Part shown: piece after piece, positions 1 through 64,000 of the stretch
Position numbering within the stretch: position 1 is the stretch's first letter
Layout of the letters: each line of letters begins with the position of its first letter
Assembly: GCF_001194135.2 (NCBI RefSeq)
Contig: NC_068982.1
Span: 117,220,692 to 117,284,691 of the forward strand
Length of the DNA stretch: 64,000 nt
Reading direction: 5' to 3'
Source of the DNA: Octopus bimaculoides
Lineage: Eukaryota
Notes under the pieces: model-generated
The model's database searches: none
What the model saw: the letters and a program-made list of their open reading frames with translations, nothing else
What the model was told of the DNA's origin: nothing
Program-made: the position numbers and the translations under genes

Positions 1-689
1 ATTTGCAAATTGTACAAAAAAGACATCTCCGAGGTTTCAATAGTAGTCGCAGGTTTGGTATTTTTTCTGAATAAATCACACAGACAACAGAGCAAAACAT
101 TGTTATAAGTACTAAGAAGTACTTTGTAGATTTGTTATTTTATCGTATGTTAGTGCCGAAGAAGTATATTTAGGAGCTCCTTCGCCTCTCATCAAGAGGC
201 TATATTGAAACTAATATATCAATGCACGACTACACGGATGTAACGTCACCAAACTAATAAGTGGGCTTTTTTCCGTAAACTGACATCTCTGGTAGGACCA
301 CACTATATGGTATCTTGAGAAAGGGTGTTTTGCTTTAATATCAGGTCGCATTATGCTTTTTCGATGAAATTTGTTAGATAAAAAAACAGTCGGCGAGTTG
401 TACCTGTAATTCATATAACCAAATTTCTCAGACTGAGTAATTCTGAGAGTGGCAGAAGAATATATTAAATGTAAAGGTGTCTTCGGTATATTTGCACACT
501 GAAATTCAATCAGCAGGTAGTTCAGTTCTATTTGTTAGTTAGTAATTGGACAGATTAAGCCCATATACCATCGCAGAGAATTGTAGGAGTGTGGTGAGGA
601 GGAGAGAAGTAAGTACTTTCAAATTCGATACTTGCCTCCAACACATGAGTGGAGTGAATTCTTTTAGATGTGCTTAAGATGCCAGGAGG

Positions 690-970
690 CCTCATTACAC
701 AGGGCGACGGATTCAATCTACAACTCAATATGCCACGGCGGGATTTGAACTCACATTGCGAAAAAAAAAAAACAAAGAAAACATGAAGAAATACCACGAG
801 CTAACTTCGATATTTTTCCAGTTTCCCCAACTAACCGTTTTAGACTGACAGCACTGTAAGATAAAAGGTAAAATCGATCTCGGTGACATTTTAAACTCAG
901 AGCACTGATTGCCGGTACAAATAATATGTGGCATTTGATCTGATGCTCTAATGACTTTGCCAATTCGCTA
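690..970 (-). mobile_element. Degraded tRNA-derived SINE fragments (family A, MetaSINE-like)
   Basis: B-box complement ggatttgaactc near 741-752. 850-970 is the reverse complement of the family A head and body (tagcgaattggcaaagtcattag...gagtttaaaatgtcaccgagatcgattttaccttt), matching the copies at 3006 and 23771. Confidence 0.6.
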
Positions 971-1197
971 TAACTGAATACTCACCAGCCATACCGACGG
1001 ATATTCATTTCCTGATTATTAGAAAAAAATCATCAACTTAAAACTAAAGTGAGTTGCCAGTCTCAGACAAAAGCTATGCATCCAGTATTTTTAATATTAT
1101 TTTCAACGTACAATCAGTATTGAGTTTTTGCTTTTAAGTCAGTAATATTTAGTTTACATATGTACATAAATCTATGAATCAAACAATCCGACATACA

Positions 1198-1215
1198 TTT
1201 CTCTCTCTCTTTCTT

Positions 1216-1246
<31 letters not shown>

Positions 1247-1263
1247 CTCTCTCTCTCTTTCTT

Positions 1264-1312
<49 letters not shown>

Positions 1313-1396
1313 GCCTGTTTTTTTTCTGTCTGACTATCTGTCTGTCTCCTTGTATGTTTGTCTGTATGTGTGTCTGTCTATCTGTTTGTACGTGTG

Positions 1397-1468
<72 letters not shown>

Positions 1469-1720
1469 CTGTCCGTCAGTCTAGATGTCTGTCTGGATGT
1501 CTGTCTGCCTGTCTGTCTGTAGGTGTGTGTCTATTTGACTGTCTATCTATCTGCCTATCTAGCTGTCTGTCTTCTGTCTGTCTATAGGTAGGTAAGAATA
1601 TACGTGTATACATGTGTATGTGTTTGCATTTGTGTGTGCGTCTGTGTGTGTGTATGTGTGTATGTATGTGTATGTTTATGCTTGTGTGTGGGTATGTGCA
1701 GATATACTACGTATTTAGAT
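1198..1720. repeat. Compound microsatellite (CT)n/(TCTA)n/(TCTG)n/(TG)n
   Basis: Visible directly; explains the spurious ORF 1174-1587. Confidence 0.97.
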
Positions 1721-2439
1721 ATCTATGTATACGTCTTGGAAAGGTAGAATATATTCCCTGATATACTACAGAAAAAATTGGGTCTAAAAACTAAATATTT
1801 TCAGTAACATTTCGAATTATAAGTGTATCTTAAATATATTCAGATGGGTGGTACTTCTAGGTTAATTTTAACGTGAAAATGTTTTGAGTGACTGTGGTGG
1901 AGGTGGTGTGGTCTGAACAGAATATCATGAAGAAAATAATATAAATGTTTATGCACAAAGTATGGTAAGCACGAATAGAAAAGAAACGGAAGGGGCGTGG
2001 AAATATGATGAGGTACAATGATGGATGTTTATTGAGAAAAAAAAAATATTAATATGATTTAGTATGGCGTTTGTGCCAGTGTTATTCAGGATTGAATTTG
2101 TCAACGCTACTCAGAGCAGTTGCTGTGGCACTGTTCCTGTATCATTTGATATTGTCCTTATATAATATTCGTGTTTGTGTTAGCGTGAAGTGGTTTAGAT
2201 AATTTAAAAGAGTATATAATTTCCCCACCTCCTCTAGGTTTATATATTGTTCGGATACCACAAATAAATCACACATTTAGAATCACAATAACTTCCTTAA
2301 TGTTGCGAGTAATCTTAAATTTCAGTTAAATTAATGAAATTCTTCAAAAGACTGGAGTTGTCTTCCTTTGCATTGACAAGGTTTGATTAGCAATACATGT
2401 CAGCTTTTATTTTCATTTTCTGTCTAGAAAGTTGACCAG

Positions 2440-2948
2440 AATTAGTTATTTTAGTTATTTTCTTTTGTTCACTACCAGTGAACTAAGGTAACATCCCTTA
2501 TTTTTCGAGCAGCATCAGGTATATTCAAGCGGTTCCAATCAGTACTGTTTTCTGCAAGTGCCCCACTCTTATTGCAGCTCCTATTTGTTCCATGTACTTA
2601 TCAAGATGTTTACTCACTGTTCCCAGGGATCCAACAATTATTGGTACTACTACCACCTTTTTCAGCGACCACAACTGCTTAACCTCCCAAGTTATCCTGT
2701 CATATCTATCGATTTTTCTTTCTTCTTTATCGCATACCTTGCTGTCGGCTGGGCATGCTATATCTATCGTTTGCTTTCCATCTCAGTTAAGACTATTTCT
2801 GGTTTCCTATTCTCTATCTCATGGTCGCACTGAATCATAAAATCCCATAGGATCTTTGCATTATCATTTTCGATGATGTCTTCGGGTTTATGTTCGTACC
2901 ACTTTTTGCTCTCTCAAGTCCATATTTGCTGCAAAGTGTCGAAAATTT
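2440..2948 (-). mobile_element. 5'-truncated R4/Dong-type non-LTR retrotransposon (RLE domain plus 3' UTR), decayed
   Basis: Minus-strand translation with frameshifts: KWYEHKPEDIIENDNAKILWDFMIQCDHEIENRKPEIVL...IDIACPADSKVCDKEERKIDRYD...WSLKKVVVVPIIVGSLG...HLQKTVLIGTA, the PD..D..K type restriction-like endonuclease. Its 5' junction abuts the (TAA)n tract at 2957-2994. Confidence 0.9.
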
Positions 2949-2956
2949 TATGAGCT

Positions 2957-2958
2957 AA

Positions 2959-2993
<35 letters not shown>

Positions 2994-2994
2994 G
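2957..2994. repeat. (TTA)n/(TAA)n microsatellite between an R4-type element and a SINE
   Basis: Visible directly. Confidence 0.97.
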
Positions 2995-3005
2995 GTACAA
3001 ACATA

Positions 3006-3220
3006 AGGCAGCGAGATGGCAGAATCGTAGCAAGCTGGCTAAAATGCTTAGTGGCATTTCACCCGCCTTTAAAATCTGAATTCAAATTCCACAGAATTTG
3101 ATTCTTCTTTTCATCCTTCGAAGTCGAAAAATAAGCTGCAGTTGAGCACTGGATCGGTATCATTGACTTACTCTGTCCTCCGAAAATGCTGGCCTTGTGC
3201 CAATATTTGAACCCATTATT
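3006..3220 (+). mobile_element. tRNA-derived SINE, family A (MetaSINE-like)
   Basis: Head ggcagcgagatggcagaatcg (A-box-like) and gaattcaaattcc (B-box-like). Central ttttcatccttcgaagtcgaaaaataagctgcag resembles the Meta domain (CCTTCCATCCTTCCGAGGTCGGTAAAATGAGTACCCAG, recalled). Tail ggccttgtgccaatatttgaacccattatt is shared with other copies in the window. Confidence 0.85.
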
Positions 3221-4639
3221 CCGTTTGAACAGTGCATTACATATGTTGGTGGATACTACTTTATTTTATGCTGAATGGGGAGTCTCAGTTAATACCACAG
3301 GATCTTGAAACGATTTTCTTTCCACAGTTCGTCTCTGAGAAACGCATAGCACCTCTAATACTCATATTTTCGATCCGTTCGCTCGAAAAGAGACGAATAT
3401 ATCGATAAACCTGCGCAAAAACTGTTTAGCGATTCATTGTTTTTCCTTTGTCGCGGGAAAGTCTCACAGTGACACATGCCAGGGTAAAGCAAAAGGGTTA
3501 AAATGATTTGTGTGTGATATACAGAAATTGAGACATAGTAGAAGAGTGTATTTAGAGATAGATTGTGGTGAAAGGTATGATATTTTTGTGAGTAAGGTTA
3601 CAGTGTGTTCGGCCATCAAAAACGTGACGTTTTTGGATCTATGCAAGAATTAAAATGTACGTAACAATAATTTCAATGCAAATGGTAGTTTTATATATAC
3701 CGAGAAAATATGTTACCACATTTGTAAGGGGCATATTTTATATCATATGATTTCTCATGAAATGATTTATAATCGATGTCGTGTCTGTATTTTAGTTTGT
3801 TAAACGCTACTACGACATCGTACTAATCTATGAAAGACACACGCATACACATTGATACACATACACTAACACGGAAACACACACTCACACACGAATAAAA
3901 ACAGTCATTTCTCTCTTTCTCTCTCTATCTCTCTCTCACACAAACACTCACATACGCATAAAAACAGTTACCTCTCTCTCTCACACACACATATACATAC
4001 ACACACACACTGACACATACACATACCGACCCCACACACAGACTGATCACAATTTCATAGTTTATTTTGTGCTGAAATTTAAACGTCTGACAAGTATTCC
4101 TTTTCATCCGTCTTTCATAATTTACCGTAAACAACTAAAACTCTATCGTAAAAGGATTATTGTATTGAAGCTGCAACGATAAATCATAAACATTTCGTTG
4201 CACAACCATTAGATAGATGCTGAGTTTTAACTCTACGCTCTGTTTGACTTATCACTAATATGTATAAGCAAACTGAAATAAAAGTCAAACATCGCTAGGT
4301 TTCTACTGAATTGTTTGTGAAAATAAAAGAAAATATTAATACAGCTTGTGTCAAACATTACCGATAATCATTGATATTGGTATGTAGCTTGATTAATAAT
4401 TATGTATAAATGACTTCTTCTCGTAATTATCGACACATATAAATGAAGGTATTTCTATCGTCGAAGACATTATGATCTGTTGATACCTGTTTGGTGATAG
4501 GATTAATGGAAATGGTGTGGTTTTATTCTTTAGTGGGTAACACGTATTACTTTTGACATCATCAACTATTTTCGAATTCAAAGAATTCTGTTGCAATACA
4601 AGCTGCTAATTTCGTTGGTATGAATGAAACAAATTACCA

Positions 4640-4684
<45 letters not shown>

Positions 4685-5879
4685 ACTTATGCTACAAATT
4701 CAAAATCAAGTATATTTCAGCTACTGTGGGAAATATAAATAAGGACCATTTCGGTCAATTGGATTATCATTATCCTGTTCTAGATCTGTGACGCATTCAT
4801 AATCATTATCATGCTTAACTACTTGCATTAATTTGGATTGATATGTACTTTATTATTTTTGTTTATGTTGGACGTTGATGTGGCAATACCAAAAGTCAGT
4901 TTGCATTACCTCCAAAACGTGGAACCGATTAGATTCTGGACCGTATAAATATACAGAGAAAATCAAAGCCAAAAGCAAGTTAGGAGCATAAATGACAGTA
5001 TAGAAGAAAAAGACGGAAATGACAGTATAGATGAGAAAGATGGAATTACTGATGCAGGAGTTAGGTTGGAATACATGTGAGATGAAAGGGATTTTTTCAA
5101 AAGATGTAAACATAATATAGTAGTTGTGGGCTGATAAGTGAATAATTCCCAATTAACTTAATGCTTATTTTTAATGTTTCCATAATGGCAACTGATGTCT
5201 GTCTTTTCGAATTAGAATGTGTTTCGATGGTACGTATAAATATGACGTTTGTAGTTTAACATCTTTACTTCCTCAGATAAATGAGACATGCCCTAATACC
5301 TTATGTAGTACTGAATATACTGTGTTCACCGAATAGGACTCAAGTAAATAAAAAGAACAAATATTCCACAATGTGATAATTTCCATTTGTAAATATTCAT
5401 ATATAATAATAAGACATTTACCAGACAGAAGAAAAGTGCATAATCTGAATAATATATCGACAAAGAAAATCGCTTTACAGTTGTTTCTCAATAAACACAC
5501 ATCACTGCATCTCATCATATTTTCATGTCCCTTCCGTTTCTTCCTGCTTGTGTTTGTCATGCCTTGTACATATCCGTTCATATTATTTTCATGATATTCT
5601 GTTTAGCATTCCCCCCCACCCACAAACCCGCCAAAAGGTTTCACGATGAAATTAATATAGATGTGCATCAAGACGTACGACCCATCAGAATATATTTAAG
5701 AAAAGTGTGTAGAACTTGGTACCATGCACCATGTTTTTAATAATTGGTTTAGACCTTGATAATTAATTAATTGGTTTAGACCTTAAGTATTTGCGAGAAG
5801 ATGTAGACACCCTCCCGAGCCACATATTCATTATCCTTTATCCAATTGAACATTGAGATTGTGACAGTTGGCGGAAGAA

Positions 5880-6046
5880 AGGTCTACACGAGTGCTAGGC
5901 TCGTACAAATTTTGAACCAAAAACTTGTTATAATGTGAAAAGAAGCGCCTTGGCCAAGGATTCAGCCCCTTCCGGTTCAGCATTCGAACCCCAAATCCTA
6001 TGATGGTAATCTGAAAATGATAAACGATTAGATCACGTGCCTACCA
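5880..6046 (-). mobile_element. Old tRNA-derived SINE head
   Basis: Reverse complement reads tggtaggcacgtgatctaatcg...ggggttcgaatgc (B box)...ccttggccaagg, similar to the head/CORE start of family B. Confidence 0.55.
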
Positions 6047-6160
6047 TCCCTCTCTCTCTCCATCGATCCATTGAGCAATCGATAGATCGGTCCATGCATG
6101 TATGCATCCTTCATTCAATCATCCTGAATGTGTTAAATATTGAGAATATTATGAGAGATT

Positions 6161-6310
6161 AAGGCGCTGAGATGGCAGTATCGTTAAAACACTGCGCTAA
6201 TTAATTAGTGACATTTTGTCCGTCTTACCTAGGCTCGATAAAATAAGTACCAGTAGAACACTGGGGTCGATGCTATTACTGCCTCTGGCCAAAATTTGGA
6301 ATCAATATTA
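6161..6310 (+). mobile_element. SINE family A, internally deleted copy
   Basis: aaggcgctgagatggcagtatcgtta head joined to ctcgataaaataagtaccagtagaacactggggtcgat and an aaaatttggaatcaatatta tail. Confidence 0.8.
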
Positions 6311-9300
6311 CTTGAGAGATCCTTGCCTCTGCAATAAAGAGTACAAAGCTGGAATCTATGAAATGATATCATTTGTTCGAAACGGAAATAACACAATCAG
6401 AAAGCTGTTAAAACAATGTTTCAGACTAAATTCTACAGGATGTGGTCAATTTAGGACAAGTGCAGAGATAAAACTTGATTTTCTAATTTCGAGTGAAGGA
6501 ATTAGTTCGAAACTTCATAATTTTCTCCTACGCAGATTTCGTTCCACACAATTTCCGCCTACAAAATTTCAGTGTGAAGTTTTTGGTCAACGTAAGACTA
6601 ATTCATAGAAGACAATTGTGCTAGGTATCAAGATTAAATACATAAATCACGTTCTTGAAATGTGAAATTCTTTAGTAAATATACTAAACGTCAAATAAAG
6701 CATGTATTACAGTTCATACGTTGGAATTATTTTGTCTTGGGTTTCATTATTATTTTTGAAAGACTTTTATGCTAGCATCCAAACATATTTATTCTAGAAA
6801 GCTTACAGCTCGACCATAGTATTTAAACATTCCTAACTGGTATAACTGATATACGTATCTTTTGTGTCGACATCGATTACATAACAATTTTCTTTTGATT
6901 TTTGATTAAACATAAAGGGATCTATGAAAAAGGTTTCAAAGAAGGCAGTCGGATTCAGCTAATCGTGGATTGACTGATTGGAGTCATCATTATTTCTTTA
7001 CAATGTGTGCTAGACTCTGTCAGTATCACAGTGTCTACTAACTTACTTTATTTACGTTAAAAAGTAATGGAAACTTTGTCTATTACTAAAAACTGCACAC
7101 TTTCAACTCTTAATGAACATATTAGCTTTTACTTCTCTGAAACATAAGTATTATAAAAATATATGGAAACTATGGAGCAGTCGTTAGATCTAGTAACATG
7201 ATCTAGTATCAATTTTTGAACATATGTTTCTAACCAAAAATCCTATAGTTTTTAACCCAATGAAAGTAATTTTGAGATGTCCGAATTCTCGATGACATTC
7301 TTCAATATAATAAATTCTCTTATAAGATTTATATATTTCTATTTTATGTATTTGTATACTATATATTCCGAAAGAAAAATCAAATTCTGCAGAGTCTGCA
7401 AGAGTTTGGCAGTAAAAATTCAATAAATTATACAATTTCATGCTATGAAAAGTCGAAATGAAAGTCATAATCATATAAAATAAAAGTATAAATCTAATAT
7501 TGTGCCACTTCGAAATACTTTTCTTAATAAATGAATAAATGAAATAAGACATAATCAAAAACAAGAAATAGTCTATTAAGTATTATGTAGATTTCCAAAA
7601 TCATTTTTCCTAAACTTAGAACAAGCGTATTCTTTTATTGAAGTACGAAAAACAGAAGAAATGACGTTCATTCTATTCTCTACAAGAGCACTAGATTATG
7701 CTAGAAATCTATTCTCATCAAACGCATTGTGTTAGAAATAGATTGTGCTAGAAATCAAAACCTGTTTCTCCTGCTTGGTTCAGAGTGAGAGGAGAGTGTA
7801 CCTCTTACGGTGATGTATTGCACTGATCACATATGAAACTTGGCTTAAAATCTGACGGAAAGATTATACTGAATCATTCTTTTAAGTACTGTTTATCTGT
7901 CAGATATAACAACTTCAAATTGTTACTGCTAATTATAATAGCTGCCAAAAATGAAATGACGATCGTTCTATTAAACAAAATTACATAAAAACATTTCAGA
8001 AAAATGTTATTAGAAAATGTGTTGCAAAAACAAAAAGAGAATGTATTTATTAAATACGATTTGATAAAAGGCTTCGTCATAGCGTAACACTCGAGGCAGT
8101 ATTGATCATCTTTAAGAAAAACGAAAAACAAACAACTTCAATTGTTTTTTTTTTACGCCATTGTAATTGTGAGGCGTGGGTTCAACTCTTATTTCCATTC
8201 ATTGAAGATGTGCGATAATAAAAGGTTGCCATTACACTCTTACATATTTTGTAACGAACCCTATGATTAACAAAGAGTTGACTTATAAAATCTCCCGGAA
8301 CATCAATGATAAGTTAATACGCTGTCAGTATTATGATATTAGTCAGTGATCGGAATATCATATAATACTTACAATGCTTTCATAGATGTTCATCTGCATG
8401 AGATAAAAAACAAAAGCAAACAGAAAAAAAATAGCAACAAACAAGCATACAAATGGTGTATCAGGGAGAATAATGCAGATATCAGCGTACATAAAATAAC
8501 AGACTATCATAAAAGGGACAGTCTCACGTTTATGAGACAAATCTGGAAGTTTGAAAATAGAGTTAAAAGCTGAGACTACGTTGTTAGGGCTTATACATAA
8601 ATGCTAATCCATAAAGCCCAGAGGAGATGGAGAAGTCAGTACTCTAAGAGCGATTTAGTGGTATTGCATCCAATAATGTTATCGACTAGATGTGGGCCAT
8701 TGAATGATAAATGATTTTGTTACGGTTATTGCGATTCTGAAAAAGAAAGCCAAAACTAGCTTTCCTGTGTGGTACTATAACGTAATCAGGATAGTGGCAG
8801 AATTATAATAGAACAATACCGGAAACGTATACGGCAATATGCCAATGGCCAACATATAATTTCTTTTTCTCGTTTCCTATGTTGCGAACGAAAGCCATGA
8901 CCCATGGTGCACTGTGTTTATGGGCAAAGAATAATTTTACAAGCTCGTTTCCTAGGCTCTAAAGAAGTTAACTGCAGTAGAAAAAACATCGATGTTTTAA
9001 ACAATATAAGCTCCGGATAAAAGCTTCATCTTGTATTCCTGGTCTCATATTTTTTATCGTTCACATGTGTAAAAAGCAAACCTACTTTAGTTTATGTCTT
9101 CACCGCATCATAGGAGTTCCAACACAAGTAAACTCATCTGGAGTTTCATGTCACAAGCCGTTTAAATTGCTCTAAGACGAAATTAGAACATCTGAAGAGG
9201 AAAAACTCAATCGATTCATTGACTGAAAAGAGCTTTCTATCCTAGTAATATATATTACTCATGTAGCTATCAATATTTAAAAGTTTCTCGTTTGATTTCT

Positions 9301-10344
9301 TTAGTAAGTTAGGAAAAGCTAAGCATAATCAATAACGCATCGAACTAACTCCAATGAGTCTTGTTAACGGGAATTTTAGTCCACTGTCTCAGGGTAAGAT
9401 ATGATATATGTAAACCCACGTAGCAGACATACATACAGGGAAAGTTTGAATATCTCTCTGTATTTTTTATGTATGTATACATACCACAACGCGCATGCAT
9501 AAACAGGTACTCACATACATTTCTGAGGAAACATATGAACATTTGGGAGCGAAGTTAAAGCCGCAATGCATAGATATAACCAAAGGATGAATATAAGAAT
9601 CAGTTGCCTAGATTGCAGTACATGCATCTCTGTATCGCAACTTGAGGTTACAAGACATCTTTTTGGTAGAAGCCGTAGCAAACCTCCTATATAAGTGCTG
9701 TGTCGACGACCCCAGGCGAAGAAGTAGGATCTCCCAAGACATATAATTAGAGGTAGTATGGCCATGTTAGGTGTGTTGAGTAGCAGTCGAGTAGCAGTTG
9801 TGTAGCCTTTGCGTAGAGATCATCCGAAGGTGCTAGATAGCAGTAGCTTGATACATAACAATAAGCTTATTTTCAATGGTAATGTATATAAATATCAATT
9901 ATTGCCTGAAAGTCTTGATATTCTCGTTCAATAAAATCTGAGCGAGTTGTTTGTGTCTAGAATTAATTCTCAGTGCAGAAATATGCTTAAATAATATTTT
10001 TGCTCAGCAGTTGATATGTCCTGAACGACGAAAATGAGCTTTGGGTTCCTGGCACTCTTTCAGAGTTGAGCAACCAACAATGCATTACTGAGCTTCGTCT
10101 ACATTTCATTTAATCCTCACGAGGAATCATTGTGATACACCAACGCTGGCCCTTTGAACTGACTGCGTATAAGGTTCATCTGGCTTGTTGCTGCATTACT
10201 TTCGCTACGTGTCCACTTTCATTTACAAGGTGTTAGATGACCCAATATTAAGTTAAACTCTAGCTTAGTGTAACAAGAGAGTAATAAACGAGAGAGCTTC
10301 ATGGTTGCAATGTAAAATTTTTATTAATTTAACCATGTTTGCGT

Positions 10345-10600
10345 TGCAGAGGTGAAATGATTCAATAAGGTGACCACTACCTGGTCAGCTAACCTGCTAG
10401 AAATAGTAGCAATATCTATCCCGAATCACGCCCTAGTTTTTGTTTTTTTTTGTTATAAAGAAAGGGCATACTGGGACTTTTAGTCCGAGATTAATTACTG
10501 CTGAAAGGATACAGCAGAATGTCCTTCATGATAATATGCCTTCTCGATCAGAGCTGACATGGGACTAACCACAAGACGACAATGACAACCATTAACTCTG
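10345..10600 (+). mobile_element. Interspersed repeat, probable 3' half of a further SINE family
   Basis: ctacctggtcagctaacctgctagaaatagtagcaatatct...gatcagagctgacatgggactaaccacaagacgacaatgacaac with a degenerate CAA-like tail. A short diverged inverse match lies at about 47262-47295. The family assignment is from recall only. Confidence 0.45.
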
Positions 10601-13029
10601 TATCTAAAGTAACGGATATTTAAAACTACCAAAACAAATGTGCTGAAAGTTTAACGAACAGCACATTCTAATTGGCGTCTCTTAAATCATAGGTTTTAAT
10701 TTTTCATCAATGTTCATAACGAGTCTCTTAAAGGTTATAACCTTCGATTTCTTTCCAAACATTTAGAATCTTAATCTATTTAGCTAAATTAGCTGCTTCT
10801 AAGCTCCCTTTATCAACTTATTATTTATCTATAGGCTGCTATGTGTCCTTGTGCGACCTATGAAATTACCTACTAGAATGACTGAACGATAAAAAGGATT
10901 TCCGAACAATTTTCCGTTCTCACTACTATATCAACTCACACATGGTGATCTTTAATGACTGGCCAATGCTGTGTTACTTCTGATTCAACATATTGATCAA
11001 TATAACTCACTCCGAGTCACAAGAAACAGCTAAACGAGTGACCTGCACCATTTACAAAAATCACGATATTTCATCTGTTACTTCATTCAACCCACAGCTA
11101 TCAGAGGGGGCTAAGTGAGAGACCGATACCATCTACATAACACAAGCAGCATTCAATTGATTCCTGAGCAGTTTAAAATCATCTGTAGAATATCGCATAG
11201 TAGTAGTCTCAACTTGAGAGCTGCATAATAATACTGGAAACTGTAAAAGTGCTTTTTTTTGTTTTGTACATTGCGCAAGGTTTACTACCTCTTATAAGCT
11301 CTCTTGCACCAGGAATCTATCTAGCAGACTGTTATTAGACATTTTGGTTTATCCCTCTATATTTAAAATAAAAATTCCCTAGCGTTGGACATTGTTTTTC
11401 TACCTCTCAAAAAGTCATGACAATAAATATAAATATATGACAATCTGAACTCAATCGACGATAAAATTTAATCTACGGAGATTTTCCTTATGGTAAATCA
11501 AATGAAATCTCTTCCATTTACTTCACTCAGCCACTTCCTGTCTATTTCGCCCTACACATATACATACAGACTTACAAATACATGCAAAAAGATAATTCAT
11601 AGATATACACAATCACATTTACGCACACACACAGACAAACACACAAATACACACAAACACACATACACAGATAGACACATTCACATTAACGTATGTATCT
11701 ATATATATATATGTGTGTGTATATACGTACATAATCTTTCTCTATTTGACATCTTAAGTAGATATTTTTGTCTAAACATGTAATCAGATCCGAAACGGAT
11801 GTATCTAACTTGACAGGAATATTAAATTCTGAAACATTTACTTCAGTATATTTTCAGACACTAAACAATGGAAACAAGATTTTGAGAATAACTCCTAGTT
11901 TACATCTATCTGGCTTCCGACAAATCATATATATATATATATATATANNNNNNNNNNNNNNNNNNNNNNNNNNNNNNNNNNNNNNNNNNNNNNNNNNNNN
12001 NNNNNNNNNNNNNNNNNNNNNNNNNNNNNNNNNNNNNNNNNNNNNNNNNNNNNNNNNNNNNNNNNNNNNNNNNNNNNNNNNNNNNNNNNNNNNNNNNNNN
12101 NNNNNNNNNNNNNNNNNNNNNNNNNNNNNNNNNNNNNNNNNNNNNNNNNNNNNNNNNNNNNNNNNNNNNNNNNNNNNNNNNNNNNNNNNNNNNNNNNNNN
12201 NNNNNNNNNNNNNNNNNNNNNNNNNNNNNNNNNNNNNNNNNNNNNNNNNNNNNNNNNNNNNNNNNNNNNNNNNNNNNNNNNNNNNNNNNNNNNNNNNNNN
12301 NNNNNNNNNNNNNNNNNNNNNNAGAGAGAGAGAGAGAGATGCGTTTATTGAGGACAGCTTTTCCTTTGCCCATGTATTAAAATCATTACTTTAATCGAGA
12401 TCTTTCCATTTCATTAAATTTGTTTTTCACATTTTTGCATGATTCTCCACCAAATTGTTTAGAGCAGTAAATTTCCCAATCCCATCATCCGAAGAAATTT
12501 ATATTTCACTCTGTTTCTTTGCCTATTGACTTGGTCATCATGACTGATGTTGATATCGTTATTGAAATTTGAGTCTTGTGTTTTAGAATTTTCCTCTTTG
12601 ATTTCGATGTTTATTTGTTGTTTTTGCACAATGTATGTAGTCTAATGTAGTTATTTTTTTTATTATAAATAAATTTATTATTATTATGCTGTACTAAAAA
12701 TGTTTGCTTCCGCTATTATAGAAGTGAAATGTTTAGTATATATTTGCATTAATTTCGTTAAACATATTAATGTTCTCAACCCTAATGCAAAAAAAAAAAA
12801 ACCAAAGCCAAAGAAGACAATAACAAAGCAAAAACAAAAAAACAAAAAAACAAAAAAAAGAAACACCACTCACACTCAAATACCTCCTTACCTTCTAAGA
12901 TACAGAAAATTACACTCGAAAATACTCGATAATATATTTCGAAACAAGAAGTATCGACCTGGAACGCCTTTGATTCTTAATCTGCTATCTGAGGAGTGAT
13001 CTGTGATTTAAAATAATAATCCTGAAACT

Positions 13030-13520
13030 ATAAGACTAAAACGCTGCTTGTTGTCACAGTTGCCCTAGGAATCTAGGAATGATAGCAAAAGGAGATGAAT
13101 ACAATCTAGCTCAGATACAAGGAAATTCAAAAGATAGTGCTCATAGGAACTGTCCATATCCTACGTAAAATATTATCTATGTAATCCCCAAAATATTTTA
13201 ATCCGTAAACAGTGTCAAAATACTTTCAAATGTACTTAAGTTCAAACACTTCTTACTGTCATCGTGACATCAGACTATCATCATATAATAAAATTAGTTT
13301 TAAAACAAACTTCTAATTTACTTACGTTTTGATAGACATTATCTTGAAAACTTCTCTGTGCAAAATCACCCTAGTCATAGCACCATCTTGAACTTCTAAC
13401 TTGTCTCTTGAGGTCTCTGGGTGAGACTTGGAGACAACTTGTATAAATACAAAGCAAAAGCCAAATATATAATATTAAATACATGATAAAAACAAATAAA
13501 AGAACAACAACAATAATAAT
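13030..13520 (+). mobile_element. R4/Dong-type element, 3' fragment (end of RLE plus 3' UTR)
   Basis: Frameshifted KTKTLLVVTVALG...MIAKGDEYNLAQIQG...EIQKIVLIGTVHILRKILSM*. The 3' UTR (ctcttgaggtctctgggtgagacttggagacaacttgta) is nearly identical to 17482-17520 and ends in aacaacaacaataataat. Confidence 0.88.
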
Positions 13521-14900
13521 GTTTCCTTTATCTTTCATAAAATTAATGGATAATGGATTCGCCCATATAAGTAAAGCGCCCCCAACTTTGCTGAAGTATA
13601 TCTGTCGTGAGATGAGAAAGTTCAAAAACTATCATTATATAAGGGATGAGCGTGGAATCCATCTCTCTTTTTCAAAAAAGATTTGTTGCCCCCATCTCCC
13701 ATCTCTTTGCCTGGCTTTAACCCCAGAAGCAATATCGCAGAATATCAGCATAAGATACAAATACCACGAGCAAAATAATCGTCTATATATGAACGATTTA
13801 AAAATCTTTAGAAGTTAAACCGAACTAGAAAACATAAAATTCGTCTATACTTCTCGCAAAGATATACAGAGAAGTTTAAGACTAGACAAGTGCGTCAAAA
13901 CAAATCCAGTGATAGGAAGGAAAATTAACCAAAACCAGAATATAACAGAAGAAATAGGCGCTGAAATCAGAGAATTAGGTCAAAATCACCTGTAGAAGTA
14001 CCTAGGAATAAAGAGCTAAATCAGAATATATGGAAAGGAAATGGAAAGTAAGAAAGCTTACCTCAGAAAAGATAGACTAATATGAAATAACGAACTCCAT
14101 GCTAGAAATAAAATGGTAGATACAAATACGCTTGCATACTAGTTATAAATTACAGATTTGATACAATAAACTGAAGGTTAGATGAGTTGAAAATTTGAGT
14201 AGGAAAACCAGGAAACTACTGACTGCGTACTGAAGCTATTACCTCGAAACAGATATAGAGAAAATATACGCACGCCGTGTACAAGGTGTACTTTGCCTGA
14301 TACTAATAGGAAACTTATCTTAAATAAATACTGTTGGACAGGAAAAATACTTAGGAATAAAGAGAGCAAGACTGATAAATGTTATTACGAAACAAGAACA
14401 AAAACTTTTCTCTGTACATAAGGAAGCGATAAAATACGCACAGAAACAAACTACGCTGAACAAAAAAAAATAGATAACAACACAACAGAATGTTTAAAGA
14501 GACAAAACTGACATAAAAATAGAATTGCAAAGTATGCTACAGAAGAAAAAAGAGAAAAATCATTCCACAGCCAATACCTTGTAATTTTTCGATAGAGAAG
14601 TAAGAAAAAGTAAAAGTTAACAACGATTCATTTGTTCTAACCTAAAAGGAGTATGGAAAGTACTGATTGTCACTGCACATGTCCAGTGCCTGGGTACAAA
14701 AATTTACAAAATAACGAAAACAGAACCCAACACCAAATACCGAATATGCGCCGGTACAATGAAGAACTGAGCAATACAAATGCTGGCAGCTCAGTAATTG
14801 CAAAATTTGAACATATATGGAGACGTGATCGAATTGACAGCTAAGGCCACTGGGCGATACGCAAATATTTCGTTGTTAAATCAGACAGAATGTAGAATTT
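13521..14900 (+). mobile_element. Heavily decayed R4/Dong-type element: RT core to CCHC region
   Basis: ERGI..LCLALTP..NNRLYMNDLKIF (YMDD motif relic), then LDKC, KYLGIK, ELHARNKMVDTNTLA, RKTRKLLT and relics of the zinc knuckle and HW motif. Many stops and frameshifts. It starts directly after the tail of the preceding copy. Confidence 0.85.
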
Positions 14901-15329
14901 ATCAAAGGCGACATATGGTAGCAATCTGGTCTTAACTATCTGGTGAATGTCTATCTAAATTGACAGAGAAATGAAACCAAACCACAATCACTCTATTACC
15001 TTTACCTCCTGCTTCTGGGGAAATGCATGACAATGCACATTTTTATCACCAAAACTATGATGAACAGTTTGATCATAATTAAAAACCGCTCGCGCATGTA
15101 GTTTTGGTCATTCTTCAAGAATCTTGCTCGGTGTTACAGATAACTGCTCCCATCTTGTACGCTTTCTACCTTAAATTATTGCGCTCCAACCCATTTCCAA
15201 TTTACGCAAGAGAAGGAGCTGCCGTTTCCGATCTTAGCGATTTGTACATTATGAGGATAATTCTATTTTAATGTTTATTACCTCTTGCGGAATCGTGTGT
15301 GTGTGTGCGTGTGTGTGTGTGCGTGTGTG

Positions 15330-15363
<34 letters not shown>

Positions 15364-16113
15364 NNNNNNNNNNNNNNNNNNNNNNNNNNNNNNNNNNNNN
15401 NNNNNNNNNNNNNNNNNNNNNNNNNNNNNNNNNNNNNNNNNNNNNNNNNNNNNNNNNNNNNNNNNNNNNNNNNNNNNNNNNNNNNNNNNNNNNNNNNNNN
15501 NNNNNNNNNNNNNNNNNNNNNNNNNNNNNNNNNNNNNNNNNNNNNNNNNNNNNNNNNNNNNNNNNNNNNNNNNNNNNNNNNNNNNNNNNNNNNNNNNNNN
15601 NNNNNNNNNNNNNNNNNNNNNNNNNNNNNNNNNNNNNNNNNNNNNNNNNNNNNNNNNNNNNNNNNNNNNNNNNNNNNNNNNNNNNNNNNNNNNNNNNNNN
15701 NNNNNNNNNNNNNNNNNNNNNNNNNNNNNNNNNNNNNNNNNNNNNNNNNNNNNNNNNNNNNNNNNNNNNNNNNNNNNNNNNNNNNNNNNNNNNNNNNNNN
15801 NNNNNNNNNNNNNNNNNNNNNNNNNNNNNNNNNNNNNNNNNNNNNNNNNNNNNNNNNNNNNNNNNNNNNNNNNNNNNNNNNNNNNNNNNNNNNNNNNNNN
15901 NNNNNNNNNNNNNNNNNNNNNNNNNNNNNNNNNNNNNNNNNNNNNNNNNNNNNNNNNNNNNNNNNNNNNNNNNNNNNNNNNNNNNNNNNNNNNNNNNNNN
16001 NNNNNNNNNNNNNNNNNNNNNNNNNNNNNNNNNNNNNNNNNNNNNNNNNNNNNNNNNNNNNNNNNNNNNNNNNNNNNNNNNNNNNNNNNNNNNNNNNNNN
16101 NNNNNNNNNNNNN

Positions 16114-17547
16114 ATATTAAAGAACGGCAGCTCCCCATTATGTCGTATATGCCAACAACAAAATGAGACCATCGATCATGTTGTCTCCATGTGCAGTCTG
16201 CTTGCGTCTACAGAGTATCTCAACGGGCATGATAGAGCTGCACAATATATTCACTGGGTAATATGCAAAAATATGGACTTGTCCCATGATAAGAACTGGT
16301 GGGAACACAAACCACCCCAGTACTTGAAAATGATCACATCGCACTCCTCTGGAACTTCACCATTCAAACTGACAGAAAGATAGACGCAAATAGGCCAGAC
16401 ATCACACTGAAAGACTTCAGACAAAAATCATGCCTCCTCATTGATATGACTGTCCCAATTGATATAAATGTATCTGTCAAGACCTACCAAAAACTGAGCA
16501 AATATAAAGATCTTGAAATAGAAATTAGCAAAATGTGGAATCTGAAGACTAAAACAATACCTATTGTCATAGGTGCCCTGGGAATGACAGCGAAACGGGC
16601 TAATTACTACCTAGCTCAGATACCAGGAAACCCCAAAATGGCTGAAGTTCAANNNNNNNNNNNNNNNNNNNNNNNNNNNNNNNNNNNNNNNNNNNNNNNN
16701 NNNNNNNNNNNNNNNNNNNNNNNNNNNNNNNNNNNNNNNNNNNNNNNNNNNNNNNNNNNNNNNNNNNNNNNNNNNNNNNNNNNNNNNNNNNNNNNNNNNN
16801 NNNNNNNNNNNNNNNNNNNNNNNNNNNNNNNNNNNNNNNNNNNNNNNNNNNNNNNNNNNNNNNNNNNNNNNNNNNNNNNNNNNNNNNNNNNNNNNNNNNN
16901 NNNNNNNNNNNNNNNNNNNNNNNNNNNNNNNNNNNNNNNNNNNNNNNNNNNNNNNNNNNNNNNNNNNNNNNNNNNNNNNNNNNNNNNNNNNNNNNNNNNN
17001 NNNNNNNNNNNNNNNNNNNNNNNNNNNNNNNNNNNNNNNNNNNNNNNNNNNNNNNNNNNNNNNNNNNNNNNNNNNNNNNNNNNNNNNNNNNNNNNNNNNN
17101 NNNNNNNNNNNNNNNNNNNNNNNNNNNNNNNNNNNNNNNNNNNNNNNNNNNNNNNNNNNNNNNNNNNNNNNNNNNNNNNNNNNNNNNNNNNNNNNNNNNN
17201 NNNNNNNNNNNNNNNNNNNNNNNNNNNNNNNNNNNNNNNNNNNNNNNNNNNNNNNNNNNNNNNNNNNNNNNNNNNNNNNNNNNNNNNNNNNNNNNNNNNN
17301 NNNNNNNNNNNNNNNNNNNNNNNNNNNNNNNNNNNNNNNNNNNNNNNNNNNNNNNNNNNNNNNNNNNNNNNNNNNNNNNNNNNNNNNNNNNNNNNNNNNN
17401 NNNNNNNNNNNNNNNNNNNNNNNNNNNNNNNNNNNNNNNNNNCCCTAGGCATAACACCTACATGAACTTCTAACTTGTTGTCTCTTGAGGTCTCTGGGTG
17501 AGACTTGGATCCAACTTGTACAAATGCAAAACAAAAGTCAAACATAA
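16114..17547 (+). mobile_element. Younger R4/Dong-type element: CCHC plus RLE, N-gap, 3' UTR
   Basis: CRICQQQNETIDHVVSMC, HDRAAQYIHWVICK, LWNFTIQTDRKIDANRPDI, LLIDMTVP, KLSKYKDL, IPIVIGALG, with one frameshift near 16320. The 3' UTR after the gap runs into (TAA)n. Confidence 0.95.
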
Positions 17548-17566
17548 AATAATAATAATAATAATC

Positions 17567-17621
<55 letters not shown>

Positions 17622-17644
17622 TAATAATAATAATAATAATAATC

Positions 17645-17717
<73 letters not shown>

Positions 17718-17721
17718 TAAT
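17548..17721. repeat. (TAA)n tail/target tract
   Basis: Visible directly. Confidence 0.98.
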
Positions 17722-18740
17722 ATGCGACTGAACGTGACAGCGGCTGGACGTGTTCTTCGCTGCTCTGACCTGTCAGCAGCTGAAGACACAGAAACAGTAA
17801 TACAACCTAGCAGGACAACTGAAAAATAACTCTAAAAGACTGCAATATCTACCGTTTCCTATGAGCATTTTGAATTTCCCTCAAAATAAGTTAAGGAACA
17901 GCTTTCGAACACATAAATAATCAGCTTTAAAACCTTTAATATCTACACCTGTGAATACCTATCATTTCCTTCCCCACTGAGTATTCGAAAATGTAAACAT
18001 CCTCTTTATTCTCAGTATGTTGGAGAAGCAGGATACTGCTAATCCCTATATATTTATGATTATAAATGGCTTTACCGAAAAGGTTTTTTCATACTGACTT
18101 ACCCGGCAAAATTGTTAATTATTAATTTTATTACTAATTGACGATTCCCTGCCCTGTATATCTATATCTATATATATGTATGTATATGTTTATATATTAT
18201 TGTTTTTTTTCTGCCAATAATTACAAATAGAACATTTTGAATTGCTTCTTTTCAAGGCAACGCTCTCAGTGGCCACTGCTGATAGTAAACACATTTGACC
18301 TCTGCTAACCCAAAGGATGCGAAGATTCTTTTACCTCTATGGCTGACCTCTCCACCATCTGCCGAATCTATTTATAGACCTGTAGAATATGATCTATTCA
18401 CCAACCTACTATCTAACTATTTCCTCCAGCAACCACATATGTATGATGTCAAGTACAAGACAAAGGTTGAAAATAAATGGAAATAATAATAAGGATATTA
18501 ACAACGGTAGTGGTGGTGATGGTGATAATGATAAAAACAAATGATATGCTGCAGCAGCTAATACTAAATACTACTAATACTACAGTAATACTACAACTAC
18601 TACTATCATGATAGCAGAGGAATCTGAGACCCAAATACCACCCTTACCACTACCGCTGCTGTTGCTGCAATCACTACTGCTAATACATATAAACACAATA
18701 ATAGCAGTGATATCAGGGATGATAATGATAATAATGAAAA

Positions 18741-21217
18741 GAAACGGGTGGAGCCTACCCATAGGCTGATTAATGATGGTGCCACAATAAAAATACTGGC
18801 AATTGCACAAACTGATAATCTCTACCTCATATGAGTGACAATCAAAAAACAAAATAATGTGAATAACGGTGGTAATGAAACTGAAGCCAATGATGGTGAC
18901 AGTGCTACACCCGGTAGGCTCAGAGATTCTGGTCCGGCTCCAGCCTGTCGATATCCAGAAAGGGTCCACCACACACGGTGTAGATGGAGCAAGCAAATTA
19001 ATGCTGTGGTTATGGAGTGTTACTACCTGAGCAACTCAGTAGAGGAAAATGGTGCTCAAATTAGGGGTAACCGACAACGTATGTATGATCATTGGAGAGA
19101 AAAGGAATTGTTTCAACTCACAGAACAGAGACTATGTGATCAAGCTAGAACAATAAGAAAATTTGTTGGTTCACAGAAGTAGAGCTCGAAGCTATGAGAA
19201 GACGAGTCATGGAGACTACCAGCAGAGATAACGATGAAAATACAGTTCTTACTCATAAGAGTAATCTCATAGTACAGGAAAGGAACTGTGATGGTTTACT
19301 TGATGAGAAGCATATAGATGATCTAAAAGAAGACAATAAAACTAATAGTGACATGACAGATGAACATCAGGCGATCTACGACAGAATAAAGGCAAGACTA
19401 CAAGAGACCGATAGCGACATTATTTGCAACCTTAAAAAGGTTGATCGATGGAAATTGAAGCAAGAAGCGAAACATGTCAATGACATTCTGAAATACATCA
19501 GAACAAACTACATTACAGAAACAAATAATTTGATCAAGGCAGCAAGTATTGTTGTAGCAGAAAACGTGGGTGTTGGTGTCAAGAAAAAGAAATAAAATGG
19601 GAGTGACAAAAGAAAAGATCCATGGTGGAAAAGAAGAATCCAGTAAGGGTTAGACATGCTCTCAAAGGAAATCTCTGTGTTAGACCGAAAAGAGAAAGGC
19701 GTGCTTAAAAGCGAACAAAAATACAGGGTGCTGAAAAGGAAGTATAATATTGAAAGAAAGAGCCTCAATTTCGTATTGGAGTAACCGAAACAGCGGCTCG
19801 TTGCAAAGAAAGCAAAGATGGTAAGATACGACCAAATAATGAAGGGTTACCACCAGAATAGACTATTCAGAGTAGATCAGAAGAGATTCTATAAAGAAAT
19901 AAATGGGGAGTGAACAAATGAAAAGTTGATACCAGATAACATTGAAAGTCAAATGTTTTGGAGTGACATCTGGAGCAAAGACACGGAACACAAGAAGGAT
20001 GCTGAATGATTGCAAGAACTGAAACAAACGGTAGTCTTTCCAAAACAGCAGAACTAATTATTTCAGGTTAGGAAAGTAAAGGAAATTAGCGAAAACATGA
20101 GCAACTGGAAGGCTCAGGGAACAGATGATGTTCGTAATGCGTATAATATGATCTCACATTCTTGGATTATGTAGTGTATGAACCTCTTTGGTATTGCCTC
20201 GATGTTGAACGATTGCTTGGAAAAAGTACGGCGTATTGGAGGACGGACATACTAGTTTAGCAAAGAAGATTGGGGACAGTAGAAATTAGGAGGGGCATCT
20301 TCCATGAGGACTGGATTTTTGCACTGTGTTTGATACCACTAACACTGATTGTGAGGAAAGAAAAAGCTGGGTATGTATTCAAAGGCCGCCAACAAAAAGT
20401 CAACCATTTGTTATTCATGGGATGACCTCAAACTTTATGGTAAAGATGAAGCCCTAGTCAATTCCCTCGTTCATACGGTGTATACATTCAGTGCTGATAT
20501 AAGAATGGAGTTCGGACGGAGAAAGTGTGGTGTGTTAATATTGAAGCGAGGCAAAATCAAATGTATGGACGGGCTGACGATACCGTCGTGGGAGGAGATT
20601 CTGAAGCAGATAGAAGAAACGGGCTATAAGTACTTGGGGATTTAGGAAATGAATAAATTGATGGAGAAAGAAATGACAGAACAATTTAAGGAGGAATACT
20701 TGCGCAGACTGAGACTGATACTTAAGTCGTAATTAAACGGACGGAATAAGATCGAAGCTATCAACACCTGGGTGGTTTCACTCCTTAGATATGGAGCAGA
20801 GGTTATCGCATGGACAGTAGACGAAATAAACAGCTTAGACAGAAAGACAAGGACGTTTCTAACTAGATATCGAATAAGAGAGACACATAATTTGAGATCA
20901 TTGATGCAGCCATACCAAATGACACGAATCCTGTGACTAAGGATGTTGAAAAAACCACCAAGTGCTCCGAACTGAAAGTGGAAATGGCAAGACTGTATGG
21001 AATGCGAGAAGGTAATGTAAAAGTGATACCAGTGGTGATTGGAGCGTTAGGCTCAAACCCATTGAAACTTCAAGACTTCTTAAGCAAGTGGAAATCCCAT
21101 GCAAAATTGATTGGGCACAGCGCTCATTTTAAGGGAAGTATTATCTGTCTGAGGTCCTTGTGACATGACAGATGGCTCAAGACTACGGTGCATTTTTACC
21201 TACACTGTGTTACAAAG

Positions 21218-21219
<2 letters not shown>
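18741..21219 (+). mobile_element. R4/Dong-type element retaining both ends, with two internal deletions
   Basis: N-terminal RWSKQINAVVMECYYLS..RQRMYDHW..TEQRLCDQARTIRK, then [89 protein letters not shown], and the RLE end IIDAAIPND..VIPVVIGALG. A short 3' UTR runs into (TAA)n at 21220-21293. Many stops. Confidence 0.93.
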
Positions 21220-21293
<74 letters not shown>

Positions 21294-22330
21294 TGAAGAC
21301 CTCACATTCGGTTGTGTTAGATGATGAGACAGTAGGGAAATTGAAAACATCACTTTCTTTTTTGTTAAATGCTGACACGGTTATAAAAGAACTCAAGCAG
21401 GAACAAACTTACAAATAACTCTGAATAAATGAGGGCTCTGGCATTCAGCATTCAAGCATAGCAGAAAAATTAGAAAGGAATTTTACAGGAGCATTCGCGC
21501 TCTCTCAAAATCCGAGTTAAATGCGCGTAACAAGGTGTTAGCTATAAATTTCTTAGCAGTTCCAGTTGTTATTTACAATTTCAATGTGTTGAATTGGAAT
21601 ATGAGCGAAATAAGGAAGGTTGACAGGAAAATACATAAGCTGCTGACTTGCAATAAGATGCACTTCCAAAAGACTGATGCAGATCATTTTTAACTTCCAA
21701 AAACAAGACCAAAACTGGTGCTTAGAGAGCTCAGTAATTCCGATCACGAACAGCCAACGAAAGAGACGAACCCCACTCCACATGAAATTATATGGTTAGT
21801 TCCACCGTGAAAGTAATAATTCAAGAAAACAGGAAGCATCATGAAAATGGCTCAACATGGGTGACCTTAAAAAGAATATAGAAAGGCTAATCGTCGCGGC
21901 CCAGGATCAGGCTTTGAATACTAACTCAGTGGAGAAGCATTTATACTACAAAAGTGCAACGAATCTCTGCCGAATGTGTGGGAAGAGGGTCGAAAGCGTG
22001 ACTCATATTGTTAGTGCTTGTGAAAGTCTTGCGCAGAATGAGTACAAGCGCAGACACGACAAGGTAGCCCAAAACCTCCACTGGCTACTTTGCCGGAAGT
22101 AAGGATACTTGTCCAGACTGACAAAATTTTGAAGCACCGAAGGCCGGATGTAGTCACCTTTAGGATTGGCAAACAAGAATGCCTAATAATTGACGTGGCA
22201 ATGCCAGGAGATCAACTTATCATGAAAGAAAGAGAAAAGATCGATAAATGTGCAGACCTGAGAAGTGAGATCGCTAAAATGTGGCGGCTATGAAAGTTAA
22301 AAATAGAGGTTGTTCTATTGTCATCAGAAG
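21294..22330 (+). mobile_element. R4/Dong-type element(s): RT thumb joined to CCHC and RLE
   Basis: KSELNARNKVLAINFLAVPVVIYNFNVLNW..VDRKIHKLLT, then GDLKKNIERLIVAAQDQALNTN, CRMCGKRVESVTHIVSAC, RHDKVAQNLHWLLC, QTDKILKHRRPDV, LIIDVAMPGD. Starts immediately after the TAA tail of the previous copy; TAA tract follows at about 22358-22403. Confidence 0.9.
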
Positions 22331-22403
22331 TAAAGTTATAATGAAAAGAAAGCATATATAATAATAATAATAATAACAATAATAATAATAATAATAATAA
22401 TAA

Positions 22404-22626
22404 AATATTCAGACAAATACATAACAAAAACACCAGGACTTACAAATATATATAACATACAGAAAATTGCACTACTGGGTACTGCACACATTCTACGCAA
22501 AACACTTTCAATACAGTAAACATAAGAGCACCACAGCAAACCACAGCACATACCCAAGGCGCACAGAGCTGCGCTCGGTAGTGAAGTGAAAGCACGTTAT
22601 AAAAATAAAACTACTGAATAATAATA
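22404..22626 (+). mobile_element. Short 5'-truncated R4/Dong-type 3' end between two TAA tracts
   Basis: KYITKTPGLTNIYNIQKIALLGTAHILRKTLSIQ*, the same C-terminal motif as at 13125-13175, followed by a distinct 3' UTR and aataataata running into the gap. Confidence 0.88.
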
Positions 22627-22908
22627 NNNNNNNNNNNNNNNNNNNNNNNNNNNNNNNNNNNNNNNNNNNNNNNNNNNNNNNNNNNNNNNNNNNNNNNNNN
22701 NNNNNNNNNNNNNNNNNNNNNNNNNNNNNNNNNNNNNNNNNNNNNNNNNNNNNNNNNNNNNNNNNNNNNNNNNNNNNNNNNNNNNNNNNNNNNNNNNNNN
22801 NNNNNNNNNNNNNNNNNNNNNNNNNNNNNNNNNNNNNNNNNNNNNNNNNNNNNNNNNNNNNNNNNNNNNNNNNNNNNNNNNNNNNNNNNNNNNNNNNNNN
22901 NNNNNNNN

Positions 22909-23413
22909 AATTGATTGGAAGTGTTATCATGTACTTGTTTTGTTTTAGTATAAAAGATTGGCTACAGCAAATATTCTGCTCAATACCGCAGATTTGCTTG
23001 TCAGTTGTTTGACCTTAACCAGTTGAGCATGTTCCTTGGTGGCTGACGATATGCGCATCTCTGATCACGAGCAGAAGTAGTGGGGGAGCATGATAGCCTT
23101 GTGCTGAGAGGAATTCTTTGGGGTTTGAATAATTCACCTTTGGAAACATGGGTGTTTTGCTCAACATCCTTAAATAAGCCTTATTCAGGGACCTTTTGAG
23201 CGGGATGGGCTACTCGACCTGAAGAAAATTCTAACTGGGACCCAGCTGCGACGTCATGCGCTGTTTACCTTGATATGAGATCACCATGTCGCGCACATAT
23301 GGTTGTGATGCATGTGCCTGGTGTATCCTTATCAGACGTGCAATCATGATGGGTATAATGGAATTCGTATATTTTACCCTAGTGTAACTTTGATGGCATG
23401 CACTGCTCTGTCA

Positions 23414-23418
<5 letters not shown>
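22909..23418 (+). mobile_element. Non-coding ~540-bp interspersed element, copy 1 (5' end lost in gap)
   Basis: Colinear along its whole length with 24095-24633; ends gcatgcactgctctgtcacac followed by (TAA)n. Confidence 0.85.
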
Positions 23419-23483
<65 letters not shown>

Positions 23484-23770
23484 CGTATTAACTGGAACGA
23501 CTCAATCGTGTTAACTGGAACGACTCATGTACTGAGAAGAGCATTATCGCTGTGAAAACCACATCCATTCATGAATTCTTTTTATTTATTTATTACTTTA
23601 TTTATTTTTTATTTTTAAATACATATTTTGCATGTGAATTTGAGTGTGTAAATTGGGAATGCATACAATGAGTTTCTCTGCCCTAGGTGTACGGAAAACA
23701 CTCGGCGAGTAATGGAAGAAAATTTGAAGAAAGAAGAAAAAAAAAACATAATAATAATAATAATAATAAT

Positions 23771-23939
23771 CCTTTCTACTTTGTTCACATTGTTTGAAAC
23801 TTTTGGAGAATCAGCTAAGCGATTACGTCGTCCCCAGTGTTTCACTAGTGCTTATTTTTTCGATGCCGAAAGGATGAAAGGTAAAATGGACCTCGGAGCA
23901 TTTTCTTCAGGGTGCTAACGATTCTACCATATCGCCGCT
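23771..23939 (-). mobile_element. SINE family A copy embedded in TAA tracts
   Basis: Reverse complement: agcggcgatatggtagaatcgttagcacc...cgaggtccattttacctttcatcctttcggcatcgaaaaaataagcactag...ctggggacga. TAA repeats on both sides. Confidence 0.82.
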
Positions 23940-23940
23940 C

Positions 23941-23971
<31 letters not shown>

Positions 23972-24007
23972 TTGATGTTGATGAAAATAATAATAATAAT
24001 AATAATG

Positions 24008-24080
<73 letters not shown>

Positions 24081-24094
24081 TGATGATGATGATG

Positions 24095-24633
24095 TAAAAA
24101 TAGGCAGTGGCTCTCATGGCTTCTGATCTGAACTGACTGGAAGTGTTATCATGTACATTTTTTTTGTCTCGGTATAAAAGATGGGCTATATTAAATATCC
24201 TGCTCAATACCACAGATTTGCTTGTTGTGTGACTTTAACCAGTTGAGCATGTACCTTGTAGGCTGACGATATGTGCATCTCTGAAAACGAGCAGAAGTAT
24301 TGAGGGTGCATCATAGCCATGTGTTGAGAATAATTCTTTGGGTTTTGAATAATTCACATTTGGAAACAAAGGTATTTCGTCCATCATCCTTAAACAAACT
24401 TTATTCAGGGACCTGATGGGATGGGATACTCAACCCGAAGAAAATTCTAACTGGGCCCGAACTGCAACGTCATGTGCTGTTTATCGGGATATAAGATCAC
24501 CATGTCGTACACATGTGGTTGTGATGCATATGCCCGGTATACCCTTATCAGACGAGTGGTCATGATGTGTATATTGGGCTTCGTATAATTGTAACCCAGT
24601 GTCATTTTGATGGCATGCACTGCTCTCCCACTC
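24095..24633 (+). mobile_element. Non-coding ~540-bp interspersed element, copy 2 (apparently complete)
   Basis: Begins taaaaataggcagtggctctcatggc after a TAA/TGA tract (23940-24094) and ends gcatgcactgctctcccactc before (TAA)n at 24634-24666. Homologous to 22909-23418. Confidence 0.85.
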
Positions 24634-24666
<33 letters not shown>

Positions 24667-24809
24667 TCTATTTTTATAGCATATACGCAAGATCACACGT
24701 GCTCGGGAGCAGTGTAGCTTAAATTATTATTCGTAGTATTTCATAGACACTTAGTACTCGGAACATAGTTTAACTTTCTATATTTATTTAATTGTTATTC
24801 ATGAATATA

Positions 24810-25433
24810 TAGGTTGCTCAAAAGGTCTTTCCGTCGTCAGTATTTTATTGCAAAATAAATATTTGTAAGATGGTATAAGACTACAAATGAATATATTAGA
24901 CTTTACAAGACTTTAAAAAAACTTTACAAGAAGTGCTGAAAGTGTGTCGTCCTTCATTTTCAATACATAACATTTAATTTCTTTTTTACTGCCGTGTGAG
25001 CACTTCCTAGGCTGATTTCCGTTTCCTGTAACAATTTACATAAGGACTTTGACGGTCTTGCTAACAGTTTATCAGAAATATGGGGGTGTTTCGTCTGATC
25101 GAAGCGTAGGCCTTTCTCTTGTTGCTGCGTCTTCCACTGAGATTGTGTTTCTAAAGTTTCTTATCAAATCCCACACATTGTAATGATGTGGAACAACAGT
25201 ATTTGAAAAAGTTTCACTGAACTTCTGTTTCACAGTATACGCGCATTTATTTCCAGCTCGAAACACCCATTCAACTAAAAACGTAATTTCTTCAATGGTT
25301 AGCATGTCGACATGCTGGAGGGTACACAATGACTGAGCGACAATGGCTGACACCCAGCCGCCCACGCAGTGATAGCCAAATTGCGCATGCCCAGGATGAA
25401 AAATTTCACTGCGGCGAGACTTTTTGAATCCTG
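24810..25433 (-). mobile_element. Internally deleted Tc1/mariner transposon (DUF4817-type N-terminal HTH)
   Basis: Minus strand: MLTIEEITFLVEWVFRAG..TVKQKFSETFSNTVVPH..VWDLIRNFRNTISVEDAATRERP, then KSLCKLLQETEISLGSAHTAVKKKL, jumping to a C-terminal CIENEGRH relic. Degenerate TIRs caggattcaaaaagtctcgccg / taggttgctcaaaaggtctttccg with TA on both sides. Confidence 0.82.
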
Positions 25434-25489
25434 TATAGGAATATGTATGTACGAAATTCCTCGTTATTTTAAATACGCTATTCACAGCA

Positions 25490-25665
25490 TTTCTTCTTCT
25501 TCTTCTTCTTCTTCTTCTTCCTGTTCTTCTTCTTCTTCTTCTTCTTCTTCTTCTTCTTCTTCTTCTTCTTCTTCTTCTTCTTCTTCTTCTTCTTCTTCTT
25601 TTTCTTCTTCTTCTTCTTCTTCTTCTTCTTCTTCTTCTTCTTCTTCTTCTTCTTCTTCTTCCTCC
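25490..25665. repeat. (TTC)n microsatellite
   Basis: Visible directly; source of the poly-S/poly-E ORFs. Confidence 0.98.
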
Positions 25666-26654
25666 TTTGTCCTCACGTCCTACAATTCATCCTTCGTTTT
25701 TGGTATCATGTTTATCGGAAATCAATACTAATGATCTGATAAAAATCATTATCGAAACATTATCACCTCTATAAATGTGTGTTTAAAATACACTAGCTAT
25801 GCTGCTACAGCAATAATTAATGATTTTTAAATCCCTCTCCAGTTTCACAATAATATCAAACATATATCATGGCATAATAACTTCAGCTACGCTATTAATG
25901 ACATGTGATATTCAGCAAGCGTTATATAGCATAGAACTATGTTGTTATTAAATCCTTTATAGAAGATAAACAAAAATTGCATAGGATATGGACACACTCA
26001 CGCACGCACGCACACACACACGCACGCACACATATGTGTGCATTTATGTATGTATATGCGTGTGTTCATGTATGTGTATGTATATATTCCTTCGTGTGTC
26101 AGTGGATGTGTGCGCCTGCATACATATATACAGAAATTTTCCTTTTCATATGTTCATAATTATTTTGTACATATGTATTGTGTACATGTGTGTGGGTGTG
26201 TATGTGTGTGTGTGTGCGTGTGTGTGTGTGCGTATGTGCATATGTGTGTATGATTGAAAACGTTGGTGTCACATGTTGGAGGAACTAGAAGTACACTTTA
26301 CCTTTTAATGAGTGTATATGTTGTATATATATCATAATTAATTAATCAATTAATTAATTAATATAAGATTTCGGAGTTCCGTTGTTTCATTAGTCCAATT
26401 TCAGGAAAACTATTTCATGTGTGAAACGTGCTTTGTGATGTGCAAAATCATACGAATACATGCACGTTAAGGATAATATATATATGGATGCACATATAAG
26501 CACAAAAATATTTTTGCACGAATAGACAATAAATACGCGCACACTCACACAGACACATCGGCGTATAATATGTAATAACATTCATACATATATTCATGCA
26601 TACTTACATACATATATATATGATACACATATATGTATATGAGGTGAAAGATGA

Positions 26655-26812
<158 letters not shown>

Positions 26813-27061
26813 TACATATCAGTATATATCTGTGAACCTGAACTCGAATATATGCACACAAAAAACTGATAACCACGCTGACAAGAACGTATGCACTATA
26901 GAGCTGCTTCAAGCCTAGAAACACACATGAAGCGATATATGCTTTTTCATTAAAAGACGCTCACACATTAACAACGCACATAGTAAAGCATTTACTCATG
27001 CAACCTGAAGTTCCTCTAACTGCATTTAAATCAAGGCGGATATACAAAGTCCTACATCCAT

Positions 27062-27108
<47 letters not shown>

Positions 27109-28074
27109 TATATATATATATTCGCGCAAAACTCATACATTCACCTGCATTAATACGCACATCTATACACTTAGCACGCATACACATATGCTTTTAAACA
27201 ACCATGTACACACACACACATCTATTGCACTCTCTCACAGATATACACATAAAATTTTGAAAGACATAAGAGACAAAACCAGTCGTCTACACACACACGT
27301 GCGCACGCACTTCCAAACACAGAACCATATACATAACCACACATGCACGCATGCACACAAGTAACTAAACACACGCATACAAACGTGAACACATATAACT
27401 GTTGTGCACACACAAATACTTATACATTCAAGTATACAGATATTCCGCTACCATATAATTATTGTTTTATAAACAATGAATACAGACATAAAACGGTTTG
27501 TGATAATATTAGTGGTAGGAATTGTTTATTCCCCCCTTGATATCTTTAATGTTTTCAATATCGGCAGCATGTAATCCAATGTCTTTATTTTACAAAATGA
27601 CCAAATGTATAACCTTTCTCTTCTTAAACAGACGTGATATCTATCCGACTTTAAATTTCACTCGGTATATTCCATCCCCACCTCTCTCTTTCTTTCTCAC
27701 TCGTCTTTGTCTCTAGGCTTTTTTAGTCTTTTACTTTACGACCTTTGATGCAGAAATTATGAGAATGATTTCGAAAAATAACCATAGACACCTTCTGTAT
27801 AAAACTTAATATAAAAGAAACATTAGGATAAGATGAGTATTTGTGTCATAAGACAAGACGAAACAAAATTTAATTCCTTAAAACGCATTTCAGATAAAGT
27901 GTATTAGTGATTGAGTTCTCCCCTGCGCGGTACAGATAAACACTAGCACGTTGCGGCCAAATTAGGTTTTGTTAGCAAAGAATTTAACTGATATTACCAG
28001 ATTTTAGAATGATCAGGGAGAAATTACAGAAATTGAAAGTAAGTAGCCTAAATATATGTTTTCATAATTATTCT

Positions 28075-28490
28075 TTTATTCTCTTACTTGTTTCAGTGAT
28101 TTGACTGCCGCCATGCTGGAGTACTGTGTCAAAGGGTTTTAGTCGAAGAAATCCATCACATGATTTATTCTTGGGCAAGTGTCTTATACTACAGCCGACC
28201 AAAGCCTTGTGAGTGGATTTGGTAGACGGAAACTGAAAGAAGCCCGTCGTATATATGTATATATATGTGTGTTTGTGTGTCTGTGTTTGTCCCCCCAACA
28301 TCGCTTGACAACCGATGCTGGTGTGTTTACGTACCCGTAACTTATCGGTTCGGCAAAAGAGACCGATAGAATAAGTACTAGGCTTACAAAGAATAAGTCC
28401 TGGGGTCGAGTTGCTCGACTAAAGGCGGTGCTCCAGCATGGCCGCAGTCACATGACTGAAACAAGTAAAAGAGTAAAAGAGTAAAAGAGA
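28075..28490. mobile_element. Inverted fusion of two headless SINE family B pieces
   Basis: 28075-28172 is the minus-strand 3' end of family B (ctcttacttgtttcagtgatttgactgccgccatgctggag). 28170-28490 is the plus-strand body from ttgggcaagtgtc to the (GTAAAAGA)3 tail. Confidence 0.88.
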
Positions 28491-28854
28491 TATGAATATA
28501 AACAAATTACAGAAGACTTCCATCAATTTGAGATAAAAACGATCAAAACCAACTAAGTTTGCTCACTCATAAAACCAGTACATGTACACCGCCAGCTAAT
28601 TGATTAAAATAAAGGCGGGATCTATACCAGTAATATCGGTGCGCCCAGCAAACCGTGACGTTTAAGCTCCTTGAGGATTGGTCAAAGTCGTATTCGAAAA
28701 ATCCAGTTTGCTGGAGCTTTATAAGAGGTATAATTAGGAAGAAGTCAATCATTTTACTACAGTTGTCAAAAACTCAACTCTCAGTTAAATACATTTTGAA
28801 ATCTGATAATTACTACGAACGTATGAAAGCACAAACTGAACTTTATGAACATTA

Positions 28855-29285
28855 CAAAATGTTATAAAAGATTTAGAACCCGAGGAGAGCTACAAATACC
28901 TAGAGATGCTTGAAGGGGACGGAATCAGACATTCAGTGATGAAGGAAAGGATAAGAAGAGAATGTTATCGCAGAGTGAGAGCAATACTTAAGACAGAGCT
29001 GAATGCAAGAAACAGGATTGAAGCGATCAATGCATTAGCCATACCAGTCGTGACTTACAATTTCAATATCATTAACTGGTCAATTACTGAAATATGTAAT
29101 CTTGAGAGAAAAAAATACGAAAACTGCATAGAATGCGCGAATCTAAGGCAGATATAGAACGACTTTATCTGCCAAGAAAAGAGAATAGCTGTGGAGATTT
29201 ACAACTGGCATTAACAATGAGGGATTGCCACAATTGATCTAGACACCTGCATGAAAACCTCTGAGGACTGGATGTTAAAACTTAA
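28855..29285 (+). mobile_element. R4/Dong-type RT C-terminal fragment
   Basis: VIKDLEPEESYKYLEMLEGDGIRHSVMKERIRRECYRRVRAILKTELNARNRIEAINALAIPVVTYNFNIINW..KADIERLYLPRK. Confidence 0.9.
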
Positions 29286-29634
29286 CTCAAACACACACAC
29301 ACACATATTCGGCAACGAACGGACGTCCCGTCCTTTTTGTGGGACTTTCCTATTCAAGTGAACAAGTATTTAGAAAATAATAGGATAGGTCGAACATAAA
29401 AATTATAGATAAGGAGAAGCGAAGTTATTTACTAATCGACCCATCACGCCCGTTTGACTCCAGGATCGAAAAGAAAGAGAATGAAAATAAAAAATTCAGA
29501 ACCCGTAAAATTTGAAATAGGAAGAATTTGGAGTATGAGAACTGAAAAGTTGTGGATAACTAAAGTTAGAGTAATGACCCACCACTCACATAAATCCTAC
29601 CAGAAATAAAACCGAATCTGAGTCATTTAAAAAA

Positions 29635-29846
29635 TAACAAAGGTTCCAAGTTTTGACACAAGGCCAGCCACCTCAGAGGAGTGGGTAAGTAGATTAAATC
29701 GACCCAGCACCGAACTGCAACGTATTTTATTGAGCAAGAAAGGATGAAAAGCAAAGTCGACCGCAGCGGAACTTAAAATATAAAGACGGATGAACCGCTA
29801 CTCTTTTTGCCCGGCGTTCTAACAATTATGCCGGTTTTCTGCCTTA
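29635..29846 (-). mobile_element. SINE family A copy
   Basis: Reverse complement contains ggtcgacttt gcttttcatcctttc and ggccttgtgtcaaaacttggaacc. The head abuts the TAA tract. Confidence 0.8.
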
Positions 29847-30100
<254 letters not shown>

Positions 30101-30434
30101 ATATTATACACAGATATGGTTGTGTGTTTTTATTGACTTGTACGTGTTGAGCGAGCCTATATTGGTTATTGTTAATGTAAATTTNNNNNNNNNNGTTTAG
30201 ACGTAATAGGAGTAAAGCCAAAAGGAAAGTTGGTACAATAGTGGTGCCTTGGCGAATGGGGTGACCAAATAGGCATATAAGAGGACATACGTCATTGTAC
30301 TTCTGATGACAGAAATAAAGAAAATATAGTAGGTTGTCAGTGGGTCAGGTGCTGATATTCTATAGTGAATTTTTTACTATGAATGTGCCTAGCTGTATTA
30401 CCTTGAAGGTGTGTGAAGAATTTTAATTTTTGAT

Positions 30435-30745
30435 TTCAGTTTCTGGCACAAATTCAGCAATTCCAAGGGAGGGGTAAGTGAAGTGCGAAGAAAAATGGAC
30501 CTTGGTGTCATTTAAACTCAGAGAGTAAAGTCGCAAGAAATGTCTGTGTCGATCTTGTCCGGCGCGGTAGTGCCGCCTTGAGGAAATTTAACATTGGTTT
30601 CAAACTTTGGAACAAGGTCAGCTATTTCGGAGGAGGGGGCAAATCTATTACATCGACAACAGTGTTCGACTAGTACCCGGAAAGCATTAAAGGCAAAGTC
30701 GACCTCTGGAGAATTTGAACTCAGAACTTGAACATTACGATACAA
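30435..30745 (-). mobile_element. Two tandem SINE family A copies
   Basis: Two successive tail-to-head series (ggcacaaattcagcaa... and ggaacaaggtcagc...aaggcaaagtcgacctctggagaatttgaactcagaac), the second with a clear B-box complement. Confidence 0.75.
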
Positions 30746-31167
30746 TTTTAGTTGTTATGTATGTGGTGGTAGTGCCGTCAAATACTATCATGTATTTTTC
30801 CACTTACAGTTAAGCGCATGTGAAAAATTTCCGACGTTTCTGATATTTCACTCCAACAACTTTTTCTTTATTATATATATATAACCACAAAAGTCATATC
30901 CATACAAATATTTAAGGGCAATAACAAGAAAAAAAAATCAGCAATCTCCTGAAAAACGTAGTTATTCATCTGTAATTAATATGTTAGTAATATCTTATTC
31001 CTTCAATTTAGAAATATTCCTGGGGTTTGAAACGTCAGGGACATCCTATTTATTACGGAAAACTAACGTATTCAATTGCTTCAACCATTTATGTTTACTA
31101 TTTGTTGGCACAGTTTCTAATTTCTTTCCTCGTATACTACTGTTTCCCTTTAATGTAATATATGCTT

Positions 31168-31330
31168 AATACACAAAGAAAATTGTTTATCTAATGTCGA
31201 AATTGAATTGAATAATATAGAAAGGAAACTATTTAATATCAAAATTAAATTGTTTAATGTGGAAAGAAAATCGTTTAAAATAGAAGGGAAATTGATTAAT
31301 ATAAAAACTAAATTGCTTAATAGAAAATAA
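31168..31330 (+). repeat. Degenerate 21-bp periodic repeat reading as a heptad (N-I/V-E/K-x-K-L-x)
   Basis: Units start at 31168, 31193, 31214, 31235, 31256, 31277, 31298 and 31319, translating to NTQRKLF / NVEIELN / NIERKLF / NIKIKLF / NVERKSF / KIEGKLI / NIKTKLL / NRK*. Confidence 0.8.
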
Positions 31331-31669
31331 AATAACATAATGTAATGGAATTAATTGTCTGAGAGATCACGACCACTCCAACATATTCGTACACTTGTTG
31401 GAGCAAATAAGAAATATTTTACATCGATGCATTTACATATAGAAGCAGCTATTTTAGTAATATCCTGTATGAATATGCAATTGTGGTCAGTAGTCACACC
31501 GGAAATGTTGATCTAAAACTGAAATCAAATAGACATAACATTATCCAAACCCGTTCAATAGAATGATTTCAGAATTAAAAGTAACAGAACATTCATTCAT
31601 TATACAGTGACCTATACATTTATTAATTAGTATTTTGAATATATTTATTCTAGCTATTCACATGTAATA

Positions 31670-31810
31670 TCAGTGGAGTAACAGAAACGGTACAGTGACG
31701 GCTGAAAAGCCTTGTGATATTCAACTACACAACGTTAAGTTCTGAGCTAAAACTCCACGAGGAGCAATTCTAGGCTTCACTTTTGTACTCTTGGTAAAAT
31801 AAGTACAAAC
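31670..31810 (+). mobile_element. Old SINE family A remnant
   Basis: gttctgagctaaaactccacgagg..ggtaaaataagtac matches the family A B-box region and core, with many substitutions. Confidence 0.45.
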
Positions 31811-32169
31811 TTGATCTAAATATTTTTGTAAGTGTTATTTGCATCTACGTACGGACGAGTCTATATAACTATGTATGTGTGACTATGTTGAATGGGGTAT
31901 ACCTGTGCCTCTTTATTAATGTAGATATAACCTTCTTATGGATGTGCGCGTTATTTATACATTGCCTGTCACTCAAATATGGAAATAATTTTCTCTCACC
32001 TGCAAATGAAATAACACCATTCTCAATTTCTTGTGGGGCTTCGTTAATTTATTTTAGACCAAAGTCCGTGTGGTTAGAGGTACAGCAATGCAGATATTTT
32101 ATCTCTGTAAGGGCTGTGTTCCCTAATACAATAGAACACACGAAGAGTTTTCAATATTAATTATATAAA

Positions 32170-32580
32170 CTAGACGTCGAAACTGGCGGAATTGTTACCG
32201 CACTGGGAAAAATACTCAGCAGCGTATCTTCCGAATTATTGTTCTGAGATCTAATGCCATTCATCATTTAGAATTCATAAAACAAGTACCAGGTGAACAG
32301 TGGGGCTGATGTAATTGGCTTACCCTTCCCCCGAAATTACTGGCCTTGTGCCAAATTTTGAAACCAATATTGTGGCGATCTAACATCCGCGACGGGCAAA
32401 ATGCATAGCAGTATTCCGTCCATCTTAACTTTCTGTGTTTAAAATCCCGCAAGTCGACTTTGGCTTCCATCCTTTTGAGATCGTTAAAATAAGTACCTGT
32501 TGAGCACTAGAGTCGATTCAATATATGTGCCTCTCACTCGAGCTTGCTATCCTTGTCCAAGAATTTGAAACGTATATTAT
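32170..32580 (+). mobile_element. Two tandem SINE family A copies
   Basis: The first ends ggccttgtgccaaattttgaaaccaatatt (about 32370) and is followed at once by gtggcgatct...aagtcgactttggcttccatccttttgagatcgttaaaataagtacc. Confidence 0.8.
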
Positions 32581-35500
32581 ATGTATTTAAAAGCAGTTGT
32601 ATAACATTTTCTTTGTTGACAAATCATAATTAGTATATGAGCCGACCATTTACACAGACATACACGCAAATACGCACGCACACACACACACAAGCACACA
32701 CACACATACACATACACACACACATACACACACACATACACACACACACAAACATATATGGAATCTTTTTCAATCAAATTCTCGATTTATTTTAGAGGAA
32801 TTCGAATAAAATATTTAATTTTCAAAGTTTGCTGCCTTTGATTCTATTTTATGTAACTGTGTTGATGAATCAATGCCATCGTCAACTCAGGTCACTACGA
32901 TAGTCTTTCCTTCATAGAAAACTAAAACGTCATATCACTACTCTAATTCCAGATAAGACATCAGTCTTATACGATATTACACCAATCTACTGTTTTATAT
33001 ATACATTTTCGGTTGAGCGGTCAGGCGCAATATGAAATAAATTGCTTATCTTCAGAATAAATCGTGCAACCTGGTAGAAGTATCTAACGTGCAGAGATAG
33101 ATAAAAAGAAAGACACAAAGACAGAGAGTTCTGGTAAGTGAATGAAAAGAAAGGGGAACTCCAGCTTGTATCAGTCCACAGGACACAAGGTAAATTTGAT
33201 TCATGCCAGATTTACGCCACCAACATTGAATAGATACGAAACGGTTGTCCTTTATTTTGAAACCCCAATACATGTTTGCATAAAAGGCTTCTTCTTAAGA
33301 TATTATTTGCTAAGAATGAATGACTGGATATTCTCCAATTTGATGAAGTTACATTAGATCATTTTAATTTTAAGAGAAAGTAATTAACCGTTTTACAGGG
33401 AAAATAAAAAAAAAACACAATAGGCAGTCACATTGAAAAGAAATCAAAAAATATAAGCTTAAACCATTTGTTCTGCTTTGAGTATCTAACACACACCACC
33501 CTATGATTTTCTATCGAATTGTTTGCTCTAATTCATTGGAGTTTTATATAAATTCATTCTCTATCTCATTTGATATTCATATCTCGTTTGCAATTCCCGA
33601 GCGAGTTCGGACTCTTTTAAAATTAACAAAACATTAAATATGATTTTTTTCTGAAATAAAGTATTTAATAGTATATGACAGTTTAATTAAAGACTTCATG
33701 AAACAAACAGTGGATAATTTTGCAGTTTCATCACCACATAGTTGCTGACTCACAGAAATCCGTTAGATATTTACGCTATTTACCATAATACTGTTTCTTT
33801 TCATATATTTAATTTAAATCAATAGTCCTGAAAATCGTACACTTTTGCAGACCAATCACGTAATATGCCAAGCCGCAAAGACTTTTAAGGATATGGGACT
33901 TGATTCCTTGGATATTCCTTTTCTATTAATGTTATTATACATTTTGTATTAATATATTACGTGGAGTTATGCCTTTCAATTAGCATCCCACTATTTACAA
34001 TAGAAAACTATTGAGTAGTGTTGTCCTTAATTAACATATGTTAGCATCATTTTGGAAGAGTTATGACTGAAATACTTTTGATATTATTTCTGGTCAAGAA
34101 CGACACGCCTCTCATATTATAATTATCAATCACGTCATTGCTTAACTTTCGATGTATTATACAATTCCTAAATTACGGCATATATTGTTGGTATTGAAAC
34201 GGCACAATGTGATAGGTTGAGTTGATGTCAGTCAACTTATTTGGATGGTCATGGTTGTTATGCTGCTGATGATGGTTCTGATAACATTGATCAATATAAT
34301 CATCATCTATCTATAATTTATTGTAATAATATCATCGATAATATGAGTATTGGTGATTATGTTGGTCCACGAATAGAATTAGTGGTTCAATGCGAACTAT
34401 TGTGAAGTATTCTTTTCTCAAATGCAATATTGCTTTTCTTCGTAAAAGGTTGATACTGACTGCGTTACTGCAAGGAAAGAAGACAGTGCCGTAGACATAT
34501 TGCAAGGTCTCCGAGACTAATGGCTCGAATGACTACAACAGGGTGTAATCCGCAAAGGAACCTAAGGTGCTGACTGGCGGTGTAAAAACCTGGTAACGGT
34601 TTAAGACAACTACCCAACTATTGAAATTGTCATTGACACTTATCAAGTCGTCAGCTCCGATTATTTAGACCTATTATCAAAGGCTTCGTATTCGTGTCCG
34701 TCAAGTATTTTTTTTATTTACCATCAATCTAGGACCACATTATACAATATTCTATATTTTAAGAGAGCGTATTATGAATTGACTAATAATTATGACAGCC
34801 TGTGCAACCACACAGATGGAAATGTTTATGGCTATAGTGATAGTGATGTGGTGACACAAGTGAATAGACTAAGGTACGAAATCGGGATTCAGTTCATGTT
34901 TATTCAAAGATATATGGAATAATTATTGCCAGACTTTTATAGATCTATCTACAAAATGTTAAGATAATTTTGCAGAAAGCTTCCATAGATTTACTGCAAC
35001 ATTTGCAATACATTCTAAACGGGCTCTGATATATTTAGCATAAGTGCTAAACACAATCTGAACTAGAAGGTATTGATGCAATCTACAAACCAACAATTAT
35101 TTACACTAATACGCTCTGCCTACATAAATGAAGGATGAAATATATATANNNNNNNNNNNNNNNNNNNNNNNNNNNNNNNNNNNNNNNNNNNNNNNNNNNN
35201 NNNNNNNNNNNNNNNNNNNNNNNNNNNNNNNNNNNNNNNNNNNNNNNNNNNNNNNNNNNNNNNNNNNNNNNNNNNNNNNNNNNNNNNNNNNNNNNNNNNN
35301 NNNNNNNNNNNNNNNNNNNNNNNNNNNNNNNNNNNNNNNNNNNNNNNNNNNNNNNNNNNNNNNNNNNNNNNNNNNNNNNNNNNNNNNNNNNNNNNNNNNN
35401 NNNNNNNNNNNNNNNNNNNNNNNNNNNNNNNNNNNNNNNNNNNNNNNNNNNNNNNNCATACATGTATTTATGTATATATGTGTGTATGTAAAGGGGAGGA

Positions 35501-36689
35501 AGTATGTATGTATGTGTGTGTGCCTGAAATAAATCGTTTCTTATTGAAGAAGTCGAACTAGATAAATCTATAAATAATAGCATGAAAGATATTGAGCAAA
35601 GAGAACACTTGGAATGGAAAAAAAAACTATAGCTGCCTCTGGAAATTGGAACCATAACTTCTGTAAAGATGACAAACCTTCTATTATTGCAGTATATCTA
35701 CATTTCTAAATTCCGTCAAGCAATTTTAGAAGCTTCTTTCTCACCAGTGAGTATTACATGTTGATTATGTTATAAGAATTTACAGACTTCGAAACATATG
35801 AAATAAATCGTTTTTAACGATGGAAGCATCGAAAATACTTGTTAAAGAACTTGTTAAAAGAAATCGAAATGCGCTGCTGCTCATGCATTAGTGTCCTCAT
35901 GCAGTCGTTTTTGTCTTGTGCGTTTTCCTACGCCGCACAGAAGAGTATTTCTTTCCATAGAGAGACGCGAATACTATTTACTCTTTATTCATGTATTGCT
36001 GTGCATATCTACTTGTAATTGTATTAGCTCTGGTAGTTTCAATATTCCATTCCACTTTCAATGAATATCCGATGCCACTTTCATCCATGGAACTTTCAGC
36101 ATGTTGATTAAAGGGGAGGCGAGTAGCTTGTGCTCAGTGTTATTGGTCCATTTTTTTTCGCAGTGTCAACCAGTCATTTCTTGATGCTTTTCGGACCGTT
36201 GGACATGTGTCAGTAGTAAATGATAATAATAAAGAAAAACCCTTCGAAAATCAAAGAAAGAGAAGAAAACTATGGACAACTTCTTCGAACCGTCAGCGTC
36301 TCTAGACAGATTATAATTTAACATTTATACTAATAATTAGTTTTGTAAGAAAATACCTAAGTGACAACATGGAAAAGCTAGGGGATAGTCAACTATCTAA
36401 CACGCACTGCAGAAACATAACCTGTAAGTTCAGCAAATGAAGTTGTTATTTACACTTCAAGGATGGAGCTGTGTAACGTTGTAAAAAACCTGCTACTTCC
36501 GTAAAAGATTTCAAATTTTTTTTTTAAATAGAAGAGACCTAACCTGAATATATCATATGTACACACACACACACAGACACACACACATGCATACTGTGTT
36601 TTAGTGTTTGCACGTGTGCATGCGTGTATAAATGTATGTACTTAGGCATGTATATATACATAAATATATAATATGATTTTTCTTCTATT

Positions 36690-36894
36690 TTATTCTTCTA
36701 TTCGTTTGAGTCATTTGGCAGCGGCCATGCTGGAGCACGGCCTTTAGTCGAATAAATCGACCTCAGGACTTAGTCTTTGTAAGCCTAGTACTTATAATAT
36801 CGGTCTCTTTTGCCGAATCACTAAGCTACCGAGATATAATCACACCAGCATCAGTTGTCAAGCGATGTTGGAGGGATAAACACAGACACACCCA

Positions 36895-36938
<44 letters not shown>
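36690..36938 (-). mobile_element. SINE family B, 3' half, ending in its internal (CA)/(TA) microsatellite at a gap
   Basis: Colinear with 57217-57433 (gcggccatgctggagcac..ctttgtaagcctagtactta..cacaccagcatc..gtcaagcgat). Confidence 0.9.
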
Positions 36939-37306
36939 NNNNNNNNNNNNNNNNNNNNNNNNNNNNNNNNNNNNNNNNNNNNNNNNNNNNNNNNNNNNNN
37001 NNNNNNNNNNNNNNNNNNNNNNNNNNNNNNNNNNNNNNNNNNNNNNNNNNNNNNNNNNNNNNNNNNNNNNNNNNNNNNNNNNNNNNNNNNNNNNNNNNNN
37101 NNNNNNNNNNNNNNNNNNNNNNNNNNNNNNNNNNNNNNNNNNNNNNNNNNNNNNNNNNNNNNNNNNNNNNNNNNNNNNNNNNNNNNNNNNNNNNNNNNNN
37201 NNNNNNNNNNNNNNNNNNNNNNNNNNNNNNNNNNNNNNNNNNNNNNNNNNNNNNNNNNNNNNNNNNNNNNNNNNNNNNNNNNNNNNNNNNNNNNNNNNNN
37301 NNNNNN

Positions 37307-37343
<37 letters not shown>

Positions 37344-38062
37344 TCACCATCGATAATACACACGGCCGGTGAGTTGATGTTGATACTACCCATCGAAACA
37401 TTGGCTGGTTATCAGCCACCCATACACAACCGATCATACGCAAACTTACAGAATCAATACATCGAACATGCAATTTCCTATTTTTGTTTACCTGTTTGCT
37501 ATCATTATTTAAGTTCTCTATGTTTCATTGATTTATTATTTTTTGTCATATTTAGCTCTGTCGTTAGTTTCCTTTCTGAATCTTTGTCAATAGTAACTGC
37601 AGGAGAAATACAAGAGTCCATATCCTGGCCTCTATTGAGATTGTTGATGACCCAAACTGGCTAATAAACACTGCAAGAGGTTTCCATGAATTTTATTCTT
37701 CTGGTTATTGAATCATGCGAATGCATTAATCACTCCTGCCAAAGGTTTAATGTGAAACTCCATAACTTCGACAACATGGTTGCTGTGATACGTTGAACTT
37801 TATATGTGCCTGCATATATCGATTACACATGAGCTGTGCATGATTGATACACACACATATTACATATATGCAAGGATATATATATNNNNNNNNNNNNNNN
37901 NNNNNNNNNNNNNNNNNNNNNNNNNNNNNNNNNNNNNNNNNNNNNNNNNNNNNNNNNNNNNNNNNNNNNNNNNNNNNNNNNNNNNNNNNNNNNNNNNNNN
38001 NNNNNNNNNNNNNNNNNNNNNNNNNNNNNNNNNNNNNNNNNNNNNNNNNNNNNNNNNNNNNN

Positions 38063-38103
<41 letters not shown>

Positions 38104-38317
38104 TTGGGTGTGTGTGTGTATGTGTGTCTGTATATATATATATATATATACAAGCACACACACATTCATGCGTATGTGATTGCATATTATCCTTTATATT
38201 AATATAAATGTATAAATACATAAAGATGTAATTTCATGCTGACATATGTCGGAACATGTTCACACACTCATAGGCACACACACACATACATACACACACA
38301 AACACATAAGTGTGTGC

Positions 38318-38354
<37 letters not shown>

Positions 38355-39065
38355 TGTGTGTATGTGTATTTCTCTGCGTGTGACTGGGCGAAAGATCAGT
38401 GGGAAAATGATTTGCTTTATAACTATATTTACATTTCTATTTCATATATTTCTCATCATGTTTACGTGCGTGTGTTACCGTACTAAATACAGATTACACA
38501 AATAAAAAGGGGACTTTTAGCTATTTAAGCCGTGCTAGTATATCTGTATATTGTAAATTTCTTCTTTAACATAAACTCTTATACACAGATCGCATCCATA
38601 AACACATACCTAATTTATCTTATTTCCGTTGTACGCACTTTTCTTTCGCCAGAATTCTAAAACGTTGAACACAATAATAGCCAGAAACTAAGAAAGCTGA
38701 ATGTCAATGCAATATAAAAATTGGGTTGTTAAGATTGTATATGGGACGCTAAAGAGTTTGATTAGGAGTTGGATAACATCTGTTTGAGTGTCATATATAT
38801 TTATATATATGTATACCTATGTATACCTACATACATTTATGTATATATATATACGTGTCTATATATATATATATATATATATNNNNNNNNNNNNNNNNNN
38901 NNNNNNNNNNNNNNNNNNNNNNNNNNNNNNNNNNNNNNNNNNNNNNNNNNNNNNNNNNNNNNNNNNNNNNNNNNNNNNNNNNNNNNNNNNNNNNNNNNNN
39001 NNNNNNNNNNNNNNNNNNNNNNNNNNNNNNNNNNNNNNNNNNNNNNNNNNNNNNNNNNNNNNNNN

Positions 39066-39110
<45 letters not shown>

Positions 39111-40279
39111 ATACATATATATATATATATATATGTGTGTGTGACACCCGTTGAGCGTGTACAGGTAATGTCGATTTGATGGTAGAAGTAAGCTTATGTG
39201 TACAAAAAACATTTCATTATTATAAACAGAACATCTGCGTGGTTGATTGAAAAGAAATTGTCGAACCCTCATACGTCGTCTAACGACGGAGAGTCCATCG
39301 TATGTACACACACACACACACACACACACACATTATATATATAAATCGCAGTGTCCGTGTGTATAATGACTAACGCATACATTTCCACACTTCGCAACTG
39401 ATTTTCACCAGATTTGTACGCACATTACTTGTGTCCAAAGACGCTCATGCACTATAACATTCTGCCCATAGCTTCCGCGTAAAAGGATGTAAATGGACAT
39501 AGGTTTTTGTATATAGGGTCTTCCATGTTTTTTTAATCTATATGGTTGTGTATTAGCATTAGAGAGTAATTTTTAGTGGTTTTCACATATTTTGATTTAT
39601 TGTATATGTATATGTTGTAATTGTGTATCATTAATTTCTATACATTTTCCTATGAGTATTGGCGTGCTTTGTTTCCACAATATTTATGTATTCTTTCAGT
39701 GTTTTGGTTAGAGAATAAGTGAAAGGATTTTGCCTATTTATTTATTTTAGCTGTCTATCTTTCACGGTGATTAAATTGACTAGGAATATTGTACGCGATG
39801 AATATCCAATATCAAACAATCTTACTGTCCATATTTAAACTGCATTAAACATTGGCAAGCTTACCTTTACCTATTCCGAGTTACTTGAAAGGTGATTTTC
39901 CCTTCCCTCTCTTCTATTGGTTGATACCTTTTCTTGTCTACCAATGCGTTGTTTCACTTTAAGGATGCTTATCTACCCATCTGTTATGATATTTAGACTG
40001 TTGTTCAATATGTTTTAGCATTGTCATTCTCGCTTTCTTAAAGATCCACACATGACTCATCCCAATGAATCAACCTTTAAATAAAAGCTTTGCTTCCACT
40101 TGCGAAAGCTATACGTATTTTTCAGAAGGCTCCATACCAATTTAACTTTATGCAGCATTCGCTGTTAGTTTATGCGGAGGCTATGTGGGAAGACAAAATA
40201 AAGGGGCTTTTGTTAGCTTATAATAAAATCGGTAATCACTTGGTACACTAAAACCCATTTTTCTTTTCCTTATAATACA

Positions 40280-41004
40280 AGCAAGCCACCGAAAACGAGA
40301 ACCCGCATTGGCAGATAGTCTTCTGCAGTGACAAGGCAGCAGCACTGGCAGGCTAAGGAAACTGAGGACCAGAGGTCTTGTAGAGTGTTGAAACGAGCTG
40401 CCGCTGCTAGAGCTGTAAGGACCGCAGAAAATTCACAAAAGAGTGCTATCCGTCGGGCACACACTTCACTTGAAAGTTGGCTGTCCTGTCATCGTCCTTC
40501 GCTATGTCAATGCATCTACATTATGCAACGGAACACGGGTCGTGTTCCAGCAGATGATAGGAACGTCATTGAAGCTGGTGTACTTCCAGCCAGCTCCACG
40601 CAAACATCTACGACTTCAGTGTCTTCAACAATCAAAGCCTTCAAAAACTGTATCCACCACAATACTTGGTGCTTCCTCCAAGACCGTCGACTACATGGCT
40701 AAATCCTTCACTAATACATCAGCATGATTTTCATGTTAACTCTGTAGCTACTGCTTCGACACACGGACGCGGGACGGTGCAGGATGGCGTGAGAAGGTCC
40801 AAAAAAGTTTACATCCTAATGGATGGTGTGGACTGGGCACCATTGGTCTGAATAGCTAAAAATTCGAATACAAGGTAATCATCTCCAACTTTCATTGTCC
40901 GTTACCGGCAGACATGATCGTTTTCAATCTTTCAAGATAGCTCACTACCGACTGTCGTTATACGCAGAGGGGCAACTCTCTGCTTGGAATAAGACTCATG
41001 CTAG
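40280..41004 (+). mobile_element. Miniature, decayed Helitron relic
   Basis: GHTLHLKVGCPVIVLRYVNASTLCNGTR (40443-40541) plus frameshifted DRNVIEA match the Pif1-type helicase C-terminus of Helitron RepHel proteins. Upstream ETEDQRSCRVLKRAAAARAVRTAE resembles N-terminal STPR-like repeats. Candidate 3' hairpin at 40964-40983 and CTAG|T at 41001-41005. Boundaries uncertain. Confidence 0.75.
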
Positions 41005-43554
41005 TTATTTTGAGTACGTATATACGTGTATTTTGCTCACTTTTACTGTCATTACAACTTCAGAATTATCTGTCTGCTCTACAACACGACATCCTTACAC
41101 GAGGAACTGCAAAAGTTTCAAAGCAGTATTCGTGAACAGAAGTCAAACTCTGCGTATCTTCATTTTTCGTTACCTGAAGTTTTAACGTCTTCCTTCAATT
41201 CCCTTACACCATTTATGTGGCTGTCTCTGACAAGAAATTTCGCTTTCATGTAAAGCAACTACATTTTGTAGTCATTACCCGTAATCTACTCCCAAAACAC
41301 TTCAGTAGCTCTACTTTCCATCACTTGCTAACTTTAATGATCATAGAGCATATGATCATTAAAATGCAATGACCTCCACGATAACCAGCCTTCAATTTGG
41401 TTTTCCGTTCCTAGGTTAAACGGATACATAGATTGCCGGGCTACTCATAAACCTACTCAGTAGTTCAATTATTTGGTGAAAAAAATACCACCAAAGCAAC
41501 ATAAACCGTCCAAAGGACGGGTGCGTTATATATATATATATACATATATGTGCGTGTGGGTGATGTGTGTGTGTGTGCGTGTGCGTGTGTGCGTGTGTGT
41601 GCGTGTATAGTCAGCAGATAAGATCCAGAGATTCTCTGTATAGAAGACACTTAGTAGCGCTCAAATGATTCAAACTTAAAATCTGATGTCTTTGCGGGGG
41701 ATCAGTCCCGCTGAGTAAAGAATGTCTGTGAGTGGGATCATGGTAAGAAAATATGGAGACAATTACGCGGGTAAACATTTTGGCTTAAGGTTCTAACTCT
41801 TCTGCATATTCACCTTCAAGTTATGTCTGTAAGTCACAGTCACTTTGAAGTGTTTCTGAGGTGTTTATAAAGGTTTGGCTTCCTGAACAGTAATGTTGTA
41901 CGTCCTACAGTTTATTATCTTCATCTTCATAAAACATGTAGCTTAAATATAATTCCAGCTTATGTACATATAGAAAATGTTAATCAGTTATAACTTGCAA
42001 ACACGCTTAAATTATATTTTATATGCACAGAGGTGTAAATATTGATCATATATAAGTCATGAAAACTTTACTTCGTAAAACACCCGTCTTCCAGTTTAGC
42101 GTCACCATTCACTTTAGTACCTATTTGTTAATAACATCATACAATTCACAATTGGACCCACGATAGACCGTTACCTCTTCATTTGTTGTGGTGCTGTTAC
42201 TGTAGACGAAACTCTATTATACTACATCCCAAAATGAGCAGTTCCCTTATTTCTATGATATAGCTTCCAAATATCCTTCAGTTTCTGCTACCACTTGCTT
42301 TCTCACCGCTACCACGATGACTTCTGCTTCACATCACTAACAATCGCAAGCAACCAGCATCCATACCGTTCCGACGCACTCGACTATCTTACTCACCTTA
42401 TCCAACCCTGGAACCAATACTAACCCCTTTTCTTAGTCTTTTTTTTTTCCGTAGAATACCTGCCATATGTACTTTTCTTAATACTTAGCCGTCAACATGC
42501 AGCTCTGTAAGCTCATCAACCGTTAGCCGTCTCCTCTTTCAAAAGGTACATCAAGTCGGTCTTCCTCACAAATCGACACAAACACAAGAAAGAGTGATAT
42601 GGATCATTGCACAATGCTTAATTATTAGAAATGTCAGGATGATATCTTGGACAACATCTTTCTTCGCTACAGATATCTCTTGTGATGCTGCAAAAGAAAT
42701 AATCAGTGTTATGAAGCAAAGCCTACTTCATTGGACGTCCATCAGAATATAATAGCCATCACTTAAATTTTCATTAGCATAACGTTAATCCACTAAAATT
42801 TCAAGGTTATACACTCCAGTCAAGTACACCATCGCAGTTATGGATTTGTTTAAAGCAAGAAATAAATCATTATAACTAGGTAGTTAATATTTCTATATCT
42901 AATATATTCAATATCTTTTCACTTTACGGATTCACTAACGAGATTGTTAAGATACCAATATATTTTACAGTAACAATACTCTAGTAAATGCTGCAAAATA
43001 ACTTTTCAAATATATCGACACCATTTTCATGTTACTTCCGTTCTGTGGCACCAAATCTATCACGAATTTGTAACACGTCACTGTGAAAAAGAATTCAACA
43101 TTTTTCTGATATATCTGGCAAAGATTGCACGCCTTCTTGGAATTCAGTTTCATGTTTTACCTTCAGTGTTGTAGCGAAGTGATGTAATAACGTCGATTAC
43201 AAAAGTTACTTAAACAGTGAATTATTATATTATTGACGTCTTTTCATGTTTTCAATCTTAGAACGTCTGAGAATACAATGGACACTACTTTCGTCACAGC
43301 TAACTAGTAAAAGGGCAATATTTTATATTACATTGATTTTGTTGATATAATGGATCTCTTGTTGGATATTAAATAGAAGTAAGATGGTGTGACGTTCATG
43401 TGTTTCACAAGTACATTCACATCGCAATTAAAGTGAACGGGAATAATCGGAGAGCTCAAAACGAGTGGTATTCATTTAGTAGGGTTGAGTATAACTTGTG
43501 TTATATTGATATTATGAAGTATTAGCAAATACATAATATTAATATCCTTAGAAA

Positions 43555-43715
43555 AGTAGGTGCAGTAAAGCTAAGCTGATAAGAAATTTGCTTCTTAACT
43601 ACGAGGTCTCGGTTTCGTTCCCAATGTGCGCCAAATTACCAGACGGTATTTTCTATAGCCTCAGGCAGCAGCTCCACATCTTTAAAGTGATATTTGGTTG
43701 ATGGAACTCCAATGA
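43555..43715 (+). mobile_element. Old SINE family B 5' half
   Basis: ggtttcgttcccaatgtgcg..tattttctatagcctcagg..gtgatatttggttgatggaac aligns with the reverse complement of 57795-57956. Confidence 0.55.
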
Positions 43716-45709
43716 AATCTCGCCAAGCAGAGTAGCACATGTCTATCTAAAGATTAGAGCTTCACCACTCATTGTCACATTGTGGTACCTGAATCTTACT
43801 TTAAGGACATACATATCTAGATGATATTCAAAGGCTTTCGTGCTAATTCAGGAGCAGCTTAATAAGTTGATCGAATATCCGAATGCTCACTATTAATCGA
43901 CGGAAATGCAGGGTTATTCTGAAACTTGAAGAAAAGCCTGTTGGTATAAATACTTCCAATTAAAACACAAAAAAGAAATCTAAATATCTTGCTATAAAAT
44001 ACTGAAGAAAAAATACTTCATATAAATAACAATTTTAAAAACAAAATTCCACTTTTGCTTTTTACGGTGGGAAATAGGAAAAAGTTAAGTAAAAGAAAAG
44101 AAAAAAAAGCAGACATGAAATAATCTGTTTATTGAACTTGCTGTATTTCATCGAATATAAATATCGAATTCTCTCCTGGTACAAGGTCATTAAAAACTCT
44201 AGAGTGTTCTAGATTATCCATCTTATATCATTTTGAGGGGACTGACAAACATAATGATAACCTTAAACGTTTTAATATGTGAAAAACAGAAATATTTATC
44301 ATTCAATCTTTTTCACTACCTGATACCATTACGCAGACATGACAAATATAATGTCAAAGATCGAATTTAAAGTCTCGAATGATATTTATGTTTCACTTTT
44401 GTTTTTATTGTAGAGACTTATCTATATATCTGGTAAACTCTGAATAATTTATGAAGGTTATGAAATATTGGACCTACACATGCAAAACATTTCCTGAAAT
44501 ATCACAATTACAAAAGTATGCCATTTAAAACTTATCTCTCATATTACTTAAAGTTACAACATTTTTATATAAACTGTTGTACGTGAATCATATTTATTAT
44601 ATGACATAATATGAAAGCGAAAGATGGTTTATTTCGATAGTCTTGCCAACTAACTAGCAAACAAAACCATTTTTATATCATGTTTCAAACATACACACCG
44701 ACACATACACACACACACACACACACACATACACACACACACACGCACACACACACACACGCACATACACACACACACACGCACACACACATACATATAT
44801 GAGAGACAAAAAACACTAAACGATTCAATAGTTGCACGCATACATGTCTGTTTAAGATTTTTTGTAAATATTGTGTTCAATCCAACTGAGCAGCAGAATG
44901 CAAAATCTTATCCCATCATGGTCTTTTGTCGACTAAGATCTTGAGAATGCAATAGGATAGACTGAAAATGTGTGGAAGCCCGAAAGGAGAACTACAGTTT
45001 TTTTCTGTTGGTATGTTGAGTCTATCGCTGGTGTAATATCACCACCTGGTCTTCTAGTGTACACATATTTATGTAAATATTCTGGAAAGTTTTCTGGGTT
45101 GATTATTATACCCTCATACTAATATCAAAGGCTTAGAAATTGATCATAAAGTTACCCGCAGCTCTACGATAAAGTCTTAAAAAATAAATAGCATAATTCC
45201 CTACCAATATAGTAGAGTTATGGGAGGAAGCAACGAAACAGTGAAGAGCTGCAGAACTGGCATGTATTTCGAACATGTCAGCCGAGACGAAATCCAGCAA
45301 TGAAGCCATCGCGTGACTTAAGGTGATGGTTCTCGAAAAAAGTCGCTTAATGCGTTGTGAAATAAGGACGTGGGTATTTGTTAGTATATTAACATTATGC
45401 AGGTTTCATTACAAACACAACGGTGTTCATGTTGTATAGTTTTTATTTTAGATTTATGTATTTTCTTAGATTTTTACAGTTGGTTTGGAACAGGAAAGTT
45501 CCTAAATCCATATCCGACGTTTCTTGATATTTACAGTCTCCTCTTCAAGAATTGATTGATTTTCTATGCACATTTATTATTTACTGTGCATCAATTGAGT
45601 CCGTGTCAACATTACTGTCACAAGGGATTTGGGACGGTAAGCATCATGCAACATTAGTCACGTGTTGATTTTGTTGTTGCGGTCGAATTTAGACCCTTAA
45701 ATTTAAATA

Positions 45710-46744
45710 CAGGGTGCGTAAGGTATTTGAGGACTTACATTTTTCGGGGTCATTGCTGCATTTTCTGCTAATACTGTATAATCTTTATTTCAGAAATTTA
45801 AATGGCAGACCGTCAGTTCACTCAAGAAAAGAAGAAGCATGCTGTTATTGTACTTATAAAGGCTGAGCATAGTGATTTAGTAATATCTCGAGTCCTAAAA
45901 GTTGCCAGATCTTTCGTCTACAAAGTCTGTAAAGAGCTAGAGACTGAAAATGGAAACGTATCACTAGTATCTAAGTATAACAGCATTCTATACGCTCAGA
46001 AATCATTGGAACACCGGAATGTATCCAGCAAGTTCAACAGACCCTTGATTACAATCGCAGAAAATCCATGAGGCCAATTTCAAAAGATCTCCATGCGTCA
46101 GAAGGAACAGTCAGAAATGTTGTCCATGAAGACATCAGATATAATCTTATATGATGAGGAAAGGTCAATTTGTCAGAAAAGCCCAAGAATATCACTACAT
46201 CAGATCTAAAAGGCTCTTAAACAAACTGAAAAATCCAGCAGAATAAAATTTGATTTGATTTTTCTCAATCGAGAAAAACGTCGACCAATATCAAAAAGTT
46301 AACAGAAGAAATGACAGATGCTTATGTGCAGACCCTTCTGAAGTTTCACGTGGTATACATACACAATTTCCCTCAACTCTCATGGTTTTAGGGGTTGTCA
46401 GCGATGAAGGATACGTCATGCCTCCCTACTTCTTTCCACAAGACCTTAGAATTCACTTTAGAGAGAGTGGTCAGTGAATACGGCCATAACACCAAAGATT
46501 CTTTGAATGCTGCCATAGTCCGAGTAATGTCCAAAATGAAGCAGGACCATTGATTCGGGCATATAAATGATTTAGATCTCGTATAGAAGCGGTTGTTGAA
46601 GCTGAAGTTGGCTTTATTGAATAACATTAAAGAAAAGGTTTATTTTTATCCTCATAGCATTCTTGATAAATAAAGTTATTTGTTATTATATATCTGTCAT
46701 CTTTTATAAACATAATTCTGTCCTCAAATATCTTACGCAACCTG
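45710..46744 (+). mobile_element. Internally deleted mariner-like transposon, probably maT/DD37D type
   Basis: 25-bp TIRs cagggtgcgtaaggtatttgaggac (45710-45734) and 46720-46744, 23/25 identical, with TA at 45708-45709 and 46745-46746. Transposase relic MADRQFTQEKKKHAVIVLIKAEHSD..ARSFVYKV, RKSMRPISKDL, VNRRNDR, MVLGVVSDEGYVMPPYFFPQDLRI, then HNTKDSLNAAI..FRSRIEAVVEAEVGFIE*. Confidence 0.92.
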
Positions 46745-49377
46745 TATTTTGCTTTATGCCAGTGGCCATGTGATATTCGACAAAGCATAGAAGATTGATT
46801 ATGGAAATCATATTCATGTCGCAATGCAATGCCAAATTTCACACGCAAACACACACATCAAAAGGAGTACAAATCCCCCACTCCCATACTATAACATATA
46901 TCCAACCACAACAAATGGACATCACTACAACTGGCGATTGTAAGATGGAGTTCTGAAAACAAGTAGCATATTAATCACCCAAATCTATCACACTGAGGTC
47001 AGAAAATCGCTGGGCTATAAATGTGGAATCTACGTAAAGTTTTGATTTGTGTGTAAAATATTTGGCATTGTAATCATAATAAACACAACAATAGTGATGC
47101 AGGGTAATGTCTGTTGTGAAGTCATAGAAAACTAATCCAGAAATTCGAATTTTGGAGTGTTGTACTTAAGTCACAATTCTAAACTTAATCCATCAAGCCT
47201 ATGATTAAAAGATGGAAATGTAATGTATACAGAATTATACTGAAAGTGTAAGACAATCTGGCGGAGATTTGGTTGCGATTTTTAGCACGTCGATTGATAA
47301 CATAGGCGCTGACAGTTGCCGCGTTTTAAGTATTAGCTAATTCCAGATACTGGAGAATTATTGTACAAACATTTAGCGTGGAACCAGGCTGTGGAGGAGC
47401 AATAGGTCAACGTCATGTGATTTGTCATGTAATGGGATTTCAATATTATTCGACCGTAGTCATTTCATTTTGCTAAACTATTAATGGCTGAACATCTAAA
47501 ATACCTATTTTAATTCCCCTTTAATTCTATTAAAAAACAAATTTTGCTCTGTTTTCTCATTGGGCCATATGAGAGACCAATATTCAACAAGTCGTTTATA
47601 AAATGCTAATATCCTTTTCGCAACATCTTGAATTCAATGAATAATGAGCTGTTAAGAATTATTGCATCATTAGCGTTGCTTGAAATTATTGATATATGAA
47701 TTAACTCTCGTAGTTAATACAGAATGTATTTACTAAGTTAAATCGACGGCAAATATTCCATAAGGTTTCAACATATAAATGAACTTTATCAGAATTTGTA
47801 TGGTAAAATATCGTTATGGTAATGATCGATTTATAAGCTCATTGTTTCCAAAAAGAATTCTGGAGGTAAAAAGAAAGGCAAAGAAAGAAAGAAAGAAAGA
47901 AAGAACGAATGAATGAAAGATAGAAAGAAAAGAAGAAAGACAGAACGACAAAGAAGAGGTAGAAACTATTCAGTGACCACGTGATACAGCTCTGAAAGTA
48001 CTTCATTAAATACTTTATAGAAAATTCAATGCAATTTGAGGTATAAATCCTTCGATCAATAATCAATCTTATGAAAATTCCGAAATTAGATTTGTATCAG
48101 GAACAAAATACATGCCAAGGTAAATGGAAGTTTTCATAAGCGCATTAGCCATTCATGGCAACAGAAATAAATTCAAGCGCGAATTAGAATCGGATCACGA
48201 ACTTGTCTTGCCGGAAGCTTGACTTAACTCTTGGTAGCTCAATGACTTCATGATTAAGCAGTTGAAGGTCTTCACGAATAGTGATAGGAAACCATTTAAA
48301 ATCAGGGAAAATTCTGCTTTAGGCTAAAATCTATGCCAGGTTTTATCCAAATTAACATATAATATAAATACCATTTATGAATGCAATGTCCAAATGACAA
48401 AGGAAAATGTAGGTGGTTCCTGGAGGAGGGAAGTGAAACTGTTAATGACGTATATCAAGTAGCGTTTAATCTTCACTTACTTTAAATACTTAAACAAATA
48501 TTAAAGATGGATTCAAACACCTTTCTTCACACGTGACATCGAACAATTAATTATAAATAATATTTCATTATCACCGTGAATTATCCTTAGTAGGATCAGT
48601 AATAACAGAAACAGTACACTACAGTGCAGTGATAAAAGCGAAATAGCAGGTTTCTCTCGAGGAGTGATATAAAAATCGCATGTCAGAGCAATGGAAAGTA
48701 TAATCGACGGATTACCCGAGAAACATTTGTACCGCAATTTCTGATTCGTCATATGTCCCCGTTTATAGTATGTTACAGAACTTAAATGAATAGATTACAT
48801 TCTTTCCCTACATATTTGAACAAAGATAGATCATTGTTTATTAAGTGATCACTGCAGAGGAATGGAAATGGTGATAACACATCGATACAGCAAAATTAGA
48901 AGTTTAATGGCATGTATATTTTCCCTATTGAAAATAGATGGAATATAAATTTCAGAGTAGTGAAAAGCAAATACTTGGTATTGCATAAAGTGATAAAATG
49001 TTATAAGACATTTAATCTGGAAACTTCATCTACTTGGTCTCAACCTGCTTTTCAGATAGGATGTACCAAAATAATTAGAAAATCGTCATAGTTACAACTG
49101 CTAGTCTTCACACGCCCTAATAATTGTTGAAGGAAAACTTCATCCTCTAGCTATAGAAGTCAACCTTTCTAGATTGTGGAAATCGACTTTAATAGATAAA
49201 AGTATCATTAGATTATTTAACGCGTATATTTAAACAGTAAACAATATGGTCACCTCTAGAAAATGTAACAGCTAACAGGTCCTAAAATCAAAGGCCAGAA
49301 AGCCGCAAAGTTATTGAAATGAACGATAAGTTGCTTCACTCGCAATTTATTGCTGCCACATATTTGTACAGTCACAA

Positions 49378-49413
49378 GTTCTTCTTCTTCTTCTTCTTCT
49401 TCTTCTTCTTCTT

Positions 49414-49444
<31 letters not shown>

Positions 49445-49621
49445 TCCTCCTCCTCCTCCTCCTCCTCTCCACTTCCTCCTTCCCTTTCTTCTTCTTCTTC
49501 TTCTTCTTCTTCTTCTTCGTGTTCTTCTTCTTCTTCTTGTTCTTGTTCTTCTTCTTGTTCTTCGTCTTCTTGTTGTTGTTGTTGTTGTTGTTGTTGTTCT
49601 TCTTCTTCTTCTTCTTCTTCT

Positions 49622-49656
<35 letters not shown>

Positions 49657-49667
49657 TTCTTCTTCCT
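49378..49667. repeat. Compound (TTC)n/(TCC)n/(TTG)n microsatellite
   Basis: Visible directly. Confidence 0.98.
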
Positions 49668-49933
49668 GTTTGTATGTATTTGGGTTACATATTACTGCAG
49701 TCGCATATGATTACCCTGCATGGACGTCATTATGATTATATATGACTGTATGTATGAATAAACAAATATACTTTTAAAAGACAATTATATATTACTATAC
49801 TTAGACATTCTTACGGCCATATATTATTGTAGTTATAGAGTATTATGGATATAAATCGTACAATATTATGGGAATTAAATGTTGTTACGCATTTAAAATT
49901 TTTATTCCAGTTATATATCATTGCATTACTTAT

Positions 49934-49968
<35 letters not shown>

Positions 49969-51497
49969 TATTGTTGTTATACATTACTGAGTTTCTATGA
50001 TATGTGTTACTTCACTTAAAGGTTACTTGAGCATATGGTATGCAGATAGTCTAAGATATTCGACTGACGTTTGTAAATGTGTCGGTGCATTTACTTGTCG
50101 GGGCGGTGCTTATGTTTTTGAATATATATCCTCAAGCTACGTGAATATATACAAGTGCGGTTATATATGTGTATGGTCACATAATTTTCTGTTGATATAT
50201 TACTGTAGGTATGCAGTACTCTAGGTTATGAATAGGCAGAGAATTTAGAAGCGCATGTAATTGAGATATGTAGGTGTCTATTATCCAGCATAGATTTTTA
50301 TTCCATTACTGCGATATGATACTAAAGGTATTTGGTTGCTATTTCACGTAGATATAATGGCTGTTTATTTGTTCTTTTGTTCTTTGTTCTTTGTTCTTGA
50401 ATAAAATATTTTAAGTAATTCTAGATAAATGACGAGCGAAACCTATTCACTAAACTACTTAGATTTTATAGTGACCCTGTAATATTCCCTGCAGAAAGTA
50501 TGTTACTGGATACGTGGTCTACAGCATAACCGCAATAAAATCAGAGTTTAATCGATTTAAAGAAAACTAATAAATCTTTAACATTCTATTTCAATCCGAA
50601 AATGCAAATCCATTAAACGCCATACATGTGGTAGAAGAAAGAAAAAAAAAAATAAGATGAAGTCAAATATTGATAATTGTTATTGTTGTTATTTTTTTCT
50701 AGCATTTTCTTAATTAATATTTTACAATATGCAGATTTAGTTGAATTCTTAAAATGGTTCTATTCAGCCACCTTAATTTCATGAATAAATATTTATTCGT
50801 TTAAAAATAGGAAATTGAATTGTCAATAATCTGTTTGATAAAAACAACTTTTTTGTTATTTAGAAATGAATTACGAGATAAATGTAAATACAGGGAACAT
50901 TTCCTTAAGGGAAACATCAGCTAATGCATTTGAGGTTGGTTCATACATTTTTGAAACATAAGCATTCTATCTTACGGGGAAACAATGTCCAAATATATTT
51001 TTTCCGGTTATATATCAGCATATTTTTGAATAACATATTGGATATTGATTTCTAATTTTGGTGCAAAAGCACAGGATTGAATGTGAATGGAAGGTTGTAG
51101 AGGTAGCTGAAGATTTCCAGTATAATATGGAGTATGTTGTATAAAATTATAATTCGCCGCAAACGGTGTTTAATCTCAGAATGTGTGGGAAAATTCGTAA
51201 AGGCAATAAAACTGACAATGTACTTTTTCTGCCGTATGACAGAATATTTAATAATATTTAATTATACAATTAATTGTTCCATTCCTCCTCTAAATACGGA
51301 AGAATGGAACAATCAATATATCGACTGCAAAACTTGACTCGTACTTTATTTGATCAATCCAGGAAGGGTGAGTAGTAAAGGTGGTTAAGGCTAGGATTGA
51401 ACCTACATGATACAGGGTAGTAAGAAAGTACCGCGAGTATTTTGCCTTACACATTACTAAATCTGCAAAACGACTGAAATATTGAATACACTTTTGT

Positions 51498-51552
51498 TTA
51501 CTCTTTTACTTGTTTCAGTCATTTGACTGCGGCCATGCTGGAGCACCGCCTT
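51498..51552 (-). mobile_element. SINE family B 3' stub
   Basis: ctcttttacttgtttcagtcatttgactgcggccatgctggagcaccgcctt, nearly identical to 57219-57271. Confidence 0.9.
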
Positions 51553-52914
51553 GTTTACATAAAAAGTCTACTAATAAAACTACTATTGATCGTAAAATCT
51601 ATAAGAACTGCATGTAAGTATCACAGTTAAAAGCAGTTTAAGAATGAACTAAGGTTAGGATAGTGTCTCATATTTCGGACTCACAACAGATCAAACACAT
51701 AACACAAACTTGTGTGGTTACACAACTATTTTGCTTCAAGCAATTCAGCCAATTTTACCAATATCTTGAAATATATGAAATGGTAGTGGAACCTTAAAAT
51801 GATAGTGGAACAAATTCTTCCATGGTATTCTTGAAAATCCACCTATACCTGGAGATGTTTTGGCCAACACCAACTGCATAATTTGAAAATAATATATAAA
51901 CTTCATTCACAGTTATCCCGAAATAAATACCGCAGCTAACTAAAAACTTCTAACCCTTAAATTGTTGTTAGATTTGTTCTTAGGCAAGACATGAATGCTG
52001 GCTGTGAATAATCCGATTGCATGTAATTTTATACCAATATTTATTTCACTTCAAAATTAACAACTAAAGAAAAAACGGAATGTATGATGCTCATGCACTT
52101 ATAATGGAGCAAAGTTCTTTCAAATGAGAATCTAAAATATCTCTATGGAATGTATAGTGAGTTATTATTTACACAAGAGGCGTATTAGAATAGTAACTTG
52201 ATGCGTATCTGGTAAATATGCATAATTGTGTACGGGAATGTAAAATGTTAGCGAAAGCTTATGCTTTCAACTAGGATCGTTTGAGGCTGAAATACGTTTG
52301 CATAGCATAGTTAACATAATAGAAAAGAGAAAAAGAAAAAAAATGATACCTTAGCATTTATACGAGTGTTAAGAAAACGTAATTCTGACGAGCTTATGAA
52401 AATCTGAATAATTCTACCCCATATTTTAACACCGAAGAGTAAATTATATTCCAGATTTAATAGCGCCGGTAGTTACATTGATATGGCGGTGGGTACGAAG
52501 ACGAAATTGATGGTAATCGTAATATGACTTAAAAGCTCTAAACTAACAATTCAATTCCATTGCAAGCAATCAGATCACCGGTAGTAAATTTCTGATAATG
52601 CCTACTCACTTCGTTAGTGATAAACGCATCATATGAAAATATCAATTAAGGATTTATGACACTAGTACTTGAGATATTCCCATTAAGCAGGTATTCAGCA
52701 CAAATCATTTAAAGAGATATCTATAGTAAATGATTCTGTTCAGAACCTTATTTCAATGGATCTAGCATTGGATCATACACAACTGGCGTTGGTAATAAGC
52801 ATTGTTCGCCTAAGTTATATAGGGGAGATGGCAGTTTCAAGTAATGACATCCCGACATCTGGTAGAAGCAATTATTATCTGTAAGTGAATTCTTCGTATT
52901 CTGGCAAAAATAAA

Positions 52915-52966
52915 AGATTGTTGTTGTCTTTGCTGTGGTTGTTGTTGTTGATTTTGTTGTTGCTGT

Positions 52967-53042
<76 letters not shown>

Positions 53043-53159
53043 AAGGGTAATGAGGATGATAATAGTAATGAGGATTAGCATGAGGAGGAGGATAACGGTG
53101 ATAACAATGAGGATAATTATGATGACGACGACGATGACGATGACAACAGCGACGACGAC

Positions 53160-53192
<33 letters not shown>

Positions 53193-53200
53193 AATGAATG
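52915..53200. repeat. Compound (GTT)n/(GAT)n/(GAC)n microsatellite
   Basis: Visible directly; source of the poly-M/poly-H ORFs. Confidence 0.96.
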
Positions 53201-53789
53201 ATGTTCTGTAGACCTAGACAACTGTGATATAACATGTATCATTCAAGGCGTTCCAGACATGGCTTCGTCGCCTTGTTTGTTTCAGTAATCCAATGTATTG
53301 TGTCTTAAGATTTTTCCATTTGCTTTGAAAGGAACTTCGTTGATCATAGAAAGCTATCGCTCTCTAAAATAATCCATGCCTGTGGTAAATGTAAGCCTGG
53401 GGAATATTAACATATGTTACTGAAATTCAAATTAAGAATCACAATGATAATACTCATATATTATTATAATATATAAAATAGTTTATATCATGAATTATAC
53501 ATACGATATTGTATAATTAAGAAAAAAATATTTTATCCCAGTAAATAACTGATAATATGTTTAGACCAGGATCAATGGCCTTCGGTAGGATTAGACTGAA
53601 GATTGATGCATAAATTATATTTCCCTGCTATTAATCATTACTCTACTTTTTACGCTACGCGTGTGGGAATTATGCTTATATCAATGTTAAGAATAGTGGA
53701 GAAAATGCAAAAGAACACAAAAGGCAAAACAAAAAAAAATCATAATCATTATTTTTTAAAATATCGAAGCACTATCGAATATTAATCTT

Positions 53790-53825
53790 TCGGCAGACTT
53801 AAAGCGGTTATCGAACAAATAATCG

Positions 53826-53880
<55 letters not shown>

Positions 53881-54512
53881 TAATGGTGGCTGTTCAGGAT
53901 CAAGCATTAAATACAAACCCAATAAAGAATATGTATAATTCAGGAGGAACACATGTTGTTTATGATGGAATGTGTTAAGGGTATGAAGGTTGACAGTGAA
54001 ATACATATAGTGAGTACCTCTAAGAAGCTTGCGCATAGAAAAGGCATCACGATCAAGTGCGCTTACATCTCAACTGGTCTCTATGCATGAAAAATGGGTT
54101 TTCAACCACTGAGAAATGGTATCAGCACAAATTAGAGAAAGTCCTAGAAAATCAGTCTGTGAAACCGTAAGATGAATTTACAATTCAGACGAATAGAGTT
54201 CAGACTTAACCTCGGTGGGAGAAGTTACTGTAAAGAGGTACCTCTTGATTGATATAGCCTCTCAAGGAGATCATTTCATGAAAGATGAAGAAAATGAGAA
54301 AATCAAAATATATGCAGACTTTCAATAGTTGTCGAAATAATGAGGAATATGAATGAAAGTGTGATGCTAATTGCGGTTGATGCTCTTGCGTCGTTGACGA
54401 AAAACATTGTGAAACTCTTTGATGTAACTGAAATCTGTCCCAGCATTATGAAATTACAAAATACAACGTTTTAGGGAATAACAATTTCCCAGCGGAAAGT
54501 AATCTTTAGCTA
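53790..54512 (+). mobile_element. Decayed R4/Dong-type 3' fragment (CCHC relic plus RLE) associated with a (CTA)n tract
   Basis: LMVAVQDQALNTN, HDQVRLHLNWSLC, EKWYQHKLEKVLENQSVK, FTIQTNR, LLIDIASQGD, ENEKIKIYADF. (CTA)n at 53827-53879. Confidence 0.85.
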
Positions 54513-54576
54513 AGTTTACACGATCGAGTCATTGTTCATATGATAGAATATAAAAAATAATCTACACACACACACA

Positions 54577-54614
<38 letters not shown>

Positions 54615-55480
54615 CACGCACACACGCACGCACACATACACACACACACAAGCACGCCCAATAACATACACCCAAACAGAGCTTTTACACGAAAATTCAT
54701 TTTCAGTATTTCAGTTGCAATTAATTGTATGAGCAGTATTTTGAATCAGATTTATAGCCCACGTAATATCATTACATGTATGCACATATTTCCAAGTATT
54801 TTCCCATTGCATCTCTTCATACAACTCCACCGCAAATCTTTCTAAATATTACGTATTTTCTCATTCCATCTCCTTTTTAAAATAGTGTCTGTATTTTTAT
54901 TATATTGTATATATCGACTGCAAGGACCGCAAATATTCTATGCAATTACAAGTAACAGCTACGAAAATATCTGAATAACCAACAATATAAAATAGAGCTC
55001 AATTGCCCTGAAATGAAATAAATTACAAGGACTCCACTGAAAAGTTATCTTATTAACTACTCACACTACATATTACACAAAGAAGCCTGTCAAAGCAGTA
55101 ACATAAACATTGACCTAACTAGGTAGAATCCTGAATTTGGCCAGTAACTGGTGTGAAACCGAGGTTAACTGTACAAATTTACAAACAGGCCAGATTTCAG
55201 ATAGAAAACAACCTCCCCTGATTTCACCCTGAACCCTAAAAAAAAACAAAAAAACTAACGAGATTCAGTTTGTTGCTTGCCAAGCTATTTGAAAATTCCC
55301 GAACGAAGCTGCATAGAGAATAATGCCCGGTTACATATGCAACTGTTCGTAATTTTTGTAATGAAAACACGTGTAGGCCGTCGTAACCATAAAAAATATG
55401 CTGTATGACATTGTAAAATAAAGGAAATATATCTCCATATTCTCCATATTCTCTATCTTGGCAGTTATTGCTAATACATA

Positions 55481-55674
55481 CATATGGGAGAATATACAAA
55501 TAATAACAACAGACGAGGACAGGTGGTGTAAATAACAAAAGTATATATCAGTATGACGCTCGGGAATACGGAAAGTCTTTAACGTTTCGAGCTACGCTCT
55601 TCAACAGAAAGAATACGGAGACAAGGAGAAAAACACGGAGAAAAAAAATTGAATAGTGTTCGGTCAGCATACAT

Positions 55675-55709
<35 letters not shown>

Positions 55710-55760
55710 TATATATAAATATATATATATATGGGAGAATGTACGAAAAAACAGCATACA
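55481..55760 (-). mobile_element. Penelope-like non-autonomous unit(s) in (CATA)n/(TA)n with a hammerhead-like motif
   Basis: atatgggagaat...cagcatacatac occurs twice (55482-55680 and a deleted form at 55729-55765). The minus strand of 55577-55611 has a Penelope-type minimal hammerhead layout. No PLE ORF is present, so the class is inferred. Confidence 0.6.
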
Positions 55761-56469
55761 TACATACATACATACATACATACATACACACACCTACACA
55801 CACACACATACNNNNNNNNNNNNNNNNNNNNNNNNNNNNNNNNNNNNNNNNNNNNNNNNNNNNNNNNNNNNNNNNNNNNNNNNNNNNNNNNNNNNNNNNN
55901 NNNNNNNNNNNNNNNNNNNNNNNNNNNNNNNNNNNNNNNNNNNNNNNNNNNNNNNNNNNNNNNNNNNNNNNNNNNNNNNNNNNNNNNNNNNNNNNNNNNN
56001 NNNNNNNNNNNNNNNNNNNNNNNNNNNNNNNNNNNNNNNNNNNNNNNNNNNNNNNNNNNNNNNNNNNNNNNNNNNNNNNNNNNNNNNNNNNNNNNNNNNN
56101 NNNNNNNNNNNNNNNNNNNNNNNNNNNNNNNNNNNNNNNNNNNNNNNNNNNNNNNNNNNNNNNNNNNNNNNNNNNNNNNNNNNNNNNNNNNNNNNNNNNN
56201 NNNNNNNNNNNNNNNNNNNNNNNNNNNNNNNNNNNNNNNNNNNNNNNNNNNNNNNNNNNNNNNNNNNNNNNNNNNNNNNNNNNNNNNNNNNNNNNNNNNN
56301 NNNNNNNNNNNNNNNNNNNNNNNNNNNNNNNNNNNNNNNNNNNNNNNNNNNNNNNNNNNNNNNNNNNNNNNNNNNNNNNNNNNNNNNNNNNNNAAGAGAG
56401 AAGAGAGTGATAGAGAGAGGAAGAGAGAAGAGAGTGAGAGAGAGTAAGAGAGAGGAGAGAAAGAGAAGG

Positions 56470-56639
56470 GGTGAAGAGAAGTGGGAGTGAAGAGAAGTAG
56501 GAATGAAGAGAAGTAGGAAGAGAAGTAGGAGTGAAGAGAAGTAGGAGTGAAGAGAAGTAGGAGTGAAGAGAAGTAGGAGTGAAGAGAAGTAGGAGTAAAG
56601 AGAAGTAGGAGTGAAGAGAAGTAGGAGTGAAGAGAAGTA
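56470..56639. repeat. 16-bp purine-rich minisatellite (GGAGTGAAGAGAAGTA)n, about 10-11 units
   Basis: Visible directly. Confidence 0.95.
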
Positions 56640-56654
56640 TATATATATATATAT

Positions 56655-56787
56655 AGCAGCAGCAGCAACAGCAGAAGAAAAAGAAGAAGAAGAGGAAGAA
56701 TAAGAAGAAGAAAAAGAAGAAGAATAAGAATAAGAAGAAGGAGGAGGAGGAGGAGGAGAAGAAGAAGAAGAAGAAGAAGAAGAAGAA

Positions 56788-56818
<31 letters not shown>

Positions 56819-56836
56819 AAGACGACGACGACGACG
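56655..56836. repeat. Compound (GCA)/(GAA)/(GGA)/(GAC) trinucleotide tract
   Basis: Visible directly. Confidence 0.95.
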
Positions 56837-57147
56837 AATGGGATGCAACATTTACTGAAGCTGTTTCAGTAGAATTTTATTTATACCTTCATAGAACATA
56901 TTGCATAAATCTATCCCCCTCAGCTAAAATTTTAAACATGTATAAACTCTGATGAAGACCTATTCAACAACTAACATGATGCGTTAGTGATGTTTAAGAG
57001 TACGATGATAGAATATGTACAGAAGACAAAGAAATAAATCGGTCATTCTAGAATGTGTTATCTTAAACAGTTTACAGCCATGGTCCACTGTGAAGCAATG
57101 TTAGGATGCACATGGGTCATCCAAAATATTTCTGGGGAGATATCAGG

Positions 57148-57187
<40 letters not shown>

Positions 57188-57216
57188 TACTATTATTAAT
57201 ATTATTATTATTATTA

Positions 57217-57956
57217 TACTCTTTTACTTGTTTCAGTCATTTGACTGTGGCCATGCTGGAGCACCGCCTTTAGTCGAGAAAATCTACCCCAGGACTTATT
57301 CTTTGTAAGCCTAGTACTTATTCTATCGGTCTCTTTTTACCGAACCGTTAAGTTACGGGGACGCAAACACACCAGCATCGGCTGTCAAGCGATAGTGGGG
57401 GCGGACAAACTCAGGCACACAAACACACATACANNNNNNNNNNNNNNNNNNNNNNNNNNNNNNNNNNNNNNNNNNNNNNNNNNNNNNNNNNNNNNNNNNN
57501 NNNNNNNNNNNNNNNNNNNNNNNNNNNNNNNNNNNNNNNNNNNNNNNNNNNNNNNNNNNNNNNNNNNNNNNNNNNNNNNNNNNNNNNNNNNNNNNNNNNN
57601 NNNNNNNNNNNNNNNNNNNNNNNNNNNNNNNNNNNNNNNNNNNNNNNNNNNNNNNNNNNNNNNNNNNNNNNNNNNNNNNNNNNNNNNNNNNNNNNNNNNN
57701 NNNNNNNNNNNNNNNNNNNNNNNNNNNNNNNNNNNNNNNNNNNNNNNNNNNNNNNNNNNNNNNNATATATATATATATATATATATATATATACGACGGG
57801 CTTCTTTCAGTTTCCGTCTACCAAATCCACTCACAAGGCTTTGGTCGGCCCGAGGCTATAGTAGAAAATACTTGCCCAAGGTGCCACGCATTGGGACTGA
57901 ACCCAGAACCATGTGGTTGGTAAGCAAGCTACCTACCACACAGCCACTCCTGCGCC
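57217..57956 (-). mobile_element. Full-length tRNA-derived SINE family B (CORE-like) with an internal microsatellite and gap
   Basis: Minus strand: A box TGGCTGTGTGG (57936-57946), B box GGTTCAGTCCC (57893-57903), CORE-like accttgggcaagt, internal (TA)/(TG) tract spanning the N-gap, and 3' end ..cagcatggccacagtcaaatgactgaaacaagtaaaagag. ATT repeats on both flanks. Confidence 0.92.
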
Positions 57957-58006
<50 letters not shown>

Positions 58007-58667
58007 GCATGTACTAATACAGATATAAACGAGATGTGTGTGCAGGCTTGTGTTCGCTTGCGTGTATGTATGGGTTCGTAGTATTTAATTTACAAATTTC
58101 AGAATTCAATAGAACAGAATAATGCAGAAAGAAGATGAAGAAAAGCATTTTAGTATTGATAATAAATATTCTTTGGTAATATTCCACTTAAGATATCTAA
58201 TCGAAGAAACCCAACAACTAGTGGTCAAATTCTTTAGTTTTCTTAGCCATCACGACTAAGACTATGCTGGAGCAGACGTTTGAAGTGGTTTCATTTGAAT
58301 TTATTGTAAGTTTGTCTGAAATAGTTAAAATCTTAGAAAATTTCCTTTTTCCTGTTAAATATATTCAGCACCCATTCATCTCTGTCTTAATATTGTCAAA
58401 CAAAGACTTCGAGTTACACAACAAAAGCAACAACATCATCATCATCATCATCATCGTCATCAACAACAGCAACTACAACAGCAACACTATATATAACAAC
58501 AACATAATTGATAACAATAATAATACTAATAATAATAAAGACAGCAATTATAAGACGAGGAAGAAGAAGAAGCAGAGAAAGGAGGAGAAGACTATATATT
58601 GAATTGTTAATCAATTATCAGTTTGCTTCTTACTATCGCATTCTATTCTCTTTGAATATCACGCTGT

Positions 58668-58675
58668 TTGTGTGT

Positions 58676-58718
<43 letters not shown>

Positions 58719-58741
58719 TGAGTGAGTGTGTGTGTGTGTGA

Positions 58742-58773
<32 letters not shown>

Positions 58774-58840
58774 GTGTGTGTGTGTGTGTGTGTGTGAGTG
58801 AGTGTGTGTGTGTGTGAGTGTGTGTGTGTGAGTGAGTGTG

Positions 58841-58884
<44 letters not shown>

Positions 58885-59561
58885 TGAGTGTGTGTGCGTG
58901 CCTGTTTNNNNNNNNNNNNNNNNNNNNNNNNNNNNNNNNNNNNNNNNNNNNNNNNNNNNNNNNNNNNNNNNNNNNNNNNNNNNNNNNNNNNNNNNNNNNN
59001 NNNNNNNNNNNNNNNNNNNNNNNNNNNNNNNNNNNNNNNNNNNNNNNNNNNNNNNNNNNNNNNNNNNNNNNNNNNNNNNNNNNNNNNNNNNNNNNNNNNN
59101 NNNNNNNNNNNNNNNNNNNNNNNNNNNNNNNNNNNNNNNNNNNNNNNNNNNNNNNNNNNNNNNNNNNNNNNNNNNNNNNNNNNNNNNNNNNNNNNNNNNN
59201 NNNNNNNNNNNNNNNNNNNNNNNNNNNNNNNNNNNNNNNNNNNNNNNNNNNNNNNNNNNNNNNNNNNNNNNNNNNNNNNNNNNNNNNNNNNNNNNNNNNN
59301 NNNNNNNNNNNNNNNNNNNNNNNNNNNNNNNNNNNNNNNNNNNNNNNNNNNNNNNNNNNNNNNNNNNNNNNNNNNNNNNNNNNNNNNNNNNNNNNNNNNN
59401 NNNNNNNNNNNNNNNNNNNNNNNNNNNNNNNNNNNNNNNNNNNNNNNNNNNNGAGTCTGTGTGTGTGTGAGTGAGTGTGAGTGGGTGTGTGTGTGTGAGT
59501 GAGTGTGCGTGTGTGTGAGTGAGTGTGTGTGTGTGTGAGTGTGTGTGTGTGAGTGAGTGTG

Positions 59562-59605
<44 letters not shown>

Positions 59606-59627
59606 TGAGTGTGTGTGCGTGCCTGTT
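58668..59627. repeat. (GT)n/(GAGT)n compound microsatellite spanning an N-gap
   Basis: Visible directly. Confidence 0.96.
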
Positions 59628-62600
59628 TTCAGTTGCAGTGTGTCATTTGTTGTGTAGTCGTAATTGTTTTAGAGTGTCATTGTATAAATTGTGCCTGAAT
59701 ATGTGGGTTGTATTTTAAAGTACGTACTTTATAGTCTGTGTTTTTATTGAGCACGTATATATGTTTTAATGAATGTGTGTATTTCCTTGTGTATCTGTAC
59801 GTCTGATTTAATGTATGTGCTATCAATTTAATTGCGTATGTGTTAAAGAATCAATATTTCTTTATATGCGTCTTTTAATACATGCATGTCTCAACGAGTG
59901 TTTTAAAGTGCATGTAATTGTGTTTCAATGTGTCTTGATTTATGTGTTGAGTCTTAATGAACGTTCCTTATTGTGTGTGTTTCATTATGTGCAACTGTAT
60001 TAATGTGTGTTCAGTTTAACGTCTGCGTGTTTTAGTGCGTGCTTACATGTGATTTAATGTGCCTATATCACAGTGCTATAATGTATGCGAGAGTATTACA
60101 TATGAGTTTTTTTTTTTCACTGTCTATATTTAATTTGTATGTGAGGTTGTAGCGTGGGTGGTTCCTTTTATTTGTAATATGAAAGAGATCAGATAATTTT
60201 TACCATCACATGTGAATATTAGTCAGCAGCAAAATATGAGTTACAAATTTTATCGAAACGTCATTACTTTTTAGTGATATTGCTGCTCTTGTAGTTGTTT
60301 TGTTTAGAACTCCCAGGTCGGTTCAGGTATAAATGTAATCATTTGGTATTCTACTGGTAACCATCACACCAATTTTTTATTATGTCCCTACAGACTGTTT
60401 TCTTTTTAATTCTATGTTTCTGGTCTGTATTTGCAGGTAAAATTGGTTGTTATCTGTAGCATGTACAAATGTCTATTTAAAAAAAAAAAAAGTTCCTGTA
60501 GTTTAGATTACGAATGTCTGGGGTGAATCGTTATTAGCATATACCACACCGTGTACATGACTGGTACTTGTTCATATAGGGAGTAGGAAGATTTAAATCG
60601 ACAATCCTTAACTTCTAGTTTCGTATATGTAAGGATTTGACAGCAGATATAAACCTCTTGACTGGTGTGCTACTTTTTACCAATGTGACACGAAGGCTTT
60701 CGGAGCTAAGTTTGCTCTAATAGTGCATGGAAATCTGTATCCATCCTCCTCGTATCCATTTAGCAGCATCCACTCTACATGTCTCACTAATTATAAATTT
60801 CATTCTGATACTAAACATGTGTTAAGTTTTATTTTTCTGGTATTTCACTTTTCGATGTTTGCAGTTTTCTTCTATCGCATAGGTTTCCGCCTGTAATCTA
60901 TCCCTCTACTTATAGCACAATCAAGTGTTTCTCTGCTCATGACACTATTCTGAACTCACTGTATGTCAGATCTTGGTTTCCACGTATTTAAAATTTTAAT
61001 GTTAACAGCTCAGTTCTACCACGGCATAGTCTTAACAGAATTTCTGCTCGTAAAATTAAATACATATAACTAACATTCTCAATGACAGTTAATTTGTTTG
61101 CTCTATTTAACGACAGAATAAATATTATCCAACTGAGACGAAAATATGAAAATATCTATATGCGTTGGCCATAACATATTTAGGTATGTAAATTCTTTAA
61201 TTTAATTTATCAATGTATATTTTCACGAACACATTCTAGTAAACTGTTGCAATAATTATCATTAGTTCTTCCCGTTTGAACTCTCTATTTAACGGATATT
61301 CTGAAATCACGTAATGTAGAATTAATTTTGCTTTGTAATATTTAGAAAGATTTGCGGAGAAATATTTTATCAGTTGGTAAATAAGAAGACGTAAATTATC
61401 TGCAACCAATTTTCCTTGTTATAGCTATGAAAAGAATCATAAATGTTTATAGAAAATTGTTTTTGTCTGGTTGTTCTAGCGATTCGTCAATCCGTTCGTG
61501 TCTATGACAACAAGTTAGATGGATGTGCAAGTAGTGTCAGATTTAGAGTAAGTGTTGTTTAAACTGACGACATTTTTATTCAAACAATAATTTAAACTCA
61601 TGGCCATTCGTTTTATGTCCATTCCTTCGTGCTTCCAAATGTAATTTGTTCGGTAGTATTCTATACAAGATTCCTTTGTTTTAGGATGTTAAGTTTTAAA
61701 GTGAGGAAAATGTGTCAGGTCGGTAGAGAGATTACGAACACAGCTCAATTTATTTGGATACATTAAAGATGTACCCAAATACATCTATAATGATGCTTCA
61801 AGGAAAGATGAGAGTAGAAAACTTTTGGAAAGTGAACATCTAAGAAGCAAAATGAGTAAAACCGTTGTAGATAATAAAAACTCAAGTAGAGTTGGTGCCT
61901 TCTCGTTACGTAACATTCACAACGAATTTGTGATGGTTTCAACGCCGATAGTGATGCACAATTCTCAGTGTTCTGCCATGTGGCACTCTCATAAAACTTC
62001 TCCTTTTCGTTGCTAATCTTAGGCTTGAATGATTAGAGGTCTTCCTGGAGAGGGACTCATCTTATTACAATATTTCCCCTTCTTCTATATAGAGTGTGAA
62101 GGTTAAAACTACCTTGTCTTATTCTGGTTCATTGTCATACTTTTACCGCTAGTGGATAATTCCCCATAGGCTCTTGAATTCATCCCTCAAGGTCATTAAT
62201 TTTTTTATGAAGTTGATGCACAATAGATATTTTCCAGAGTGAACGATCACAAACGGAGACGTCCATAACTTTATAGCTTTGTATGACAAGAACTATATTA
62301 TACGATGTATTCTTCATAACTTCCTGTAAAATGATACCGTTTGATTTGTAAGAAAATAGGGAAAGGTTTCTAGCAAACCGAATGGAGGTGATATGTCATT
62401 CGAACATAAATAGTGTGTATCACTGTGCTATAATTTTCGTCGATATTTATTACCGTCTCGACGATTGATTGTCTGCAAGTAAGTCTTAGAGAGTACGCAA
62501 ATTTCTTGCATAATAATTTAATATCATAGATGGCAGCAATTAAATTTTGGTAAATTGAAATGCGAATGAAATAAATAACTTTAATTCAATACAGAAAAGA

Positions 62601-63003
62601 TTTCAACTGATGAATATCTTTCAAAATTATACTTGAAAGATGAAGTAATATTTTAAATGCTTTCTGAATACATTATGAGGTGTATTTTAATGCAGTTCTT
62701 TAAGAGTTTTCTAACATATAATCTTTAAGCACGTAATAAGTTACATAAGTGTAATTAAAGAAGAATAAAAAATTAAATAGAAAAGTATCAAATATAGGAG
62801 AGGTGAAATTCAATATTTAACATACACATACACATACTATATATATANNNNNNNNNNNNNNNNNNNNNNNNNNNNNNNNNNNNNNNNNNNNNNNNNNNNN
62901 NNNNNNNNNNNNNNNNNNNNNNNNNNNNNNNNNNNNNNNNNNNNNNNNATATATATATATATATATATGCATATATATATATGTGTGTACATATATGTAT
63001 ATA

Positions 63004-63037
<34 letters not shown>

Positions 63038-63476
63038 CATATATATACATATATATACATACATGCATACATACATGCACACACTTGCTATAATAAGAGT
63101 CATTGTTCCAAGACCACCAGTAACTCACTATTAAGATACACAGTGCAATGCAATGAAAACAGGAGAAACAGGCTTACCTAGCGTGGAATATATACGTAAG
63201 GAATGTATATTTCAATATCAATTGATTTCACCATCTGTATGACAAACATTCTTTGGGATTGTCAGTTGAAAATAACATTATACGACTTGCTATAATCGGA
63301 GCCATTGCTCCTAAACCACCAGTAATTCATTATATATTAATAGTGAGTTACATGCGGCTTTGAAGGAATGGCTCCGATTATAGCAAGTGGTGTTTATTTA
63401 AACATACATACACTTACACACACACACACACANNNNNNNNNNNNNNNNNNNNNNNNNNNNNNNNNNNNNNNNNNNN

Positions 63477-63511
<35 letters not shown>

Positions 63512-63926
63512 GTAGTTTCACGTAGATATTCATCTAATATATATCGTGCTTACTATATACCTACATATGTATTCTATCTATCCATTAATCATCTATCTCA
63601 TATGTATGTGTATGTATTTGCATGTTTGTATGTATGTGTATGTATGTGTGTGTATGTATGTGTGTATTTCTGTAAATTATATATTTCTATAAGCAAATTA
63701 ATAGATTAAATGTAGGTATTGAACTCGCCTAATGGAAGTATCAAGAATATACTTTAAATTGATATATATCAAGAGGTTATGTATCCGGTGTAACAGTTTA
63801 TATTTTAATGCGTGTAATATGAAATTGTTTTAATCGGAAGGACAGGCGAAATTATTTAAGTTATCTCATTGTACAGAAATTCTTTACCAAGTTTCTCTCT
63901 GACTGTGTGCCTCTCTTTGCATATCC

Positions 63927-63960
<34 letters not shown>

Positions 63961-64000
63961 ATATATATATATATATAAAGGTATATATATATATATATAT

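What the first reader, a model, noticed from the sequence alone, without database searches (positions are those of the whole stretch)
22909..24666. A ~540-bp non-coding element with no tRNA head that lives in TAA tracts: candidate R4/Dong passenger
Seen: two colinear copies (22909-23418 and 24095-24633, roughly 80% or more alike by eye). Both end at the same point (..gcatgcactgctct..cac[a/t]c) followed by (TAA)n, lie in the same orientation as the R4-type elements and sit inside their cluster. There is no RT-like ORF, no TIR, no convincing B box, and no match to the four R4 3' UTRs in the window. The ends have weak complementarity (ggcagtg 24103-24109 with cactgct 24618-24624), and a short stem tgtcat-tttg-atggca precedes the tail. 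Established: SINEs mobilised by RLE-clade elements are rare (for example R2-derived SIDEs). Inference: a non-autonomous retroposon using the R4/Dong machinery, of unknown promoter type and origin. It may already be in repeat libraries under an uninformative name.
Basis: partly seen in the sequence, partly recalled or inferred. Interest (0 to 1): 0.7.

Follow-up and report, generated by a model that had tools for sequence, protein, structure and literature searches.

The report
Non-coding repeat living in TAA microsatellites
Two diverged copies of a ~0.5-kb non-coding repeat each sit inside a TAA microsatellite next to Dong/R4-type retrotransposon remnants; it is most likely an ordinary non-autonomous hitch-hiker of those elements, which could not be proven from two copies.

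Summary
Copy 1 (22909-23418) and copy 2 (~24095-24633) align colinearly at 83-84% identity (K2P 0.18). They end at the same column and are followed by pure (TAA)21 and (TAA)10. Copy 2 also has a (TAA)23(TGA)5 tract upstream. Copy 1's 5' end is lost in a 282-N assembly gap, so it is not an element boundary.

The element has no ORF, Pfam domain, tRNA, Rfam family or known ribozyme. It resembles nothing else in the window. T8 and T4 runs on the sense strand argue against a pol III SINE. Unlike two of the R4-like LINE remnants nearby, which carry endonuclease coding sequence to within ~20-60 nt of their TAA tails, it holds no R4 coding remnant in its last 540 nt.

A second, unrelated non-coding family in the window also ends in (TAA)n. 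So TAA-tailed non-autonomous retroposons already exist in this genome.

Best reading (about 0.55): a non-autonomous retroposon copied in trans by Dong/R4 machinery into TAA tracts. Main rival (about 0.3): 5'-truncated copies of a long 3' UTR from an autonomous LINE not sampled here. No partner LINE, promoter or 5' ribozyme was identified. No other copies could be retrieved from any public collection available.

Modest interest; probably already sits in repeat libraries under an uninformative name.

The parts
22909..23418 (+). Copy 1 of the non-coding element; its 5' part is missing
   Evidence: Aligns with copy 2 at 83-84% identity. It begins right after the N gap.
22627..22908 (.). Assembly gap (282 N) that hides the 5' end of copy 1 and probably a TAA tract
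   Evidence: The sequence before the gap ends ..ctgaataataata.
23419..23481 (+). (TAA)21 tail or target tract directly after copy 1
   Evidence: TRF 100% match.
23941..24094 (+). Compound (TAA)9..(TAA)6 TGA (TAA)23 (TGA)5 tract directly upstream of copy 2 (target tract and 5' junction)
24095..24633 (+). Copy 2 of the element, the only one with a visible 5' junction. The true 5' end lies between 24079 and 24131.
24634..24666 (+). (TAA)10-11 tail after copy 2
24173..24180 (+). TATAAAAG box conserved in both copies (also at 22949-22956), with CTCAATA about 33 nt downstream. Function untested.
24158..24165 (+). T8 run on the sense strand (two T4 runs at the same place in copy 1). This is a pol III terminator-type signal inside the unit.
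17715..21220 (+). R4/Dong-like LINE remnant 'R4a' (degenerate RT and C-terminal domain, ~60-nt 3' UTR, (TAA)24 tail). Candidate type of machinery donor.
21293..22358 (+). 5'-truncated R4/Dong-like LINE remnant 'R4b' (CCHC plus PD-(D/E)xK-type C-terminus, TAA tail)
28850..29847 (+). R4-like remnant 'R4c'. Its last ~250 nt match the separate SINE-like TAA-tailed family. (TAA)21 tail.
23770..23942 (+). Unit U7, between the two copies: a 5'-truncated copy of the other TAA-tailed SINE-like family

Best explanation
The two sequences are old, independently inserted copies of one interspersed non-coding repeat family. The unit is about 0.54 kb and is GC-richer than its surroundings.

The family most likely spreads as RNA that a Dong/R4-type LINE protein copies in trans. 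In outline (inferred): the LINE's restriction-like endonuclease nicks the TTA strand of a TAA microsatellite. The (UAA)n 3' end of the RNA pairs with the nicked target. Reverse transcription is then primed from the target. This would leave the element inside the tract, always co-oriented with the TAA strand, with a fixed 3' end followed by (TAA)n.

Shown: the repeat exists, has no coding capacity, has a common 3' terminus plus TAA tail, sits between TAA tracts, shares the orientation of all R4-like units, and lacks R4 coding remnants.

Inferred: trans-mobilisation by Dong/R4 proteins, tail-based priming, and the source of the transcript. The transcript is unlikely to be a pol III product, because the sense strand has T8 and T4 runs. 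It would come either from read-through or co-transcription with 5' processing, as in R2, R4 and Dong, or from an unidentified pol II promoter.
For: Repeat and shared 3' end.

TAA on both sides of copy 2, and after copy 1. Chance estimate about 5e-7.

Unrelated flanks, so independent insertions.

No coding capacity: six-frame protein search empty; Pfam empty; substitutions show no codon periodicity, 30/27/22. The matching 64-codon open frames (stop to stop; 50 aa from the ATG) on the minus strand of both copies are only about 69% identical in protein at 84% DNA identity, so they are not under selection.

Not a truncated copy of the LINE types seen here: blastx against R4 C-terminal proteins gives only noise. 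The same search finds the endonuclease-domain coding sequence within the last 320 nt of R4a and R4b, leaving 3' UTRs of only ~20-60 nt. A near-intact relative in L003 has a 148-nt 3' UTR.

Length: copy 2 is <=555 nt between TAA tracts, and copy 1 is 510 to at most 792 nt given the 282-N gap. This fits a discrete short unit.

Precedent in the same window: an unrelated SINE-like family ends in (TAA)n in all three copies that keep a 3' end. One of them has no R4 coding sequence for 2.2 kb upstream.

The neighbours are RLE-type LINEs. Their homologues carry RVT_1. The C-terminus gives weak zf-RVT and VRR_NUC hits and a weak match to the R2 protein C-terminus.

Literature: Dong elements target TAA microsatellites, including in a mollusc (PMC3812793). 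R2 supports non-autonomous SIDEs (PMC3414825).
Against: Only two copies exist and one 5' end is invisible. The pattern expected of a defined family (a common 5' end, many copies, 5' truncations) is therefore not shown.

No LINE in the window shares the element's 5' or 3' end. If Dong/R4 reverse transcriptases are stringent like R2, a partner with the same 3' UTR should exist, and none was found.

No promoter and no 5' ribozyme could be demonstrated.

Predicted RNA structure is not consistently stable: z = -3.4 for copy 2 and +0.2 for copy 1.

The source genome could not be searched.
Confidence: 0.55

Rival explanations
1. The two copies are 5'-truncated insertions of an autonomous TAA-tailed LINE (a Dong/R4 family not otherwise present in the window) that has an unusually long (>=540 nt) non-coding 3' UTR. 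They would be dead-on-arrival fragments of the LINE itself, not a separate parasite.
For: 5'-truncated R4-like copies are common in the same cluster: R4b is 1.07 kb, and there are short units of 173-267 nt. A fixed 3' end plus TAA tail is exactly what truncated LINE copies show. With one 5' end in a gap, similar lengths cannot be proven. Other RLE LINEs such as R2 can have 3' UTRs of several hundred nt (general knowledge, not tested here).
Against: Two of the R4-like 3' ends here (R4a, R4b) have UTRs of ~20-60 nt, and the L003 relative has 148 nt; R4c's last ~250 nt are non-coding but match the other SINE-like family. No coding remnant was detected in 540 nt. Both copies fall in the narrow 0.51-0.79 kb range. 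The element is not similar to any LINE 3' end in the window.
Confidence: 0.3
2. A SIDE-like derivative. An internally deleted Dong/R4 element keeps only the parent's 5' self-cleaving HDV-like ribozyme and its 3' UTR. It has no promoter, is co-transcribed with whatever lies upstream, and is cut out by its own ribozyme. This is a special case of the best explanation.
For: Dong and R4 carry active HDV-like ribozymes at their exact 5' ends, and R2 SIDEs consist of ribozyme plus 3' UTR (PMC3774820, PMC3414825). The size (~0.5 kb), the lack of a recognisable promoter and the residence at the parent's target site all fit.
Against: No Rfam ribozyme model matches the 5' region even at E<=10. My structural descriptor finds HDV-like nestings, but also does so in 98% of shuffled sequences, so it carries no weight. 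There is no similarity to the 5' or 3' end of any R4-like copy in the window.
Confidence: 0.15
3. It is not a mobile family of its own. It would be retro-copies of a cellular or lncRNA transcript that happened to end in a UAA repeat, or a local duplication whose edges coincide with TAA tracts through microsatellite-mediated recombination.
For: A neighbouring unit (23482-23748) ends in an A10-like run before its TAA tract. That looks like a retro-copied polyadenylated transcript and suggests promiscuous template use. Both copies lie only 1.2 kb apart.
Against: A K2P of 0.18 between copies with completely unrelated flanks fits two independent old insertions of a family better than a local duplication. 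No similarity to any known RNA gene.
Confidence: 0.1

Closest known systems
R2 SIDEs (Short Internally Deleted Elements) of Drosophila (Eickbush & Eickbush 2012, PMC3414825)
   Same: A short non-coding element found only at the target site of a site-specific RLE-type LINE. It has no promoter of its own that can be recognised and is presumed to be copied in trans by target-primed reverse transcription.
   Different: SIDEs demonstrably share the 5' ribozyme and 3' UTR of a co-resident R2. Here no ribozyme and no shared end with any R4/Dong copy could be shown. The target is a TAA microsatellite, not the 28S gene.
Dong / R4-clade LINEs (Bombyx Dong, DongAg, DongBg; PMC3812793, PMC3774820)
   Same: Insertion inside (TAA)n, the sense strand colinear with TAA, and a 3' end followed by TAA repeats. 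Degenerate members of this kind flank the element.
   Different: The element has no ORF, no RT or endonuclease remnant, and no sequence similarity to the LINE copies present.
The other TAA-tailed SINE-like family in the same window (2994-3260 minus strand, 23770-23942, 29560-29847)
   Same: Non-coding, ends in (TAA)n, sits in TAA tracts in the same orientation rule, and is presumably moved by the same machinery.
   Different: Unrelated sequence, a shorter unit (~250 nt) and more copies in the window.
Classical tRNA/5S/7SL-derived SINEs with LINE-derived tails
   Same: Short, non-autonomous, and dependent on a LINE for retroposition.
   Different: No pol III head, T8 and T4 runs inside the unit, and no tail shared with a LINE in the window.

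Membership tests
Pol III-type SINE | 5' head derived from tRNA, 5S, 7SL or snRNA with an internal promoter | tested here: not met
   ARAGORN found none. Rfam gave no relevant hit at gathering score or at E<=10 on small slices.
Pol III-type SINE | Transcription unit free of strong pol III terminators (T>=4-5 runs) before its 3' end | tested here: not met
   T8 at 24158 in copy 2, two T4 runs at the same place in copy 1, and further T4 runs.
Pol III-type SINE | 3' tail shared with a partner LINE | tested here: inconclusive
   No similarity to any LINE 3' end in the window, but only three or four LINE families are sampled here.
SIDE-like (internally deleted RLE-LINE derivative) | Self-cleaving (HDV-like) ribozyme at the exact 5' end | tested here: inconclusive
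   No Rfam ribozyme hit. The structural descriptor is non-specific, with hits in 98% of shuffles. Only one copy shows the 5' end.
SIDE-like (internally deleted RLE-LINE derivative) | 5' and 3' ends identical or similar to those of a co-resident autonomous element | tested here: not met
   Local alignments to the R4a, R4b and R4c ends score within the shuffle range. The test is limited to LINE copies in this window.
SIDE-like (internally deleted RLE-LINE derivative) | Inserted at the parent LINE's specific target site | tested here: met
   Copy 2 lies between (TAA)23(TGA)5 and (TAA)10. Copy 1 is followed by (TAA)21 and preceded by a gap that opens with a TAA run.
5'-truncated Dong/R4 LINE copy | Colinear with the 3' part of an autonomous element, with coding remnants upstream of a short UTR | tested here: not met
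   blastx against R4 C-terminal proteins gives only noise, while the control R4a and R4b ends hit at 1e-9 to 1e-55. Pfam found none. A family with a UTR of 540 nt or more is not excluded.
TAA-tract-specific (Dong-type) retroposon, autonomous or not | Fixed 3' end followed by (TAA)n, with the sense strand co-oriented with the TAA strand of the tract | tested here: met
   Both copies meet this. Every TAA-tailed unit seen in the window obeys the same orientation rule.
TAA-tract-specific (Dong-type) retroposon, autonomous or not | Many dispersed copies with variable 5' truncation and TAA flanks genome-wide | not testable with these tools
   The source genome is not in any searchable collection. 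The six-frame protein search, the metagenome, genome and viral k-mer scans, and two LINE protein searches found no same-species sequence.
DNA transposon / MITE or LTR | Terminal inverted repeats or direct long terminal repeats with target-site duplications | tested here: not met
   The repeat finder reports no inverted repeat joining the element's ends. Only a 7-nt complementarity exists.

The most novel reading that the evidence does not exclude
The element is a promoter-less, ribozyme-processed SIDE-like parasite of a Dong/R4 LINE that lives only in TAA microsatellites. This would be the first SIDE-type element outside the Drosophila R2/R1 system. Together with the co-resident TAA-tailed SINE-like family, it would suggest that Dong/R4 reverse transcriptases accept unrelated RNAs that merely end in (UAA)n. 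That would be relaxed, tail-based template choice in an RLE-clade LINE, analogous to L1 and poly(A).
Probability: 0.12. Interest if true: 0.55.

Novelty: new member of a known kind. Interest (0 to 1): 0.3.

Why it matters
If confirmed genome-wide, the family would add a non-autonomous partner for the poorly studied Dong/R4 clade. Non-autonomous partners of restriction-like-endonuclease LINEs have so far been documented mainly as R2 SIDEs.

Several unrelated 3' ends share only a (TAA)n tail within one tract cluster. This offers a simple natural test of whether these reverse transcriptases recognise a specific 3' UTR or just the microsatellite tail.

It also bears on annotation. Such units fill and lengthen TAA microsatellites, break short-read assemblies there (the gap at 22627-22908), and are easily labelled 'Unknown' or 'Unclassified SINE'. 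None of this changes current understanding of retroposition unless the ribozyme or the relaxed-template idea is borne out.

Tried and rejected
1. More copies. I ran a six-frame translation of copy 2 as one protein query against 5.8 billion proteins and got no hit. A 21-mer scan of JGI metagenome contigs gave two hits that are chance matches in an unrelated, fungal-looking gene. A 24-mer scan of GTDB genome contigs and IMG/VR gave nothing. An nhmmer profile of the two copies found nothing else in the window or the fetched loci.

2. Source species. Two R4 protein searches gave best identities of 52-67%, and cluster look-ups carried no names. I fetched L003 (ENA ERZ25066843) and L004 (a 'jellyfish metagenome'). 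They carry a related, nearly intact R4-like LINE with TAA tails, but not the element. I recalled that two abundant repeats here look like octopus repeats, but could not verify this. Literal sequence searches of the paper library failed.

3. Ribozyme. Rfam at permissive thresholds gave nothing. My own HDV-like descriptor hit, but it also hit 98% and 89% of shuffles, so I rejected it as evidence.

4. Shared ends with LINEs or short units: scores were within the shuffle range.

5. Conserved RNA structure. With two sequences there is only one compensatory pair, and the fold z-scores disagree between copies.

6. Coding potential: none.

7. The bacterial promoter/terminator scan is irrelevant for a eukaryotic sequence and was ignored.

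8. The supplement of the O. vulgaris repeat paper holds no consensus library.

Full report
What is there. The window is eukaryotic DNA with about 33% G+C. It is full of microsatellites and assembly gaps and has no tRNA or Rfam-recognisable RNA gene. Between 17.5 and 24.7 kb lies a train of units that all end in (TAA)n on the + strand. The finding concerns two of them. Copy 1 (22909-23418) and copy 2 (about 24095-24633) align colinearly. MAFFT gives 87% mean column identity. BLAST gives 83% over 518 nt, E=1e-151. My count is 84.4% over 507 columns, with 46 transitions, 33 transversions and K2P 0.176. Both copies stop at the same alignment column (..GATGGCATGCACTGCTCT plus 7 nt) and run directly into pure (TAA)21 and (TAA)10. 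Sequence outside the element is unrelated on both sides, so these are two insertions and not a tandem duplication. Given 14 (TAA)>=5 tracts in the window, two sequences both ending at a tract by chance has a probability of about 5e-7.

Corrections. Copy 1 starts at 22909 only because a 282-N gap ends there. The last bases before the gap (..ctgaataataata) already open a TAA run. So copy 1 is between 510 and at most about 790 nt long, and its 5' junction is unknown. Copy 2 is the only copy with a visible 5' junction: (TAA)23 (TGA)5 TG TAAAAATA GGCAGTGG.. The end of the element lies somewhere in 24079-24131. Only two copies exist in the window, even with an nhmmer profile. The 7-nt complementarity of the ends cannot be checked in copy 1.

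What it is not. There is no coding capacity. All six frames are interrupted. A six-frame query found no protein among 5.8 billion. Pfam finds nothing at E<=1. The 79 substitutions show no codon periodicity, 30/27/22. Both copies keep a 64-codon open frame (stop to stop; 50 aa from the ATG) on the minus strand, but the two proteins are only about 69% identical at 84% DNA identity, which is neutral decay. There is no tRNA, no Rfam family and no known self-cleaving ribozyme, even at E<=10 on slices of 270-2300 nt. There are no terminal inverted repeats. A T8 run at 24158 (two T4 runs in copy 1) and further T4 runs lie on the sense strand. A pol III transcript would be expected to terminate within the first 70 nt, so this is not a classical SINE.

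The neighbours. Units at 17715-21220, 21293-22358 and about 28850-29847, plus a minus-strand fragment at 2466-2960, are degenerate LINEs. They have an RT followed by a CCHC motif and a PD-(D/E)xK-type C-terminal domain. Their relatives in public data carry Pfam RVT_1. The C-terminal region gives sub-threshold zf-RVT and VRR_NUC hits. A close relative's C-terminus weakly matches the C-terminal endonuclease region of solved R2 proteins, E=0.011. With their (TAA)n tails they fit the Dong/R4 kind. Dong elements are known to target TAA microsatellites in a moth, a mosquito and a snail (PMC3812793). In every case the coding strand is colinear with the TAA strand of the tract. This includes the minus-strand fragment, which abuts (TTA)11. 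I did not place them phylogenetically.

Truncated LINE or separate element? In R4a and R4b the endonuclease-domain coding sequence is found by blastx within the last 320 nt, which leaves 3' UTRs of about 60 and 20 nt. The same search on the 540-bp element gives only noise. A nearly intact relative fetched from an ENA assembly (L003) has a 148-nt 3' UTR before its TAA tail. The element also shows no similarity to the 5' or 3' ends of any LINE or short unit in the window; scores are within the range of shuffled controls. Both copies fall in a narrow length range (<=555 nt, and 510-790 nt). These points favour a discrete non-coding unit over 5'-truncated copies of the LINE types seen here. They do not exclude a LINE family with a 3' UTR of 540 nt or more that happens not to be in this window. 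With two copies and one hidden 5' end, that rival keeps about 0.3.

A precedent in the same window. While checking the other TAA-ended units I found a second, unrelated non-coding family. Its core is TGGTTTCAAATTTTGGCACAAGGCCAGC..GAAAGGATGAAAGGCAAAGTCGACC.. and it ends ..GTGCTAACGATTCTGCCA.CTCGCCGCCTT. It has copies at 2994-3260 (minus), 23770-23942, 29560-29847, and tail-less fragments at 30440-30720 and 32180-32480. All three copies that keep their 3' end are followed by (TAA)n. The minus-strand copy has no R4 coding sequence for 2.2 kb upstream. So TAA-tailed non-autonomous retroposons already exist in this genome. The 540-bp element is not related to this family.

How it most likely works. 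Shown: a repeat family, non-coding, with a fixed 3' end and TAA tail, inside TAA tracts, and co-oriented with the tract. Inferred from the known biology of RLE-type LINEs: an RNA ending in (UAA)n is used in trans by a Dong/R4 protein. That protein nicks the TTA strand of a TAA tract and primes reverse transcription there. Each insertion regenerates TAA tracts on both sides, which explains the train of nested units. The 3' ends of the nine units in the cluster share nothing but the tail. This suggests either many LINE families with private 3' UTRs or tail-based, relaxed template choice; I cannot tell which.

The source of the transcript is open. Dong and R4 themselves have no promoter. They are cut out of co-transcripts by an HDV-like ribozyme at their exact 5' end, and R2 SIDEs keep just that ribozyme plus the 3' UTR (PMC3774820, PMC3414825). 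I tested this idea. Rfam models find nothing. A structural descriptor I wrote does find HDV-like nestings at the 5' end of copy 2 and of R4a, but it also does so in 98% and 89% of shuffled sequences, so the test is uninformative. A TATAAAAG box with CTCAATA about 33 nt downstream is conserved in both copies. A start there would lose the first ~100 nt of the unit, so it cannot by itself sustain the family. Predicted RNA folding is unusually stable for copy 2 (z=-3.4) but not for copy 1 (z=+0.2). With two sequences there is one compensatory pair, so there is no case for a conserved structure.

External evidence. I could not obtain any further copy. The metagenome k-mer scan gave two chance hits in an unrelated gene. 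The genome and viral scans gave none. LINE protein searches reached only 52-67% identity, so the source species is not represented. From memory, two abundant repeats in the window look like octopus repeats. Octopus genomes are reported to hold many Dong-R4 LINEs and hundreds of unclassified SINE families (PMC13282606, PMC9115989). I could not verify the species, so this remains a lead only.

Verdict. This is a real but ordinary repeat family. It is most likely (about 0.55, including a SIDE-like variant at about 0.15) a non-autonomous passenger of Dong/R4-type machinery living in TAA microsatellites. The alternative is the long 3' UTR of an unsampled LINE (about 0.3). It is a new member of a known kind, and interest is modest unless the ribozyme or the relaxed-template reading is confirmed by the genome-wide and bench tests listed.

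Noticed in passing
window 2994-3260 (-), 23770-23942 (+), 29560-29847 (+); tail-less fragments 30440-30720 (+), 32180-32480 (-): A second, unrelated SINE-like non-coding family ending ..GCTAACGATTCTGCCA.CTCGCCGCCTT. It is followed by (TAA)n in all three copies that keep a 3' end. In 29560-29847 it forms the tail of an R4-like remnant, so it is either a LINE/SINE pair sharing a tail or a nested insertion. ARAGORN found no tRNA head, and Rfam found none in the one copy searched (2950-3450).
   Followed up: partly
window 17.5-24.7 kb, 2466-2993, 28.8-29.9 kb: Every TAA-tailed unit (the R4-like LINE remnants, the short units, both copies of the element and the minus-strand R4 fragment next to (TTA)11) is co-oriented with the TAA strand of its tract. 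Units are stacked head-to-tail, separated only by TAA runs, as expected for repeated insertion into each other's tails.
   Followed up: partly
window 23482-23748: A short TAA-ended unit that begins with a 23-bp tandem duplication (AATCGTATTAACTGGAACGACTC x2) and ends in an A-rich run (..gaagaaaaaaaaaaca) just before (TAA)7. It looks like a retro-copied polyadenylated transcript and may indicate promiscuous template use or template switching.
   Followed up: no
window 17735-17790: The 5' region of the longest R4-like copy can be drawn as a compact HDV-like nested fold (P1 TGACAGC/CCTGTCA, P3 TCG/TGA, P2 GTGTT/GACAC, CTGAA before P2'). It starts 20 nt inside the element, and the descriptor also hits 89% of shuffles, so this is unproven.
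   Followed up: partly
L003 (ENA ERZ25066843 ctg2470, 8713-11596) and L004 (ENA ERZ941587, 'jellyfish metagenome'): Nearly intact R4/Dong-like LINEs with long ORFs, a 148-nt 3' UTR and TAA tails. They are 76% identical in DNA to the window fragment 2466-2904. L003 also shows dense TAA tracts holding short TAA-ended units, including one with an inverted 5' end (8400-8508).
   Followed up: partly
window 25491-25661 and 49379-49665: Long (TTC)57 and (TTC)95 tracts. An ORF next to the first (25072-25485, minus strand) gives a sub-threshold Pfam DUF4817 helix-turn-helix hit of the kind seen in transposases. I did not examine whether TTC-targeting elements sit here.
   Followed up: no
window 40419-40724 (+) and 45802-46474 (+): A Pif1 2B-domain fragment (Pfam E=6e-9), which suggests a Helitron-type helicase remnant. 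Also a transposase-like pair of ORFs that got no Pfam hit. I spotted no obvious host gene, but the window was not systematically annotated.
   Followed up: partly
window gaps 22627-22908, 16653-17442, 57434-57764 and others: Some of the 14 N gaps directly abut microsatellites. Examples are a TAA run before 22627, an AC-type repeat before 55812 and a TG repeat before 58908. Element boundaries next to such gaps are assembly artefacts.
   Followed up: no
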